From: Azolla caroliniana
Taxonomy: Eukaryota > Plantae > Polypodiophyta
Length of the DNA: 64,000 bases
Direction of reading: 5' to 3'
NCBI GenBank assembly: GCA_043228905.1
Contig: JBHGNT010000008.1
Coordinates: 13,516,001 to 13,580,000, forward strand
Shown: piece after piece, positions 1 to 64,000 of the stretch
How the letters are laid out: each line of letters starts with the position of its first letter
Numbering within the stretch: the first letter of the stretch is position 1
Notes under the pieces: model-generated
What the model saw: the letters and a program-made list of their open reading frames with translations, nothing else
The model's database searches: none
What the model was told of the DNA's origin: nothing
Position numbers and translations under genes: made by a program

Positions 1-1694
1 TCATCCAAATGGATTAAGTCAAGCTTGTTATGGCTCCGGTTTTGTTCGGTGTTGCTTCCCGAGTTAGCAGGCTTCACATATTTGGGCCTTCTGGTCACTG
101 AATTTCGGCAATCTGAGAACAACCTATTTCTATTGTAGATCTTGAAGCCTTCGATAGTTGACGTGGTCGATTCTCTTGTGCAAGAGATTGATGTCTGATT
201 CAGTCTTCTGTCCTTTGGCAAACATAGCAGTGCCGACGTCGATGGTGTCGAGGATGAACATCCTCCTGTCTCTACGCCCTTGCGCAATTATCCGGCCTTC
301 TTCCTCGATGAAGCACTCGAGGTGCGTAAACCGCAACTGCATTCCCTGGTCAACGATTTGTCCGATCGACACTAGGTTCTTTGTGATTGTCAGAACATGT
401 AGTACGTTAATCAACTTTTCCTTTTATCCAGCATGGCTTAAGGGAACTTCTTCGACATGCACAATCGGGTGAGGGGTGTCATCTCTGGTTTCGACGATTC
501 CTGGTTGTTCTGGTTTTTGCAAACATGAGGACCACTCTTTGTGGCTCATCATGTGGTTTGAGGCTCCCGAATCAACATACCATACTTCCTCCACTTTGGA
601 AGTAGTCTTCTTCATCGAGTTAGCCCTGTGCTTCATCACAAAGGTTGGCCCCTTTCCGGTTTTCCTAGTTCTGGATCCTTCCGATCGTTCTACGTAGTGC
701 GAGCTTTGCTGGTTTCCCTGTCCGGCCATGCCGGATCTGGATTTGTCTGAATCGGCTCACTTCTTCCAACACTCGCTTTCTCTATGGCATTTCTTGCCAC
801 AATACTAGCATTCCGTGTCGGCCTTCCTTTGCTGGTTTCCGGCGCCGTTTTCACTCCCCCTGCTCATGGAGGGTCCAAAACTGTTATCGGCATTGTCTTG
901 GTGCCTTCGATTCTGCTCTTGTCGACCGTCTCCATTGCATGTCGATCCACCTCGTCCTCCAAGCCCACCAGGCTGGTCCGCCTCCGTGTACAACATCCGG
1001 TTGTCCGGCTGAGTGTTCCTCGACCCACTTGCGTGGTTTTTTTCGACCATCAGCATTGATTGTAGGTTGAAGAAAGACGGTGGCTTCTCCCAGGTGCAGA
1101 TCGTCATCCGGATTGGCCTGTACAGTTGTGCTAGAACACCAAGCAAAATTTGTACCACTTCGTCTTCGTCCACCGTCACATTGATGGACCTGAGCGTGTC
1201 ACAAATCTCTTTTATTTTGGTGGTCTACTCCGTAACAGACATATCTCTCTATCGGATGTTGTTCAGGTCTTGCCGGAGCTACAACTTATGAGTTGTGGAA
1301 CTTGCGGCGAAAATCTTCCAAAGATTTTCCTAGGCCTCCTTAGGCGTTTTTGCATCCTTGATGTAGTCGAGCATCTGATCGTGCACACAAGATGCGAGGA
1401 AGTACAACACTCTACTCGCTCCTTGCTCCAATGTTGGGAAGTCCTTGTGTGTCGGCTCCGCCGGTACATTGTTCGTTCCTTCCACATAGCTACAGTAACC
1501 ATGCCCCAATAGGTACTAGTGCATTTTATATGGCCAAGATGCATAGTTGCTCCAGTCGAGGTTTTCTGTGGGAAGCGAACTTGCCATGCCTCTGTCCATC
1601 TTGGTTCTCTTCTATTCTTTACCGGGTGTTAGGGTTTGTCTTCAAAAGTGTTTGTCGGCTATAGAGGAGTCTCAGCCCTCGCGCTTTGATACCA
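1..1694 (-). pseudogene. Ty1/copia internal relic (gag, protease, pre-integrase), runs off the window start
   Basis: Fragmented ORFs contain WYVDSGASNHM (protease) and LHKRIDHVN (GAG-pre-integrase). They are collinear with the copia at 56405-62216. A Met PBS (gctttgatacca) lies at 1683-1694. Confidence 0.9.
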
Positions 1695-2067
1695 TGTGAA
1701 AGTTAATATGTGGAAGCATATGACAAGCCGGCTCAGCCGGATACCAACAAGACGTAGAGAAGAAAGTTTAATGGAGACCTTACATAGAGAATACACGGGA
1801 GAGACAGAGAGAGTAGAACCTAAAACGCGATTATATAATAATAATCATTTGTACATAGAATGTGCTCAGAGAGTACTGATAGGTACTTCAATGCTCATAT
1901 GAGCGATTGCCATTGACTCCCAAAAATATGCCTACGTACTAGGCTGGATCCGTAGGCCTCTAATGGCCTACCAGTTTCAATCTGATCTGGCTCTTCGTTC
2001 TAGATACCAATCCAATGTTGGCCTACTTAGCTGATCTGGATCCGGTTGAGCTTTTGCTCGCTAAACA
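1695..2067 (-). mobile_element. 5' LTR of the copia relic
   Basis: TG...CA ends, abuts the PBS, and shares gtacttcaatgctca and tccggttgagctt with the LTRs at 56405 and 61861. Confidence 0.8.
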
Positions 2068-2099
2068 GGGTGCCATAGCTAACTAAGCTTAGATCCAAG

Positions 2100-2312
2100 A
2101 GCCCCGTGCGGCAGATACACTTAGTTTTAGAGTGTTGTATTGTGTGATATCACCTTGTATTTCTCTTTGTATTGTGGAATCTGTGTTCCCGTGGTTTTTC
2201 CCCATTTAGGGTTTCCACGTAAATCACTGTGTATTGTGCATTTGTTGTTTTCACGTGTGTTGTGTATTTTCGAGTTAATCTTTCTCACAGATTTGAGGAT
2301 TGATTCTCAACA
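2100..2312 (+). mobile_element. Partial copia-type LTR (U5 half)
   Basis: cccgtggtttttccc..tagggtttccacgt matches the U5 of the LTR at 19208. Ends in tcaaca. Left edge is approximate. Confidence 0.55.
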
Positions 2313-2363
2313 AGGGTTAATGTAGAGGAGGCAAAGTCTTTGCCTAAATGGCTATTTTAGACT

Positions 2364-2564
2364 TTGCAAGATAGCAAATTAGATGTTCCTTTGTCATACC
2401 GTACTCGTTCAGGTTCTCATAGTGCTTCTTTTGCATCGGATTGTTATGCTATGGCTGCCCTTGGTCTTTGTGATGAGAATGAACCTATTTCTTTTGATAA
2501 AGCACAAAATTCAGAAAATTGGATGGTTGCTATTCAATCAGACTATGATGCCATATTAGAATAA
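2364..2564 (+). pseudogene. Copia fragment just upstream of the RT domain
   Basis: EPISFDKAQNSENWMVAIQSDYDAI resembles the copia EPxSxxEA...W..AM..E..AL motif. Confidence 0.6.
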
Positions 2565-2569
2565 CAATT

Positions 2570-2765
2570 GTAATACAAAGAATATTATTTTCATTTATTA
2601 TTTCATTATAGAAAATTCATGTATATTCTTGATTAATCTTGAACATTTTAGAAACATCAGGAATACTCCTGATAATACTAGAAATAGAGGGATATGGCAC
2701 TAGTCAGAAGCCTCTTAGCTATCCTTGTACTCTTTTCATACTTCTCTTTTCATACTTCTCTCTCT

Positions 2766-2804
<39 letters not shown>

Positions 2805-2857
2805 TTCTCTCATAGTGTCTCTCTCATCTCTCTCTATATCTCATACTAATTCTAATA

Positions 2858-2901
<44 letters not shown>

Positions 2902-3278
2902 TCTATCTCTAGTACTAATCCTCTCAATCTCTAGTACTAATCTTGGCAGTTTGAACCGAATTTGCCTTCTTATCAATCCTTCCTCTAGTGTAAAAATGGC
3001 AATTTTAAGCGCACAAGAATATCAATCCATCTTTTCAAAGCTTCCATGCTGGAAGGAAAAGTTTGTAGCATTGGAACAAGAAAATCAATGTTTGTTGGGG
3101 GGATCTTCAAGAAATCACATTAGAAAAGCAACAAACGCAACAACAACACGGGTATTTGGCCTTAGGAGTGCAACAACTAGAAGAAATTATCGTGTCGTTA
3201 CAACAACAAGAACCAAGTACTCAAGGGATTCCGAAAGAACCCAAGATTGGTCTTCCCATGGAATTTAATGGAACGCGA
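2570..3278 (+). mobile_element. Tcn1-like chromovirus relic: partial LTR (to 2948), PBS gtttgaaccga, gag N-terminus (from 2996)
   Basis: MAILSAQEYQSIF...KFVALEQENQ is homologous to the gag at 33806-34957. The (CT)n-rich LTR is the reverse complement of the 35031 LTR family. Confidence 0.85.
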
Positions 3279-3873
3279 TGTTGAGAGACTAGCACAACAT
3301 GGGCCGAATTGGCTGAAGAAGCCTAGAGCTGAATCGATTGGAGACTGATTGACTAGGCCCGAATCAGCTGAAGAAGCCCAAAGCCAAGAGCCGAATCAAA
3401 TAGAGTACGATTCGGGTGTGCCGAGTCAAAGGGAATTTGATAGACCGTTAAGAGCCTATATTCCTATTACAGTAAATAGGAATACTATAGGCAGAATTAG
3501 TGTCAAGCTCATTTATGAGCATTCAAGTATTGACGGAATTTGTGTCAGCCCACTTGGCAGGGCTTGTATATAAAGTGCACTCTGAGCACTGTTGTATGTA
3601 CTATTGTCTGCTCCATTCAGTCTCCCTCTCTCTCACATTCTTTGTGTTTACCTAACTACTGTATTTCCGAATCATCGAATCACCGACTGTGTGCTAGGTG
3701 TTTATCGCATATGCTTCCATACACGTAACTTTTACATGGTATGAGAGCGCGCGGGTTGAGAATCTAGTGTAGCCGACAGAAAAGCAAGCGAACAAGATAG
3801 ATATAAGTTTCTCGGTTTCGGAACAGAAAAGACAGGAACATGGACAAAGGAATGGGAAGCTCGCTTGCGATGG
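3279..3873 (+). mobile_element. Copia 5' LTR (3279-3736), Met PBS (3737-3748) and leader, inserted in the gypsy gag
   Basis: tgttg...ttaca ends followed by tggtatgagagc. LTR motifs are shared with the 1695 and 56405 family. Confidence 0.8.
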
Positions 3874-5475
3874 TGCCCTAGTGTACTTCGTACATTATGT
3901 GAAATATGTATGGAGTACTCGATTAAATAAATATAAAGAATAGAAAAAAATACTAAAACATATGTTACATGCATAGGGCAAGATTCAAACCTTATACCTC
4001 CATGTTAATAATTTGAAGCCCTCCCATTACACTAAACATTATGAGTGTTAAAAAAGTAGATATCCCATATGTAAAGGTTATTTCACGCATATTTTTTCTA
4101 GGAAAAACCTTTAGTTAAAAGAAAAATGCATGATCGAAAAGCTATTCATGCACATCTCACGTGTGCATGAACACTATTCTTAGAAGAAAAAGATTCATGC
4201 ACATCTAGTGTAAATGAAGACTTTAGAAAAAGCACGATGCTTACTATGTGGTAGACTATACTAAAGTCTCTCCCATCACTATATAAGGGTGGGGAGCAAA
4301 TTGTAATAGGTGGTTGATTGTTGGGTTTTATTAATATTTCTAAATATTGATCTAATTTATTATATCCGTGTGATTCACGATTTTCAATCCATCGTTTCTA
4401 ATCTATTCTAATTTACTATTAGGATTCTAAGTGTTGATTACTCTAATACAATACACTCGTGGGATTCACGAGGTTTCTATCTCTCTCTTACAATCTATTC
4501 ATAACTAGATTCATCTCAAATTCTTCCTCTCCTAGTCCAAAACCCCAACGGTTCCCACCCAACTCATGCAACAATCTGGCGACGAAAGGCACAACACATT
4601 TGGTGAATTCGACGTGAAGACGTGCGTGCGGTAAGGAGATGGAGAATAAACAAGAGGCTAACAACATGATGACGATGTTCGAGTGGATGCTACAAGAACA
4701 ACGTGCGATGTTGGAGATTGTGCAACGGAACAAGCAATTGAACGGGAAGGATGTGTTGCGTTATTTGTGGGACTACAAGGCGAAGATGCTACACTGCGGA
4801 ATATTGGAAAGATTGAAAGTGATATCCTTCAATCGAGTGGCTATAGATGGGCTTCAAGGGAGTAGCCACGAGATACGACAACAAAATCCGACAAGAAGCG
4901 CTGAAGACTATGTTCGCTATCGAGGACTCCTCCAAGGCAACGCGGAGAGGATTCAAAGATTGGATGGAAACACCATACAGTGGGATGAAGGTCCTCGATG
5001 TGTTTTCGGTGTTTGAAAGTCAATTCTGGAGGCTGTCCGTGAGAGATCAAGCTATCCTCGGACTGGACAAAGTGATCATGTTCTTACTAGCCATGGATGT
5101 CCGGGACCGAAAAGATCTTGGAGTGCTTCTTGAGGATACCACTACTGAGAGTGGCCTCACCAATACATGGGAAATTGTGTGCGACATCGTTGCACGATAC
5201 ACAAAGAGGGGGCAATGGCTTGGTAATGAAGAAAAGAGGGTTTCCGAATCCAAGAGCCAGATTGGAAGACCATCAACCATGGGCTCGGGAGACTATGACC
5301 GAGAAGGAAATCAATGCAACCACGGTGGAGCAGTTGCTGAAGGAGATGGAGAATCTCAAAATCGCGATGGTGAAGAAGTTGGAAGACCGTTCCACAAGTT
5401 CCAAGTATATGGACCGTCGATGCATATGGTGCGACAACACTGAAAATGATCGGAAAGATTGCGATAAGCACAAAA
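3874..5475 (+). mobile_element. Ty3/gypsy relic: 5' LTR (3874-4596), tRNA-Trp-type PBS (4601-4618), frameshifted gag
   Basis: The LTR is homologous to the solo LTR at 53248-53912. PBS tggtgaattcgacgtgaa is 16/18 identical to the complement of the plant tRNA-Trp 3' end as recalled (TGGTGAACCCGACGTGAA). Gag ends in a degenerate knuckle, CIWCDxxxNxxxxC. Confidence 0.75.
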
Positions 5476-5762
5476 CACTGGGTCATTCGAAACAGGTAAT
5501 ATGTCGCAATTTAAGAACAGTCCGTCCAAAAAAGGCAGAAAGTAGGTCATTTCACAAAAAGGACCATCGCATGCATAAAGGGTTTTAGAAATTGAATCAA
5601 AATATATTGATTTATACCATATCCAAAGATTTAGGGCTTCCAAAAAATGCCCCTAATAATCAACACGTGAAATTTACAAGAGAACGTACAAACATTACAA
5701 TATGACTAACATGTATATTTATACATATTTGTGAATCGCCATATTGATGTAACATACAATAT

Positions 5763-8700
5763 TTACATTTCATATATGACATCCATCACTTCCCAGAGAT
5801 ACGCCTTCCCCTTTAGACCCACCCGATGAACTAAAAGAGCTTTGTGAGGTCTCATCCTCATCGGCACTAGCAACCAATGCATTGTCCTCATCCAATTGTA
5901 ATCCAATGTCATCGTGATGATGAGACATACTCCTTGTTCGTCTCTATGTTGTGTCAACAAGCACATATGGTAGGTTCTCTTTTATTATCTTGATTGTAGT
6001 TTGCTTAGATGGCCTGTTTTGGTCAAGGAGAAGTCATACACGAGTATGTCCACATTATCAAGTGCTAGAGTAGACGTTGTCGCGAAAATACGACGAGGAT
6101 ACATGAACTTGAGGTAGGACCCCGGGGCCTCCGACCAGAGGATATCAGATTTGTATGTTTATGTACTAAGAATTACCCGAAAAATAAGAAAGATTGACAA
6201 ATTTCGTTAACAAAGGAAAAGAAAGATTACAATCAATCCCAAGATTGGGATTCAGAAGTTTAGGTTTACTAAGTTTAATAGAAAAGAAAAATTAGGGGTT
6301 TTGAAACTAAGATACGGATTCTATAGGAAAATTATATGGCTTTTGTAGGGAAAATTAGGGTTTTTGGCTTTCGTATGGAAATTAGGGTTTATGAGAGATA
6401 TGGCTTCCGTAGGGAAAATTAGGGTTTTTGGCTTCCATAAGGAAATTAGGGGTTATGAGAGATATGGCTTTCGTAAGGAAAATTAGGGTTTATGGCTTCT
6501 GTAGGGAAAATTAGGGTTTTTGAGTGTTATGGCTTCGATAAGATAAGGGAGCTAAGAAGGAAAAGAAAATAAAAATGGAGAGAGGATCTCAGTGTAGGAA
6601 AAAAAAATGGAATATATATGGAGTTCTCCGTTGGTCATATTCATAGCCTTTCCACTTTTTGTTGCATGGCCTCTACTTTTAGTTGCATAGCTTTTTCTTT
6701 TAGTTGCATGGATTTTTCTTTTAGTTGCATGTGACCGTCCACATGACCTTTACTTTAGTTTTCTTCACTTCATTTTAATTAGCCACATGATCTTGTTATC
6801 CATTCGGTTTGCGTCCAACCTCATTCGGTCGCCGATTGCTGCCGCCTCACCGGCTCCGCCGTCGGTTCCGGTTTGCTTACCGGTCAGTTTTCGATTTTGC
6901 TTACCGGCCAGTTTCAGTTTTGCTTACCGAACGGAACTGGCTGCTAAGAAAATTCGGAAACCGACCGGTAAGCAAACCCTAATTTCCTTACGGAAGCCAA
7001 AAACCCTAATTTTCCCTACAGAAGCCATATAATTTTCCTATCGAATCCATATCTTAGTTTCAAAACCCCTAATTTTTCTTTTCTATTAAACTTAGTAAAC
7101 CTAAACTTCTGAATCCCAATCTTGGGATTGATTGTAATCTTTATTTTCCTTTGTTAATGAAATTTGTCAATCTTTCTTATTTTTCGGTTAATTCTTAGTA
7201 CATAAACATACGAATTTGATATCCTCTGGTCGGAGGCCCCGGGGTCCTGCCTCAAGTTCACGTATCCTCGTCGTATTTTCGCGACAACGTGCTTGGTAGA
7301 TTCTTTCTTCTCCGCTTTCTACTTGTGCCGTTGACATCCTTAACCATCTCTAAAGAGTACTTCCTAGTAAATGCATCTTTGGAAGAGGTATGATACCAAT
7401 GAACCATAATAGACTTTACTTGATTGCCTTCATTTCAATGATTTTGGCAATCCAGAAGGGATGACCCAACTTATCACCCCCAGCTAATGTTGCAACCAAC
7501 ATCTAGATTGCCTTGCCACCTCACCTCTGCAACATGCGATAATCTTGGTCCCACGTAAATATCTCTTTGTCGTGGACGAACTATATTATTCAATTCAAGA
7601 TTATCTAGTGGTTTTAAAGGAGTTGTGCTCGCCATTGATGGGCCACCAAATGCCCATTCAAATTGATTTTGTAGTGGCTAGTACCTTGTAAAGTGGTTAT
7701 CTAATATTGTATGTTGATGATTAAAGAAGACATCCCACCAATCCACATCCTGATCAGCAACGTACTTTTTGGTTTGCTCAATATTTTTCTGTTTTTCCTT
7801 AAGGCACCGCATCCAATATATCTTTTGGTCTTCAGTTGAACTACCAACTACCAATCTTTTATGGTCATCATAGGGCATTTGCTCAACACCATAGATTATT
7901 GCATCTAGGAAATGCAATAAGAGCCTACATCCATCTTGTGGCTCCCATTGCGAACTAGATGAGTATTGTTTGGCATACAACATGGTCTGGTTGTGACTGA
8001 CCACACTTTTTTGGATGAGGAAGACGTGGTTAAAAATTATATTATTAAGCGCAGCAAGAACCCTACATCCAGTCCCATCATCATCCAAACAAAAGCATTT
8101 TGAAATCATATACTTCATCTAAATGTTGCACATCTGGCTTGGGGATATAATCTTCAGTGATCAACCTTGATAGAATAGGAAGTGTGAAAGCATCGCACCT
8201 CGCTAATTTCTTGGAGAACCTACTAAACATTTGATCTCTGTGATCATGTGTATGAACAACTAACAAGAAGTCGGCCTTAATCTTTTTGAAAATACCCTTG
8301 TCTACTAACATGTTAAAATAGCCAAACACAGTTGAGTTCTGGTTTTCTCTCGCCATGTTGTCAAGTTGCACGTATAGTACTGGTGGGAGTAAACCCTGCC
8401 AACTATGCAGAACTCTTTGCATGATTATCATTATAAGATTAGGGTCATTGTAAGATAAGTTAGGAACACTTGAGGCCTTATTGTCTGACAATAAAGAAGA
8501 CATCCTACTAAGTGCATCTGCACTAGGCATCCATCTCCAACATCGTTGGGCAACCTTCAAAAATGTGGCAAACAAGTTTTCTTCTGATCCATCCCATCTA
8601 TACTCAAGCACATATATCTTTCTGGCGATTGAAGCATTTTTTGACGATGGTGCATAGCTTTAGATCTTTCCAACGCCTGTTTTGTTGTAAAACAACTGTC

Positions 8701-9689
8701 TCATGGGCCAGTTTTGGCCTTAAGAAGACGTTAATATATCTTTCTTTCTTTCTTTCTCAATAAATTCTTATATTTTGTTATTTCTTCATTTGTTGTCCCA
8801 CTCTTTGCCATGCTTTTTAAACTCGCGCATATAGAACAAACACCCATCTGGACCTTGCGGAGTATGACCACATTGTTAAACTTCGATCTCCATAACAATT
8901 AAAATGTTGATATTGTATGTGAGGTACACTTTCCAATAACATGTCATGCTTATACGCTTGGTATACCTCATGACTAGTGAAGTTATTTGACAAATGTAAC
9001 CTTCTAGTGGTGGGCATAACATCACATTGCTTCGAGAAATATATCTCCATCCATCTAATGGCATGCCGCCCAATTAGACCCTTAGATGTAGATTTTGTAT
9101 TGTTGAAAGGTACCCACCATCCCTTAAGTAATCGATGTTGAATTCTTTGTAGCCTCATGTTCTTGATGCTATAGGCAATTTTAAAAGAAACTCGACAACT
9201 CTTCATAGTAAGTGAAAGGAAATATTCCACCTATTGAGAACATGACACTGCCAGATGATCCTTCACAAGTTGCATATTGGCAATCAAGAATGAATCTTGT
9301 TCATCGCCATTGAGAGACAAATACTTTTCTCGCAACCCCTACAAGTTTTCCTTTCCAAATTTTGATAGACAAAGGCTCCCACAACATACCTTGCGTATAT
9401 CAATTGCAATTTGGCGACCTGAGCATAGAAAATTATATCGTTTAACGCTCACTTGTCGAGGAACTCTTCGAAAATTTAGAGGCTTATTAACACGGTCGTC
9501 ATCAACATTCGAAAAACTAGACTCATCATGATCTGTATCTACTTTAATATTTCTTATTTTACTTAAGTTAAAAGGCTCTATCAAAAAAAGTGACGTCGAA
9601 CTTTGCTTTCGATCGTCGTTTGACTTTATATGGCACCATTTATTATTAACATGGTTATATTCCTCGATTGAGAATAACAAGTTATCCAA
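5763..9689 (-). pseudogene. Sola1-like DDD transposase pseudogene, interrupted by the TIR element
   Basis: Contains LYVQLDNMARENQN...FLLVVHTHDHRDQMFSRFS (LDN..ENKN / GHT...D type), an upstream Cys-rich region and CDVMP, and many stops and frameshifts. The frame reads KNLPSTSTLALDNVDILVYDFSLTK once 6078-7290 is removed. Confidence 0.7.
6078..7286. mobile_element. Non-autonomous 1.2-kb element with ~310-bp terminal inverted repeats, TGT...ACA ends and ACGT TSD
   Basis: 6078-6389 is the near-perfect reverse complement of 6974-7286. ACGT lies at 6074-6077 and 7287-7290. Confidence 0.92.
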
Positions 9690-10084
9690 TCATTTAGAAG
9701 GCTCAATAAAAAACTAAGAATTTGTACTCGATTTTGAGGACATTTTGAGTAAGGCTAACTAAGATCACAAGAGTCCAAAATAGGCTAAAGTTTAGTTCTA
9801 TAATAAGTGTCATGCCCAAAAGCTTTTTTTTTTAAAACAATTATGCCACAACTAATTAGCTATTTGTTTAGCTAGTTTTTTGTGGGCAAATCATAAGGAT
9901 GGTTTGTAACGAAATTTTATGTTTTATTAGTTAAATACATGCCATTTAATTTATGAGAATACTCAAATATTTGAACTTTGGTTTTTGACATAGTGGAACT
10001 TGGGGAATAGTGTCATCATCTAAGGTCGACTTGAATGTCATCAAATTCCTGATAATCCTGAGTTCAAGTTCGAACTCCAAATAG

Positions 10085-13000
10085 ATGGAGTACTCTGAGC
10101 ACGAACGCAAACGAAGCTCCTACAGCAGCACAAAAACTTGGAGATCGACATTGCACCTTCAGAGCTACAACAGACGACCAATTCAATCCTCGTCCAAGCA
10201 TGTATCAGTTATATATTTATTTATTTATTTATTTTCCTTTCTGATAACTATCTGTAACTTTGGTGCCTATTCATCTTTCCCAAAAATCGAATAGGGTGAA
10301 GTCGTTGGCATCCCAAACAAGGATGTCTTGAAGATCGAGGTGTAGCAGCAAGTGTGTTTTTTATTGAAAAAATTTTGTATTACGGTTGATTTCTGCCTTT
10401 ACTAACGATTAGGGTTTGTGTTTTCCTTAAGTGGTTTAGGGTTTCTGATTACAAATTTCAGGTTACAAGTTGCTGGTTACCAATTTCTAATTACAAATTT
10501 CTGATTATTGTCGCAATGTGTTGTAATTTTGCACCAATTCCCATAACAAATTTTGATTAGGGTTTCTGATTTTTTAAGTGATTGATTTTTGATACATGTT
10601 GAAAAGGACAAATTACAAATTTCTGATTACTATCTCAAAGTGTTGTAATTTTGCACCAAATTCACATTAAAAATTCTATTTTTGCACCAACTTTGATTAC
10701 CGATTTTCTATTTCAGGTGGCTCGTTCCTCCCTATCCTAGAGTGTTGAACTTCCCAAAATTTTGCGAGACAAAGGAGAACGTACACAACATATATGGTAC
10801 GTTGCTTGAGGGTATTGACCCTGTTGTTCTAATAGATAGATTGATTAGTGATGTAGACTGGATGTCAGTATAGGAAGTGCCTAGAGTGAAATGCAAGGTC
10901 AAGCTCAAGCATGTACGATCGGACCTGAACGACGACTACATGAGACTGCACCAGAAAGTACATCAAGAGATCCTAGTCAACAACGAGTTGTCCATTTCAT
11001 TTGCTAGAGCTTTTGCATATGAGTATTGCAAAACACCGAAGGAATATCGTGACCCTGAAATGTACAAGGTAGCTTGGGCAATTTATGGTGAGGCATCGGT
11101 AGAAAGATGCCGGAAGATGGGGAGCTTGCAACAAAAAATGGCAAGATTTTGGAGCATGGCAGTTGATGATGCAACTGCCGACTCACAACAAGCCGGCAAG
11201 GATATGCCACACCTACACACAATGAAAGCCAATGTCGATGATACATGTGAGACATTGATTAGCTATATGCTAAAAAATGTCCATGAAGCTTGTGAGACAT
11301 TGGAGTTTTTAAAGACTGATTTAGAGAAAGCAACATTGGCTGCTGCGATGGAGAGCAAAGTCACTTTGGTAGTTACAACAATCAAAAATAAGATTCAGGT
11401 ACCTATTGTTTTGCTAGTATGTAATATGTTGTAAATAACTTGTACATGAAAATGTGTTACTGAGGCATTATCTGGAATAGGTTGCTCAACATGAGCTTGA
11501 AATTGAGGGGTCGCTGGATCCCTAGCAGAAAATTCAACTGAAGACAGAGATCTAGGTTCTTTCAATGAACCTGGACCTTCTTGGTGTAAATACTGTCCCT
11601 GATTACAATTTGGACAAGCTACAAGTAAGTTAACGATTCCTGTTTCTTGTTGTTGTATCTTCCTCATTAAGGAATAATTAATCGGTAAATTTCTCGGTTG
11701 CGTTGAAGGAACAATATTCCCATCAAGAATAGGTAGTTAGTTGCCTTCAGAAGCAACTACATTTTGTGGAGGGGATGGTAAGGAGCAGACAAGAATTGAA
11801 CTTTAAAATTTTGCTCCCTTACCAAATGAAGGGGAACTAGGAACCGATATATTGACTGTTCAAGCATGTTGCATTGCTTGCGGATTGCGTGTAGAGGACA
11901 AATCTGCTACTCTGCTGGTTCACCTACACACATACCATATCGTTTGTTTTCAATATGCCTGTTGCATTGCTGCATTCTGTTTTGGGGATTGCAGTACAAC
12001 TCTCCCAGATGAGTGGAGAAAAGTAACAGGTAAAATTGTTGCTTGTGACCACAGTGTAGCTAATTAGTTACATCTTTGCTAATTAGGTAAGCCGTATAAA
12101 GTGTGGAAACTATTTAGCTGTTATGGTTGTAGTGTAGTAGCTAATTAGCTGACATATAGTTAATTAGCTACTACCATACTTTAGATGAGTAGCTAATTAG
12201 CTAAGTGGTAGCTAATTAGCTACTACCATACTTTAGGTGAGCAACTAATTAGCTAAGTGGTAGCTAATTAGCTACTACCATACTTTAGTACAATAGCTAA
12301 TTAGCTAAGTGGTAGATAATTAGCTACTACCATACTTTAGCTGAGTAGCTAATTAGCTAAGTGGTAGCTAATTAGCTACTACCATACTTTAGTTATAGTG
12401 GCTAATTAGCTAGTACCATACTTTAGTTGAGTAACTAATTAGCTAATTGGTATCTAATTAGCTACTAGCATACTTTAGTATAGTAGCTAATTAGTTGCTA
12501 CCATATTGAGAAAGAGTAGCTAGTTAGCTAAGTGGTAGCTAATTATCTAGTACCATACCTAGGCAAAGTAGCTAATTAGCTACTATCATAGTCTAGAAGA
12601 ATAGCTAGTTGGCTAAGATGTAGCCGAGTAGGTAATTAGCGACCATGTTGTTGTAGAATCTTGTGGATTAAGGAGGGCGCATGGTGTCCGGTGTTGATGA
12701 CGCTGCAATCGATGAGGAGGTAGCTGCCAACGTGGTTGAAAGTAAGAGTCATGCTATCATATCTCCTTCAGATCAGCTCCACTCTATTCTTTTGGAAGAT
12801 GGTACTAAATTAGGCAACGATGTGAAAAGCCATGAAATATTGGAAACAACATGTAAATCTGAGGTTCACAACAATAGTTTTTTTGAACACTTGATGCAAC
12901 ATTTCTTCGAATCCCAAAACCTTTATTCCACCCTAGCGAGCCCAACTACAGATAATGTCCAAACAAATCCCACTATACTAGAAAAGCTTGCGCAAGACAC

Positions 13001-14250
13001 AGCTGACGTGCAAGACGCTGCTAAGGTGATGGAAAGGTTGTCGGAGGAGGACACACTTGTGCAATGGGTCAAAGAAGCAAGGCTATATGGGCAACCAACT
13101 AGAAAAAGGCTGAAGAAGGGGCCACAATCGGGGACAAGACTAGTTACTCGGTCAAGGGGCTCTTTATTTGGAGCGAAATACTTATTAGTGGGATATGATT
13201 GTTAGCAATTTCCCTAGGTTTTATAAAGTTTTACTATAATCTATTTGGACAAATCAAACCTCATATTGGTTGTTTCTTGATCCACATTATGTAATGGAAC
13301 ATTATGATGTTTCTCCAAGATAATTATGTTCATGTTGTTCTATGATAGAAAATATTTCATGTTCATTATGTTGTTTTGTGAGACTGTTAGTTACTTTGTC
13401 AGTGTGAATATGTTAGTGTTTTCTGATGTTGCAAAGTCTAAAGGGTTTGAATCTATTGCTCCTAAGGTCCATGACAGTGTGGAAACTGTTGATGTTGTTG
13501 CGTGTTTAGAGGGCCACATCTTGAAAGTCGATGTAGCAATTGACATAAATGATCTGGTCATGCAAGTTGATCAAGCATGTTGCACAGATGATCTTATTTT
13601 GCAGGTAGATGTAACATGTGATATGAGTTGGCTAATATCGACCAGATCAGTATCTACATGCATCGACCTAATGACTAAGTCGACAATACAAAAGCACTAG
13701 AATGTGAAGCCAAGCCCAACACAATCGACCGGGGGTTTGAAGAGGAAATAAACACCAATTGTACCGACAGAACCTGAGTTGATTGAAATTGATCGTGTGC
13801 TACTAGTAATTGTTGTAACAGAGGCTCAGTTACAGGAATGGAAACCTAAACCATTAGAAGTCGAACGAAGAGCTTTGATCTTGGAGCTTGATAAAGTCCT
13901 CATGAGTGTGTGATATATGATACCAAGGAGGGACATAAATCAAATTCTAGAATGGGTTGTGCAATACTTTGATTTGTTTATTTGGAGTGAAAAACCACGT
14001 ACAAATGTGTAGAATTGTGTAGAAAGATTCTTCCCGAAGTGGCAACTACATTTCAAGGGTCAGTGGACTCAAGAGAATTATGAGTAGAAGGATGTTGCAA
14101 GATTCAAAAGACTTTCTGATTTTTGGGGCACTTGGCCAGATTATAATGCTGACAATACATTGATTCTGGATACAAAACATTTCGGGCATTATTTCAACAT
14201 TTGTAGATGTTATCTCATTCTACCCAATGAAATGCTTGAACACTAGGTGA
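10085..14250 (+). pseudogene. Decayed multi-exon gene divergent from the Sola1-like transposase, with a C-terminal FCP1/NIF-like HAD domain
   Basis: Exon-like ORFs at 10877-11434 and 12681-13205 with GT/AG boundaries. Reading through three stops, 13851-14246 gives RALILELDKVL...LEWVVQYFDLFIWS...KRLSDFWGTWPDYNADNTLILD. That all exons belong to one gene is inferred. Confidence 0.55.
12055..12640. repeat. Array of the palindrome TAGCTAATTAGCTA
   Basis: Dozens of copies, with higher-order units such as ctaccatactttag and gctaagtggtagc. Confidence 0.95.
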
Positions 14251-14793
14251 AAACATTGAGCTGCCAACTAACTGCATGGTTGTGGACTCCATACCGAGCT
14301 CGGTATGCAGATCATATATGTATAGAAGTTCCACTGACCAACAAGAGCTTAGCTGTTTATAGGCAATTTGAAGACATTGGCAATGGGATGTTATAAATAT
14401 GTAATTTGATGACAGATTAATCAATGAAGAATTAAATTGCTTATTTTGAGTAACTTATGTACTGTGTAATTTTAAGAGTATGTTCAAGATTGTTGATTTC
14501 ATGATAGTGCTTTTTCTTAAAATTATGCAAACTATTTAAACTTGTACATGGTTCACTTGGGTAAATCTGTATCTTAGAAAGAAGAACCCTAAACGATATT
14601 ATTAAACTAGTTTTTAAGAAAGAAGAACATAAAGAAGATTGTATATAAAAAAGACACATGATTTTATTGAGAAAGAAGCATAAAAAGTAGACTGTATATA
14701 AAAAAAAACTACCAAATAGGTCCATTAAACTGTTTATTTGCAATACATGTGCTTTATTTGTTTTACAAGAAAACTGGTAATTGCTACTTGTAG

Positions 14794-17700
14794 CTACAAA
14801 TTCCATGGCATACTGTTGTAAATACATTCATACACATTAGCACTAACTATGTCTACACCTGAGCAGCTATTGTATTGCGACATTGGGACATTGATGCACC
14901 TGACCAAATGAGAGTACATGTACGCCACTGGTTTGTCTTCTAATAGCCTATACACATAATTGTAATCATCTAGTCTTGCATAGAAAATACCTTCCATGTA
15001 GAATGTCTTGGTAGATACAACATTTCTCCAAGCACCTAATATATTCTGCGTTGCACACTATTTATTAACTGTGCACTTCAATATATAGAAATCAACTTCC
15101 TATGAATTGCCTTCTTCTGCATTTGCAACGAAATTATCCCCAACATTTAAGACATTACTCAGAGTATCTCCACGTCCTTGATATGTGAAGTCAACATTCT
15201 TTTCTGTTTCTCCATCAATTGCTTCCTTATCGTTCAATGTATGATACTCCCAATTCTGAATATATGATTTGTTTAAACAATACCTCCCATTTCCCTGCAC
15301 ACAATGGAAGCAAAAACAAGTGAATTCTCTTACTGCAATACAATGACCATCCAACCTAGAATAACCACGAACAACATGGAGAGATCGCAATTCAGGAATT
15401 CCTTAGCACTCCAAGGTCTTCTCCCTATTTTCTTCATCTATCTTTACTTCCCAAAATTCACGTTTGATATCTCGAACCTGCGAGGAATAAACACCATCTC
15501 CCTTTAGCTCTTAAAAATTCAACTACATGTGTTGCACAATTCATCTGCACACCATTTGCCTTTAGTTGTTCATGGGTAAGTGCCCACTTTATAACAACAC
15601 CTGCACCATCATGTTCACCTTTACCATGACCAGACCCAAAAAAATTCCATCTCATCTCCGAACTTGTTATAGAAGGATACCTCCCCACAAAATAAAGTGG
15701 ACGTCTAGCCTTGAATTGTGACGCAACTCCATTAGACCAAACGTTTAGCTAATAACCATTGTCAATGTAAGCTAAAACAATGTTGGACAAACAAGGTATC
15801 ATGCTTCTTATCATCAGAAATAAAAAAATGAATTACTTTTTTAGCATCACCTGAAACTCGAAAATATGTTATGTGCACAAAAATGGTTACCTACGCTGCG
15901 CTGAACACCAATGCATAGATTGAATTTCATTCTACTACTTGAAAGTATAATTCTCTGCGAAATCTACTACTGAGACTACTACATCATTTGGAAAATCAGA
16001 TATGCAAGTCTTAAACTGATGGGCTTGCCATGAATAAATGTGTGTTTAATGAAATTTCCTAGAGATACTACAAATAAAGACGCCAAATCCCTTGGTTTAA
16101 GCGACTTCCTAACTAGATCCTTTCTTTTACACACCTTTCCTTCGAAATTAGTGTCAACTGACCCAAATAACTTGACATAGATTAATATTTCACTACTCAA
16201 TTCATTTGGACACCACCTAAATCTACTAGGGCCACAATCTTGACATAAACCTATGACTATGGAAGATGGCCTCAGTTTTTCTCGGACACAATACTGAAGC
16301 TAAAAGACAACTCATGGAAGAGATAACATGCTCAGATTATTTATAGTGCTCTTGCGGGCTCGATAGACAAATTGGGCACTCACAATTGCAAAATGCATTA
16401 GTTAGGGAGGCGCTATGGTGATGTAGTAGATTAACTGAGTCCTTGTGAAAACCCATTTGTACATGGTTAATGCAACACCATGTGTATCAATCCTTTAAGC
16501 GTCTCACAAAGTGTGGCTTAAGAGACTAGAATGTTCCTAGTTGAACTTTGATATTTGGATGCATTTGCTTGAACCTAATAAATAAATCAACCTGCATAAT
16601 AACATGGACATACTGATTAGCTGATTTGCTATGCTCCAAACTTGTTATAGCAGCTAATAAGCTATTCCAGTAGCTAATTAGCTATCCTAGTAGCTAATTA
16701 GTTGGTAATAACTAAATTAGCTATTGGGAATACCTAATTAGCTAATCTAGTTACTAATTAGCTATCCTGGCCGTTAAATAGCTAGTAATAGTTAAATTAG
16801 CTAGTAAAAACTAATTAGCTATCTTGGCCGTTAAATAGCTAGTAATAGTTAAATTAGCTAGTAAAAACTAATTAGCTATTCGGAATAGTTAGTTAGCTAC
16901 TCTAGTAGCTAATTAGCTATCCTAGCAACTAATTAGCTAATTAGCTATGATTGGTAGCTAATTAGCTATTTTAGTAGCTAATTAGCTATCCTAGCAACTA
17001 GTTAGCTGGTAATAGCTAAATTAGCTATTGTGAATAGCTAGATAACTAATCTCGTAGCTAATTAGCTATAGTTATATGCAGCTAATTAGTTAGTTAGTTA
17101 GTTTGCTATTTAGGTAGGTAAATAGCTATGCTCATGTTCTTAAGTAGCTAATTAGTTATTCTGGTAGCTAATTTGCTATAGTCATAGGTAGCTAATTAGC
17201 TATTCTAGTAGCTAAATAACTATGATTGGTAGCTAATTAGCTATTCTGGTTGCTAATTAGCTATCTTGGCAGTTAAATAGTTGGTAATAGCTAAATTAGC
17301 TGGTAATAACTAATTAGCTATTGGGAATAGTTAATTAGATATTCTAGTAGCTAATTAGCTATAATCATAGACAGCTAATTAGCTATTTTGGTCGCTAAAT
17401 AGCTATGATTGATAGCTAATTATCTATCCTAGAAACTAATTAGCTGGTAATAGCGACATTAGTTATTGTGAATAGCTAGTTAGCTAATCTGGTAGCTAAT
17501 TAGCTATAGGTATATGTAGCTAATTAGCTAGTTAGCTAGTTAGCTATTCTGGTAGCTAATTAGCTAGTCATACACAACTAATTAGCTATTTTGGTAGCTA
17601 AATAGCTATGCTCATATTCTTAGGTAGCTAATTAGTTATTCTGGTAGTTAAATAGCTATAGTCAGAGGCAACTAATTAGCTATTCTGGTAACTAATTAGC

Positions 17701-18779
17701 TGAGAGTGCTAGCTAATTTGCTATGGTTGGTAGTTAATTGGCTATTCTAGTAGCTAATTAGCTATCCTAGTAGCTAATTATCTGGTAATAACTAAATTAG
17801 CTATTAGGAATAGCTAGTTAGCTATTCTGGTAGCTAGTTAGCTATAGTCATACACAATTTATTAGCTATTTTGGTAGCTAAATAGCTATGCTCATATTCT
17901 TAGGTAGCTAGTTACCTATTCTAGTAGGGGATTAGCTATTCTGGTAGCTAATTACCGATAGTCATAAGCAGCTAATTAGCTAGTCTAGTAGCTAATTAGC
18001 TATTATGGTAGCTCAATGGCTATGTTCGATATTTTGTGGTAGCTAATTAACTATTCTGGTAGTGAACTAGTTGGTAATAGCTAAATTAGCTATTGGCAAT
18101 CACAATTAAGCTATTACTAGTACCTAGTTAGCTATGGTCATATTCTGAGGTAGCTAGTTAGCTATGGTCATATTCTAAGGGAGTTAATTAGCTATTATGG
18201 CAGCTAATTAGCTATTACTGGTAGCTAGTTGGCTATGGTCATATTCTGAGGTAGCTAATTAGCTATTCTGGTATGTTCATATTCAGAGGTTGTTAATAAG
18301 CTAACTAACTATGCTCAAAAGTCAAAACAAATGTTGAGATAAATGTAAATACCTTAGGTACATCAAGAAGATGAATGGCATACTCCTCGTATTGACTCCT
18401 TCCAACACGTTTCTTGCATAAATCCTTCTTATTGGGTGAAACCCTACTCTCATTAGTCCAAAATATTGTGATTATATTGGAGATTATTTAGTAGTATAGA
18501 TGTTATGTTTGCATTAAGACCATCACAATCAACTAACTCCTTTATCGATGGATCATTTAATATTCCATAAAGTACTACCTTCTTGTCTTCATTGCTGATG
18601 TGCTTGGTTTGAACACTAAAATAGTCGACAACCTTTCTCTCTATGATAGTAGTCTCAGTACTTCCATTCTCAGTCATAGTTAGACCTATATCGCAACCAA
18701 TACTATCTTTACCTTTAGTCAGTGTGGCTTTTGTATCCTTCAACAATTGACGATGTTTTCTTTTTTCTTTCCTGCCCAA
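14794..18779 (-). pseudogene. Sola2-like DDD transposase pseudogene with intron 16592-18352
   Basis: Motifs VVDFAENYTF..NEIQSMHW, FFISDDKKHD, WSNGVASQFK and WNFFGSGHGKGEHDGAG. A GT-AG phase-0 intron joins HLLDVPK to VDLFIRFKQ. Confidence 0.75.
16615..18310. repeat. 1.7-kb TAGCTAATTAGCTA palindrome array filling the transposase intron
   Basis: Directly visible, and confined between the splice sites at 16592 and 18352. Confidence 0.95.
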
Positions 18780-19009
18780 TACTTTCGTATCGCTTGTTGT
18801 GTCCTAATTGCGTTATCCCTATCTTGATGATCATTGAGGGTAATTCTAAACACCCTCCTTCCCCTTCCATTTGCCTTGACGGGTTTAAACCCTAATTTTC
18901 CCGAAAAAAAGACACGTATTAAAGATGGTTATGGACAACAACAATACACAAAAAACATTCCGCAATACACAAGATTATACACAACAATACACAAGATAAT
19001 CAATAGGCA

Positions 19010-19207
19010 GAATAATTATTGAAATCCAAGACCGAACAATGGCGGTAATGCAAGGCCGAATAGTGGCGGCAACTGAGTGTAGAATGGCAGCAGTGGAGGA
19101 GTGAACTCCGTTTCATCGAACAATTTTGGCAATCTAGGACCAAACAATTGTGACAACTGAGTATATAATGATGGCAATGGAGGAGTGAATTCTGTTGGAT
19201 CGAACAG
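19010..19207. repeat. Degenerate ~70-bp tandem repeat, left part (split by the copia insertion)
   Basis: Unit ggcaactgagtgtagaatggc..ggaggagtgaactc..atcgaaca. Continues at 24395. Confidence 0.8.
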
Positions 19208-22200
19208 TGTTGGGATTTTCGGTCCCTCCGGATGGGATGTCCGGAGATGAATGACGGCAAGCCCGGTTGCGGTTACGGAACCGGAGGATGAAGAGTACCC
19301 GGCATGAAGCCGGATGAAGAGTACCCGGCTACGGAGTCGGATGATGTAGACCCCGGCTACGGAGCCGGATGATGAAGACCCCGGCTACGGAGCCGGATGA
19401 TGAAGACCCGGCTGCCGAGCCGGATGATGAAGACCCCGGCTACGGAGCCGGATGATGAAGACCCGGCTACGGAGCCGGATGATGAATGTACCCGGAGAGA
19501 GATCCGGATGCGGGGACATATTTGTGAATATGTTTTGCCAAGGGCCCTGGAGGCTATATTTGTAAATAGCCCTAAAGTCATATGTGTATAAATATGACTT
19601 AGGGCAAACAGTTTTATGTTGCTACTCATTTTTCTGTTTTTCCACTCTAGAGGAGTGAAGAGAGAGCAGCCGTGAGAGAGATAGAGCGTGAGAGAGGAAG
19701 AGGTCGACGCCTCTGTGTAATACCGCCGCCTGTGGCGAGGACAGCGAGCTCAAGGTCGTCGCCTTGCAACTCGCCATTGTATATTTCTCTGTGCATAGTT
19801 TTGGTTTGGAGTCTTGCACTCCCGTGGTTTTTCCCGTATAGGGTTTTCCACGTTAATCCCTGTGTTATCGTGTCTTTCTCTGTGTTTCCTATTTTCTGCT
19901 GCATTGATTCGTGATTTCTCGGTTGTGGCCGAACGGTGAAGGTGAATCGGAGCGTGGATTCGTCACAAGTGGTATCAGAGCGACGGCAGTGCAGAAAATG
20001 GAAGGCGGCAGCAGCGGGCAGCCGGGGATGATGGTGCTGAATGCGCAGAACTACGCCGACTGGAAGATCAAGATGGAGGATCTTCTGATTGTTCGGGACC
20101 TGTACGAACCGATTGACAGGTCGGAAATACCGAAGGGGGTACTTGAGACGGAATGGAGGCTTCTGAACCGGAAAGCCGTTGCAACCATTCGGCAATACGT
20201 CGACGTGAGCGTTCTACAACATGTGGCGAACGACACCAACGCATACGAGATGTGGCGGAAGCTGTCGGGCCTCTACGAGAGGAAGAATGCGTTGAACCGG
20301 ACCTCCCTGATGAGGAAGATAGTGAACCTCAAGTACCGGGACGGCGAGAGTATGGTGGAACACGTAAGCACGTTCATGGGATTCGTGAACCAGCTTGCGG
20401 CGATCAAGTTCCCGCTGGAGGATGCAATGCAAGCCATCATTCTGATGTGTACATTGCCGGAAAGCTGGGAGAACTTGGTGGTGACTCTCAGCACCTCCTG
20501 CACCGAAGATAACTTGTCTCTACAAACGGTAAAGACAAGTATTTTGAACGAAGAAGCGCGTCGGAGAGATAAAGAACCGGCCTCCGACCCGAAGGCGCTG
20601 CTTACCGAATCGGATCGGGGAAGACAATGGAGGTACGTGCCGGATGGGAAATGAAGGTACGTGCCGGATTGCCGGCATAGGAGACGTGTGGTTGACAACC
20701 TCGACCGGATGCAAAATGCTGCTGAAGGATGTTCGACACGTTCCGGAGGTTCGATTGAACCTGATTTCGGCCGGGAGGCTAGACGATGAAGGCTACACGG
20801 GTAGCATCCGGAACGGTGTCATGAAGTTCAGCAAAGGGAGCCTGATAGTGGCTCGGGCCCAGAAAGTCAACACACTGTACCTTATGAATGCCCGGTTGTG
20901 TCCGGAAGAGTTGAACGTGGCAGCCGACACTGCCGGTGAGCTGTGGCACAAGAGACTGTGCCACATGAGTGAGAAGGGGATGAAGAGGCTTGCAGAAGAC
21001 AACCTTATCCCAATGAAGCATGTGCATCTGGAGAAGTGCACCGATTGCCTGGCCGGTAAGCAGAACCGAGCCTCCTTCCACTCAAGGCCACCGACGAGAC
21101 GTAGCGCACCATTGGAGTTGGTGCACATTGATGTGTGTCAGGTAGAAACGAAGTCACATGGCGGAGCCCAGTACTTCGTAACATTCATAGATGATCACAG
21201 CCGGAAGCCGTGGACGGCACCGTTGAAGACAAAGGACCAAGTATTGTCCGTCTTCAAAGAACTCCACGCGAGAGTGGAAAGGGAATCCGGCAAGGAGCTG
21301 AAAGCGATACGAGCGGATAACGGAGGGGAATACCGGGGGCAGTTCGAGGAGTACTGTCGCTCGAAGGGAATCCGGCTCGAGTTTACTGTGCCGAAGACGC
21401 CGGAACTGAACGGGCTGGCCGAGAGGATGAACCGGACCATAATGGAGAGGGTCCGGAGTATGCTGGCGCATGCGAAATTACCCAAGGGGTTTTGGGCTGA
21501 GGCAATGTCGACGGCGACATACGTGATAAACAGATCACCCTCAGTACCTTTGGATGGAGACACGCCGCAGAGAGTGTGGACCGGTAGGGAAGTATCCTAC
21601 CGGCATCTGAAGGTGTTCGGGTGTCTCGCATATGTGCATGTGGCAAAGGACCGGAGAGGAAAGCTAGATCCAAAGACCCGGCCATGCATATTCCTCGGTT
21701 ACGGCAACGACGAGTTCGGCTACCGAGTATGGGACCCGGTCGACAAGAAGATATTCAGGAGTCGTGATATCATCTTCATGGAGGACAAGACACTCGCCGA
21801 CTGGGAGTCGGAGAAGAAGATGAAGAGCTCAAAGTCGACCGGTGAGAATCAACTCTACGAAGAGCAGTCCCGACCGGCAAGGGACCGGTTAGCACTCGAG
21901 GATCCGGCCGAAGACGGTGAAGAAACAGAACTGGCCGAGGAAGATGAAACTGATACCGGAACCGGCCCCGATCCCGAAATGGATTCGGATGAAGAGGAAA
22001 CGGAGGAGCCGGTTACCGAAGCCCCGGAACGGAGATATCCTCTAAGAGAGAGAAGGGCCCCCCGGAGATTTCCGGAACCAGAGCACGTGCTGCTAACCGA
22101 CGAGGGGGAGCCGGAGAATTTTGAAGAAGCAGAGCTTGACACACATAGCCGCAGGTGGTTAAGTGCCATGCAGCAGGAGATGGATTCCCTGCATGAGAAC

Positions 22201-24394
22201 CACACATATGAACTTGTGGAGTTGCCGAAAGGAAAGCGGGCACTTCGAAACAAGTGGGTGTTCAAGCTGAAACCGGGAGATGCCGGAAACCCCCCGAGAT
22301 ACAAAGCCAGGATCGTGGTGAAGGGGTTCCAGCAAAAGAAGGGCGTCGACTTCGACGAGATATTTGCCCCGGTAGTGAAGATGACCTCCATCCGGACGGT
22401 GCTGAGCATAGCGGCAAGCATGGACCTCGAGGTAGAACAGATGGACGTGAAGACGGCATTCCTTCACGGTGACCTCGAAGAAGAGATCTACATGCAGCAA
22501 CCGGAAGGATTCGAGAAGAAAGGAAAGGAGCACCTGGTATGCCGGTTCAAGAAGAGCCTCTACGGTCTGAAGCAGGCTCCCCGGCAATGGTACCGGAAGT
22601 TCGACTCCTTCATGACAGACGAAGGGTACCACAAAACGCAGACCGATCACTGCGTGTTTGTGAAGAAGTTCGAAGGAGGAGACTTTCTAATACTCCTCCT
22701 GTACGTGGACGACATGTTGATCGTCGGACGAGACCAGGTCAAGATACGGATGCTGAAGAAGGCTCTTCACCGAACCTTCTCAATGAAGGACCTGGGTCCG
22801 GCGAGGCAAATACTAGGGATGCACATTATCCGGGACCGGAAGAAGAAGCAGTTGTGGTTGTCACAGGAGAAGTACGTGACAAAGGTGCTTCACCGGTTCA
22901 ACATGTCGGAAGCAAGACCGGTCGGGTCAACACTCCCGGCAAACTGCAAGCTGTCCAGGAAGCAAAGCCCCAAGACAAAGGCTGAGAAGGAGGTCATGAT
23001 GAAAGTACCATATGCCTCTGCCGTCGGGAGCTTGATGTACGCAATGGTGTGTACCCGACCGGACATAGGATATGCAGTCGGAGTGGTGAGCCGGTACATG
23101 AGCAATCCCGGCAAAGAGCACTGGAACGCGGTCAAATGGATACTCCGATACCTAAAGGGCACTTCGAACATGTGCCTCCGATTCGGCTCCGGTAAGCCCG
23201 AACTCGATGGATTTACCGATTTGGACATGTCGGCTGATGCGGATACCAGCCGGTCCACATCAGGGTATGTGATGACGTATGCAGGGGGAGCTGTTTCGTG
23301 GCAGTCGAGGCTGCAGAAGACGGTTGCGTTGTCAACCACGGAGGCGGAGTACATGGCGGCTGTTGAAGCCGGCAAGGAAATAATATGGATGAAGGAATTC
23401 ATTAGAGAGCTCGGTATCCGGTAGGAGGAGTACCGGCTCTACTGCGATAGTCAGAGTGCCATCCACCTTGCGAAGAACGCGGCCTACCATTCCCGGACGA
23501 AACACATCCAGCGTAGATACCACTGGATCCGGGAAAGGATAGAAGACAAGGAGTTCGTGCTGACGAAGATCCACACGGACGAGAACAGGTCGGATATGCT
23601 GACCAAGGTGCTCACACCCGACAAGCTGGAAGCATGCCGGAAGAGGATCGGATTGGAGAGACATCCCATGCCGAAGTGAAGGGGGAGTTTGTTGGGATTT
23701 TCGGTCCCTCCGGATGGGATGTCCGGAGATGAATGACGGCAAGCCCGGTTGCGGTTACGGAACCGGAGGATGAAGAGTACCCGGCATGAAGCCGGATGAA
23801 GAGTACCCGGCTACGGAGTCGGATGATGTAGACCCCGGCTACGGAGCCGGATGATGAAGACCCCGGCTACGGAGCCGGATGATGAAGACCCGGCTACGGA
23901 GCCGGATGATGAATGTACCCGGAGAGAGATCCGGATGCGGGGACATATTTGTGAATATGTTTTGCCAAGGGCCCTGGAGGCTATATTTGTAAATAGCCCT
24001 AAAGTCATATGTGTATAAATATGACTTAGGGCAAACAATTTTATGTTGCTACTCATTTTTCTGTTTTTCCACTCTAGAGGAGTGAAGAGAGAGCAACCGT
24101 GAGAGAGATAGAGCGTGAGAGAGGAAGAGGTCGACGCCTCTGTGTAATACCGCCGCCTGTGGCGAGGACAGCGAGCTCAAGGTCGTCGCCTTGCAGCTCG
24201 CCATTGTATATTTCTCTGTGCATAGTTTTGGTTTGGAGTCTTGCACTCCCGTGGTTTTTCCCGTATAGGGTTTTCCACGTTAATCCCTGTGTTATCGTGT
24301 CTTTCTCTGTGTTTCCTATTTTCTGCTGCATTGATTCGTGATTTCTCGGTTGTGGCCGAACGGTGAAGGTGAATCGGAGCGTGGATTCGTAACA
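19208..24394 (+). mobile_element. Young Ty1/copia (Tork/Tnt1-like) with LTRs 19208-19967 and 23690-24394
   Basis: TG..CA LTRs nearly identical apart from repeat copy number. TSD AACAG at 19203-19207 and 24395-24399. Met PBS at 19970-19981 and PPT gaagggggag at 23678-23687. Confidence 0.97.
19998..23678 (+). pseudogene. Copia gag-pol (gag, IN, RT, RNaseH) with an internal deletion/frameshift and a premature stop
   Basis: Contains LWHKRLCH, RADNGGEY, QMDVKTAFLHG, LYVDDML and STTEAEY. The CCHC knuckle and protease DSG motif are missing near 20630. TAG at 23422-23424 interrupts RNaseH. Confidence 0.93.
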
Positions 24395-24970
24395 AACAGT
24401 GGCAGATGATGCTTGGAACGCATAGTGATGACAACTGAGAGTACAGTGGCGGCAATGGAGAAGGAGTGAACTCCATCGGATCGAAAAGTGGTAGCAATAC
24501 ACGATCGAATAGTAGCGGCAACTAAATGTAGAATGATGGCAATGGATGAGTGGACTCCGTCAAATAAAAAAGTGGCAGCAATCCAGGACTGAATAGTAGC
24601 GGCAACTGAGTGTAGAATGATGGCAATGGAGGATTGAACTCCGTCAGATCGAACAATGGCAGGTGATGCTTGGAACGCACAGTGACGGCAACTGAGAGTA
24701 GAATGGCGGCAGTGGAGAAGGAGTTAAATCCATCGGATCGAAAAGTGGCAACAATATACAACCTTCACAGTAGCGGCAACCGAGTGTAGAGTGGCGGCAA
24801 GGGAGGAGTGAACTTGGCAGATTATGCTTGGACTGAACAATGGCGGAAACTGAGTGTAGAATGGCAGCAATGGAGGAGTGAAATCTGTTGGATCGAACAA
24901 TGGCAAATGATACTTGGACCACACAGTGTCGATAACTGAGTGTAGAATGGCGGTAATGGAGGAGTGGACC
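24395..24970. repeat. Degenerate ~70-bp tandem repeat, right part
   Basis: Same unit as 19010-19207, about 8 copies. Confidence 0.85.
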
Positions 24971-25500
24971 CAATAGGGTTTAACAACATTGGTAGTAATC
25001 TAAGCCAGAATACTCAACCAGAGATGGCCCACGTGATGTGGCAAAGGATCATGCATAATGGACCTAGGAATTCAGTATATAATTTATGGTGCACATCAAT
25101 TTATGTTGCACATTTATGGTGCTCATTTATATAATTCAAACTCTCTACTATTTTCAATGGTAGCATTTTGCATAGCTAATTAGCTATGTCAAGGACATAA
25201 CTAATTGTTTGCACTCACATGCTTTCACCCATAAGGGGAAGTCATCTTCTCATTGTCATTATTGCGTTCAAGCAATAGAAGAACATAGGAGCATAGAGCA
25301 ACCGAGACTTCTAGTTTTCGTCTCCCCGGTCAAGTCGACACCAACGTCAACAACATGAACAAGGGAAAGAAGATTGCCAGGTATGTTTTCCGAACTATAT
25401 TTTTAGATTCTTCAAAGATTCCTAAAATATTCCTTTTTGTGTTTGTTAATTTCTGCGTCCAAAATTCGATGATTTCAATCAATTTCTCATCATTTATACG

Positions 25501-25649
25501 GGAACTCGATGCAGTGGATCGAGTTCCAGTTGGAGTGTTCTCTTTCAACGAGAACTCGATGCATTGCATCGAGTTCCCGTTGAAAGGGGGGAGAACTCGA
25601 AGCAGTTCATCGACTTCTCGTTGAAAGAGTGTTCCCTTTCAACGAGAAC
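25501..25649. repeat. Cluster of short palindromes/hairpins
   Basis: Three variants of gaactcgatgcattgcatcgagttc, plus tcgttgaaag..ctttcaacga. Confidence 0.8.
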
Positions 25650-25857
25650 AAAGGGGGGACTTTCATGATCAATATACTAGAATTGGTCACTTTCTTCCTA
25701 TTTTTTCACAATTATCTCAATGTTTTTTTATGTAACATTACAACACTAAATGGGTGATTTTCGCCTACTTTTGTGGAACTTTACCCTAGTTTTCAAGTTT
25801 CTGTTGGTTATTTTTAAGATTATTGATATATCATTGTGTTATTACTTGTTTTTTTCA

Positions 25858-27679
25858 GTGAATCACGACAGAAGCTCCCATTCTTCAAATTGAAGATTCC
25901 CTCCCCAACAAAAAAAACTTCCGACACCATGTCCAAGCCTAACTCACGGAAAACGTTTATTGAGTCGGGAGGGGATGGGACTTCACACACTTTAGGAGAA
26001 AAGAGTAGTGGGGAGGCTCGCCTAAAGAGCTATCCTCATCTCGAGTGGACATTAATCTATAGCCAGGACGAAGGAGATTTGCTCCTTATTTTTGCGAAAT
26101 CTGAAGATGAGGGCAAGTTGCAGGTGGGGAAGAGTTTCACCTACGACCATGTAAAGAACATCGAATACGAAGACAACGACTCATCGAACCTCTTGTTCAA
26201 TGTTGATAGATCGGTGGGGATGCAGAAAGTTAGGATAGATGAACAAAATTTTGTAATTGACTCATGCCACCCGAAAGCTTTGAAAACTGATGTTCAAACC
26301 AAAAATAATTTGATTCTTGCTTTGCGCCCTTATTAAGGAAGAGTTGATGGTTACGCAAGCAACCACACCACCAAAGTCCACCAATAAATCAAAATTGGAA
26401 CATAAGAAGTACAAGAAAAGGCAACAGCCTAAGGAGGATGAGCCTGATGTATTCGAGTTCGTGGAAGATGAGGAAGAAGATACCGAGCTCAAAGTTATTC
26501 TCCAGGAGGCCACATTGCATCAGGAATACTCACCTCAGAGCAGAATCGGATAAGAGAAAACATTGTGAAGACGAAGCTTGTCCGTAAAGGACAACTATTT
26601 CAGTTGCCGATCTCCTTTGTTCAGAAGCCACCCATTGATCATGAAACAGGAAGACAGGCTCTAGAAATAAGAGAGCCACATTCAATGCATGTGCAAAAAG
26701 ATGTCACGTATCGAGTGCATCAGGTTCTTCCATCACGAGTACCTTGATGCGTCGCAATAATTTGGTCCTAGGCTGCATCGTGGATTGCAACGACAATGTC
26801 TACTTGAAGTGGGGATAGTGATTGACGAAGATGATAGATTATTAATATTTGTATTATCAAGAGTGGCCACGAAGGAGTTCAGCCTTGATGAAATGGTCAC
26901 AGAGTTTCAAAAGTGAGTATTCTATGTGATGACTTATTTTCCTTGTATTCATTTGTTGATTTTCTAGACTTCATTCTAACCTTACTTTCTTTTAATTTTT
27001 AGCCATAAGGTTTATATGAAGATACAAGAGTTGATGATGAAAAAGTTGTCCCTGCCTATGTGGGAAGAAGTGGAGCAATCATGCCCAAAAACATCATCGT
27101 ACAAGGCTCTTGAAGAATTCTTCCTCGTGTTTAGAGAATGGGTATGTATGTTTTACAAATATTAATTGATTTTAGGATAATGGGTTTCTTCTTACAAAAT
27201 TTATAAAAACAGAAACCATGTCATTCAAAAAAAAGAGTGACAACAATGAAGGTATACCAAGCGCCTTCATCACCCATTTGGAACTAGCTAAATATGAGAC
27301 ACGAATGACAAAAAGAAAGGAGCTTGAGGTGCTTGAGGACTCAGATACTGTGAAAAGCTTTTTGCGCAAGGTTGATCCTTTCCGACAATTGTACTGTAGT
27401 GTATATAATGGTGATGTGGGTAATATGCTTGGCATATTACCGAAGCGACATTATACATTGCTCGTCGTGGATATACTGAATGGATTCCAAATATCAGGCT
27501 CTACATACAACGATATGCCATACAAATATCCGCAAATAGAGAAGATGGTTAAAGACTTTGCAGAGCTAACCCTGGCTCCATTATGGCGAATCGTTATATT
27601 TCATAGTATGGGTCATGCTTTATCGGTCACTACTCCATTGAAGTCCAGATGTCATGCCACCGAACACATGCATTGGTAA
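25858..27679 (+). pseudogene. Decayed multi-exon gene whose last visible exon resembles the N-terminal half of a beta-class DNA amino-methyltransferase (N6_N4_Mtase type)
   Basis: VYNGDVGNMLGILPKRHYTLLVVDILNGF aligns by eye to xxGDxxxxLxxLPxxxxxLxxxDPPYG, followed by a motif-VI-like WRIVIFHS. It ends at HW followed by a gtaag donor. Motif I (FxGxG) was not found. Confidence 0.55.
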
Positions 27680-28124
27680 GCTTTATGTTAATATATATTT
27701 AATGTAGGGTCGACGCATGCTATGGTGCACCAAAAAAGTAATGTTTTTGGCTAAAAAAAAACATGAGTACTATTAGTACTAAGTAATTATTAAAAAGTTT
27801 TAAAGAAAATCGGAAAAATTTGTAATATTTTTAGGGAGTGAGGTGGGGGTATTGCACGTTGCATTTAATGGGGGGAGACAGTTGTTGCGTATTCAGGAGT
27901 TAGGACTGATTTGGGGGATATTTCCCCCACTTTTAATTTAGCATGGCACATTAATTGAATTTGGCGCTTCTCACCATTTTGGTGTCACCTCTTCCTCCTT
28001 CCAACCGAGCCCATCTCAGATTCACCGTTTTGTCGTTATCTGCATCTCAAGTATTCGCAACACTCGAATGTCCCCAAGATTTGGTTGTTCTTTGTGTCAC
28101 GCATCTTCCCCATCTTCGCCTTCT

Positions 28125-28235
28125 GTCAATATCTCTTCTCCTGCCCTCAGTATTTCTTCTCCTTCCCTCGGTGTGTCATCTCCTTCCCTCGATTTGTCTT
28201 CTCCTTCCCTCGGTATGTCTTCTCCTTCACTCGGT
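28125..28235. repeat. 21-bp minisatellite (tcttctccttccctcggtrtg), about 5 copies
   Basis: Directly visible. Confidence 0.8.
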
Positions 28236-29911
28236 ATTAGTCTTACATTTCTGTAGCATAAGTTCTCTAGTGTTTATCAGAGTTATTATATATGGTGTAG
28301 GTTATTTCAGAACTGTTTTTAGGCTTTAATATTTATAGTTTATCCTTTCAAATGGAAACTTTAAGATTTATTTATGCTGAAAAGATTATGTCTTCATCGT
28401 CATCATGATTATTATCGTCATTATCCTCTCCATCTACTTGTTTATTGTTACCATATTACGTTGACCATGTTGTTATTTGTATTATTTCCCGATCTTAATA
28501 GAATGATAATCTTCTCCCAACGATGTCAGTCACATGTGGATAACACCTAAAACTTGACTTTTATATTAGCCTATTGTTCTGGTTCTCTTTCTTAGTATTG
28601 TATTGTTTTGTTAAAGGAATATATGAGTGTGGCATTATCGTCCATGTTTATTCGAAAACCAGTTGATGTTTATGCTATGACGTATTAAGTACGTTTATTC
28701 TACGATGTGTTAAGCATTTATTTTGATTAATTAGGTATTGAAACAACAAGAAATTTAGTGTTGGAATGCATGAGAGTGGCAATGGTAGATGTCAAGGAGA
28801 GTGAGTTGTCATGTAGCAATTCTAAGTTAGAGAGGAGCAAGAGACAGGCGGTGTTGTGAAGATCCATAACTATGTGCGGATCGTGAGGCAGAACCGTCGG
28901 GGTTTTGGACCGGAAGGACTCGAAGTACACACTAGCTTTAGCGAGAAAGGATTTAAGATAGATTGAGAGACAGATTGAGAAAGATAGAACGCTTGACTTT
29001 AGATTGAGAGAGATTAAGATTGAACTCTTGACTTTAGATTTGAAGAACAAGATTGATACATCATTTGGATAACGAATTTCTTACTTTTAATTTCTTGATT
29101 AATACATCGCTTCCCTTTTCTTCTTTTCCATCCACCCTTTTATAGATGCTCCCATGCATATGATGCATGTGAGGGTACAAGACATGCATACAATGCATGT
29201 GATGCATGTTTGCCATTTGGCGCTCATGCATCACATGTCACTCAATGAAGCTCTAATATGAGAATTTACATGTAAAGCTATAATACTAAAAATATAATCC
29301 TTAAAGAAATGATTTGGCTTAATGATAAGCCTATTGCTTCCTATCTTCGAGGTGCAAAGTTCGAGTCTTGCTTACATCTTTTTCTTTTATGCACAAAATA
29401 CTATTAGGCTTTTGGAACAAATATCTTTAAGACACCATGCACCGTGATCAGCTGACCCAACAGATCCGTCCAATTTGCATCTGTTTGGTCCAGCCCAGCC
29501 CGCATCCCGAGTCGCTTGCCGGTCATCGGTCAGTCGCTACTTGCCGGTTACCGATCACCGGTCACCTCGTTGCTTGCCGGTAACTGGGTCCGCAGCCGTC
29601 GCCGGTTGTCGCTGGTTTTGGACCAAATATCTTTAAGACACCATGCACCACGATCAACCAACCCGATCAATCCGTCCGATTTGCATCCATTTGGTCCGGC
29701 CCAGTCCGCATTCTGATCCGGTTCGGTCCGCATCCCGAGTCGCTTGCCAGTCATCGGTCGGTGGCTACTTGCCGGTTACTGGTCGCCGGTCACCTCGTTG
29801 CTTGCCGGTGTCAGGAACAGTACTAAGATAGAGAAGGAATTAGTACTAAAAGAAGTATTAGTACTAAGAGAGGTGAAGAACTCTCGAGAGAAGGAAAGAG
29901 TGAGTGAGAGG

Positions 29912-29951
<40 letters not shown>

Positions 29952-30218
29952 TGATAAGAAAAGATATATATTATGTGAAGAAAATGTACAGTAGCTAGGA
30001 GGCTTAAGACTGGCGTTGAACCGATTTGGTTCGAAATAATGCCTTGTGCCTCCTTTTATAGTGTTCTAAGGAATACTCCTGAAGTTTCTAGAATGTTCCA
30101 GAGAAATCTGGAATATATATCTAAACCCTAAATAATATTCTATGTATTACAATGTATAGTCTAATGGTCAAGAGCTCGACCCATGTAGTATAAGGTCATG
30201 GGTTCGAGTCTTGCCATA

Positions 30219-33200
30219 TCATGACACTATCCCCCCTTTAAAACGACGAGTGTAACAAGTCGTTTTGGATTGAGGACCCGGTTTGTTTGGATATTGATGA
30301 TGGAAGTCTTCAAGAAGAGCATGAGCATTGGTGACATTCTCTATCGGTTCCCAAGTACGCTCGCTGGGACTATATCCTAGCCAGTCGACTAGATAGTAGA
30401 GCTTGTTGCGAACAAGCTTGGAATCAAGGATGGCGGCAACCTCGTACTCAGGTCCATCTTCAAGCTCGATCGGGGGTGGAGGCTGTGTAATACGTCCTGG
30501 GATGGTGCTTTCTTGATAGGGTTCGAGGAGAGAACTATGAAACACCGGATGTATCCGAAGTTGTGGAGGTAGATCAAGACGAAAAGCGACATCATTAATC
30601 TTTCCGATAATATAGAAAGGACCTAATCGTCGATAATCCAACTTCTCGCATAGGTGAGTAGTCTTGATGTGTCGTCGGAGTAGCCATACCCAATCTCCAA
30701 TGTTAAAACTAGATGGGAGTCGATGACGATACGCATAAACCTTGTGTGTTTGTTGAGCTTGTTGGAGATGAGTAGATAAATCCGCTTGTATCTTGCGTAA
30801 ACTCTCCAAACGATTCTCTGCGCAAGGATTTGTGGACACCTCTGGGGTTTCAAGTACACACCACTGGGGGTGACATCCCGTATAAACATAAAATGGCGTA
30901 ACTTTCGTGGATGCGTGGATAGAGTTGTTATAGGCAAATTCGGCGAAGTGGAGAATATCTGCCCAATCATCCTGATGATAGCTGAGAAAGCACCGCAGAT
31001 ACTGCTCCAGCGTTTGATTGGTTCGTTCGGCTTGGCCGTCGATTTGTGGGTGGTAGCCGGAGAAGAGGTTACAAGTGACCTTGAGCATGTTAAAAAGGTG
31101 CTTCCAGAATTTTGACACGAACTGGGGTCCACGGTCGCTGATGATACTATCAGGAAGTCCATGATGCCGACATACTTCACGCATGACAATTTCGGCAGTG
31201 TCTTCACTGGAGATCTCCTTAGCACATGGCAAGAAATGAGCCATCTTCGTATATCGATCGACCACCGTTAGAATCGCATTGAACCCCTTAGAGACTGGAA
31301 GATCTGTGATGAAGTCTATAGCAATGGATTGTCACGGCTTGCTTGGAATTGCTAATGGTTCTAATAAACCATATGGATGATGCCTTGGCATTTTCGCTCT
31401 GCAGCATGTACCACAAGTCCGTACAAAATCCTCGAAAAATTGTCGCATACAGGGCCACCAGAATGATCGTTGTACTAAATGTAGTGTTTTAGTACTACCA
31501 AAATGCCCAGTTGTATATGTGTCATGACAGTTTTGCACTACTTGAAGGCGGCAAGAACCATTAGGAACATACAAAAGTTCTTTAAAGAAGAGTAATCCAT
31601 CATGGTATTTGAATTGCCGATAGTCCGTACCTGGTGGTTACGACTGTGAACACAACGCTCGAGAGGGATCAATTTGTGCTAGTATAGCTTGGGCGAACGC
31701 ATCTGTCTTCAAGTCTTCGCGTATGGTATCGATAACGCGGGAATCCATGGGCATGTCAAAGATCTTTGTTGCTTGTAGTCGTGCCGGTCCCAAGATGACT
31801 TGTTTTTGGTTATCGAAAGCTGGCTCGCCGGGACGGGGTGCTAGGTACGAATGCCGTGATAATGCATCGGCCTTCCCTTGGTGCTTCCCGAGACGATATG
31901 TAATTTTGAAGTCGAAACGCGTGAGGAAGTGGGCCCACCGAGCTTGACGTCGATTCAACACACGAGCATCCTGAAAGTAGGCAAGGTTCTTGTGGTCACT
32001 AAATACGGTGACCGGATGAGAGGATCCCTCCAGAAAATGCCTCCATTGCATAAAAGAATCCACTATTGCCAATAGCTCCTTATCATGAATTTCGTAGTTG
32101 ATTTCGGCGGCGTCAAACTTGCGTGAGTGAAAAGCCACAGGATGTAGCTTCTCATCATTCCCCTGTTGTGACAGAATGCTCCCCCAATGCAAAATCCGAT
32201 GCGTCAGCTTCGATAATAAATGGTTTTTTCCGGATCTACATGAGCTAGAATTGGAGCCGATGTAAATGCCTTTTTAAGACTCTTGAAAGCCACGTCCGTT
32301 TCTTCAGACCAAATGAACGGTTGTCCCTTCTTGGTAAGTTGTGTGAGAGGTAGAACGATCTTTGAGTAATCTTGTATGAACTTCCGGTAAAAATTGGCAA
32401 AGCCTAGGAAGCATTGCACATCCCACACCGAACGTGGAGTCTGCCATTCTACCACCGTTTTGACCTTAGCTGGGTCCATGGAGATGCCTTCTAACGAAAT
32501 GATGTAGCCGAGAAATTCCACTTGGTTGCACCCGAAACTACATTTTTTCCAGCTTTGCATACAGACCATGTTCTCGAAGTCGTTTTAGTACTAATAATAC
32601 ATGAGAATCATGTTCTTCTTGGGTCTTTGAATAAACCAGTAGATCATCCAAATAGATGATCAAACAATCATCCAATAGATCTCGGAATATATCATTAGCC
32701 ATGTGCTGGAAGACCATCGGTGCATTAGTGAGGCCGAACGGCATGACCGTATACTCGAAGTGTCCATATCTGGTGCGAAACGCGATCTTCCATTCGTCTC
32801 CTGGTCGGATCCGTACGAGGTTATATGCTCCCCGTAAGTCGATCTTCGTGAAGAATCTGGCACCATTGATCCGTTCTAAAAGACTTGAGATAAGGGGAAG
32901 AGCATACCTATTCCTGATTGTAACCTTATTCAGGCCATGGTAATCTACAACAAGACGAAGTGATCCATCCTTTTTCTTGACGAAGAAAATGGGCGCGCCG
33001 GCTGGAGATTTCGAATGCCGGATGAAACCATTTTCCAAATTCTCCTCTATATAGGCCCGAAGGACTTCCAGCTCGGTTGGTGACAAATTGTAGATCGGTC
33101 CATATGGCGGCTCTTTTCCCGGTTGTAAATCGATGGGGCAATCGTACGGTCGATGATGAGGAAGTGTGTTGGCTTGTACTTTATCGAACACATCAGCGTA

Positions 33201-33805
33201 ATGACGATACTTCTCAGGAAGTTGAACAGTGGATCCTTCTTTAGTGGTGCTGGAGGGGTTTACTGATATTGCAAAGAGGAACATTTCCTCCTTGTGCCCT
33301 TCTTTACGCAACTGACGTAGCGAAATGGTTGCCATCTTCTGAGTTGACCCTTGGGTTTGTCGACACCGGATTTCTCTTGTTCTCCAATCTATGTCTGGGT
33401 TATGTAACTCGAACCATGGTAATCCTAAAACTATGGGATGTTCTGGGATACTAATAATATTAAATGATACTACACATGCAAAGTTATCTAGGACAATATT
33501 AATGGGCTCTGACTCTTCTATGATATTTCCGGAAGCAATGGGACGTCCATCAATGACTACTACAGAGGCTGGACATTGGAGTTTTCTTAGGGATATCATA
33601 TGAGCTTGAGAAAATTTCTTATCCATAAAGCAAGAGTTAGCTCCGGAATCTAGGAGTGCTAGGACATGTACTGGAGGGGTACTTTTAGTACTAACTATTA
33701 CTTGGGCTGCGAACACATCACTAACTTGCTTAGAGGGAATGGAACCACTAATGGGCTGCACAGATCTAGGGCTGTCCAACCAAACGGCTCCTATTTTGGT
33801 TGGAC
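30219..33805 (-). pseudogene. Pol (protease, RT, RNaseH, integrase, chromodomain) with frameshifts and stops
   Basis: Contains LDSGA, YLDD, YEIHDKELLAIV, SDRGPQF, DGQAER, GPF and EYEVAAILD...YLVDWLGY...TWEP, split over five ORFs. Confidence 0.93.
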
Positions 33806-34957
33806 TTAGTCGTTTAACTCTTCTTCTAACTGACTAAGGACATCAAATCTGTTTGCTAGATCTGGGCTATTAGTACTATTAGGACTATCAGATATCCCTA
33901 CTGAAATAGGCTCGGGTTTAGTACAATTAGAACTAGTGACTATTTGGTTTACCTGTCTTCTTGGCCTATGGGGGCAATTTATTGCAATATGTCCTGGTCC
34001 ACCGCAGTAAAGACATAGTCGATTTGTACGGCGTCGTTGCTTTTCTTCTTCGGATAATGGCCCTCGACGACATGTAGTGTCAATCTCCATCGGAGTCGGA
34101 GTATTCGCTGGAGGCGCCTTATATGACTCCCTCGGAAAAGGTCTTGCTACCACTGAGGCGTAGGTGGGCTCTGATCTTGCCCTCGACATCTGTAGTTGTC
34201 GTTCCGAACGTCGCTCAAAGAGGCGGTTGTCACATCTCACCGCGCGACTGATTGCTTCTGTTAAGGACTTTGGCTCTTCGGGGAAGGTCAAGAGTAAATC
34301 CTTGACGTCGTTGCGTAAACCATAACGGAATTGCTCCATCAACGCTTGATCATCCCAAGGGATATCAGCGGCGAGTAGGCGAAAATCTGCAGCATATGCG
34401 GAGGCTGGACGGTCACCTTGGCGTAATCGCCGAATTTTGTTGATTGCGGTCCTGATGCTGTCAGTATCTCCGAAATATGCTTTAAACTCACCTAGAAACT
34501 CTTCAAAATTGTTGAGTAACGGGGATTCCTTTTCTAATAGTGGAGCGAACCATGCCAACGCTGAGCCACTTAACAAAGTGCCTACTAAACCCACTCGCGA
34601 TGCATCGGTGGGATACCGGGAAGGATGCATTTGAATAACTAATCGTACCTGGTTTAGGAACCCTCTAAACTGCGATTGCGTTCCATTGAACTTCGTGGGA
34701 AGGCCAATCTTGGGTTCTTTATGAATCCCTTGTGTTTCGGGCCCTTGTTGTTGCATCGCTACGATGGTTGCTTCGAGTTGTTGCACGCGTAATGCAAGTT
34801 CCCCATGATGTTGTTGCATTTGCTGCCTTTCTAAGGAGATTTGCTGAAGATCCCCCAGCAACCGTTGGTTTTCTTGTTCCAAAGCATGGAACTTCTCTTT
34901 CAAGCATTGAAATTCCGAGAAAACAGATTGATATTCTTCAGCGCTAACAATGGCCAT
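33806..34957 (-). CDS. Retrotransposon Gag with CCHC zinc knuckle
   Basis: Intact 383-aa ORF with LRQG...YAADF and CLYCGGPGHIAINC. Confidence 0.92.
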   Translation of the reverse strand: MAIVSAEEYQSVFSEFQCLKEKFHALEQENQRLLGDLQQISLERQQMQQHHGELALRVQQLEATIVAMQQQGPETQGIHKEPKIGLPTKFNGTQSQFRGFLNQVRLVIQMHPSRYPTDASRVGLVGTLLSGSALAWFAPLLEKESPLLNNFEEFLGEFKAYFGDTDSIRTAINKIRRLRQGDRPASAYAADFRLLAADIPWDDQALMEQFRYGLRNDVKDLLLTFPEEPKSLTEAISRAVRCDNRLFERRSERQLQMSRARSEPTYASVVARPFPRESYKAPPANTPTPMEIDTTCRRGPLSEEEKQRRRTNRLCLYCGGPGHIAINCPHRPRRQVNQIVTSSNCTKPEPISVGISDSPNSTNSPDLANRFDVLSQLEEELND

Positions 34958-36209
34958 GGGATGAAAGAAAAGAGGAATAAGAGATTAGTAGGAAATGAGA
35001 GAGACAAAAGGTAGGAAAATCGGTTCAAACTGTCAGGAACAGTACTAAGACAGAGAAGGAATTAGTACTAAAAGAAGTATTAGTACTAAGAGAGGTGAAG
35101 AACTCTCGAGAGAAGGAAAGAGTGAGTGAGAGGGAGGGAGAGAGAGAGAGAGAGAGAGAGTGATGATAAGAAAAGATATATATTATGTGAAGAAAATGTA
35201 CAGTAGCTAGGAGGCTTAAGACTGGCGTTGAACTGATTTGGTTCGAAATAATGCCTTGTGCCTCCTTTTATAGTGTTCTAAGGAATACTCCTGAAGTTTC
35301 TAGAATGTTCCAGAGAAATCTGGAATATATATCAAATTTCTATAATAAAACATAAATGAAAATAATATTCTATGTATTACAATGTATAGTCTAATGGTCA
35401 AGAGCTCGACCCATGTAGTATAAGGTCATGGGTTCGAGTCTTGCCATATCATGACAGCCGGTCGTCGGGTCCGTCGTCGATTGCCGCTGGTTTTGGTTGG
35501 CCAAAACTTTTACAAGTAGCTAGGCCACACCCACTCATCCAGTTAGCTTAGTTCAAGTCACCTTGAACTCTCTATGTTCCACACAAAGATAATAGCTTTT
35601 GCTCTGCCTTATATATGGTGAGATCCTTATTTGTCCTATCTATGTGGGATATTTCATAGTTTTATCTTTCTGTTTTCCTTTGCAAACTTTCTACCCACAT
35701 AACTTGAGACTTAGATGTTTGTTTCTTATGTAGTAAAGTGCATTTAAAAGCTCTTGAAGACCTCCATCTTTTTGTACTAAGATATTAAACTTATTTAAAA
35801 TAGTATTTTCACTATTATTGTTTTATATGATTAATACTCGATTTCGTATGCTTTATGCGATTTTCACAGTATTGCCGAAAATCTTCACGATAACGCTTCT
35901 TCACTTAGTCCATTATTTACTAGAAGTAATTGAGAGATTTACTAAGGAAGATCGTAGGGAGAATATTAAGTTTAGGGACCAATGTGTTTTAGAGGAGATT
36001 GTAGTGTCTATGAAGTCATCCCTACACTTACTAAAAGGGGTAGAGAGCATCTAGATAAGCTTGGTGCAAAGAGAGCAGCCCTTCACATGGTTATAAACAT
36101 AGAACGTAATATTCATGTTCATGCAAGCATTCCAACGTTTGGAAACGAACACATTTGAAATGGGAAAAATACATGCTCCTTTTATTTTTTTTGCATTTAT
36201 TATTATTAC

Positions 36210-36690
36210 AATTTAGCTCACCCTAGTGGTAAGGAGTCATGAATGCTATTGTTGTCTATGTCTTGGGTTCAATTCCCAATTTTCTCATCTCTTTCTCTGT
36301 CTCTCATTAGTACCATGCCATAGCAAAAATTTATGTTAGTGTTATAATAGTTTTTTTCTTTTATTTTTTATTATTACAACTAAGCACAACCTAGTGATAA
36401 GTTGTTGTGCTACTACTACTTGTGTCTTGGGTTCAATTCCCAACTTTCTCATATCCTCTTGTTACTGTCATGGAAATTTTTTATGTTAGTGTCATGTTCC
36501 TTTTTCTTCTTTTTCTTTCTTTCTTTGTTATTAAAAATTAGCTCACCCGAGTGGTTAGTTGTTATTCTACTATTGCCTATGTCATGGCAAAATTTTATGT
36601 TAGTGTCATGTTCCTTTTTCTTTCTATCTTTCTTTCTTTGTTATTAGAAATTAGGTCACCCTAGTGGTAAGTTGTTATGCTAATACTGCC
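36210..36690 (+). repeat. Degenerate tRNA-derived (SINE-like) head repeated about 4 times
   Basis: tagctcaccctagtggtaag (A-box-like) four times and gggttcaattccc (B-box) twice, separated by T-rich tracts. Confidence 0.5.
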
Positions 36691-37049
36691 TATGTCATGT
36701 TTTCTTCATATTCTCAAATATACGTTTTATGAGTTTTTGAAAGTTTGATTATAATTTATAATGACATATTTTGATTCAATCTCTATAGTTCATACTCATT
36801 TTTTTGTAAAGTTTTAAAGTGAGGATGTTAGAGATGTCTTGATTTGCATCCCAAAAGTATGCATGTGATACAATGCAAATATTGAAACCATACTTATGTT
36901 GGTGGTTCACAATGGATTAGAGTCCACTTATTAGGATTGAGAGTGAATCAAAATATAATATAGACCCTAGTCAATCCAATCCAACTTTGAGTTGATTTAC
37001 CATACACGTTTCATTGAATCATTCTCGAATGCAAATGCACGTATGATAC

Positions 37050-39901
37050 ATATGGTTCATTCTATGGTTATAAATAGTACAAGAAAAAAAAATATAGTGA
37101 TACTAAAGTTGCCTTAGCCCTTGGTATTCAAAGAAGGAACTTGAGTAAGCATCGAACAAATATATAGTCAAATCAATTTAAGTGGATGGGGTTAGGCCGT
37201 AGACGACGATGTGATGCCTTGTCTCATGATATTATTGAGAAAGTGGATTCCTTTTGGACAAAAAACACACATGTCTATTACCCATAAGAATATACGGGGA
37301 GGCATAAGGGTAGGTGTAATGATGTGGTTGATGTGTATGTGTAAAGTAAATGAGTGTGTGAGGATGAGTATATGTATGGACACATGCACAATTATGTGCA
37401 TGAGTACAAGAATGTGTAACGGTCTTATTTGTAACGGTCATGTAACTGTTACATTGGATGTATTATATAAACCCCCTATGGGGTATGTAATGAATACAAC
37501 TTTTTTCCTCTCATTTTGTGTCATTTTCTATTTGTCTCTCTTTCTTTCTCTCTCTCACGTAACCCCCTTGGGAGGGGGGTCAAGCCACCCCAACAATACT
37601 TTTGGCACGGCCGAACGACCAACCCTCCTTTGAGAGGAAGTCCCCCTCTCTCCCTCTCTTTTGCGTCTCTATGTCTATAAGTGTGGGTATGTGGTACTGC
37701 AAACGAAACCTAAAGCCAATGGCATCCATGGCTATGGTGCCTAAAGCTCCCACCGCCGCCGCCATCGCTGCCGCCATCGCCGCTGCAATCGTTGCCGACG
37801 CCGCAATCCGCTAGAAGTGAAAGGCGAGAATATGAATGGAAGCAAGAAGAGAGGGGCATTCAAAAAGTGCGAGGGCATATCGCAAAATTTCAAAAATTGG
37901 AGGGCATCAAAACCGAATTTCAGAAGTTGGAGGGCAGATGACGGAATTTCAAAAGCTCGAGGTCATGAGACCAAATTTCAAAAACTGGAGGGTAGAAGAC
38001 AAATTTTCAAAAGCTCAAGGGCAGAAGATGAAATTAAAAAAACTGGAGGGTAGAAGAGAATATATATTTTTTAAAAACAGGAGGCCCTATGATAAAAACT
38101 TTTAAAAAAATTTGAGGGCAAAATTTTAAAGACCAAAGGGTAAAAAATATAAAACTCACTTCTCATGATGAAAAAAAGAATACAGAAACGCACAACACGA
38201 TTTCACGACCCATGCCACATTGAACTAGCCGATTGGTGTATGATCCAATTGCGACTTGTGCTGACCGAACGAGAAGGTTTGAGTCAAGCAAAGCTTCGAT
38301 CGAAGTTATCGATCGTAGAGCAGTGATCCAGTCAAGGGATTTCCGACCGTTGAGACGACCGATGGAATTCCGGTCGAGAAGAGTTGCCATGGCGAGTGGC
38401 TTCACCATGCAATGCACTATCCCAGAGGCGTGCCATGTGTTACCTGTAAGAATATACGGGGAGGCATAAGGGTAGGTGTAATGATGTGGTTGATGCGTAT
38501 GTGTAAAGTAAATGAGTGTGTGAGGATGAGTATGTGTATGGACACATGCACAATTATGTACATGAGTACAAGATTGTGTAACGGTCTTATTTATAACGGT
38601 CATGTAACCGTTACATTGGATGTATTATATAAACCCCCTACGGGGTATGTAATGAATATAGCTTTTTCCCTCTCATTTTGTGACATTTTCTATTTGTCTC
38701 TCTTTCTTTCTCTCTCTGATGTAACCCGCTTGGGAGGGGGGTGAAGCCATTCTAGGCTTCACCCCCCACCCCAACAACAATGTCTCACCGTATAAAAAAG
38801 ATGTATGTAGAAAACGTATAAGTCGGGGTAGGTACCAGATTCACCCAAGACACTTCTTGGAGATGACTGAGGTAATTCTTTTGTTTTTATCTATTTGGTT
38901 TTAAATATTTTTTTTTTTACTAAAGGATTCTATTAACGTTAACTATTTATTAACTTATGTAGGCTGAATTGTTCATGAACTTCAAAGACCAACATCCTAA
39001 CATCAATCTTGGATTTCGCAAGCTCCAAGGTTTGAAACCGTTTTTTGTTAGAGGAACACATGTTGTTGTGTGTACTACATTAAAATGGACATGTTGGGGC
39101 TTGGCTTGAACACTATGTGTACTGATTCTAAGGGTATACACGGGGATGGGTGTGTTTGCACTTGTGTGGTATGTAGACCAAATGGGAGTGATAATAGATG
39201 TAATGCACGAAACATGACTTATGCAACGGTTTTTGAGTTATGGAGATATTTTGTTTGCGAAAAACAACCATCATCTGAGTGGCATAATCGTACATGTCTT
39301 TTAAGAACATGTAAGGTTTGCCCACAACCATCATTTTGTAGATAGGAGCTTGATGTAGATAACTGTCATATTGTGAAATAGAAATATTTAGACTATGTGA
39401 CAGAAAATATAGGTAAGGGTCTCGTTAGTAAGCGTATCAAGGAAGTATATAAGGAGACATGTGTTGCTACCCTTGTCTTAGAGTTTAAGAACCAACTCGG
39501 GGAGTTCATTCCACATAACTTTAGGAGTAATTGGTAAAATTCATAGTTCAAGGAATGTATAAATAACTTACCACCAGATGTTCTAGTATTTGTTATTAAC
39601 TTTGTAGAGAACTATACGTTTAAAATTCAAAATGAGATTCAATCATTGCATTGGTACAATGACCAATGTACAATACTTGTACATATTTGCTACTAGAGAG
39701 AAGATGGTCAGTTACATAAGAAATCAATATTCTACATTTCAGATAAGAAAAAGCATGATATGCTATTTGTTCAACATTGTTCTAAGCTTCACCATGAAGA
39801 TTTATTGTCCTTGGGTGTTAAATTTAATCGCCATTGGGTTTGGAATGATGGTGTTACCTCGCAATTTAAGGTGACCCGGTCCTTCTACTTCATTGCAAGG
39901 T
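37050..39901 (+). pseudogene. Second Sola2-like transposase pseudogene, interrupted by the LTR element 37276-38779 and lacking the final catalytic exon
   Basis: FWTKNTHVSPYKKDVCRKR is restored by removing the insert. Intron 38872-38962. Motifs INFVENYTFKIQNEIQSLHW, FYISDKKKHD and WNDGVTSQFK. Splice donor at 39900. Left edge is approximate. Confidence 0.75.
37276..38779 (+). mobile_element. Non-autonomous LTR element (TRIM/LARD-like) with LTRs 37276-37598 and 38438-38779
   Basis: Direct repeats with TSD ATGTC at 37271-37275 and 38780-38784, and no pol motifs. Orientation is inferred from the TATA followed by a CT-rich U5. Confidence 0.9.
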
Positions 39902-39959
39902 GAGGAAATAATCCATATGTTTGGTACTTATAAATGAAAGTCTATTTTGGTATTACTCC

Positions 39960-40740
39960 ATAGTACTTATAAATGTTTGTATAAAATACTGAATTAGTAA
40001 TTCTCTAGCTACATGCACCCGTACTGTCTTGAAATGTGAATCTGAATTGATTGGCCATTTAGTTCTCTCCTTCTCGATTCACTAGTATTGATTATGGTAA
40101 TAACCATGTTAAGTAAACTTAACTTATAGCTTAGTATTGTCCTCCTACGTGCACAACTACTAATTAAGGTTTAGGCATTGTAATGTATCCTTAATTTACA
40201 ACTAAGTACTCAGATCCCACATGCATTGTCCTCTCTGGTGCACATGCACAAGTACTGACTATGGTTTACAACTAAGTACTCAGATCCCGCATGCACAAGC
40301 TAATTTATAACTTAGGACTGTATTCCTTCATTGGCACGAGTACTAATTTATATCTCAACACTGCCCTCTCTTGTGCATTAGTACTAATGAATAACTTAGT
40401 ACTATCCTCTTTCGTTCATTAGTACTAATTTATAACTTTGGACTGTCATCTGGCAAGCACAAGTACTAATTAATACTTACATTGTCTTCTCTCAATAATG
40501 TTTGTACTAATTCATAACTTAGTTGTATTCAACTTTGTTCGTCAGTACTAATTTATAACTTAGGATTGTCCTCTCTCATTAATACTAATTATTAACTTCG
40601 TACTATCCAACCATGTTCATTAGTACTAATTATTAACTTAGAACTATCCAACTTTGTTCATTAAGACCAACGTATAAGTTAGGACTGTCCTCTCTCATGC
40701 ATTAGTACTAATTAATAACTTAGTACTCTCCAACTTTGTT
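39960..40740. repeat. Degenerate array of the palindrome TTAGTACTAA, downstream of a transposase splice donor
   Basis: Recurring cattagtactaatttataacttag units of about 40 bp. Confidence 0.8.
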
Positions 40741-41507
40741 AAGAGTTTGCTAACGTAGACATATGTAAGATCAGAGTGTTCATTCCACTCATCACTCATC
40801 TTCTCACTGTCACATGTGTGCATAACAAGTAAACCAAAACAATGTCACGATGAGGGTAATCAATAACTTAACATTCCTATCATTACAAAACAACCAGCCC
40901 GATACAATAAACTTAGCTAGGTATTGAGTGGCACTTCCTCATCGGAGGTAGTAGACTACTGAGTGGTAGGAGGCAGTAGGAAATTAGCTACAATGCATAT
41001 CAAGTTAGTACTTAAACTGTGTTAAGTGTTTACTAATCTAGACATATCTAAGATAGGAGTGTTCATTCCACTCACGACTTTACATTCTCACTGTCACATG
41101 TGTGCATAACAAGTAAACCAAAACTGTGTCAAGATGAGGTTAATCAATAACTTAGCATTCCTTTCAATAACTTTGCATCCAATTCATAGTCTGGATAAGT
41201 AAACCAAAATAGTGTCAAGAAGTAGGTAATCAATAACTTTACATTCGGTAATCAATTACATACAACAATCAAACATCAATAAACTTTGGTTTTAGTTTTT
41301 TCTGGATCTTGTAATGCACCTATTTTTGGTTTCATTCTTCTCAGATTTCACACCCTTCATTATCTTAAAGCCATGAGGTAGTAAACTACTTAGTGGCAAT
41401 TCATCATCGGAGGGTGAAGCCAAGCTTGAGGGAACATTGTGCTCTATTGCAACTGCTTGAGATGCACACATTTCCAAGAAGATGTGGTCGATAGTCTTAC
41501 CAGAAAT

Positions 41508-44489
41508 CGTTGTACGTTTTAGGGTTAGGGTTAAGGGCGACGACGACGATGAATGATAACTATGATGATTGGTAATGAAGATAGACATGGTGATGGAGAG
41601 TATGATGGTGAGAGAGATCATATAGAGAAGCATTGCGGGGTAGGGGGTGGTGCCTAGAATGGCTCCACCCCCCTCCCAAGGGGGTTCAACATGAGAGAGG
41701 GAGAGAGAAGAGAAAAGGTGACAAAGAGAGAGATTAGACATAAATGTTCATTCATGTTTCCTTCATTCCCCATAAGGGGTTAAATAGTACAAGAGGGGGT
41801 AGATACATAGGGGTGTAGGCCCCCTCGAGCATTCATACTGGACACTCACTCACACCTCCTCGTATCCATCCACATGCACACACTTGTGCATGTGTTCACA
41901 TACGTATCGACTCACAATTACATTTATGCCTCCTACACATACACAACAACATCATGATAACATTCGACCCTCGATCATCACACTTGACTCTCCGTACATC
42001 TCGTACGGGGTAACACAATATGGCACGCCCGTGGGAAAGTGCCTTGCACGTCGATCCCACATGCCTTGATGATGATATTTCTTTGACCGGAACTTCCATC
42101 GGTCCTTTCAACGATCGACTCCCTCAATCAGAGTGCTTGACTCGAACATCTTTGTCGGTCAGCAAATCTTTCCGCGACACAAACATTCTCGTTTTGTCGG
42201 CTTACGAACTTCTTCATGGGTCCAAAATCATGTCGTGTGTATGTATGTTCTTCCTTTGTTTTGAGTGTGTGTGAGTAGTCTTGGGGATTTTCAAAATTTT
42301 GGTGGTGCCCTCTTGTTTTTTAAAATGTTATATTGTACCCTCATGTTTTTAAAATTTCATGGATGCCCTCATCTCCTTTTTTCCCTCTCTCTTGTATTTC
42401 TATTTGGTTTTGTTATGATTTGAGTTTTGCTTTTAGGTCGTTTTTCCTTCGCTTTTGTGTTTGTCTTCTTCTCTGCTTCTTACGTTTCTCTCTTGCCGTT
42501 GTCTGCATCTTTCTTTTCTTCCCGCCTTCTTGCGATTCGTTAGCTTTCTTCTCTTCAAGAGAAAGGCTTCTATCTTCCTCTTCATCCTCTTCCAATCTAT
42601 TTTATCTCTGTCTATTTGTCTTAGTTCATGCTCATCTTGTTATCTCTTTCTCCCCTCTGTTTCTTCTTCTTCTTCTTCTGTGTTGTTTCGATCCGTTTCT
42701 TCCTCCACTCATCGACCTGCTCTCCGTCGTTGTCATTGTCTCCTTCGCTTTTCGGCGGCTCTGTTTCCGGCTACGTCGCTTTTCGGTGTCAATGTCCCAT
42801 CGTCTGGTCGTTGCCGTTGCCGTTGCCATTGCCATGGTTGTACATTTCGACTGTCATCTCTGTCACTCTTTGACTCTGTTTGGCCGTCGTCCCGCTGTTT
42901 GTCCGTCTCCATCTTCGTCGTTCTCTAGCGTCGTCTGGTCCAGCCGCCTCCGTTCTGGCATTGTTTAGCCACTACGACCACTCTTAGGTCGCTCTCCGGC
43001 CTCTCCTCCATCTCTGTCGGTGTTCTAGCCTTCGAGCCATCTTAGTCCGGCTCGTTCCGGTCGGTTTTCCGGCAGTTAGTTCGGTTGTTGTCCGTCGTCT
43101 TTCGGTCGTGCATCCGGTCCGTCGTCCCGGCCGCCTGTCTGCATCTGGTTATTCCGACTGGTTTCCGGCCCTTCCGACCGCTCTCCAACCGCTCAGACTG
43201 TTGCCCGGTTGCTCTTCAGCCGCTGTCTGGCCGTTATTCGGCCATTCCGACCTCTCTACGGTCGCTCCGACTGTTGTCCGGCCACTTAGACACTTCGGCT
43301 GCTATCCGGTCACTCCGGCCACTCTTGCCCGTTGTTCAGCCATTCCGGCGAGTTCTGCCCATTTGGTTGTACTTCTGGTTCCTTGTTCCCGGCCATCTGA
43401 CTAGTCGTGTCTTTCCGCGTCGGTTTGTATTTCTTTGGCTTTCTTAATTGCCTTCTCCATCTTTGTTCCAACAATTCCCTTTGGTCCAGTCGTTTGCTTT
43501 CTGGCCATGTGTGTCCGGTCATATGTGGATAGAAATGCACTCTCGCATCTTTGGAAGATACAACATGTGGTGGTTGGGTCTCGCATCGATCATAGGCTTT
43601 ATTTCTCCCTTGCTTTTTTCTTCTTTCTTTGCGATCAAATCCACGCCAAAAAGACCAATCACATGTCAAACAAAATACACTTGTATAGACATTAATTTGT
43701 ATCAGAATCATGGCACGGATAATCAATCTGTCATTTCTTGCTTCTCATGCACATCATGGTCGCCATTTTTTGCATATTGTTGTCGATTCCATTTCTTGCA
43801 GATCATCACCACGTAACATTCTTCATCTTCCTTGCGCACAACATCACCCTGTTGCATTCCTCGACGGCTTTCAATCACCATCACCATTTCTTGCATATTT
43901 TGTCGTTATTGACTTGCATCGCCACATATCATTCTTCGACTCCGTCTCCAAAGGGGGGTCGCCTTAGCGGTTGCCAAAAGGTGTTGTACATTTTAGGGTT
44001 AGGGTTAAGGACGACGACGACGATGAATGATAACTATGATGATTGGTAATGAAGATAGACATGGTGATGGAGAGTATGATGGTGAGAGAGATCATATAGA
44101 GAAGCATTGTGGGGTGGGGGGTGGTGCCTAGAATGGCTCCACCCCCCTCCCAAGGGGGTTCAACGTGAGAGAGGGAGAGAGAAGAGAAAAGGTGACAAAG
44201 AGAGAGATTAGAGAGAAATGTTCATTCATGTTTCCTTCATTCCCCATAAGGAGTTAAATAGTACAAGAGGGGGTAGATACATAGGGGTGTAGGCCCCCTC
44301 GAGCATTCATATTGGACACTCACTCACACCTCCTCGTATCCATCCACATGCACACACTTGTGCATGTGTTCACATACGTATCGACTCACAATTACATTCA
44401 TGCCTCCTACACATACACAACAACATCATGATAACATTCGACCCTCGATCATCACACTTGACGCTCCGTACATCTCGTACGGGGTAACA
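41508..44489 (-). mobile_element. Non-autonomous LTR element related to 37276-38779, with LTRs 41508-42015 and 43982-44489
   Basis: 508-bp direct repeats and TSD GAAAT at 41503-41507 and 44490-44494. Shares the cctagaatggct..acccccctcccaag hairpin region and ~220 bp of internal sequence with the 37276 element in the opposite orientation. Confidence 0.92.
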
Positions 44490-45949
44490 GAAATCTCCTG
44501 AAGGTCATTGGACACATCATTCTTCAATTTTCCCGGCTCCGCTTCATGGGTAGACACCACTACCACTTTATTAGGAGTACAAACATGTTCCTCATCTTGG
44601 GTGCTTGTCTTCATTGCAAACTCCCCACTGATGATACTAGACACTTGCTCCAAGTGCAACTACGTGCAATATTTTGGACAGACACCTCATTCGTAGTACC
44701 ACCCTCTCCTTCTTCTTGTGTAGTTGCTACAATCTCCTTAATAATATAATCTTGTCCTAGGTTAAGGCTTTTTGTGGTGTTTTGGATACACACCTTATTC
44801 TTTGTAAAACCATGATCCTCTCCTTGGGTCAAATTCACATTCCCTACAAACTCCTCGTATAAGTTGCTTGTCCACTCCAGCCCCTCTTTCTGGGTGATTT
44901 CACATTCCTCATGTGTGGTAGCATCTGAGCCTGAATAATCAAGATTGCTCCATAAACTGCCTAAATCATTTGATGGTATTTGTGAATCTCCATGCTCTTC
45001 TATACCTAAATAAAATAGAGGGATGCAAGAACAATATCAATTCACATTCTCAAAAAAGTCAAAGCACCTAGCCAAATGTTTAAGGTTAAGGGACAAATGT
45101 TTACCTACTGTTACATCTTCATCCTGATCTTTTCTAGATGAGTCTTTGCATATGACCGTGTTTGTCACATGCTGTAGGACGTGGTTTGCATTGGCATCAC
45201 AATTGTCATTGTTGCTTGGGATGGTCCCAATTTCAAGTTGGGGCTCTTCATCATGCCAATATTTCACAACACTCTCTATATATTAATACACTTGTACATT
45301 ATTGTCACATGAAGTTATGGTGAAAATAACTATTAGATGAGAGGGCTCCCAACATATACCTAGAAGTGAGATAAATTCTTCTTCATATTGTGGCTCTGAA
45401 TCTGTATCTCCATTTTCATTACTCTTTTCTTCCTTGTCTAAAATCAAAAGTACGTAGTATTAGTCATTAAACTCATTAACTTTACAATAGCCACAAGTTT
45501 GTGAAAATTTGTATTACCCACCACCACAATCAACTTTGCATTTCTTCCCCTTTCCATACAATTTCCTTGCAGCATTACGCTTCTTCATAGACTCTTTGAT
45601 AGAAACATAATAAATTAGTAGTATACCAACATTTTAGAAATTAGAAGTGCAAACAAAATTACCATTACCATTCACACAGTCAGGGTGTGCCGAGCTAGGA
45701 GATTTTGTTTCAAGCAACACATCTTCAACTCTTCCAATGGCCCTTCTCATACATTCATTCTCACCATAAATTTCATCAAGTGCCACTAAGGAACGACCGT
45801 GGACTTTGGAATTTGCAATAGACTTTGTACGTAGTATCACGGGGCTTGGTTTGTCAATTACCTTCCCTAGTGTGGTGTTGCTAGATACTACAACATTCAT
45901 ATTATAAGCATACATATATAAGAGTACATATTATTATACCATGAGTCCA

Positions 45950-46875
45950 AAATTACAAATATTATTAGTACTTATTCAACTAAGAAAGAAGCAATAAAAT
46001 GTAATCAGTAATGTTAGTACTTAATCAACAACTTAGGACCTTAAAGGAATATAGTAAATTGATCCACCTGGACATGCATATTTCATCTGGTAATGAACAA
46101 TGTTAGTACTAAACAACCAAGACCGACATGCCTATTTGTTGGATCATCGAAAGCCTCCGTACTAATACAAAAAGTACAATGCAATAAGCAATGTTAGTAC
46201 TAATACAAGTTATACAATTAAACATTTAAGACCCTCCGTACCAAATAATCAATACTAAATCAATTGATCACGAAGGAATACAATTTAATCAGTATTGTTA
46301 GTACTTACTCAACAACTTAGGAACTTAAAGGAATAGTACTGATCCACCTGGACATGCATATTTCATCTGGTAATGAACAATGTTAGTACTAAAAAGCCAA
46401 GACATTCATGCCTATTTGTTCGGTCATGCAAAGCCTAAGTCAAGTGGACTCAAAACGTACAATGCAATAAACCAATGTTAGTACTAATACAAGTTATACA
46501 ACTAAACATTTACAACCTTCTGTACTAAATAATCAATACTGAATCAATTGATCACGAAGGAATACAATGTAATCAGTAATGTTAGTACTTAATAACATCT
46601 TAGGAACTTAAGGGAATAGTACTGAACCACTTGGACATGCATATTTGATTTGGTACTGAACAATGTTAGTACTAAACATCCAAGAATGACATGTGTATTT
46701 GTTCGATCATGCAAAGCCTAAGTCAAGTGGACACAAAAAGTACAATGCAATAAACAATGTTAGTACTAATACACGTTATACAACTAAACATTTAAGACCT
46801 TTAATACTAAATAATCCGCACTAAATCAATTGATCATAATGTATTACAATGTAATTAGTAATGTTAGTACTGAAT
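45950..46875. repeat. ~284-bp tandem repeat (3+ copies) built on aatgttagtactaa subunits
   Basis: Unit starts near 45997, 46281, 46565 and 46847. Confidence 0.85.
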
Positions 46876-49020
46876 CATGAAAAAAGGATCTTGAGGAAAC
46901 AATACTCATAGGTATAAGAACAGAACCAAAAGTAGAATTATAAAATTATAGTATACAAATTGCATAATGCTTAATCCCATACCATAGGAGTGTACTTTCA
47001 AACCCCAATCTAGGTACCGTTCGGCTCCAATTGTACTTTTACGGTCCAAACATATATTTTCTTTCTCGAAATGGTACTTAGCGCATAAAAAATGATATGT
47101 ACATACAAGCATGGTGTAATGATAGCATCCATAGACTCAAGCTTGACTCCAAGGCCATAGAATAAACACCTTCAGTGACGAGACACGACATACACTATAT
47201 TAGCACCAATGATATTTTATACCATAGAAGGTGAAAAAAGAGAAATATAAACCATTACCGTAATATAGTAATGTTTGTAATTCTACTTTCCATGCAAGCG
47301 GGATGCTCAATTACATCTGGACACGTAGTATCTAAACCTTTTTCTTTAAGACCCTTCATCGAACATGTTAGGTTCTCTTAATGTAGCTTTAAGCCTGATA
47401 ATTGCTCATCAATTTTAGAACGAGAAGACCATCATGTCTCTAGACCTTTCTTCTGTGCTTCCAGATGAGTACCCATAGTTGTGAGCTCTTTCTTCAACTC
47501 CTCTTTTAACACATCACTTTCAAAATTTTGCATTGTTGATGCAATACATTCGTATGTATTCGACATAGATGTGAATTGTTTCTCTACTGCCATCTCACCA
47601 GATGAAACTTCTTCCAAATCGGCTAGCAGTGCTTGCATTTTTGTTTGCATGGAATCTATACATCGCAACAATCACTCTTCATGTTTTTCTGTTAGTGTGG
47701 CTTTTTCTTTTGCAATTTGTTGAGTCAACACAGATGTCTGAGTTGGGATTGCAATATGAGAGGTACCCTCAGATTTCATGGTAATGTTGGTACCTGAGGA
47801 CCGTCTATAATGTGATGATCAATGATGAGCAAAATCTTCCAAATCAACTTCAATGCCACCATGGAGTTCACATGCAAATGCATGTGCAAAGACAGATGCT
47901 ACCTCATTGTTTAGCATATGTTTTGTATTATAAACTTGTTCATATCGTGACTTTAGTTCAGTGATATAATCCTTCTTCAATTGAGTGAGGTGGAAACCTC
48001 TCCTTGTCTAGGGTTGTTATGAGCCCCAAGTTTTCATCATCCACATGTTTAGGTCTTCATAAGTGTCAGGTCGTGCACGAAGGAAATAACCCATCCTAAT
48101 TTTGTACCTCGAAGGATGTTTGTGTGAATCTTCTTGCGCTGAGTTATTGAAAATGTCGACCTCCCTCTGGTGGGGGTTCTCTTACTTTCTTTGATGGGGG
48201 TCGTTTTTCTCTCCTTGCATGGTGTGTTGACATTTTCTTCTTCGTGGGTGTCTTTCTTGTCATTAGAATCATGTCTCTCTTCTTCGCCTCACATGCACAA
48301 CAATAGTAATTAATAGTAAAATCATGCACAAAAATAGTAAACAATATTAAATAATATACAATTCAAGGAGATGTCGGATATGAAACATAATGTTAACTCC
48401 CGATACATAACATATACATATCCATCATAACAGTTCTAAATCAAGTAGGAAAACAAGAATAATAAGAACGACAAGAACAACATGCACAAAAAAAAGGACA
48501 AGAACAAGTACAAGATCAAGATCATTTAACAAGAACCCTCTTTCAATATATCAACATGTACAAAATTCAAGAACCCTAAATGACAATATCACATAGAATC
48601 AAACATACAATAGAACATGTACCAAATGTCATTAGGGTTGGGGTTGTAAAAAATTCAAGCACCTATAGAAAATGACTTAAGCATGTTGACCGACTCTCAA
48701 ATTCAAGCATATGCATGTACAAAGCTCTCAAATGATCAAGGGAGAACAACAACAAAAAAACCCTAAACGATAATAACAAATAGAATCAAACATACAGATT
48801 AACATGTCCCAAACATCGTTATGGTTGCAGATGTTTAAGCATGTACAAGACTCTCAAATTCAAGCATATGCATTTACAAAGCACTCAAATGATCTAGGGA
48901 GAACAACAACAACAACAACAACAATTAAACCCTAAATGACAAAAACAAATAGAATCAAACATATAGTGTACCAAATGTCGTTGTTGAAGTCTTTGAAGAG
49001 GGGACGCGTTTGAAACACGG

Positions 49021-51493
49021 TGTTGTGAAAATCCGTCACTATGTGCGGATCGTGAGACGGAACCGCCGGGGTTCTGGACTAGAAGGATTTAGAGCAACAT
49101 GTACAACACAAGCAAGTTTTAAGCATAAGACAAGTGGGAGAGACAAATCATTAGTTTATTGCAAAAGAAAATCGATTCTTTATAATTTCAGAATCGTGTT
49201 ACAATGGGTTGGGTATGGAAATGAGAGATTAATTTTTCAAAGAAAGGAGCCAACAACCATGCAAGGAGTGGTCCGATATGAATACGAGAGATAATTTTTT
49301 ACCACAAAGATCGAGTAATCAAAGCTAGGAGTTTGATATCAATATGCGAGATAATTTGTTTCTCGAATCCAAGAGGGAAAAAGAAAGAAGGGAAAAAAAA
49401 TAAAATTAGGAGGGAAAATATGGGACATATATTGAGCTCCTTATTGAGCCTCCACCCCAATGTTACTTTGCATGCCCACTTTTAGTTGGCTAGCCTCTAT
49501 TTTTAGTTGCATGGCCTCTGCTTTTAGTTGCCTGCTTCCATTTTTAGATGCATGCCTTTTACTTTTAGTTGCATGGCCTTGGCTTTTGGTTGCATGCGAT
49601 TGTCTGTATAATTTGGCCAAATTACACAATCATCCATAAAGTTTAGCCCGTGCGCAATCCGTACGTGCGTCGCAACCAAACCGTAGACGCGTCTGCGTGC
49701 AAAAGTCCCGATCGTGTAGTAGTGTACGCATCCACGCATGCGCACGTCCCGACCGCGCTGTACTGTACGGATCCACACGCGTGCACGTCCAACCCGCACC
49801 GTGTACGCATCTGCGCACAAAAGTCTCGACCGCGCCGTAGTGTATGCGTCCATGTGCTCGTCCGAAACGTCCAAGTGTACGCCTGAAACTTGCACATGCG
49901 CGTACATCCGAAAACGTCCACGCGGCCATGCACACTCACGTACGCCCAAAGCGTTAACACAATCATGCATACATGCGTATGCCCGAAGTGTGCACACCAC
50001 ACAATGTAACCCAAGTCACCTTGAACATTCTGTGCTCCACACATTGATAGAATGAATATGTTTTGGTTTCCCTTATATATTCTGGGTTCCCATGTTGTCC
50101 TATCTATGTGGGATATCTCATAGTTTTGTCTTTTCTTTTCTTTTCTTCAAACTTCACACTCACATAAATTGATACTTGTTTATCTGTTTTATGCGTAGTA
50201 AAATACGCTATAGAGCTCTTGAACACATCTATCTTTCCATATCAATATATTAAGCTAATCGTAATTAATTATTTTACTAGTTTTCATATCGTGTCTGAAA
50301 AACCACACGACATTCACCCCCACCAAACCTGCACATCCACCGGTAGGTGCCAATTGTGGTGAGATTCCTCTTTTTTAATTATTCTTCTTTAACCTCGATG
50401 TTTGAGGATACATCATCTAGAGCTTCGATCTCAAGATTTGGGTCTTGTCTTCTCTTAAAGAACTTGATCCTCTTCCTTGCTATCGGCAAAGCAACTCGAG
50501 TTCCATCTAACTCCGCTAAAAAATAGGTTGCATTGCTTTCTATTTTCTTAACCATATACAGGCCAAACCATCATGTTGCGAACTTTCGAGCAGTGCTATA
50601 TTGATTATCGAGACTACTATCATAGACAAGAACCCAATCTCCTTGGCTTTTGGTTGCATGCGATTGTCCGTATAATTCGGCCAAATGACCCAATCATCTA
50701 TAAGTTTATCCCGTGCGCAATCCGTACGTGCATCGCAACCAAACCATAGACGCGTCCGCGCGCAGAAGTCCCGAACACGTAGTAGTGTACCCATCCACGC
50801 ATGCGCGCGTCCCGACCACGCCGTAGTGTACGCATCCACGCACGCGCGCGTCCAACCCGCACCGTGTATGCATCCGCACGCAAAAGTCTCGACCGCGCCG
50901 CAGTGTACGCATGCACGCATGCGCACGTCCCGACCGCGCTGTACTGTACGGATCCACGCGCGTGCGCGTCCAACCCGCACCGTGTACACATCTGCGCACA
51001 AAAGTCTCGACCGCGCCGTAGTGTATGCGTCCATGCGCTCGTCCGAAATGTCCAAGTGTACGCCTGAAACTTGCACACGCGCGTACATCCGAAAACGTCC
51101 ACGCGGCCATGCACACTCACGTACGCCCAAAGCGTTAACACAATCATGCATACATGCGTATGCCCGAAGTGTGCACACCACACAATGTAACCCAAGTCAC
51201 CTTGAACATTCTGTGCTCCACACATTGATAGAATGAATATGTTTTGGTTTCCCTTATATATTCTGGGTTCCCATGTTGTCCTATCTATGTGGGATATCTC
51301 ATAGTTTTGTCTTTTCTTTTCTTTTCTTCAAACTTCACACTCACATAAATTGATACTTGTTTATCTGTTTTATGCGTAGTAAAATACGTTATGAAGCTCT
51401 TGAACACATCTATCTTTCCATATCAATATATTAAGCTAATCATAAATAATTATTTTACTAGTTTTCATATTGTGTATGGAAAACCACACGACA
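49021..51493 (-). mobile_element. Internally deleted gypsy: full 3' LTR 49021-50312, PPT, ~330 bp of internal sequence, partial 5' LTR 50640-51493
   Basis: TG..CA ends, 4-bp TSD ACGG at 49017-49020 and 51494-51497, and PPT complement ttcacccccacc at 50313. CG-rich U3 repeats differ in copy number between the LTRs. Confidence 0.88.
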
Positions 51494-51899
51494 ACGGGTT
51501 GCAAGCAAACAAACACAATAAGTAGAGGGAATGCACCATGTAGAGGGAACACACCAGGTAGAGGGAACACTTGGAGGTAGAGGGAACACGACCAATTGAA
51601 CAAAGACCGATGCGAAGGAGACATGATGAGCAGACCACACTTTCGAGAACGCCTGAGAGAGAGAACGCGGCCAGTAGAGGAAGGCTCGATGCGACGAGGA
51701 CATAGTACAACACTTGAGATAGACAGGAGGCGACAAGGACACAGTTGAACATCTTGTGTCGATGCAACGAGGACACAATAGGACACATGAGCATATTGTT
51801 GTTGCAAAAAGAGGACCGAGAATGCTTGGAGTTTGCGGGGTGAGCAAAGAACATGGAGAAACCTGTGTGCAGAAGTTGGAAGAGAGAGAGAGAGAGAGG

Positions 51900-54800
51900 G
51901 AGGGAACTTGAGATAAGGGGGAGTGCATACCTATTCCTGACGACGAGATGAAGTGATCCATCCTTTTTCTTGACAAAGAAAATGGGTGCGTCGGTTGGAA
52001 ATTTCAAATGTCGAATAAAACCATTTGCCAAATTCTCTTCTATATAGGCTTGAATGACTTCTAGCTCGGTTGGTGACAAGTTGTAGATCGGGCCCCATGG
52101 TGGCTCCTTTCCCAGTTGTAAATCAATGGGGCAATCATACGGTCGGTGGTGAGGAAGCGTATTGGCTTGTACCTTATCGAACATATCGGCATAATGATGA
52201 TACTTCTTTGGAAGTTGAACTGTGGATTCCTCTTCAGTGCTATCAGAAGGTTTTACTGATACTTCGAAGAAAAACATTGCTTCCTTGTATCCTTCCTCAT
52301 GCAATTGACGTAGCGAAATGGTTGCAATCCAATGAGTGATCCCCGGATTTCTCTTGTTCTCCAATCTATGTCTGGGTTATGTAATTCGAACCATGGTAAC
52401 CCCAAGACAATTGGATGGTCTAGGACAACCTAAATCGGCTCTGATTTTTCTACGATTTTTCCGGAAGCAATGAGACGACCATCAATAACTACTACAGATG
52501 TTGGGCAAGAAAGTTTTCTTAGGGATTTCTGATGAGCTTGGGAAAATTTCCTATCCTTAAAGCAAGAGTTGGCTCTAGAATCTAAAGTGCTAAGACATGT
52601 ACTAGACGAATACTTTTAGTACTAACCATTACTTGAGCTAAGAACACATTGCTAGCTTGCTTAGAGGAAATGGAACCACTAATAGGTTGCACATATCTAG
52701 GGTTGTCCAACCAAATGGCTCCTATTTAGGCTAGACTTAGTCGTTTAACTCTTCTTCTAGTTGACTAAGGATTTCAAATTTGTTTGAAAGGCTTGGGCTA
52801 TTGGTACTATTAGGACTATCATATATTCCTACTGAAATGAACTCGGGTTTAGTACAATTAGAATTAGTGACTATTTGGTTTACTTGTCTTCTTGGCCTAT
52901 GGGGACAGTTCACCGCAATATGTCTTGTTCCACCGTAATGAAGACATAGTCGATTTGCTTGGCGTCGCTGCTTTTTCTCTTCCGATAATGGTCTGCGATG
53001 ACATGTGGTGTTAATTTCCATCGGAGTTGGAGTATTTGCTGGAGACACATTATATGACTACCTTAGAAAAGGTTTTGCTACAACTATAGCGTAGGTGGGC
53101 TCTGATCTTGTCCTTGGCATCTGGAACTGACGTTCCGAACGTCGTTCGAAAAGACGGTTATTGCATCGCACTGCGCGACTGATTGCTTCTATTAATGACT
53201 TTGGCTCTTCGGGGAAAGTTAAGAGTAAATCCTTGACATCATTACGTTGACGTGGCTTTCAGTGCCGGATCGTTGTGTGAGTTGGGTGGGAACCGCTAGG
53301 GTTTTGGACTAGGAGGTTGGATAATTCAAGGCAAATAAGAATGTGAATAGGTTGTAAGTAAAAGATATAAAACCTCATGAATCGCACAGGTACAGTGTAT
53401 TAATCAACACTTAGATAAGAATATGAATTTAGATAAAAAAGAAAGAGAGAAAAAACTTGTGAATCCCAAAAGTATAGATTATTAATCCTCCTTGTAAAAA
53501 ATATTCAACAACCATATACATCTTTCTTTCTTCCTTATATAGTGATGGAAGAGTCTAAGTTTACCACATGCAAGCATCATGCCTTTTCTAACTTTAGTTT
53601 TCATGCACACTACATGTGCATGATTAGCTTTCTATCACATCTTTTCATTTAACTCGAGTGTGTATGCATGAATAACTTTTTCTATCATGCTTATCTAGAA
53701 TATTTACATGGGATAAAGTTTAGTATAACTTTAAAACTCATAATATGCTAGTAAAATGGTAAGGTTTAAAATCGTCAACATGGAGATACAGGGTTCAAAT
53801 CCTGCCTTATGCATGTAACATAATTATTGTAGCATTTTATCCTATTTCTTTATACTTAGTCAATCAGGTACTCCACAGATATTTTACATAGTGTACAAAG
53901 TACACCACGACAACGTAGGCCAAAACGAAATTGCTCCATTAATGCCTGGTCATCCCAGGGCATATCGGTGGCGAGAAGACGGAAATCTACAGCATAAGCC
54001 GAGGCCGACCTCTCACCATGGTGCAATCTTCGGATTTTGTTGATTGTCGTCCTAACATTGTCAGTATGTCCGAAACAGGCTTTAAAACTCGCTTATAAAG
54101 TCTTCTAAATTATTTAAAAATGGAGAGTTTTTTTCTAATAGGGGGGTGAACCATGCCAAAGTCGTGCCACTAAGTAGCATGCGTACTAGTCCCACTCGTG
54201 ATGCATCGGTGGGATATCGTGGCTTTTTTGGGTCCAGTTCCGGAGATTTGAATCACTAAGCGTACCTGATGAAGAAAAATTCTGAATTGTGATCAAGTCC
54301 CATCAAATTTCATAGGAAGTCCGATGTTGGGTTCTTTGTGAGTCCCTTGAGTGCTTGATCCTTATTGTTGTAGTGATACAATAGTCGCTTCAAGTTGTTG
54401 TACACGTAACAATGAGCTCCCCATGTTGTTGTTGTTTTTCTAAAGCTATTTGCTAAAGATCCCCCAATAGACGGTGATTTTCTTGTTCTAGTACTATCAA
54501 GAACAATACTAAGACAGAGAGGGAATTAGTACTAAAAGATCCGAATTAATACTAAGAGAGAGAAAATGGTGTGGAACTCATGAGAGAAGGAGAGAGAGAG
54601 AGAGAGAAAGAAAGAAAGAAAGATATATTAACGTCTTCTAAGGCCAAAATTGGCCTATGTGACAAATGGTTTACTAAAATAATGGGATATTTACCCATTC
54701 ATGAGAGAGAGAATGATGATAACAAAAGATATATTATATTATATGAAGAGTAAGTACAAGAATAGCTATGAGGCTTAAGCCTAGCACTCAGAACTGATTT

Positions 54801-55012
54801 GGTTCGAAATAATGCCTTGTGCCTCCTTTTATAGTGTTTTCAGGAGTACTCCTGAAGTTTCTAGAATGTTCCAGAGAAGTTTGGAAATCAAATTTCTATA
54901 GTGAAATAATAAATGAAAACAATATCTTTTGTATTATAATATATAGTCTAATGGTAAGGGCTTGACTCATGTAACATAAGGTCATGGGTTCGAATCTTGT
55001 CATATCATGACA
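51900..55012 (-). mobile_element. Degenerate Tcn1-like element (LTR 54495-55012, gag, protease, RT start)
   Basis: Collinear with 32880-35456. The PBS and gag start are deleted, and it is interrupted by the solo LTR at 53248. Confidence 0.88.
53248..53912 (-). mobile_element. Solo LTR of the Trp-primed gypsy family
   Basis: TG..CA ends, TSD ACGT at 53244-53247 and 53913-53916, and reverse-complement homology to 3874-4596. Confidence 0.9.
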
Positions 55013-58000
55013 TTTGCCTATTTTCCTGGTATCCGTTTTGGTTTCCTCCTTTCTCCCCTTCAAGATACTGAAGACCAAGCATCTCCAAAAAATGCCCCAA
55101 CTTGTTGGTTCCGAGCGCCTTGGACATACCGTAGTTCGACTTCCCTGTTGAGAACCCAGTTGCTCATGTTGTTGTAGTAGATCGGGATCGAAGTCGATAC
55201 TTCGATCCGGAGGTCTTCTAGCAGCTGACGAAGCCAAATGGCTTCATAGGTGGCAATGGTAGCAACCCGATACTCAGCCTTAGTGCTCGAAAAAGCCATT
55301 GTCGGTTGCTTCTTGTTGCTCCATGGAATAGGTGCACTACCTAAAGAAAACATAAATCCGGATTTTGATCGCCAATCCGACGCATCACCGGCCTAGTTGG
55401 CATCTATATATCCGACTAGTTTCTCGGTTATACCATGTCAATATAACAATCCCCGTCCTTAGTGCCGCCAACATACCTCAATATTCGGTGCATGCACTAA
55501 AGGTGTTGCACGGTTGGCTTGTGCATGAATTAACTGATTGCTCCGACCGGATAGCTAATGTCGGGTCACTGATTGTTAAATAAATAAGGCTTTTGAGAAT
55601 TTGTCAGAACCGTGTCTCGTTGCAGGCCGATCCGGAGTCGGGATGAAGCTTCAGGTTCTAATCTAGGGGTGTGGAGATTGGTCGACAATCCGTCATGCCG
55701 AACTTGTACAACATATTTAGTACATAATATCATTGTGACAACAATATGCCGTCGCGGGTATGGATCACCTCGATCCCGATGAAGTAATGAAGGTCCCCCA
55801 GGTCCTTCATTTCGAATGCATCCAATAGCTGGGACTTCACGTGGCCGATTTTAGCAAGTTCGGGTCCGATGATGACCAGATCGTCTACGTATAACAAGAT
55901 ATATATTGGACCTTCCAGACCTTTTCAGATGAACAGTGAAGAGTTCGACTTTGATGTCACTAACCCCATCTTATGCAACCAGTGCGTGATCTTCGAATTC
56001 CATGTATAAGGGGCTTACTTCAGGCCATAAAAGGACTTTTTGAGTTGGCACACTCCCGACTTGTTCATGACTGACTAAAATCCTAGGGGCTGGATCATGT
56101 AGACATGTTCTTCAAGGTTCCCTTGAAGAAATGCATTCTTCACATCCATTTGGTGAAGAAGCCACCCCCTTGCCGCAGCACCCACTAGTACCACACGAAC
56201 CATTGTCATCTTCGCTACCGGGGCGAAGGTCTCATCGTAATCGATTATGTGGGTCTGCGTGTACCCTTTGGCCACTAACCAGGCCTTGTACCGGTTGACT
56301 GAACCGTCAACATTGTACTTTACCTTGTGCACCCACTTGCAACCCATCCGTTTGCAATGTCGGGGAGTGTCAACCAAGTCCTGTATGTCGTTGGCATCGA
56401 GTTCTGTAAAAGGTTTCTTGCGGAAGCATTAGAAAGAACAATACACAAGGAGAGAGAGAGAGTACGCAGGAGAGATAGAGATAGAGAGAGAGCAAGACAC
56501 ACTAATTTTCAAAATTATATGAATACTCTGTGCTCTGTATCTACAACGCACTCATAAGCGCTTTTTATACAAGTCCACACGGGACTGTTAGAAGTACGGT
56601 GTACTTCAATGCTCACACGAGCATCTGACACTAACTACGAGACTATAACTGCCTAGTAGTCTAACCTATACTAGGCTTCCAGTTACGGATTGGATCCGGC
56701 ATACCGGTTCATCTCGCTTACCGGCTCAGGCTTATTCAGCCGATCCGGCTCCGGTTGAGCTTGCCGCTCAACACTCCCCCTCAAGCTCAACCTGAGGTAG
56801 GGTCGTAGTGTCAACCTCTGTGGCAGCCGGTTCTTCCAACCGACTTCTCCTGGCATTGCTTCGCCTTGCTCGCGCTCCTTGTCCAGTCCGGTCCTGTTTG
56901 CCACGACCCCTTTGGTTCTGCGCGACTTAACCTTCGACATGTCTGCTCAATAGGCCCATCTCAGCTCCTTCGCTGCTATGACTCCGGCGCTTGCCAATCC
57001 GTCGGTTCCTCTGCGATGGCATCGACTTCCGCTGCGTCCGTGTCTCCTTGGCCTCTCGTTGATCCAACTCATCCGGATCCGTCTGTTGATCCGAATCGGC
57101 TATCTCCGACTCGTTCCAGCCCTTGTCCGAATCGGTATTCTCCGATTCGAATTTCGGCTTCAGGCCTCTCACCACATCGGACCACGTCCGGGTCTTGCCC
57201 TTCTCCGTGCTTCCCTTGGCTTCTTCAGATGGTTCACCGAAGTCAATTCTTCGTTCGACTCCGCATCATGGTCATTACAATCGTGAGGACCTCCGCATAG
57301 CATGCCCTTCTCTTCCTGAGTGTACACTTCTTCTTCACAGCCGCTCACTCCAACCTGTTCGGATGTGCCGACTTCCTTCGTCGACTCGGATGTACCGGTT
57401 CTTCTCTTACCTACGGGTTCAACAGTTTTTTTGCCTTTGCCCGTTTCGGTAGTGTCTTTGCCCTTGTGTCTCCCCCTCAAGTGCGGCACGTCGAGATGAT
57501 GAACACCAAGCATTTTGGTAAACTGCTGCAACTTGTCCGACCCGAGCGGCTTGGTGAAGTTGTCAACAACTTGCTGATCCGTGTGAACATACTGTAGTTC
57601 AACTTCACCGCTCACACACGAAGTGATAATGCACTTCTATGTGCTTTGTGCGAGCATGGAACACAGGGTTCTTGGCGAGCTGCATGCTACTGAGGTTATC
57701 GCAGTAGATCAGGATCGGGGTCGGTACCTCGATCCACAGGTCTTGCAGTAGTCGTCGAAGCCAAATGGCTTCGCAGGTGGCAACGGTCGCGCCCCGGTAT
57801 TTAGACTCAATGCTGGATAGAGCCATTGTTGGCTGCTTTTTGCTGCTCCACGTAAGAGCCGCGCTCCCAAGAGAAAACATAAAGCCGGAAGTTGAGCGAC
57901 GATCTGTTGCATCACCAGCCCAGTCGGCATCCGTGTAGCCGACAAGCTCTTTGGTTATACCTTGCCGGTATAAGAGCCCCCCGTCCTTAGTGCCGCCTAC

Positions 58001-61000
58001 ATACCTCAGTATTCGTAGCACGCACTGAAGGTGCTCCACGGTCGGCTTCTGCATGAATTGGCTTACCACTCCGACCGGATAGCTAATGTCGGGTTGGGTG
58101 ATGGTCAAGTAGATCAGGCTTCCGACTATTTGTTGGAATCGTTTCTCATCGCAGGGTGGTCCGAAGTTGGGACGGATCTTCTGATTCCGGTCCAAGGGTG
58201 TAGAGACAGGTCGGCATTCCGTCATGCCGAACTTGTACAATATATTCAACACATAATGGCGTTGAGAAAGCAATATGATGGCGTTGAGAAAGCAATATGC
58301 CGTCGGGGGTGCGGATCACCTCGATCCCCAAAAAATAATGAAGGTCCCCCAAGTCCTTCATATCGAATGCGTTCGACAACTGGGACTCGACGCAGTTGAT
58401 TTCCGGAACACCTGGGCCGGTGATGACTAAATCATCAACATAGAGTAAGATACATACCAGACCGTTTGAGCCTTGATGGATGAATAGGGAAGAGTCCGAC
58501 TTAGAGGCAACAAACCCCATCTTTCGCAACCGGTGCGTGATCTTAGCATTCCAAGCACAGGGGGCTTGCTTCAAGTCGTACAACGACTTCCTCAACCGGC
58601 ATACCGCTGACGGAAATCCGGGGGGCTGAGTCATAAAGACTTCCTCTTCAAGATCTCCTTGAAGGAAGGCATTCTTCACATCCATCTGATGAAGATGCCA
58701 CCCCCTTGCCGCAGCAACCGCCAATACCACACAAACCGTCGTCATCTTCGCTACAGGAACGAAGGTCTCGTCGTAGTCGATTCCGTGGGTCTGTGCATAT
58801 CCCTTCGCCACTAACCGGGACTTGTACCGGTTAACTGTACCGTCGGCATTGTACTTTACTTTGTACACCCACTTGCATCCGATCGGTTTACAGTGACGGG
58901 GAGGGTCAACCAGGTCCCAAGTTCCATTGGCATCTAGTGCCTGCATTTCTTCCTCCATAGCGGCACGCCAATTTGCGTCCTTTGCCGCTTCTGCGTAGCT
59001 CTCCGGCTCACGCACTTCCGCGACCTTGGTCATGTATGCATAATGATGCGCCATGTACTCGTTATACCCGTACCATTTAACGAGATCCTCCTGGCGGGTG
59101 GACCGGCGTAACTCACCGTTACCCGGTATGAGACCCTTCTTGGCCGGTGCAGTCTTCGTTCCTGAAGATTTGCCTATGTCCTTGCCGAAGTCAGATACGC
59201 ACTGATCTGACTCATCATTGCCGGTCTCGAATTCCAGCATCTTCTGCTTCCCTTTCTCTTTGCGTGTGAACCGTCTCCTCGGTTCCTTGCGCGGGGAGAG
59301 CACGACAGAGTCTCCACTACTCGCCGTCTCATCATCCGACTGGTTGGACTGATCCAGTCTCTCATTCGGTCCGCTTAACCAGAATGATTCCGGACTCTCA
59401 TCTTGAGTCCCGACTTCATCTTTCTCTACCTAGGCCGGTTCAAGCTCACTAGCCCCATCCTCCGACATCGGGTCGGGATCGGAAATCGGAGTCTGTAAGG
59501 AATACCACGATGCCGATTCATCAAATTCGACATCTCGGCTGACTCAGACCTGCTTTGTCCGGGGGTTATAACACTTATACCCCTTTTGCTCTTGAGCATA
59601 GCCGACTAGGATGCTTTTTTCCGATTTTGCATCCAGCTTTCTCCATTTCTCATCCGGCACATGTACATAGGCTATGCTGCTAAATATCCGGAGGTGTCTC
59701 AAATTCGGCTTGCGCCCGAAATACAGCTCGTGAGCTGACACCTTGTCCCCGATCCGGTTCTGGATGTAAACGGCCGTTTGGACCGCCTCTGCCCAGTAGA
59801 ACTTGGGCATGCTCTTTTCCTCCAGCATTGCCCTAGCCACGACAATCAGCGACCGATTCTTCCTTTCGGCCACACCGTTCTGTTGCGGTGTGTATCTGCA
59901 GCTAAATTCTCGCCGAATTCCTTTTTGTTGCAGATAGCTATTGAATTGGCCGCAAAAGTACTCTTTTCCGCCATCCGGCCGTAGGCATTTGATCTTCCTC
60001 TCCGATTCCCGTTCCACCATCTTCTGGAGGCTCCGGAAACACTCGAAGACTTCGCTCTTCCGCTCAATGAGGTAGATCCACGTATGCCGCGTGTAGTCGT
60101 CGATGAAGGAGACGAAATATCGACTCCCGCCAATGCTAACATTTTGTGCCAGTCCCCACACATCTGAATGGATAAGATTGAGCTTGTTACGGCTTCGATT
60201 TCTTTTGGTGGGGAATGGAAGCCGGTGTTGCTTCCCGAGTTAGCAGGCTTCACAAATCTGAGCTCTCCGGCCGCTAAACTTCGGCAAAACGAAAACGACT
60301 TGTTCCGTTTGTAGGTCTTGAAGCCTCTGGTAGTTGACGTGGCCGATCCACTTGTGCCACAGGTCGATATCCGACTTGACCTTCTATCCTTTGGCGAACA
60401 GTGCGGTGCCGACGTCAGTGGTGTTGAGGATAAACATCCTCCCATCTCTGCGCCCTTGCGCAATAACTTCGCCCTCATCCTCAATGAAGCACCCGAGGTG
60501 CGTAAACCGCACCTGCATCCCCTGGTCGACGATCTGTCCGACTGACACCAGGTTCTTCGTGATCGTCGGAACATGTAATACATTCATCAACTTCCCCCTC
60601 TATCCGACGTGGCTGAAAGGGACTTCTCCAACGTGCACGATTGGGTGGGGAGTGTCATTTCCGGTTTTGACAACTCCCGGTTGATCCGGCTTCTCCAAAA
60701 AGGAGAACCACTCCCCGTGGCTCGTCATGTGGTTCGATGCCCCGGAGTCAACATACCACACTTCCTCCGATTTGGAAGTGTTCTTCTTCATTGAGTTTGC
60801 CTTGTGCTTCCTCACCAAGGCTGGCCCCTTACCGTTCTTCAATCCTCCCGATCCGTTTGCGTAGTGCGAGCTTTGCCGGCCTTCCCTACCGGTCTTGCCG
60901 GATCCGGATTTGTCCGAATTGGCACGCTTTCTCCAGCACTCACTTTCCCTATGGCCCTTTTTGCCACACTACCAGCATTCCATAGCGTATTTGTCTTGCC

Positions 61001-63026
61001 GGCCTCCGGCACCACCTTCACTCCCTTTGCTTGTGGAATTCCCGGAACTGCTGTCGGCACACTCACTGTGCCTTCGTTCCTGTTCTTGCCGGCTGCTTCC
61101 ATTGCGTGCCGACCTGCCTCCTCCACCACACCGACAAGACCAATCCGCTCCCGTGTATAGCATCCGGTTGTCTGGGGACGCACTGGTAGATGCACCGGCG
61201 TGGTTCTCCTCTACAAGGAGCATCGACTATAAGTCGAAAAATGAGGGGTATTCTCCCTTGTACAAACCGCAGTCCGGAAAGCTCCGAACTTGGACGCCAG
61301 ACCTCCAAGACAAACCTACACAATCTCCTCTTCCTTTAGGTGACGTTAATAGAGGCAAGCGAGTCACAGATCCCTTTGATCCGAGCTGTGTAATCTGCCA
61401 TCGACATGTTCTTCTGTCGAACATTGCTCAAGTCTTGTCTGAGTTGCAACTTCCAGGCAGTGGTGCTTCCGGCGAAAACCTTTTTCAAGTTTCCCCAAGC
61501 ATCCTTCGGTGTCTTGGCATCACGGATATGGCTGAGCAGCTAGTCATCGACACTAGACACGAAGCAGTACATCACCCTACTTGCCGCCTGTTCCCACACT
61601 GGGAAGCCCTTGTGTGTTGTCTCTGGTGCGGAGTCGTTCACTCCGTCGACATAACTCCAGTAGCCATGCCCAAGCAAGTACTGGTGCATCTTGTATTACC
61701 AAGATGTGTAGTTGGTTCTGTCGAGCTTCTCCACCGGGAGTGCCGTAGCCATACCTCTGTCCATTTCTCCTTTTGTGTCTGCTTTAGCGATCTGTTAGGG
61801 TTTCCTTCACAAGCGTAGATGTCTACAGCAAAGGTTCTCAACCCACGCGCTCTGATACCATGTAAAAGATTTCTTGCGGAAGCGTTAGAAAGAACAATAC
61901 ACAAGGAGAGAGAGAGAGTATGCGGGAGAGACAGAGAGAGAGAGAGAGAGAGCAAGACACACTAATTTTCAAAATTATATGAATACTCTATGCTCTGTAT
62001 CTACAACGCGCTCATAAGTGCTTTTTATACAAGTCCACACGGGACTGTTAGAAGTATGGTGTACTTCAATGCTCACACGAGCATCTGACACTAACTACGA
62101 GACTATAATTGCCTAGTAGTCTAACCTTTACTAGGCTTCCAGTTACGGGGTTCATTTCGCTTACCGGTTCAGGCTTATTCAGTTGATCCGGCTCCAGTTG
62201 AGCTTGCCGCTCAACAAGTTCCCACATCTCTTCCTCCATAGTGGCATGCCAATGTGTGTCCCTTGCCACTTCTGCGTAGCTCTCTAGGTCACACACCTCC
62301 GCCATTTTCTTCATGTACCCATAGTGATGCGCTATGTACTGATTATATTCGTACATTTTTACAGGGTTCTTTTGGCGGGTCGATCGGTGTAACTTCTCAT
62401 TAACCGATTTCAAGGCCCTCTTGGATGGCTCGGACTTCGTCTCCAAAGGTCCGTCTTCGTTCTTTCCGGAGTCTATTTCGCTTAAATCTGAACCATCTCT
62501 ACCGATGTCATATTCTAGCATCTTCTTCTTCCCTTTCTCTTTGCACATGAACCGTCTCCTCGGTTCCTTGCATGGGGAAAGCACGACTGAGACTTCGCTA
62601 CTCACCGGCTCATAATCGGAATGGTTGTTCCGACTTAGTCGTTAGTTCGGCCCACTCAGCCGAAATGAAATCAGACTCTCATATAGAGTATTGAAGACTT
62701 CTTCTTCTACTCGGATTATTTTTGGCTCACTGGAATCATCTTCCAGAATTGGGTCGGACTTGGGGGTTAAAGTCGGTAGATAGTACCAGCATGCCGAATC
62801 GTCAAATTTGACATCTCGGTTTACTCGTACTTGCTTAGTTTGGGGGTTGTAGCACTTGTACCCCTTCCGGTCATGAGAGTAACCGACTAGTATGTACTTC
62901 TCCGACTTCGAGTCCAACTTGCTCCTCTCCACATAGGCAATGCTACCGAATATCCTAAGGTTCCTTAATTTGGCTTCCATCTGAAATACAACTCGTGTGC
63001 TGACACCTTATCCCCGATCCGGGTTA
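55013..63026 (-). pseudogene. Older copia pol relic (IN, RT, RNaseH) hosting the 56405-62216 insertion
   Basis: Contains QMDVKNAFLQG, WSNKKQPT and ILVGYS..RKGYKCY. MEEEMWEL continues into DAND across the insertion. Confidence 0.85.
56405..62216 (-). mobile_element. Full-length degenerate Ty1/copia with LTRs 61861-62216 (5') and 56405-56773 (3')
   Basis: TSD AGTTC at 56400-56404 and 62217-62221, Met PBS at 61849-61860, and PPT next to 56773. Contains YVDSGASNHM, PQQNGVAER, LYVDDL and YTDADWAG. A 22-bp tandem duplication near 58255-58298 frameshifts RT. Confidence 0.95.
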
Positions 63027-63034
63027 TGTTATGA

Positions 63035-63444
63035 CATGCATGGGGAGCTATTTCATGGCAGTCGAGGTTGCAAAAGAGGGTTGCGTTGTCAACCACGGAA
63101 GCGGAGTACATGGCAGTTATGGAAGCAGGCAAGGAAATACTATGGATGAAGGACTTCTTTGAGAGCTAGGGATCGGACAAGAGGAATACCGGCTCTATTG
63201 TGACAATCAAAGTGCCATCCACCTTGCGAAGAATGCGGCGTATCATTGTAGGATGAAGCACATCCAGCGGAGGTACCACTAGATCCGGGAGCAAGTGGAA
63301 GATCGAGAGTTCGTGCTGACGAAAATCTACACGGAGGAGAATGGGTCAGATATGCTGACCAAAGTGCTGACACCCGACAAGCTAAACGCATGTCGGAAGC
63401 AGATCAGATTGACGAGGCATCCCATGCTGGAGTGAAGGGGGAGT
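63035..63444 (+). pseudogene. Tork-like copia RNaseH and PPT fragment
   Basis: Collinear with 23270-23689 (SWQSRLQK, STTEAEY, gaagggggag). Confidence 0.9.
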
Positions 63445-64000
63445 TGTTAATCCTAAGGGCCAGACAATAGCCTAACATAGGGTTTCTACGGAAGAGACTT
63501 CACCAAAGGGTGGTACGGCATAGGTAACTTAGACCAATGACTAATCAGACCTTTATCGGTTACTTAAGCAACATATCATGAATCTTAATACACACGTAAG
63601 ATAGAAAGTAATTAGCACAGAACGGTAATCAATACACAGAGATAAGACAGTAGAGTTTTATTAATTATCCGTCCCGATTTACAATGTAACTGGGCCTTTT
63701 TATAGATCACCGACTCTGCATACAAAACTGTGCCAACCGGCACACTAATATGAACCGGTCCGGATCCGGATTGGCATACTGATTCTGGTCTGTCCGTTCA
63801 CTTCTCAAAATATACTTAATTATTTAATATCCTAATAACAGCTTCCGATTATTCCTGCCCTTTCACATTCTGGACTGTCCTCCACTCCTTGCCGGCTGGC
63901 TAACACATGGCACGCTCGTGGGACAGTACCTTGTACGTCGAATCCCACTATCAGGCCTTCAATCCTCGTCCAAAATATCTAGAATGCTCTAATCGAGGGG
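63445..64000 (-). mobile_element. LTR (63445-63905) and adjacent internal region of a third member of the tRNA-end LTR group, runs off the window
   Basis: TG..CA ends, and the minus strand reads TATAAAA, then ttgtaa, then aataaa. The flank tggcacgctcgtgggacagtaccttgtacgtcgaatcccac matches 42021-42060. Confidence 0.7.

What the first reader, a model, noticed from the sequence alone, without database searches (positions are those of the whole stretch)
6074..7290. TIR element made from two inverted copies of a gypsy LTR end, with its own 4-bp TSD
Seen: ~310-bp TIRs with TGT..ACA ends flanked by ACGT. Deleting the element plus one ACGT restores the host transposase frame, so ACGT is a true TSD. 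Seen: the TIR start tgtcgcgaaaatacg...ggaccccggggcctccgaccagaggat resembles the U5 end of the LTR at 49021 (tgttgtgaaaatccg...ggaaccgccggggttctggactagaaggat). The interior ttttagttgcatggcctct repeats (6655-6740) recur in that LTR (49490-49595). That LTR group also makes ACGT/ACGG TSDs. A small inverted repeat (6870-6897 vs 6949-6978) sits at the junction, as expected of fold-back. Established: Ginger/GingerRoot DNA transposons derive from gypsy integrases and have TGT ends with 4-bp TSDs. Inference: this is either a one-off aberrant cDNA with two U5 att ends, or a mobile LTR-derived MITE that bridges retro- and DNA transposition.
Basis: partly seen in the sequence, partly recalled or inferred. 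Interest (0 to 1): 0.76.

Follow-up and report, generated by a model that had tools for sequence, protein, structure and literature searches.

The report
Fold-back retrotransposon ends mimic DNA transposon
A 1.2-kb insertion that looks like a DNA transposon is two back-to-back copies of one end of a common retrotransposon; three other single-copy insertions of this kind sit in the same genome, so they are likely recurring copying accidents that the retrotransposon's integrase inserted, not a family that moves on its own.

Summary
Observation confirmed. The element (6078-7286) has 313-bp inverted arms (12 mismatches) and a true ACGT TSD (16 of 19 host paralogues show the empty site). It is the R-U5 part of a high-copy Phygy-like gypsy LTR folded back so both ends are U5; the LTR at 49021 is only a sister family. 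Its junction is single-copy and no integrase-only partner was found, so it is no MITE or Ginger. It is also not a lone accident: three more U5-capped fold-backs with unique junctions and non-palindromic, empty-site-supported TSDs (ACGG, GCGT, GCGG) occur elsewhere, one with arms 99-100% identical to the youngest LTRs. None contains U3/TATA sequence. Two U3-U3 insertions with TSDs are built differently. Best reading: minus-strand strong-stop DNA likely self- or cross-primed at short inverted repeats, and integrase inserted the product by two U5 ends (0.55). Rivals: collapse of an integrated inverted dimer; post-insertion template switch, which this copy's palindromic TSD would favour.

The parts
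6074..6077 (.). Left target-site duplication ACGT (NCGN target of the parent family)
   Evidence: empty sites in 16 of 19 host paralogues
6078..6390 (-). Left arm: U5 end of the parent gypsy LTR, read inward
   Evidence: maps to positions 811-1118 of a 1118-nt LTR of an intact element; in intact elements this tip is followed by TCTT and the primer-binding site
6391..6869 (-). LTR interior present in the left arm only (includes the ttttagttgcatg repeats at about 6648-6739); missing from the right arm by a jump between two GGTTT copies (6386-6390 and 6870-6874)
6870..6930 (-). Three units of the GC-rich, CCGG-cored tandem repeat of the LTR, where the left arm ends
6926..6934 (.). Fold-back point (strand switch); position approximate because the repeats are periodic
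   Evidence: spanned by a short-read contig
6931..6978 (+).
   Evidence: alignment; hairpin -35.6 kcal/mol against -12.3 +/- 2.9 for 200 mononucleotide shuffles
6974..7286 (+). Right arm: second U5 end, 12 mismatches to the left arm in 313 nt
7287..7290 (.). Right target-site duplication ACGT
7291..8659 (-). Host repeat, upstream part: decayed multi-copy coding element with DUF7869 at 8081-8659
   Evidence: 369 first-look candidates
5774..6073 (-). Host repeat, downstream part (tested stretch), contiguous with 7291 in empty paralogues
49021..51493 (-). Internally deleted element of a sister gypsy family with ACGG TSD; related to, but not the source of, the arms

Best explanation
The element is the R-U5 part of a gypsy LTR fused to an inverted copy of itself, likely made during reverse transcription and likely inserted by the gypsy integrase using two U5 ends. 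Shown: both ends are exact U5 tips, U3 and TATA are absent, the TSD is a clean 4-bp NCGN, the copy is unique, and three more such products with other junctions exist. Inferred: minus-strand strong-stop DNA, which spans only R-U5 and is single-stranded, primed on itself or on a second strong-stop DNA at a short inverted microhomology (the CCGG-cored repeats; AATTTTT in the C1 copy) and was copied back to the U5 tip; a second round of priming or reciprocal extension gave a linear duplex with two U5 ends; integrase joined both ends in concert. It is a dead-end by-product at about 1 in 100 insertions, not a self-amplifying transposon.
For: Four U5-capped fold-backs at single target sites, all with different junctions (each junction hit only its own locus among 243 loci held; the extra C1 hit is a 99.94% duplicate of the same site with flanks): window ACGT; C1:24687007-24687515 ACGG, host gag frame continuous; C21:10984551-10986248 GCGT, host RT matches a paralogue without gap; C4:8735146-8744875 GCGG, a complex whose right end is a fold-back, host paralogue shows a 4-nt gap. 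Two flanks match by chance at 0.079 (75 flanks). None of five U5-U5 structures holds U3/TATA (scores 58-80 against 544 for a solo LTR). Repeat-zone junctions with U5 outward: 7 sites among 50 listed of 51 pattern hits; mirror pattern: 0 of 25 in the repeat zone, judged from the matched letters. C1 arms are 99-100% identical to the youngest LTRs, whose own pair differs by 2 in 215: fold-back and insertion are the same age. In C4 the fold-back arm shares no derived site with its neighbour LTR in 629 columns. C21 arms differ in their inner part, so they had two templates. Like-end insertion also occurs with U3: C7:11421699-11424408 (ACGC, host frame kept) and C4:393007-397730 (GCGG). Two rearrangements that look genomic carry host flank into the inversion and ignore LTR ends (C5; C18). 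Strong-stop self-priming is known in vitro for HIV-1 (PMC6088434, passages); one-ended integrations lose the normal TSD (PMC5041404, passages).
Against: No cDNA intermediate was observed. How a snap-back hairpin becomes a two-ended duplex is inferred; the HIV review calls self-primed products dead ends and says they were not detected in endogenous reactions (PMC6088434). The transcription start, hence the R boundary, was not mapped. The window copy has no close sibling (next 86-89%; 90.6-92.5% over 215 nt) and its palindromic TSD gives a 9-nt re-entry homology, so a later genomic switch is not excluded for this copy. Four other fold-back junctions lack a verified TSD: C15:8.30 Mb failed the empty-site test; C21:12.64 Mb and C22:3.12 Mb show a short fold-back followed by unrelated sequence with no paralogue among held loci; C15:16.75 Mb is a short inversion. 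The C4 age test rests on about 6 private changes. Numbers are small (4 against 2), and only one of two U3 tip variants was surveyed (271 of 312 listed).
Confidence: 0.55

Rival explanations
1. Post-insertion template switch: a normal solo LTR was already in place; during genome replication or repair the new strand folded back in the repeats, copied back to the U5 tip and re-entered at the U3 tip through the LTR's own terminal homology, replacing U3 and keeping the TSD.
For: U3 and U5 tips share a 5-nt terminal match, 9 nt with the palindromic ACGT of the window copy. The window arms have no close sibling. Genomic fold-backs do occur in this family (C5, C18). Young solo LTRs exist.
Against: It predicts U3-outward products as often as U5-outward ones: 0 of 25 control hits against 7 sites. 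It needs base-exact re-entry four times, three at non-palindromic TSDs. The two clear genomic cases include host flank. It predicts mirror arms, but C21's inner arms are different LTR variants. C1 and C4 fold-backs are as old as their insertions.
Confidence: 0.2
2. Collapsed dimer: two full cDNAs were end-joined at their U3 ends, integrated by the two outer U5 ends, and the long palindrome then lost its centre by deletion between short repeats.
For: The mirror case exists: LTRs end-joined at U5 with 4+24 nt lost and inserted by two U3 ends (C7, arms 92%), and a similar U5-U5 joint inside the C4 complex. Junction microhomologies fit deletion as well as priming.
Against: No intact U3-joined pair and no centrally collapsed U3-U3 element with a TSD was seen (320 U5 tips and 271 U3 tips listed). 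All U5-U5 breakpoints fall in R-U5, none in U3 or the 5.7-kb interior. Non-identical arms (C21 93%, C15 86%) also lack U3.
Confidence: 0.2
3. Mobile LTR-derived MITE moved by a gypsy integrase or a Ginger-like transposase.
For: TIRs with TGT..ACA ends and a GC-rich 4-bp TSD as in Ginger1 (PMC2836005).
Against: Every junction is single-copy; no sibling above 89%; no integrase-only element between U5 tips less than 20 kb apart. DNA searches score only 40 candidates, so a diverged sibling is not fully excluded.
Confidence: 0.03

Closest known systems
Phygy non-chromovirus Ty3/gypsy clade (Neumann et al. 2019, PMC6317226, passages read) - parent family
   Same: 4-bp TSD with NCGN preference, short element with polyprotein filling the interior, RT-RH-INT order.
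   Different: The finding is not an LTR element or solo LTR: no U3, PBS, PPT or ORF, and its repeats are inverted. Phylogenetic placement of the parent was not tested.
Ginger1 DNA transposons (Bao et al. 2010, PMC2836005, parts 2-3 of 5 read)
   Same: TIRs with TGT..ACA ends, GC-rich 4-bp TSD, ends of the gypsy-integrase type. The paper proposes that such TIRs came from two LTRs in opposite orientation.
   Different: No transposase, no autonomous partner, no second copy; the TIR is still 80-100% identical to a living LTR family.
GingerRoot (PMC6839031, passages read)
   Same: Plant TIR element linked to gypsy integrase.
   Different: GingerRoot has 6-bp TSDs, TA termini and 100-150-bp TIRs around a transposase; none of this is met.
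Self-primed minus-strand strong-stop DNA of HIV-1 (review PMC6088434, passages read)
   Same: Fold-back copy of R-U5 made by hairpin priming.
   Different: Described in vitro as a dead end that nucleocapsid suppresses; here the inferred products are integrated with normal TSDs.
Aberrant one-ended retroviral integrations (PMC5041404, passages read)
   Same: An aberrant end can be joined to viral DNA in either orientation; resembles the fold-backs without TSD (C15, C21:12.64 Mb, C22).
   Different: There the host junction is mostly deleted or carries long duplications; here both ends are exact and the TSD is 4 bp.

Membership tests
Ginger1 (non-autonomous derivative) | TIRs with TGT termini and 4-bp GC-rich TSD | tested here: met
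Ginger1 (non-autonomous derivative) | Autonomous partner: integrase-like transposase without RT/RH between the same TIRs | tested here: not met
   Outward-facing U5 pairs under 20 kb among 320 of 324 listed NCGN-flanked tips: 2 true fold-backs, 3 chance neighbours, none with an integrase-only interior. The same tips bound elements with RT, RH and INT.
Ginger1 (non-autonomous derivative) | Several dispersed copies of one structure | tested here: not met
GingerRoot | 6-bp TSD and TA..TA termini | tested here: not met
   4-bp TSD, TG..CA; definition from PMC6839031
MITE | Short, non-coding, TIR and TSD | tested here: met
MITE | Many uniform copies | tested here: not met
   junction single-copy among 40 scored of 418; five fold-backs of 509-1698 nt, all different
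Phygy (parent element) | 4-bp TSD with NCGN preference | tested here: met
   324 of 495 U5 tips are preceded by CGN; the rest include PBS-side tips and CpG-decayed flanks
Phygy (parent element) | Short interior filled by a Ty3/gypsy polyprotein (RT-RH-INT), no extra ORF | tested here: met
   5717-nt interior; RVT_1, RT_RNaseH, Integrase_H2C2, rve
Phygy (parent element) | No chromodomain | tested here: inconclusive
   no Chromo hit in 6 ORFs scanned, but the integrase C-terminus was only partly covered
Phygy (parent element) | Clusters with REXdb Phygy domains in a tree | not testable with these tools
   no REXdb sequences held
Solo LTR / TRIM | Complete U3-R-U5, or direct repeats with PBS and PPT | tested here: not met
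   no U3/TATA; repeats inverted

The most novel reading that the evidence does not exclude
A living gypsy family routinely turns strong-stop DNA into TIR-bounded, integrase-competent cDNAs with two U5 ends, once even capping a gag-pol interior (C4 complex). These are natural snapshots of the missing first step from LTR retrotransposon to Ginger-type DNA transposon, lacking only excision.
Probability: 0.3. Interest if true: 0.75.

Novelty: new variant of a known kind. Interest (0 to 1): 0.5.

Why it matters
Bao et al. call the chain from LTR retrotransposon to integrase-type DNA transposon unclear and suggest two LTRs that happen to face apart. Here such TIR-and-TSD structures arise repeatedly from one family, about once per 100 insertions, and like-end insertion works with U5-U5 and U3-U3. 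If the strong-stop origin holds, a product regarded as an in-vitro dead end is integrated in nature, and it can be tested in extrachromosomal DNA. In practice such copies would be annotated as MITEs or TIR transposons, and each is a ready hairpin that would yield siRNA against its family if transcribed (inference). The limit: none has moved again, so no bridge to DNA transposition is shown.

Tried and rejected
Candidate pairs rejected: C12:13930090/13936712 (solo LTR with its own GCGG TSD beside another LTR); C21:11668477/11676611 (solo LTR plus fragment); C2:15145976/15162493 (flanks differ; not fetched); C21:9097490 inverted pair (left arm and flank duplicated at C21:8.74 Mb, flanks not contiguous in 14 paralogues); C15:8.30 Mb (left tip lacks 19 nt; flanks not contiguous in 11 paralogues); C1075 copy (same site as C1, 99.94% with flanks); C18:14069099 (LTR runs normally); 8 of the 16 junction regions fetched held no family U5 arm at the hit and one more (C7) only a weak U3-like match. 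The DNA empty-site test for C21:10.98 Mb failed (0 of 14 paralogues covered the site); the protein frame was used instead. A strict local alignment of the tip to 49022-49121 was not significant (726 of 1000 shuffles as good; start off by one); the global test was. A single long-gap pattern could not be run, so tips were listed and paired by eye. Other samples: no listed loose end showed a U3-type end at this site, and no listed contig bridged the right junction by 31 letters a side; 27 and 733 rows were not shown: inconclusive. No RNA holder listed. Both strands of the repeat zone fold (plus -24.2, minus -19.0), so hairpin strength does not explain the U5 bias. Literature: searches (listings and abstract starts) showed no report of TSD-flanked U5-U5 LTR fold-backs; passages of PMC11899658, PMC8090852 and PMC12789967 were not relevant; the library lacks most subscription papers. 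No supplements were opened; those of PMC6317226 hold the Phygy PBS type.

Full report
Observation. The window holds a 1209-nt element at 6078-7286 with 313-nt inverted arms (12 mismatches, no gap), TGT..ACA ends and ACGT on both sides; the symmetry ends at the ACGT. Because ACGT is palindromic, I tested the empty site: 16 of 19 paralogues of the host repeat have both flanks with one 4-mer between them, and the host frame continues across it. The host is a decayed multi-copy element whose only Pfam match is DUF7869. A short-read contig spans the central junction without difference at depth 26.6 (the run may be the source sample).

What it is made of. The first 860 nt match a high-copy repeat (1481 first-look candidates, 40 scored, best 75-85%). 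That repeat is an LTR of about 1.0-1.4 kb. The tip that starts the element is followed in intact copies by TCTT, a primer-binding site and gag-pol, so it is the U5 end; that the site fits tRNA-Trp is recalled, not tested. The parent has a 5717-nt interior with RT, RNase H and integrase, and 324 of 495 U5 tips are preceded by CGN, the target rule given for Phygy (PMC6317226, passages). The left arm runs from the U5 tip into the CCGG-cored tandem repeats near LTR position 355, switches strand at about 6930, copies about 48 nt of repeat, jumps between two GGTTT copies and runs out to a second U5 tip. The LTR at 49021 is a sister family: the tip alignment beats 2000 of 2000 shuffles, but blastn finds only the interior repeats.

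Is it a family? No. The whole junction matches only itself (40 scored of 418); the arm's nearest neighbour is the other arm at 97%, then 86-89% (40 scored of 1025). Among 320 listed of 324 NCGN-flanked U5 tips (27 belong to one tandem array), paired by eye, five outward-facing pairs lie within 20 kb: the window, C1, and three chance neighbours with unlike flanks; none encloses an integrase-only ORF.

Is it a lone accident? No. Three further U5-capped fold-backs sit at single target sites with non-palindromic TSDs. C1:24687007-24687515 is 509 nt, ACGG on both sides, in a gag frame that continues across one ACGG; its junction lies at a 7-nt inverted microhomology with one change. C21:10984551-10986248 is 1698 nt, GCGT on both sides, in an RT frame that matches a paralogue without gap. 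C4:8735146-8744875 is a complex: an LTR of another subfamily (86%) joined at its U5 end to an inverted full-length element whose 5' LTR folds back at a perfect palindrome to a new U5 tip, all inside GCGG with a 4-nt gap in a host paralogue. Two flanks agree by chance at 0.079. Each junction is unique among the 243 loci held; the second C1 hit is the same site on a small contig. Four more fold-back junctions have no verified TSD.

Evidence on timing and mechanism. C1's arms differ from the youngest LTRs by 0-3 changes in 214-293 nt, and one such element's own LTR pair differs by 2 in 215, so fold-back and insertion coincide. In C4 the fold-back arm shares no derived site with the LTR it adjoins in 629 columns, though that LTR has about 6 private changes. 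In C21 the outer arms are near-identical but the inner parts are different LTR variants, and in C15 the arms are 86% alike, which points to two templates. None of five U5-U5 structures contains U3 or the TATA motif at LTR position 223. The junction pattern gave 7 repeat-zone sites with U5 outward (50 of 51 hits listed) and the mirror pattern none in 25. Among 271 listed of 312 tips of one U3 variant, two U3-U3 insertions have matching TSDs, but they are built otherwise: two whole LTRs end-joined at U5 with 4+24 nt lost (C7, ACGC, host frame kept) and a rearranged element with a U3 tip inserted at an NCGN inside its own interior (C4:393007, GCGG). Two cases that look like genomic fold-backs (C5, C18) carry host flank into the inversion, unlike the clean cases.

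How it most likely works. Inferred: after RNase H removes the template, minus-strand strong-stop DNA (R-U5 only) primes on itself or on a second strong-stop DNA at a short inverted repeat and is copied back to the U5 tip; reciprocal extension, or new tRNA priming on the exposed primer site, gives a linear duplex with two U5 ends; integrase inserts both ends at NCGN. Self-priming is known in vitro for HIV-1 but is described as a dead end and was not detected in endogenous reactions (PMC6088434, passages). One-ended integrations mostly lose the normal TSD (PMC5041404, passages), so clean TSDs favour concerted insertion. I give this 0.55. Collapse of an integrated U3-joined dimer (0.2) also has integrase using two U5 ends, so that step stands at about 0.75. 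A post-insertion switch (0.2) is most plausible for the window copy itself, which has no close sibling and whose palindromic TSD offers 9 nt of re-entry homology; reads from other samples could not decide it.

Comparison and novelty. The element looks like a Ginger1 derivative or MITE in its ends but fails the defining tests of partner and copy number. GingerRoot differs in TSD and termini (PMC6839031, passages). Bao et al. list gypsy-to-Ginger descent as one scenario and call the chain of events unclear (PMC2836005, parts 2-3 of 5). Eight paper searches showed no report of TSD-flanked U5-U5 fold-backs in their listings; the library is incomplete. An unreviewed note on another piece of this genome (e1-10621211) describes an insertion with two inverted LTRs of unrelated families; I did not test it. 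Verdict: a new variant of aberrant LTR-retrotransposon insertion, recurrent at about 1% of insertions (3-4 in about 300), not mobile; interest 0.5.

Noticed in passing
G000:C2:7902446-7917134 (L213-L215): Tandem array of a 329-bp unit made of CCGG plus the U5 tip of this LTR family; 27 listed copies, units 99.7-100% alike: a young LTR-derived satellite.
   Followed up: partly
G000:C7:11421699-11424408 (L217): Two whole LTRs (92% alike) joined head to head at U5, inserted by two U3 ends with ACGC TSD in a copia integrase frame.
   Followed up: yes
G000:C4:393007-397730 (L218): U3-U3 bounded complex with GCGG TSD containing an inverted interior fragment that ends at ACGC followed by a U3 tip, as autointegration would give.
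   Followed up: partly
G000:C18:7886420-7886600 (L222:2120-2300): 43-bp U3-U3 mini palindrome with about 66 bp of host flank mirrored on both sides; looks like a genomic template switch at a solo LTR end.
   Followed up: partly
G000:C5:13893572-13912082 (L220, L221): Large inverted duplication of an element together with its flank; centre joins interior position 2766 to LTR position 75.
   Followed up: partly
G000:C15:16747050-16747200 (L104): LTR end plus TCTTTGG followed by a short inverted repeat-zone segment and a second partial LTR: internal deletion with a small inversion.
   Followed up: partly
window 8081-8659 (-) and host repeat 5774-9230: DUF7869-coding multi-copy repeat (369 candidates) with DDE-like motifs; transposon superfamily not identified. 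Four copies on C14 lie 7924 bp apart in tandem.
   Followed up: no
window 12056-12634 and 16618-18273: Two arrays of palindrome-rich TAGCTAATTAGCTA repeats, 65-75% alike in both orientations; possibly the two ends of one large TIR element around ORFs at 12672-13700.
   Followed up: no
window 49021-51493: Sister-family element with ACGG TSD reduced to one full LTR, 330 nt of 3' interior and a partial second LTR.
   Followed up: partly
window 19208-24395: Copia element with LTRs 91% alike overall (99% over 300 nt) and a 958-aa pol ORF at 20548-23424.
   Followed up: no

Follow-up and report, generated by a model that had tools for sequence, protein, structure and literature searches.

A dead methyltransferase gene fragment in Azolla caroliniana is accessory cargo of an abundant Sola1-type DNA transposon, with a nested element between it and its transposase

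Results

Anatomy of a split Sola1-type element

The window, that is, the whole 64,000-nucleotide stretch of Azolla caroliniana DNA analysed here, contains the following features of a Sola1-type element and of the elements inserted in it.

5470..5473: candidate target site duplication (TSD) ACAA, adjoining the left terminal inverted repeat (TIR) of the Sola1-type element
5474..5506, + strand: left 33-bp TIR of the Sola1-type element; nothing else in the window matches the family TIR
5814..9752, - strand: Sola1-type (DUF7869) transposase pseudogene, true partner of the methyltransferase (MTase) gene (PF25273, E 1.6e-37; tblastn/tblastx of intact copies)
6074..7290: MITE-like insertion whose inverted arms measure 317 bp, with ACGT duplicated at its ends, missing from related copies
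9845..25230: nested, unrelated Sola2-like element, mapping end to end onto ~12-kb TIR-bounded copies with 4-bp TSDs elsewhere
19208..24394, + strand: copia LTR retrotransposon inside the Sola2-like element, with 5-bp TSD AACAG
25355..25380, + strand: exon 1 of the MTase gene (ATG, MNKGKKIA), then GT; the identical 26-nt exon is found in 24/31 young copies
25502..25617: three 25-bp palindromes (core CGATGCA-S-TGCATCG) within intron 1, all decayed, at spacings of 50 and 41 bp
25859..26912, + strand: exon 2, encoding the variable N-terminal part and then the ParB-like domain (fold taken from the intact domain)
27003..27141, + strand: exon 3, 139 nt, HKVYMK...FREW
27213..27675, + strand: exon 4, N-terminal half of a beta-class MTase (Atlas lead to a PF01555 cluster, score 0.90)
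27676..27709, + strand: first bases of intron 4, up to 27709, where homology with the family ceases

The MTase gene here is a dead piece of the accessory gene of a Sola1-type DNA transposon present in many copies, and the nested Sola2-like element has come between it and its own transposase. The two portions of the Sola1-type element (5465-9835 and 25231-27709) are separated by just 48-69 bp in six related loci, and in the window the true partner transposase lies ~15 kb upstream of the MTase gene. The original prediction had the MTase carried head to head with the HGKG transposase of the Sola2-like element, but that transposase belongs to a separate element with TIRs of its own, ending on the right at 25230. 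The wrong partner was first assigned because the Sola2-like element is nested between the MTase and its own transposase; for the window itself, the outcome is a correction in which a dead copy had been misassigned through nesting. Element termini had also been described as not found, and the left TIR is now located.

The Sola2-like element spans 15.4 kb in the window, with an HGKG..DG transposase on the - strand (~14794-18800), separate cargo ORFs on the + strand and AGCTAATTAGCT arrays; its right TIR ends at 25230 and its left TIR is lost. Its landing site is the MTase gene's putative TATA box, with ATAA right after the element, and the corresponding empty site in a related copy reads CTATATAAGGG. 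The order of events is that the Sola2-like element landed at the putative TATA box and lost its left TIR, and the copia element arrived later.

As had been proposed, the MTase gene in the window is dead. Besides the promoter insertion, exon 2 carries frameshifts near 26332 and 26500, one stop, and deletions of ~290 bp at 26698, with loss of the GGSH motif, and of 255 bp at 26829; motif IV has decayed from DIPY to DILN (27470-27481); and all sequence past 27709 is lost, with exons 5-6 (QKP, FSGTG) and the right TIR of the element absent from the window. The transposase pseudogene is frameshifted and contains the MITE-like element, whose arms are 96% complementary and which has internal repeats and the 4-bp ACGT duplication. 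The span originally delimited, 25858..27679, captured exons 2-4 and missed exon 1 and the palindromes. Its peptide VYNGDVGNMLGILPKRHYTLLVVDILNGF...WRIVIFHS...HW is indeed in frame from 27401, although the 'HW*' taken as the exon end is intron read-through beyond a splice donor at 27676. The three changes invoked to restore motif IV (two CpG transitions and one transversion) agree with the subfamily majority, which reads GCG GAT ATA CCG TAT (ADIPY) where the window reads GTG GAT ATA CTG AAT.

The sequence that replaces the remainder of the MTase gene (27710-28400) had no match among the fetched loci; it includes, near 28113-28235, a short repeat with a period of 21 bp. About 47 kb beyond the window end lies a 3' piece of the window copy's subfamily, with exons 3-6 and a right TIR (L085:7356-7392), and its flanking ACAA matches the candidate TSD of the window's left TIR. 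Among the 24/31 rows kept for comparison (those aligning over 800 nt), this piece, at 93%, was the nearest to the window copy of the 23 others, and it repeats ~1 kb of that copy. Possibly it marks the other extremity of the insertion seen here, which would then span ~106 kb and include an internal duplication of 1 kb.

The MTase is linked to a Sola1-type transposase across the genome

Exon 4 returned 1223 first-look candidates in the 523-Mb genome and exon 5 returned 1112, both being lower-bound style counts rather than copy numbers; all 150 scored exon 4 matches (150/150) had E<=1e-71, far above what chance would give. Flanks were fetched for 55 MTase loci (10 near the window copy, and 31 and 14 from two young subfamilies), chosen from the top of the exon 4 and exon 5 match lists and biased to copies that are young and have open frames. 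The young ones are 97-99% alike and form elements of 7.5-7.8 kb or 8.6-9 kb bounded by 33-bp TIRs. An exact 4-bp TSD was found in 32 of the 35 loci with both TIRs, 4 bp being the TSD length of Sola1 elements. The left half encodes an intronless transposase of ~900 aa on the strand opposite to the MTase (PF25273 DUF7869, E 5.6e-51). Its assignment to Sola1 combines this PF25273 match with a comparison by eye, in which the segment LYVQLDNTARENKN / LYVQLDNTARENKNSTVFGYL fits the Sola1 catalytic-core profile consensus (positions 82-107, ilysDncagqNknsfvlaall, in the consulted part of the PMC5751038 supplement). Most copies are broken. Six exons could be located in 24/31 copies of the first young subfamily, four of which (4/24) have no internal stop; L118 and L129 combine an MTase without internal stop with a transposase frame of 897-898 aa, and L131 and L132, from the second young subfamily, look intact.

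The DUF7869/Sola1-type transposase is head to head with the MTase in 46/55 loci from three subfamilies, the other nine being truncated, inverted or interrupted. The consistent linkage to the HGKG..DG transposase that the original prediction expected was seen at none of the 55 loci in the fetched flanks, and positive controls on the window worked; the two transposases have no significant similarity to each other. Conversely, the MTase was found within the TIRs of none of ten HGKG elements (0/10), and only one of the ten loci has an MTase gene nearby, of a more distant lineage and 1.4 kb outside the right TIR. It is hardly credible, then, that the HGKG (Sola2-like) element carries the MTase as cargo, or that the MTase is host sequence captured passively. 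The former idea draws on that single neighbouring gene and on the window, where the HGKG transposase is nearer to the MTase and points away from it; it was rejected since linkage is 0/55 and the HGKG element's own TIRs and TSDs exclude the MTase.

A predicted fusion of a ParB-like domain to an amino-methyltransferase

The intact gene has six exons, GT..AG introns and a predicted 968-aa product, ordered as a variable N-terminal part, the ParB-like domain (GGSH at 345), a linker, the MTase domain (DIPY at 688, QKP, FSGTG at 849) and an acidic tail. Splicing was viewed in contigs from what we guess to be RNA runs (one study, related organism): intron 3 is skipped exactly at GT..AG in contigs of 3/4 runs, the predicted 89-nt intron 4 is seen in one contig (depth 2), and an intron 5-sized gap is present in one contig. 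In these presumed RNA contigs, intron 2 is retained in some, and near intron 4 the joint with the greatest depth leaves out 217 nt and would shift the frame.

Motif IV reads DIPY in 47/55 copies and NIPY in 3/55, and FSGT (motif I) is present in 45/55, placed C-terminal to motif IV and, as FSGTG, across exons 5-6; the DIPY motif and downstream FxGxG exon anticipated for other copies were thus both found. A PF01555 match had been anticipated for 27218-27679, and exon 4 alone gave none, either from the window or from an intact copy; the profile matched exon 5, the part lost here (L129, E 4.5e-8, 33.7 bits versus the curated cut-off of 26.7). Pfam searches with the window's own exons returned neither an MTase nor a ParB match, and a word-index search with exon 4 for longer proteins passed 0/581 candidates. 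A PDB sequence search with exon 5 listed six beta-class MTases, all weak (E 0.017-0.88). For fold comparison, the full-length homologue P0096, which shares 28-34% identity with the exons, stood in for the family's own spliced protein; its model (pLDDT 77) matched CcrM best (E 1.1e-14), with MboIIA and RsrI also found. The same fold matches the 4mC enzymes N4CMT (E 4.2e-11) and PvuII (7.3e-11), so 6mA and 4mC activities are not separated by fold. In all, the earlier view of a spliced beta-class amino-MTase carried by a plant DNA transposon is supported by the six exons, the TIR-bounded element, the PF01555 match and the fold.

Proteins named from Ceratopteris richardii and Chara braunii are among the homologues, as are Gb_ gene models; identity is 71% for the Ceratopteris protein in the ParB-like part and 42-46% for the Gb_ models. 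Exon 4 has 130 homologous cluster representatives. The presence of relatives in Ceratopteris, Ginkgo-type gene models and Chara suggests that the lineage may span streptophytes. A fourth, more distant MTase lineage occurs at L099-L100 (joined locus H099, 14780-18392), with 26-70% amino-acid identity depending on the part. The D, P and Y of motif IV, QKP and FxGxG are kept across distant homologues. Judging from motifs and folds, the intact gene is predicted with good confidence to encode an active amino-MTase acting on DNA. That the domain instead serves as a binding module or an RNA modifier, as do METTL3-like or DIRS1-borne domains, is distinctly unlikely: DIPY does depart from DPPY, variants such as DAPY, DIPH and DLPR occur in homologues, METTL3/MTA1 appear lower in the fold list, and the DIRS1 MTase domains are described as likely inactive in the consulted part of PMC4738411; against this stand the retained residues, the best folds, which are DNA enzymes, and the fusion to a ParB-like domain.

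The segment IREPHSMHVQ, previously offered as a possible ParB-like remnant, is the start of the ParB-like domain. The model of the intact exon 2 domain matches Noc/ParB in Foldseek (E 3.6e-5 to 6e-4) and PadC (Z 9.6, rmsd 3.0, 99 aligned), and its helical part weakly matches the DNA-binding domains of KorB (Z 4.4) and ParB (Z 3.9). In ParB/Noc CTPases, the arginine patch for CTP is GxxRxxA; here this position reads GGSHSAEAR, with GGxH....AR in homologues. An Atlas search with the ParB-like part gave a tentative lead to DUF3723 fungal clusters. For the fast-evolving N-terminal part (L129:5055-5560; window 25827-26333), Pfam offered a PH-like hint, Sec3 PIP2-binding, that is weak and falls below cut-off (E 0.009).

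Comparing the majority sequence of one subfamily with that of a second gave pN/pS values of 0.073/0.88 for the MTase and 0.048/0.92 for the ParB-like part, and pN 0.27 for the N-terminal part; pN and pS are reported since dS was saturated (pS ~0.9). With pS saturated and pN at only 0.05-0.07, the sequences point to strong purifying selection and therefore to a gene that, during the elements' activity, was retained for the protein it encodes. Passive cargo, the second form of the capture idea above, was rejected on this excess of pS over pN between subfamilies.

A phased palindrome array in intron 1

The core CGATGCA-S-TGCATCG recurs in up to five units (<=5) in one young subfamily and 8-18 in the other, and spacing in these two younger subfamilies is mostly 41 or 51 bp or sums thereof. 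Spacings of 41 and 51 bp correspond to ~4 and ~5 helical turns, and the palindromes would therefore face one side of the DNA. Their flanks differ by subfamily yet remain symmetric (AAATC..GATTT versus GAACT..AGTTC), and in the fourth lineage (one locus, H099), the core is altered on both arms and still symmetric (CGATACG-G-CGTATCG). Such symmetry-preserving change would be expected of the binding site of a dimeric DNA-binding protein, and the palindromes may alternatively have a hairpin role. We consider binding by the ParB-like part of the element's own protein probable on the basis of these sequence patterns. From its position in intron 1, the array is 3-4 kb distant from each TIR; the TIRs themselves showed no palindrome core.

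Host cytosine methylation and the proposed function

In the 31 young copies, C>T changes affect 3.6% of CG and 3.7% of CHG sites versus 0.2-0.3% of other sites (columns with >34% minor allele or <4 copies were dropped), and the second subfamily is similar. A Sola2-like control without a methylase (seven copies) shows 1.5% at CG and 2.1% at CHG, and the MTase element is no lower. CG and CHG sites of the young copies and of the palindromes deaminate ~9 times above background; CG positions of the palindromes were changed in 7/168 and 102/1000 cells, units within an array not being independent. This footprint indicates that the element is normally 5mC-methylated by the host and that the palindrome array is not spared. 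If the enzyme has an effect, it must therefore be transient, confined to certain stages or different in nature, for example on the timing of transposition.

We have very little doubt about the anatomy of the element, its linkage, nesting, motifs, purifying selection and palindrome arrays. Our preferred reading of their function, to which we give slightly better than an even chance, is that the protein binds the palindromes in its own intron 1 and writes a local mark that licenses transposase expression. The ParB-like part would dock on the phased array beside the two divergent promoters, the MTase would mark nearby DNA of the element's shared divergent promoter region, and this mark would license expression of the transposase by an activating or anti-silencing effect. 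That the MTase could mark the element's own DNA, as had been proposed, is plausible. That such a mark is local in cis, and that it activates or counters silencing, are claims that by themselves stand evenly poised between true and false. As for its chemistry, we lean towards 6mA over 4mC because the eukaryotic 4mC writers MpDN4MT1 and N4CMT have SPPY and the family has a D-type motif IV, although some 4mC enzymes use D in motif IV.

The footprint bears differently on two other readings. One is that the enzyme writes 4mC at the element's own CG or CHG sites and so directly blocks host 5mC, close to the original suggestion that the MTase protects the element. This reading is compatible with the fold, with the occurrence of 4mC writers in Marchantia and bdelloids, and with a palindrome core that holds two CG and a central CWG. 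However, CG and CHG transitions are not reduced in the element or its palindromes, and motif IV begins with D or N rather than S, a motif IV starting with S being found in none of 55 copies and none of the 107 proteins (of 164) aligned across the motif. Protection of CG sites from 5mC was rejected in its simple form, deamination in the element being no lower than in the Sola2-like control; 4mC protection may be limited to some stage, and overall we judge this reading quite improbable. The other is that a self-written mark times or restrains transposition, with fully methylated copies off, copies hemimethylated after replication on, and the ParB-like part gathering the array, much as Dam controls IS10/IS50 (methylated off, hemimethylated on). 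It accounts for the same anatomy and selection, palindromic sites can sense hemimethylation, and no escape from host 5mC is needed, so that heavy CG/CHG deamination fits. It is nonetheless unlikely given the distance of the array from either TIR and the lack of the core there.

On a broader reading, which we hold to be less likely than not, land plants would host an ancient transposon lineage with a self-contained, bacterial-style epigenetic module, in which a parS-like, helically phased palindrome array would load a ParB-like clamp carrying an adenine MTase along the element, leaving hundreds of loci with a transposon-written, sequence-addressed 6mA (or 4mC) mark and a switch independent of host 5mC.

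Relation to known systems

The Azolla MTase resembles CcrM, M.MboIIA, M.RsrI and M1.HpyAVI (PF01555) in having motif IV before motif I, a QKP..L segment and the same fold, and it differs from them in DIPY rather than DPPY, five introns, the ParB-like fusion and the acidic tail. Anti-silencing MULEs of the VANDAL/VANC type also pair a transposon with an accessory protein, which is aimed at repeated motifs in the element's own sequence and acts by 5mC loss; VANC has no methyltransferase or ParB domain and serves as a model for a possible mode of action. Prokaryote-derived beta-class amino-MTases are also known in eukaryotes from MpDN4MT1 (bioRxiv 2021.02.12.428880) and bdelloid N4CMT (PMC8885841, PMC10406627), which, in the consulted parts of these sources, are 4mC writers encoded by host genes and have SPPY, unlike the transposon cargo with DIPY described here.

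The closest precedent is Sola1-1_Ec32 of the brown alga Ectocarpus, a single 21.5-kb family with two intact copies whose opposite-strand gene encodes a 1104-aa ParB-like plus N4C/N6A methyltransferase protein, proposed by its authors to bind and modify the element's own sequence (PMC12477816, as far as consulted). The gene pair and the hypothesis are the same; the Azolla elements differ from those in the consulted text in being from a land plant, compact (7.7-9 kb), in at least three subfamilies and represented by >1100 first-look candidates. A phased palindrome array has no mention for Sola1-1_Ec32 in the consulted text (PMC12477816); the comparison made here covers gene content and proposed function. 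In Bostrychia, the Plavaka (EnSpm) genes PAG2 and PAG3 likewise bring a transposon-borne PF01555 methylase and a ParB-like domain, and tandem inverted repeats beside the ParB gene are proposed as its binding sites; according to the part consulted, these are separate genes (MTase-SET and ParB-2OG oxygenase) in another superfamily and in red algae (bioRxiv 10.1101/2025.02.11.637652). The Azolla family is therefore a land-plant case of a transposon accessory system already described in algae. PMC4738411, in its consulted part, lists other ParB-linked and transposon-borne eukaryotic MTases, this one not among them. We found no land-plant report of this transposon system in the literature searched; one may exist in subscription journals, in Repbase, in Iyer 2011 or in bioRxiv supplementary files. 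Similar green-algal proteins are reportedly covered in Iyer 2011.

The reality of 6mA and 4mC in land plants, and their writers, are contested, and this family offers a candidate writer at ~1000 places in one genome. Dead copies and the co-resident, methylase-free Sola2-like element provide built-in controls, the predicted docking site varies by subfamily, and a compact plant element with intact young copies makes the algal self-marking idea directly testable; were that idea true, a sequence-addressed DNA-marking tool would be a further gain.

The Sola2-like family and other repeats

The label Sola2-like for the nested element rests on terminal features: Sola2 elements are said, following Bao in 2009 (Sola definitions), to have 5'-GRG termini and a 4-bp TSD. 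Members of the family end in GGG..CCC with 25-bp TIRs, and an exact 4-bp TSD was found in 5/8 loci with both ends found. The sole part of the Sola2 catalytic-core profile looked at (positions 161-185) was uninformative for this element. The family is young and abundant, with 968 first-look candidates and many open frames of 619 aa (intact relatives L091-L104), and its members have two long AGCTAATTAGCT palindrome arrays, one within an apparent transposase intron. The + strand cargo ORFs include a C/H-rich segment and matched no Pfam family in a Pfam search. The copia element within the window's copy is young and GC-rich, with LTRs 99% alike (300 bases compared) and an interrupted long frame.

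Elsewhere in the window, a second, more distant HGKG-type transposase remnant (39016-39900, + strand) is 39% identical to the intact HGKG transposase. Gypsy-type elements with a chromodomain-like C-terminal segment occupy 29808-35456 and 51465-53057 on the minus strand. Tandem repeats have periods of 41 bp (40300-40758) and 283 bp (46031-46909), and two related, GC-richer repeat blocks at 49524-51327 have a 118-bp period and many GTGCGT/ACGCAC motifs.

Follow-up and report, generated by a model that had tools for sequence, protein, structure and literature searches.

Retroviruses and LTR retrotransposons follow a textbook rule, in which a tRNA primes the minus strand and a polypurine tract (PPT) primes the plus strand. 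A 64,000-nucleotide stretch of the Azolla caroliniana genome, referred to here as the window, carries two elements that raise the question of how plus-strand synthesis is begun when the 3ʹ LTR is preceded by a likeness of a tRNA 3ʹ end. Elements 1 and 2 (Table 1) are LTR retrotransposons that lack coding capacity and are flanked by target-site duplications (TSDs) of 5 bp, and their LTR pairs share 94.5% identity over 310 bp and ~97.7% identity, respectively. The TG...CA termini are mutated in single LTRs and intact in family copies. Five frames tested inside the two elements gave no Pfam match, and neither element thus has a gag-pol of its own. No tRNA gene was found in the window by ARAGORN, and there was no Rfam match in positions 37000-44800. 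The tRNA-like sequences lie where the original prediction placed them (38420-38435 and 42021-42036), as do the TTTTGGC sequences that follow the 5ʹ LTRs (37603 and, on the minus strand, 43976).

Table 1. Features of elements 1 and 2, in window coordinates
Feature	Position	Strand	Comment
Element 1 left TSD, ATGTC	37271..37275	+	
Element 1 5ʹ LTR	37276..37598	+	U5 shorter than in 3ʹ LTR; both terminal dinucleotides mutated
Element 1 minus-strand PBS, tRNA-Arg(UCU)	37603..37613	+	10 of first 11 bases complementary
Element 1 internal array, 29-bp repeats	37853..38056	+	
Element 1 3ʹ internal block, loosely common with element 2	38100..38395	+	
Element 1 3ʹ tRNA-Arg(UCU)-like site, in PPT position	38396..38435	+	Predicted plus-strand-primer docking site on minus DNA
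Element 1 3ʹ LTR	38438..38779	+	Begins two bases (TG) past the CCA of the site
Element 1 right TSD	38780..38784	+	
Element 2 TSD, GAAAT	41503..41507	+	
Element 2 3ʹ LTR	41508..42015	-	
Element 2 3ʹ tRNA-Arg(UCU)-like site	42021..42060	-	Five bases from LTR
Element 2 3ʹ internal block, loosely common with element 1	42061..42355	-	
Purine run, proposed alternative PPT	43950..43958	+	Antisense, just downstream of PBS
Element 2 minus-strand PBS, tRNA-Arg(UCG)	43967..43976	-	8/10 complementary; other family copies closer
Element 2 5ʹ LTR	43982..44489	-	
Element 2 TSD	44490..44494	+	

The two elements also have in common a block beside the tRNA-like site that is antisense to a normal primer binding site (PBS). 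Conservation of this block, described earlier as spanning ~220 bp, is borne out by a score of 144, where 200 shuffles reached at most 42 (107 and 40 with the site excluded), but its extent is instead ~340 bases in a gapped and loose alignment.

Interpretation of the two junctions depends on the direction in which the elements are read. The direction proposed originally is confirmed by gag-pol, which sets it in five coding elements whose LTRs differ and in L243 and L244, two records from other samples. Coding relatives are arranged as 5ʹ LTR, tRNA-Arg PBS, gag-pol, the tRNA-Arg(UCU) 3ʹ end in sense orientation, two bases and 3ʹ LTR. Among 20 copies of one coding family, the 3ʹ tRNA-like site occurs without a PPT at 10/10 visible 3ʹ junctions, and an Arg PBS is present at 17 of the 18 visible 5ʹ junctions. 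The refutation test that accompanied the original prediction was run on the coding relatives and did not refute it: pol runs in the opposite sense to the tggcacgccc site, and that site stands at the 3ʹ junction.

These data bear directly on the possibility that these are ordinary Arg-primed elements whose true direction is the reverse. Under this backwards reading, tggcacgccc would be the PBS, and the PPT would be the aaagg(g/a)ggg run close to the opposite LTR. In that direction, the junction of element 2 (42008-42031) resembles the 5ʹ junction of the coding element L022, with 96% identity over 24 nt, and its 5-nt spacer is like PBS-side spacers. However, pol runs antisense to the site in every coding element that shows both, and the purine run is ~25 nt from the LTR, whereas the PPTs of the genome’s other lineages lie within a few bases of it. 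Furthermore, the other TGGC site matches the genome’s tRNA-Arg(UCG) or tRNA-Arg(UCU) genes, and at one locus a TGGC site of the element 2 type comes after U5 of an LTR from a coding family. We regard the backwards reading as scarcely credible, and for the coding families examined it is refuted.

The TTTTGGC sequence is therefore a real PBS, and longer exact tRNA matches occur in family copies. For example, the PBS of element 1 family copies L143 and L148 matches an Arg(UCU) isodecoder gene exactly over 18 nt. Because this site is the PBS and tggcacgccc stands at the 3ʹ junction, the aaagg(g/a)ggg tract is antisense leader rather than a PPT. Comparison with the tRNA genes of the genome, which had been proposed as a check, yielded matches for both sites.

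The absence of an abutting PPT was confirmed in the 40 closest copies examined (20 per element, picked by likeness to the element region). Within the 25 bases that precede the LTR, purine runs reach a maximum length of 3 in 39 of these copies and 5 in one. Ordinary PPTs are present in other LTR lineages of the same genome, and a search for the aRH domain (PF13456) recovered other families with normal PPTs, which were used as controls. In L301 and L302, purine runs precede a TGT, and a second LTR that would confirm the junction is absent.

The site that occupies the PPT position is ~40 nt long, rather than the 16 originally described, and is bipartite. It consists of a tRNA T-arm segment and the tRNA 3ʹ 18-mer one base short, and a covarying hairpin splits the two tRNA-like parts. 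In element 1 the order is T-arm segment, small hairpin and tRNA 3ʹ end with CCA; the site of element 2 is 93% identical over 41 nt to that of a coding relative. A pattern describing the 3ʹ site matched 2,513 times genome-wide, compared with 0 matches for the reversed control. When 34 tRNA ends were tried, tRNA-Arg(UCU) gave the best pairing with the minus strand at 6/6 sites, with RNA parameters serving as a proxy and the tRNA set being incomplete. At 22 sites, 90.9% of cells in the inner hairpin are paired and 13 cells have changed on both sides. Pairing equally high was seen in 0/500 shuffles, a count that is not a probability because the structure was derived from the same related sequences. 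No compensatory change was found in the outer stem at these 22 sites.

True tRNA-Arg(UCU) sequence with its CCA is found at the U3 end of the LTR, where the plus strand starts, at five independent loci. The coding element L206 carries, before its 5ʹ LTR, an Arg(UCU) isodecoder sequence that is exactly 18 nt long and differs from the element’s own 3ʹ site. Moreover, the PBS of L206 corresponds to Arg(UCG), such that its minus-strand primer is another tRNA. An exact 18-mer is present at the LTR-LTR junctions of a coding element (L204/L205) whose own site has diverged. In these two of the five loci the capture ends at exactly 18 nt, before A58. The remaining captures are longer: 56 nt at the outer end of the 5ʹ LTR of an element-2-family copy (L201); 57 nt in a single event represented by three copies (L187-189); and ~56 nt in an element-2-like single LTR (L389), where a tRNA/element chimera consists mostly of tRNA sequence. 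In one family, both termini of the LTR bear tRNA copies, and these are oppositely oriented (L194 versus L204). Other candidates were not counted as U3-end captures: L207 and L369 are PBS-side or ambiguous, L202, L203 and L208 are PBS-side as judged from their flanks, and L195 holds a complete tRNA copy but no LTR.

Taken with the pairing results, these putative fossils lead us to favour, with a probability of roughly 0.85, a reading in which plus-strand synthesis in a Ty3/Gypsy clade without a PPT starts from host tRNA-Arg(UCU) annealed to the minus-strand DNA immediately before U3. The proposal that the plus strand may be tRNA-primed here thus gains support of a fossil, genomic kind from the five loci. 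The minus strand would be primed at the PBS by tRNA-Arg(UCU) or tRNA-Arg(UCG), as usual. Once RNase H had cleared the RNA, ~28 nt of tRNA-Arg(UCU) would pair with the 3ʹ site on minus DNA. The paired stretch would comprise the T-arm and the 3ʹ 18-mer, in which one tRNA base would be bulged, and the 12-13 nt hairpin would be looped out at A58. The tRNA 3ʹ-OH would then lie 2-5 bases before the TG of the LTR and be extended by reverse transcriptase. RNase H would normally remove the primer; if the primer were retained, minus-strand synthesis would copy the tRNA and either stall at m1A58 or continue, leaving the fossils. The presence of m1A58 in the host tRNA is an assumption of this scheme, and copying halted before m1A58 is described for retroviral primers (PMC11251516). 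Elements 1 and 2 would depend on coding members of the clade for mobilisation in trans. No coding element carrying an element 1 or element 2 LTR was found, the pol scan of copies having covered the element 2 family; pol matches near copies of that family are located in flanking or nested elements.

Five events are few, and each could be explained by a template switch onto a free tRNA that resembles the site. The conserved one-base gap and hairpin would weaken pairing with the tRNA and could serve a structure of the element RNA. An alternative built on such a structure holds that element RNA at the 3ʹ site folds into a T-arm-like form with a terminal CCA, resists RNase H and is cleaved after that CCA to act as a non-purine PPT in plus-strand priming, with captured tRNAs arising as template-switch by-products. 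The site can indeed fold into a T-stem-like outer helix and an inner hairpin; the gap relative to the tRNA is kept in the 2,513 copies, versus 11 with the exact tRNA form; and a primer would be supplied in cis, like a PPT (PMC5371799). However, the outer U3 ends and the LTR-LTR junctions carry the sequence of the tRNA and not that of the element, and base pairing is a simpler account of sustained identity to one tRNA, T-loop included. An element-type site was also found at no LTR-LTR junction among the 50 of 95 pattern matches checked by alignment, a comparison of low power that sets one tRNA-type event against none; of the other 45 matches, three had been read earlier and the rest were judged from the sequence letters only. 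We consider this RNA-based primer unlikely.

Another possibility is that the 3ʹ site pairs with the element’s own PBS or encodes its own minus-strand primer, and that the plus strand starts by another route. Cer7 of C. elegans reportedly encodes its own minus-strand primer, and a literature search for this case found no paper. Pairing of this sort is predicted for the L022 family, whose 3ʹ site can bind its PBS with -28.3 kcal/mol, but the PBS of element 2 and of the L092 family corresponds to Arg(UCG) and gives weak values (-13.5 and -10.9). Families whose two sites match different tRNAs contradict the idea, and no other plus-strand primer is visible. In addition, PBS copies extended with real tRNA sequence indicate that a host tRNA primes the minus strand. 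For example, L183 carries 39 nt of tRNA-Arg(UCG), which corresponds to the element 2 family PBS, at the PBS-side end of its LTR. Self-priming of this type is therefore very improbable.

Extending the preferred reading of tRNA-primed plus strands, we think it probable that an entire high-copy Ty3/Gypsy clade has dropped the PPT and primes both strands with host tRNAs, the second on DNA at a two-part docking site gated by a hairpin. With tRNA priming at both ends, non-coding members might be copied from a transcript of either strand. If true, a clade of thousands of copies with tRNA-primed plus strands shows that the PPT is dispensable, and offers a natural model for the choice and removal of primers by reverse transcriptase and RNase H. 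Annotation software that relies on the PBS and PPT to orient or filter LTR elements would probably assign these elements the wrong direction or overlook them. The evidence for plus-strand tRNA priming is entirely genomic. Primer variation described in the parts of the literature covered concerns the minus-strand primer, and our full-text search, outside whose scope most subscription papers fell, found no description of tRNA-primed plus strands or PPT replacement.

Several known systems share individual features with these elements. Canonical LTR elements such as Ty3 and retroviruses have the same TG...CA LTRs, TSDs and tRNA-primed minus strand, and the coding relatives share the Ty3/Gypsy RT-RH-INT arrangement (PMC5371799, PMC10886601). 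A primer tRNA is likewise paired in two parts, acceptor stem and T-arm, with a loop between them, by the bipartite PBS of Ty1/Ty3 and by the primer activation signal of HIV. Those sites act on genomic RNA in minus-strand priming (PMC5371799, PMC11251516), whereas the tRNA-sense split site here would act on minus-strand DNA. Reverse-transcribed mature tRNA with CCA is likewise found at LTR ends in the MMLV circle junction and an HIV provirus, where it is read as an unremoved primer, but those copies are discussed in terms of the minus-strand primer at the U5 end (PMC12220202), whereas the copies here recur at the U3 end as well and come from a single tRNA species. Helenus TRIMs are also non-autonomous LTR elements with tRNA-derived sequence, although their tRNA-like part is inside the LTR and they have a normal PBS and PPT, unlike the Azolla elements (PMC10886601). 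Among plant non-chromovirus OTA elements, Athila and Tat/Ogre/Retand have the same 5-bp TSD, ~10 kb length, non-Met tRNA primer and extra 3ʹ ORF (PMC6317226), with no chromodomain found; in the Azolla clade, a second tRNA site replaces the PPT. Ogre, TatIII and some Retand elements use an Arg primer (PMC6317226), and aRH, a Tat feature, was not found in the coding relatives. The noted likeness to the tRNA-Arg PBS of Tat/Ogre thus holds for the Arg tRNA match and not for the aRH domain, and serves as a loose comparison only. An Arg PBS throughout the clade also differs from the typical, dominant tRNA-Asp of Athila (PMC6317226), and the combination of 5-bp TSD and Arg PBS differs from Phygy and Selgy, which have a 4-bp TSD and a Trp or Ala PBS (PMC6317226 supplementary file 3).

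Coding relatives have the Ty3/Gypsy domain order, with RVT_1 and RT_RNaseH in L022, where tblastn places integrase after RH. The close relatives P0002 and P0005 contain gag, RT, RH and rve, and PF13456 is absent from both and from the four L022 frames tested. Elements of this genome that do carry aRH are the other, PPT-bearing families, and they branch apart. A PBS that presumably matches tRNA-Asp is found only in the distant relatives L302, L307 and L313. Tatius is presumably a candidate lineage name. In a quick RT-only tree containing no named lineage references, where the sister rows are L266 and database proteins such as those of Adiantum, the coding relatives form a clade of their own beside non-seed-plant sequences.

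Two LTR retrotransposons, elements 1 and 2, lie in opposite orientation within the same region of the window (see table), and no Pfam match was obtained with any of 5 frames tested inside them. Both families are abundant, with 1,466 and 705 candidates, respectively, at first look in the 523-Mb genome. The original prediction described tRNA-primer-like sites at both internal junctions and no polypurine tract (PPT) abutting the 3ʹ LTR, and all four junction sites were found where it placed them. Among 40 copies (20 per family) selected for similarity to the region of the antisense site, this site before the 3ʹ LTR is kept in every copy, with up to 2 and 3 mismatches in the two families, and in all but one copy (39/40) purine runs within the 25 bases ahead of the LTR reach a maximum length of 3. 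The conserved block described beside this site is also present, as a loose similarity of ~340 bases common to both elements that outscores 200 shuffles whether or not the site is included. The clade contributes one more 3ʹ tRNA-like site, its third, near the end of the window; TG and an LTR running toward 63500 follow it.

Coding relatives establish the orientation of these elements. One coding element (L022/L091; ~9,960 bp, LTRs 98% identical, 5-bp target-site duplication (TSD)) is nested in an element-2-family copy and is ordered 5ʹ LTR, TGGCACGCCC, gag-pol, an extra ORF in sense orientation, a tRNA-like end terminating in CCA, 2 bases and 3ʹ LTR. A second (L092/L081/L082), with a different LTR and the primer binding site (PBS) TGGCGACCAC, has the same 3ʹ site, which is 93% identical to that of element 2 over 41 nt. 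The arrangement recurs in three further coding elements with other LTRs and in two records from other samples (L243 and L244; RT 77-78% identical). Among 20 L022-type copies, retrieved from 150 listed RT matches, the 3ʹ junction is visible in 10, all with the tRNA-like site and no PPT, and the remainder are truncated or interrupted there; an Arg PBS is present at 17 of 18 visible 5ʹ junctions. At a tandem locus, the TGGC site of element-2 type adjoins the U5 end of an LTR that, in other positions, is followed by a PBS and gag-pol. Thus, gag-pol agrees with the orientation originally read from the LTRs, and its direction, together with the tandem locus, argues against the alternative in which pol is sense to the tggcacgccc site. 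Ordinary PPTs are carried by the controls from this genome, namely gypsy families bearing an additional RNase H domain (aRH), a copia element and the chromovirus of the window. A search among the coding relatives examined did not yield a direct helper for elements 1 and 2.

The extra ORF after pol in L022 is open for 786 aa and has no Pfam match; the extra ORFs of the coding elements share 32-36% with those of L243 and L244. Young aRH-bearing gypsy families (L071-L082), whose LTRs are 99.7-100% identical, combine single frames of 1,734-1,768 aa with an ordinary PPT and a PBS of Asn type.

A quick RT tree of 51 rows groups the eight rows in which a dual site was seen, without exception, in a single 13-row clade (SH-aLRT 98); the aRH-bearing elements and the relatives whose PBS is of Asp type lie outside it. 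The named RT neighbours are from Selaginella, Riccia, Marchantia and Adiantum. Judged against PMC6317226 and its supplementary file 3, the clade is similar to non-chromovirus OTA elements but, on the features tested, differs from Tat (no aRH, a Tat feature, was found), from Athila (PBS) and from Phygy/Selgy (TSD and PBS).

The tRNA-like character predicted for both sites was borne out by matches to tRNA-Arg genes of the genome, which include tRNA-Arg(UCU) genes (ARAGORN called 5 of the 12 pattern matches), two more tRNA-Arg(UCU) isodecoders and tRNA-Arg(UCG) genes. In the PBS of element 1, 10 of 11 bases agree with Arg(UCU); in that of element 2, 8 of 10 agree with Arg(UCG). Family copies L143 and L148 have exact 18-nt PBS matches to tRNA, and L183 carries a 39-nt Arg(UCG) copy at the U5 end of an element-2-family LTR; these PBS-side copies place the priming of the minus strand on the TTTTGGC side. 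Genes for tRNA-Lys(UUU), tRNA-Ile(UAU) and tRNA-Arg were also encountered in tandem clusters (L096-L104, L113-L115, L179), several of which include degenerate copies.

The CCA end of the 3ʹ site corresponds to the last 18 nt of tRNA-Arg(UCU) plus CCA with one base missing; immediately upstream is an insert of 12-13 nt, and upstream of that a tRNA T-arm segment. This pattern has 2,513 matches genome-wide, versus 0 for the control. The insert forms a hairpin: in 22 of the 94 sites found, picked to span the LTR classes, the inner helix is paired in 90.9% of its cells and 13 cells are altered on both sides, which 0 of 500 shuffles reach, a count that is support rather than a p-value because the sites are related and the structure was derived from the same sequences. 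The outer helix is 77% paired in these sites, with no compensatory change. When duplexes with 34 tRNA ends were folded using RNA parameters as a proxy, Arg(UCU) was the top-ranked end at each of the 6 sites folded, and the insert formed an unpaired loop.

In LTR elements, a tRNA primes the minus strand and an RNase H-resistant PPT primes the plus strand, as described in PMC5371799 and PMC10886601. Because the PPT position here holds tRNA-sense sequence, the minus-strand DNA is complementary to the tRNA, and the sequence evidence leads us to propose, with a probability of roughly 85%, that a host tRNA primes the plus strand by pairing at the 3ʹ site. The 3ʹ-OH of the annealed tRNA would be positioned 2-5 bases before the TG of the LTR, which is the required plus-strand start. 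A primer that was not removed would be copied by the minus strand and would appear at the outer end of the 5ʹ LTR. Pairing of the 3ʹ site with the element’s own PBS was also considered, and fails in families whose two sites match different tRNAs. The elements are of a known kind, and their priming route is likely new; no description of tRNA-primed plus strands was found in the literature searched, subscription papers being largely outside it.

Captured sequences do sit at the outer end of the 5ʹ LTR, and they are those of the tRNA, not of the element. Searches for the tRNA in its exact form ahead of NN-TG, for longer CCA-bearing copies and for copies with the spacer of element 2 returned 11, 12 and 1 matches, which were assigned to an LTR side from flanks and pol direction. 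The U3 end accounts for five independent events. In L206, which is a complete coding element with an Arg(UCG) PBS, the 5ʹ LTR is headed by an Arg(UCU) isodecoder sequence of exactly 18 nt and a 2-nt spacer, and the element’s own 3ʹ site differs in sequence from the captured tRNA. L204/L205 is a coding element with a diverged 3ʹ site and three head LTRs, each joint of which reads U5 end, spacer, exact 18-mer, 2-nt spacer and U3. The others are 56 nt of tRNA outside the 5ʹ LTR of an element-2-family copy (L201), a single event of 57 nt in three copies (L187-189) and ~56 nt, chimeric with the element’s hairpin arm, at an element-2-like single LTR (L389). Both 18-nt captures stop directly before A58, the position at which, according to PMC11251516, reverse transcription of a primer tRNA stops; m1A58 in Azolla tRNA is our assumption. 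The 12 longer copies comprise L187-189, one tRNA copy without an LTR and eight on the PBS side, as judged by pol direction (L194), a shared LTR (L186, L196) or spacer type (the remainder). One of these, L194, belongs to the same family as L204; the two carry their tRNA at different ends of the LTR and in opposite orientations. L369 and four of the 11 exact matches (L202, L203, L207 and L208) were judged PBS-side or ambiguous and were not counted.

The main alternative, in which a tRNA mimic within the element RNA serves as the plus-strand primer and captures arise by template switching, is improbable. A switch onto free tRNA could give similar products, and the one-base gap in the 3ʹ site is unexplained, for which reasons some weight is retained for this explanation; it too would require tRNA to have been annealed to the minus strand at the 3ʹ site. 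LTR-LTR joints with the element-type site number 0 in the 50 alignment-checked among 95 pattern matches; 3 of the other 45 had already been read, and the remainder were judged by eye.

Several junctions have additional features. Upstream of the captured tRNA, L194 and L201 (stretches L321-L322 and L327-L328) repeat a short anticodon-loop segment, as if RT had jumped between two AAGG motifs of the tRNA. One extra T is retained in the U5-side spacer of the L204/L205 junctions. Such a T would be expected if RNase H spares the terminal A of the minus-strand primer, as it does in retroviruses, but it could also be a base shared with the insert. In L389, a second tRNA (anticodon GAA, Phe; weak Rfam tRNA match, E 0.031) is represented after the U5 end of the single LTR by its 5ʹ half, copied in reverse, and at the U3 end the tRNA-Arg sequence is broken by 8 nt of the element’s hairpin arm. 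Some non-coding families, represented by a junction of element 2 and by L202, L203, L207 and L369, reverse the spacer pattern of the coding families, either the U3 side having the long spacer or the U5-like side the 2-nt one, which may hint at polarity swaps in symmetric elements.

Elsewhere in the window, the chromovirus has a chromodomain and a PPT and lacks a TGG-type PBS after its 5ʹ LTR, compatible with a self-priming Tcn1-type element. Two Ty1/copia pol regions are also present, and degenerate tandem arrays with periods of ~41, 284 and 115-170 bp surround elements 1 and 2.

Positions of features in the window and in two stretches retrieved from the genome
Feature	Sequence	Position	Strand	LTR identity	TSD
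Element 1	window	37276-38779		94.5% over 310 bp	ATGTC
Element 2	window	44489-41508	-	~97.7%	GAAAT
Element 2 junction with reversed spacer pattern	window	42008-42031			
Third 3ʹ tRNA-like site	window	63908-63948	-		
Chromovirus	window	30130-35456	-		
Ty1/copia pol region	window	20548-23424	+		
Ty1/copia pol region	window	57600-60240	-		
Degenerate tandem array	window	40300-40758			
Degenerate tandem array	window	45961-46909			
Degenerate tandem array	window	36177-36699			
Extra ORF after pol	L022	3103-5460	-		
U5 end and reverse tRNA copy	L389	~2070-2112	-
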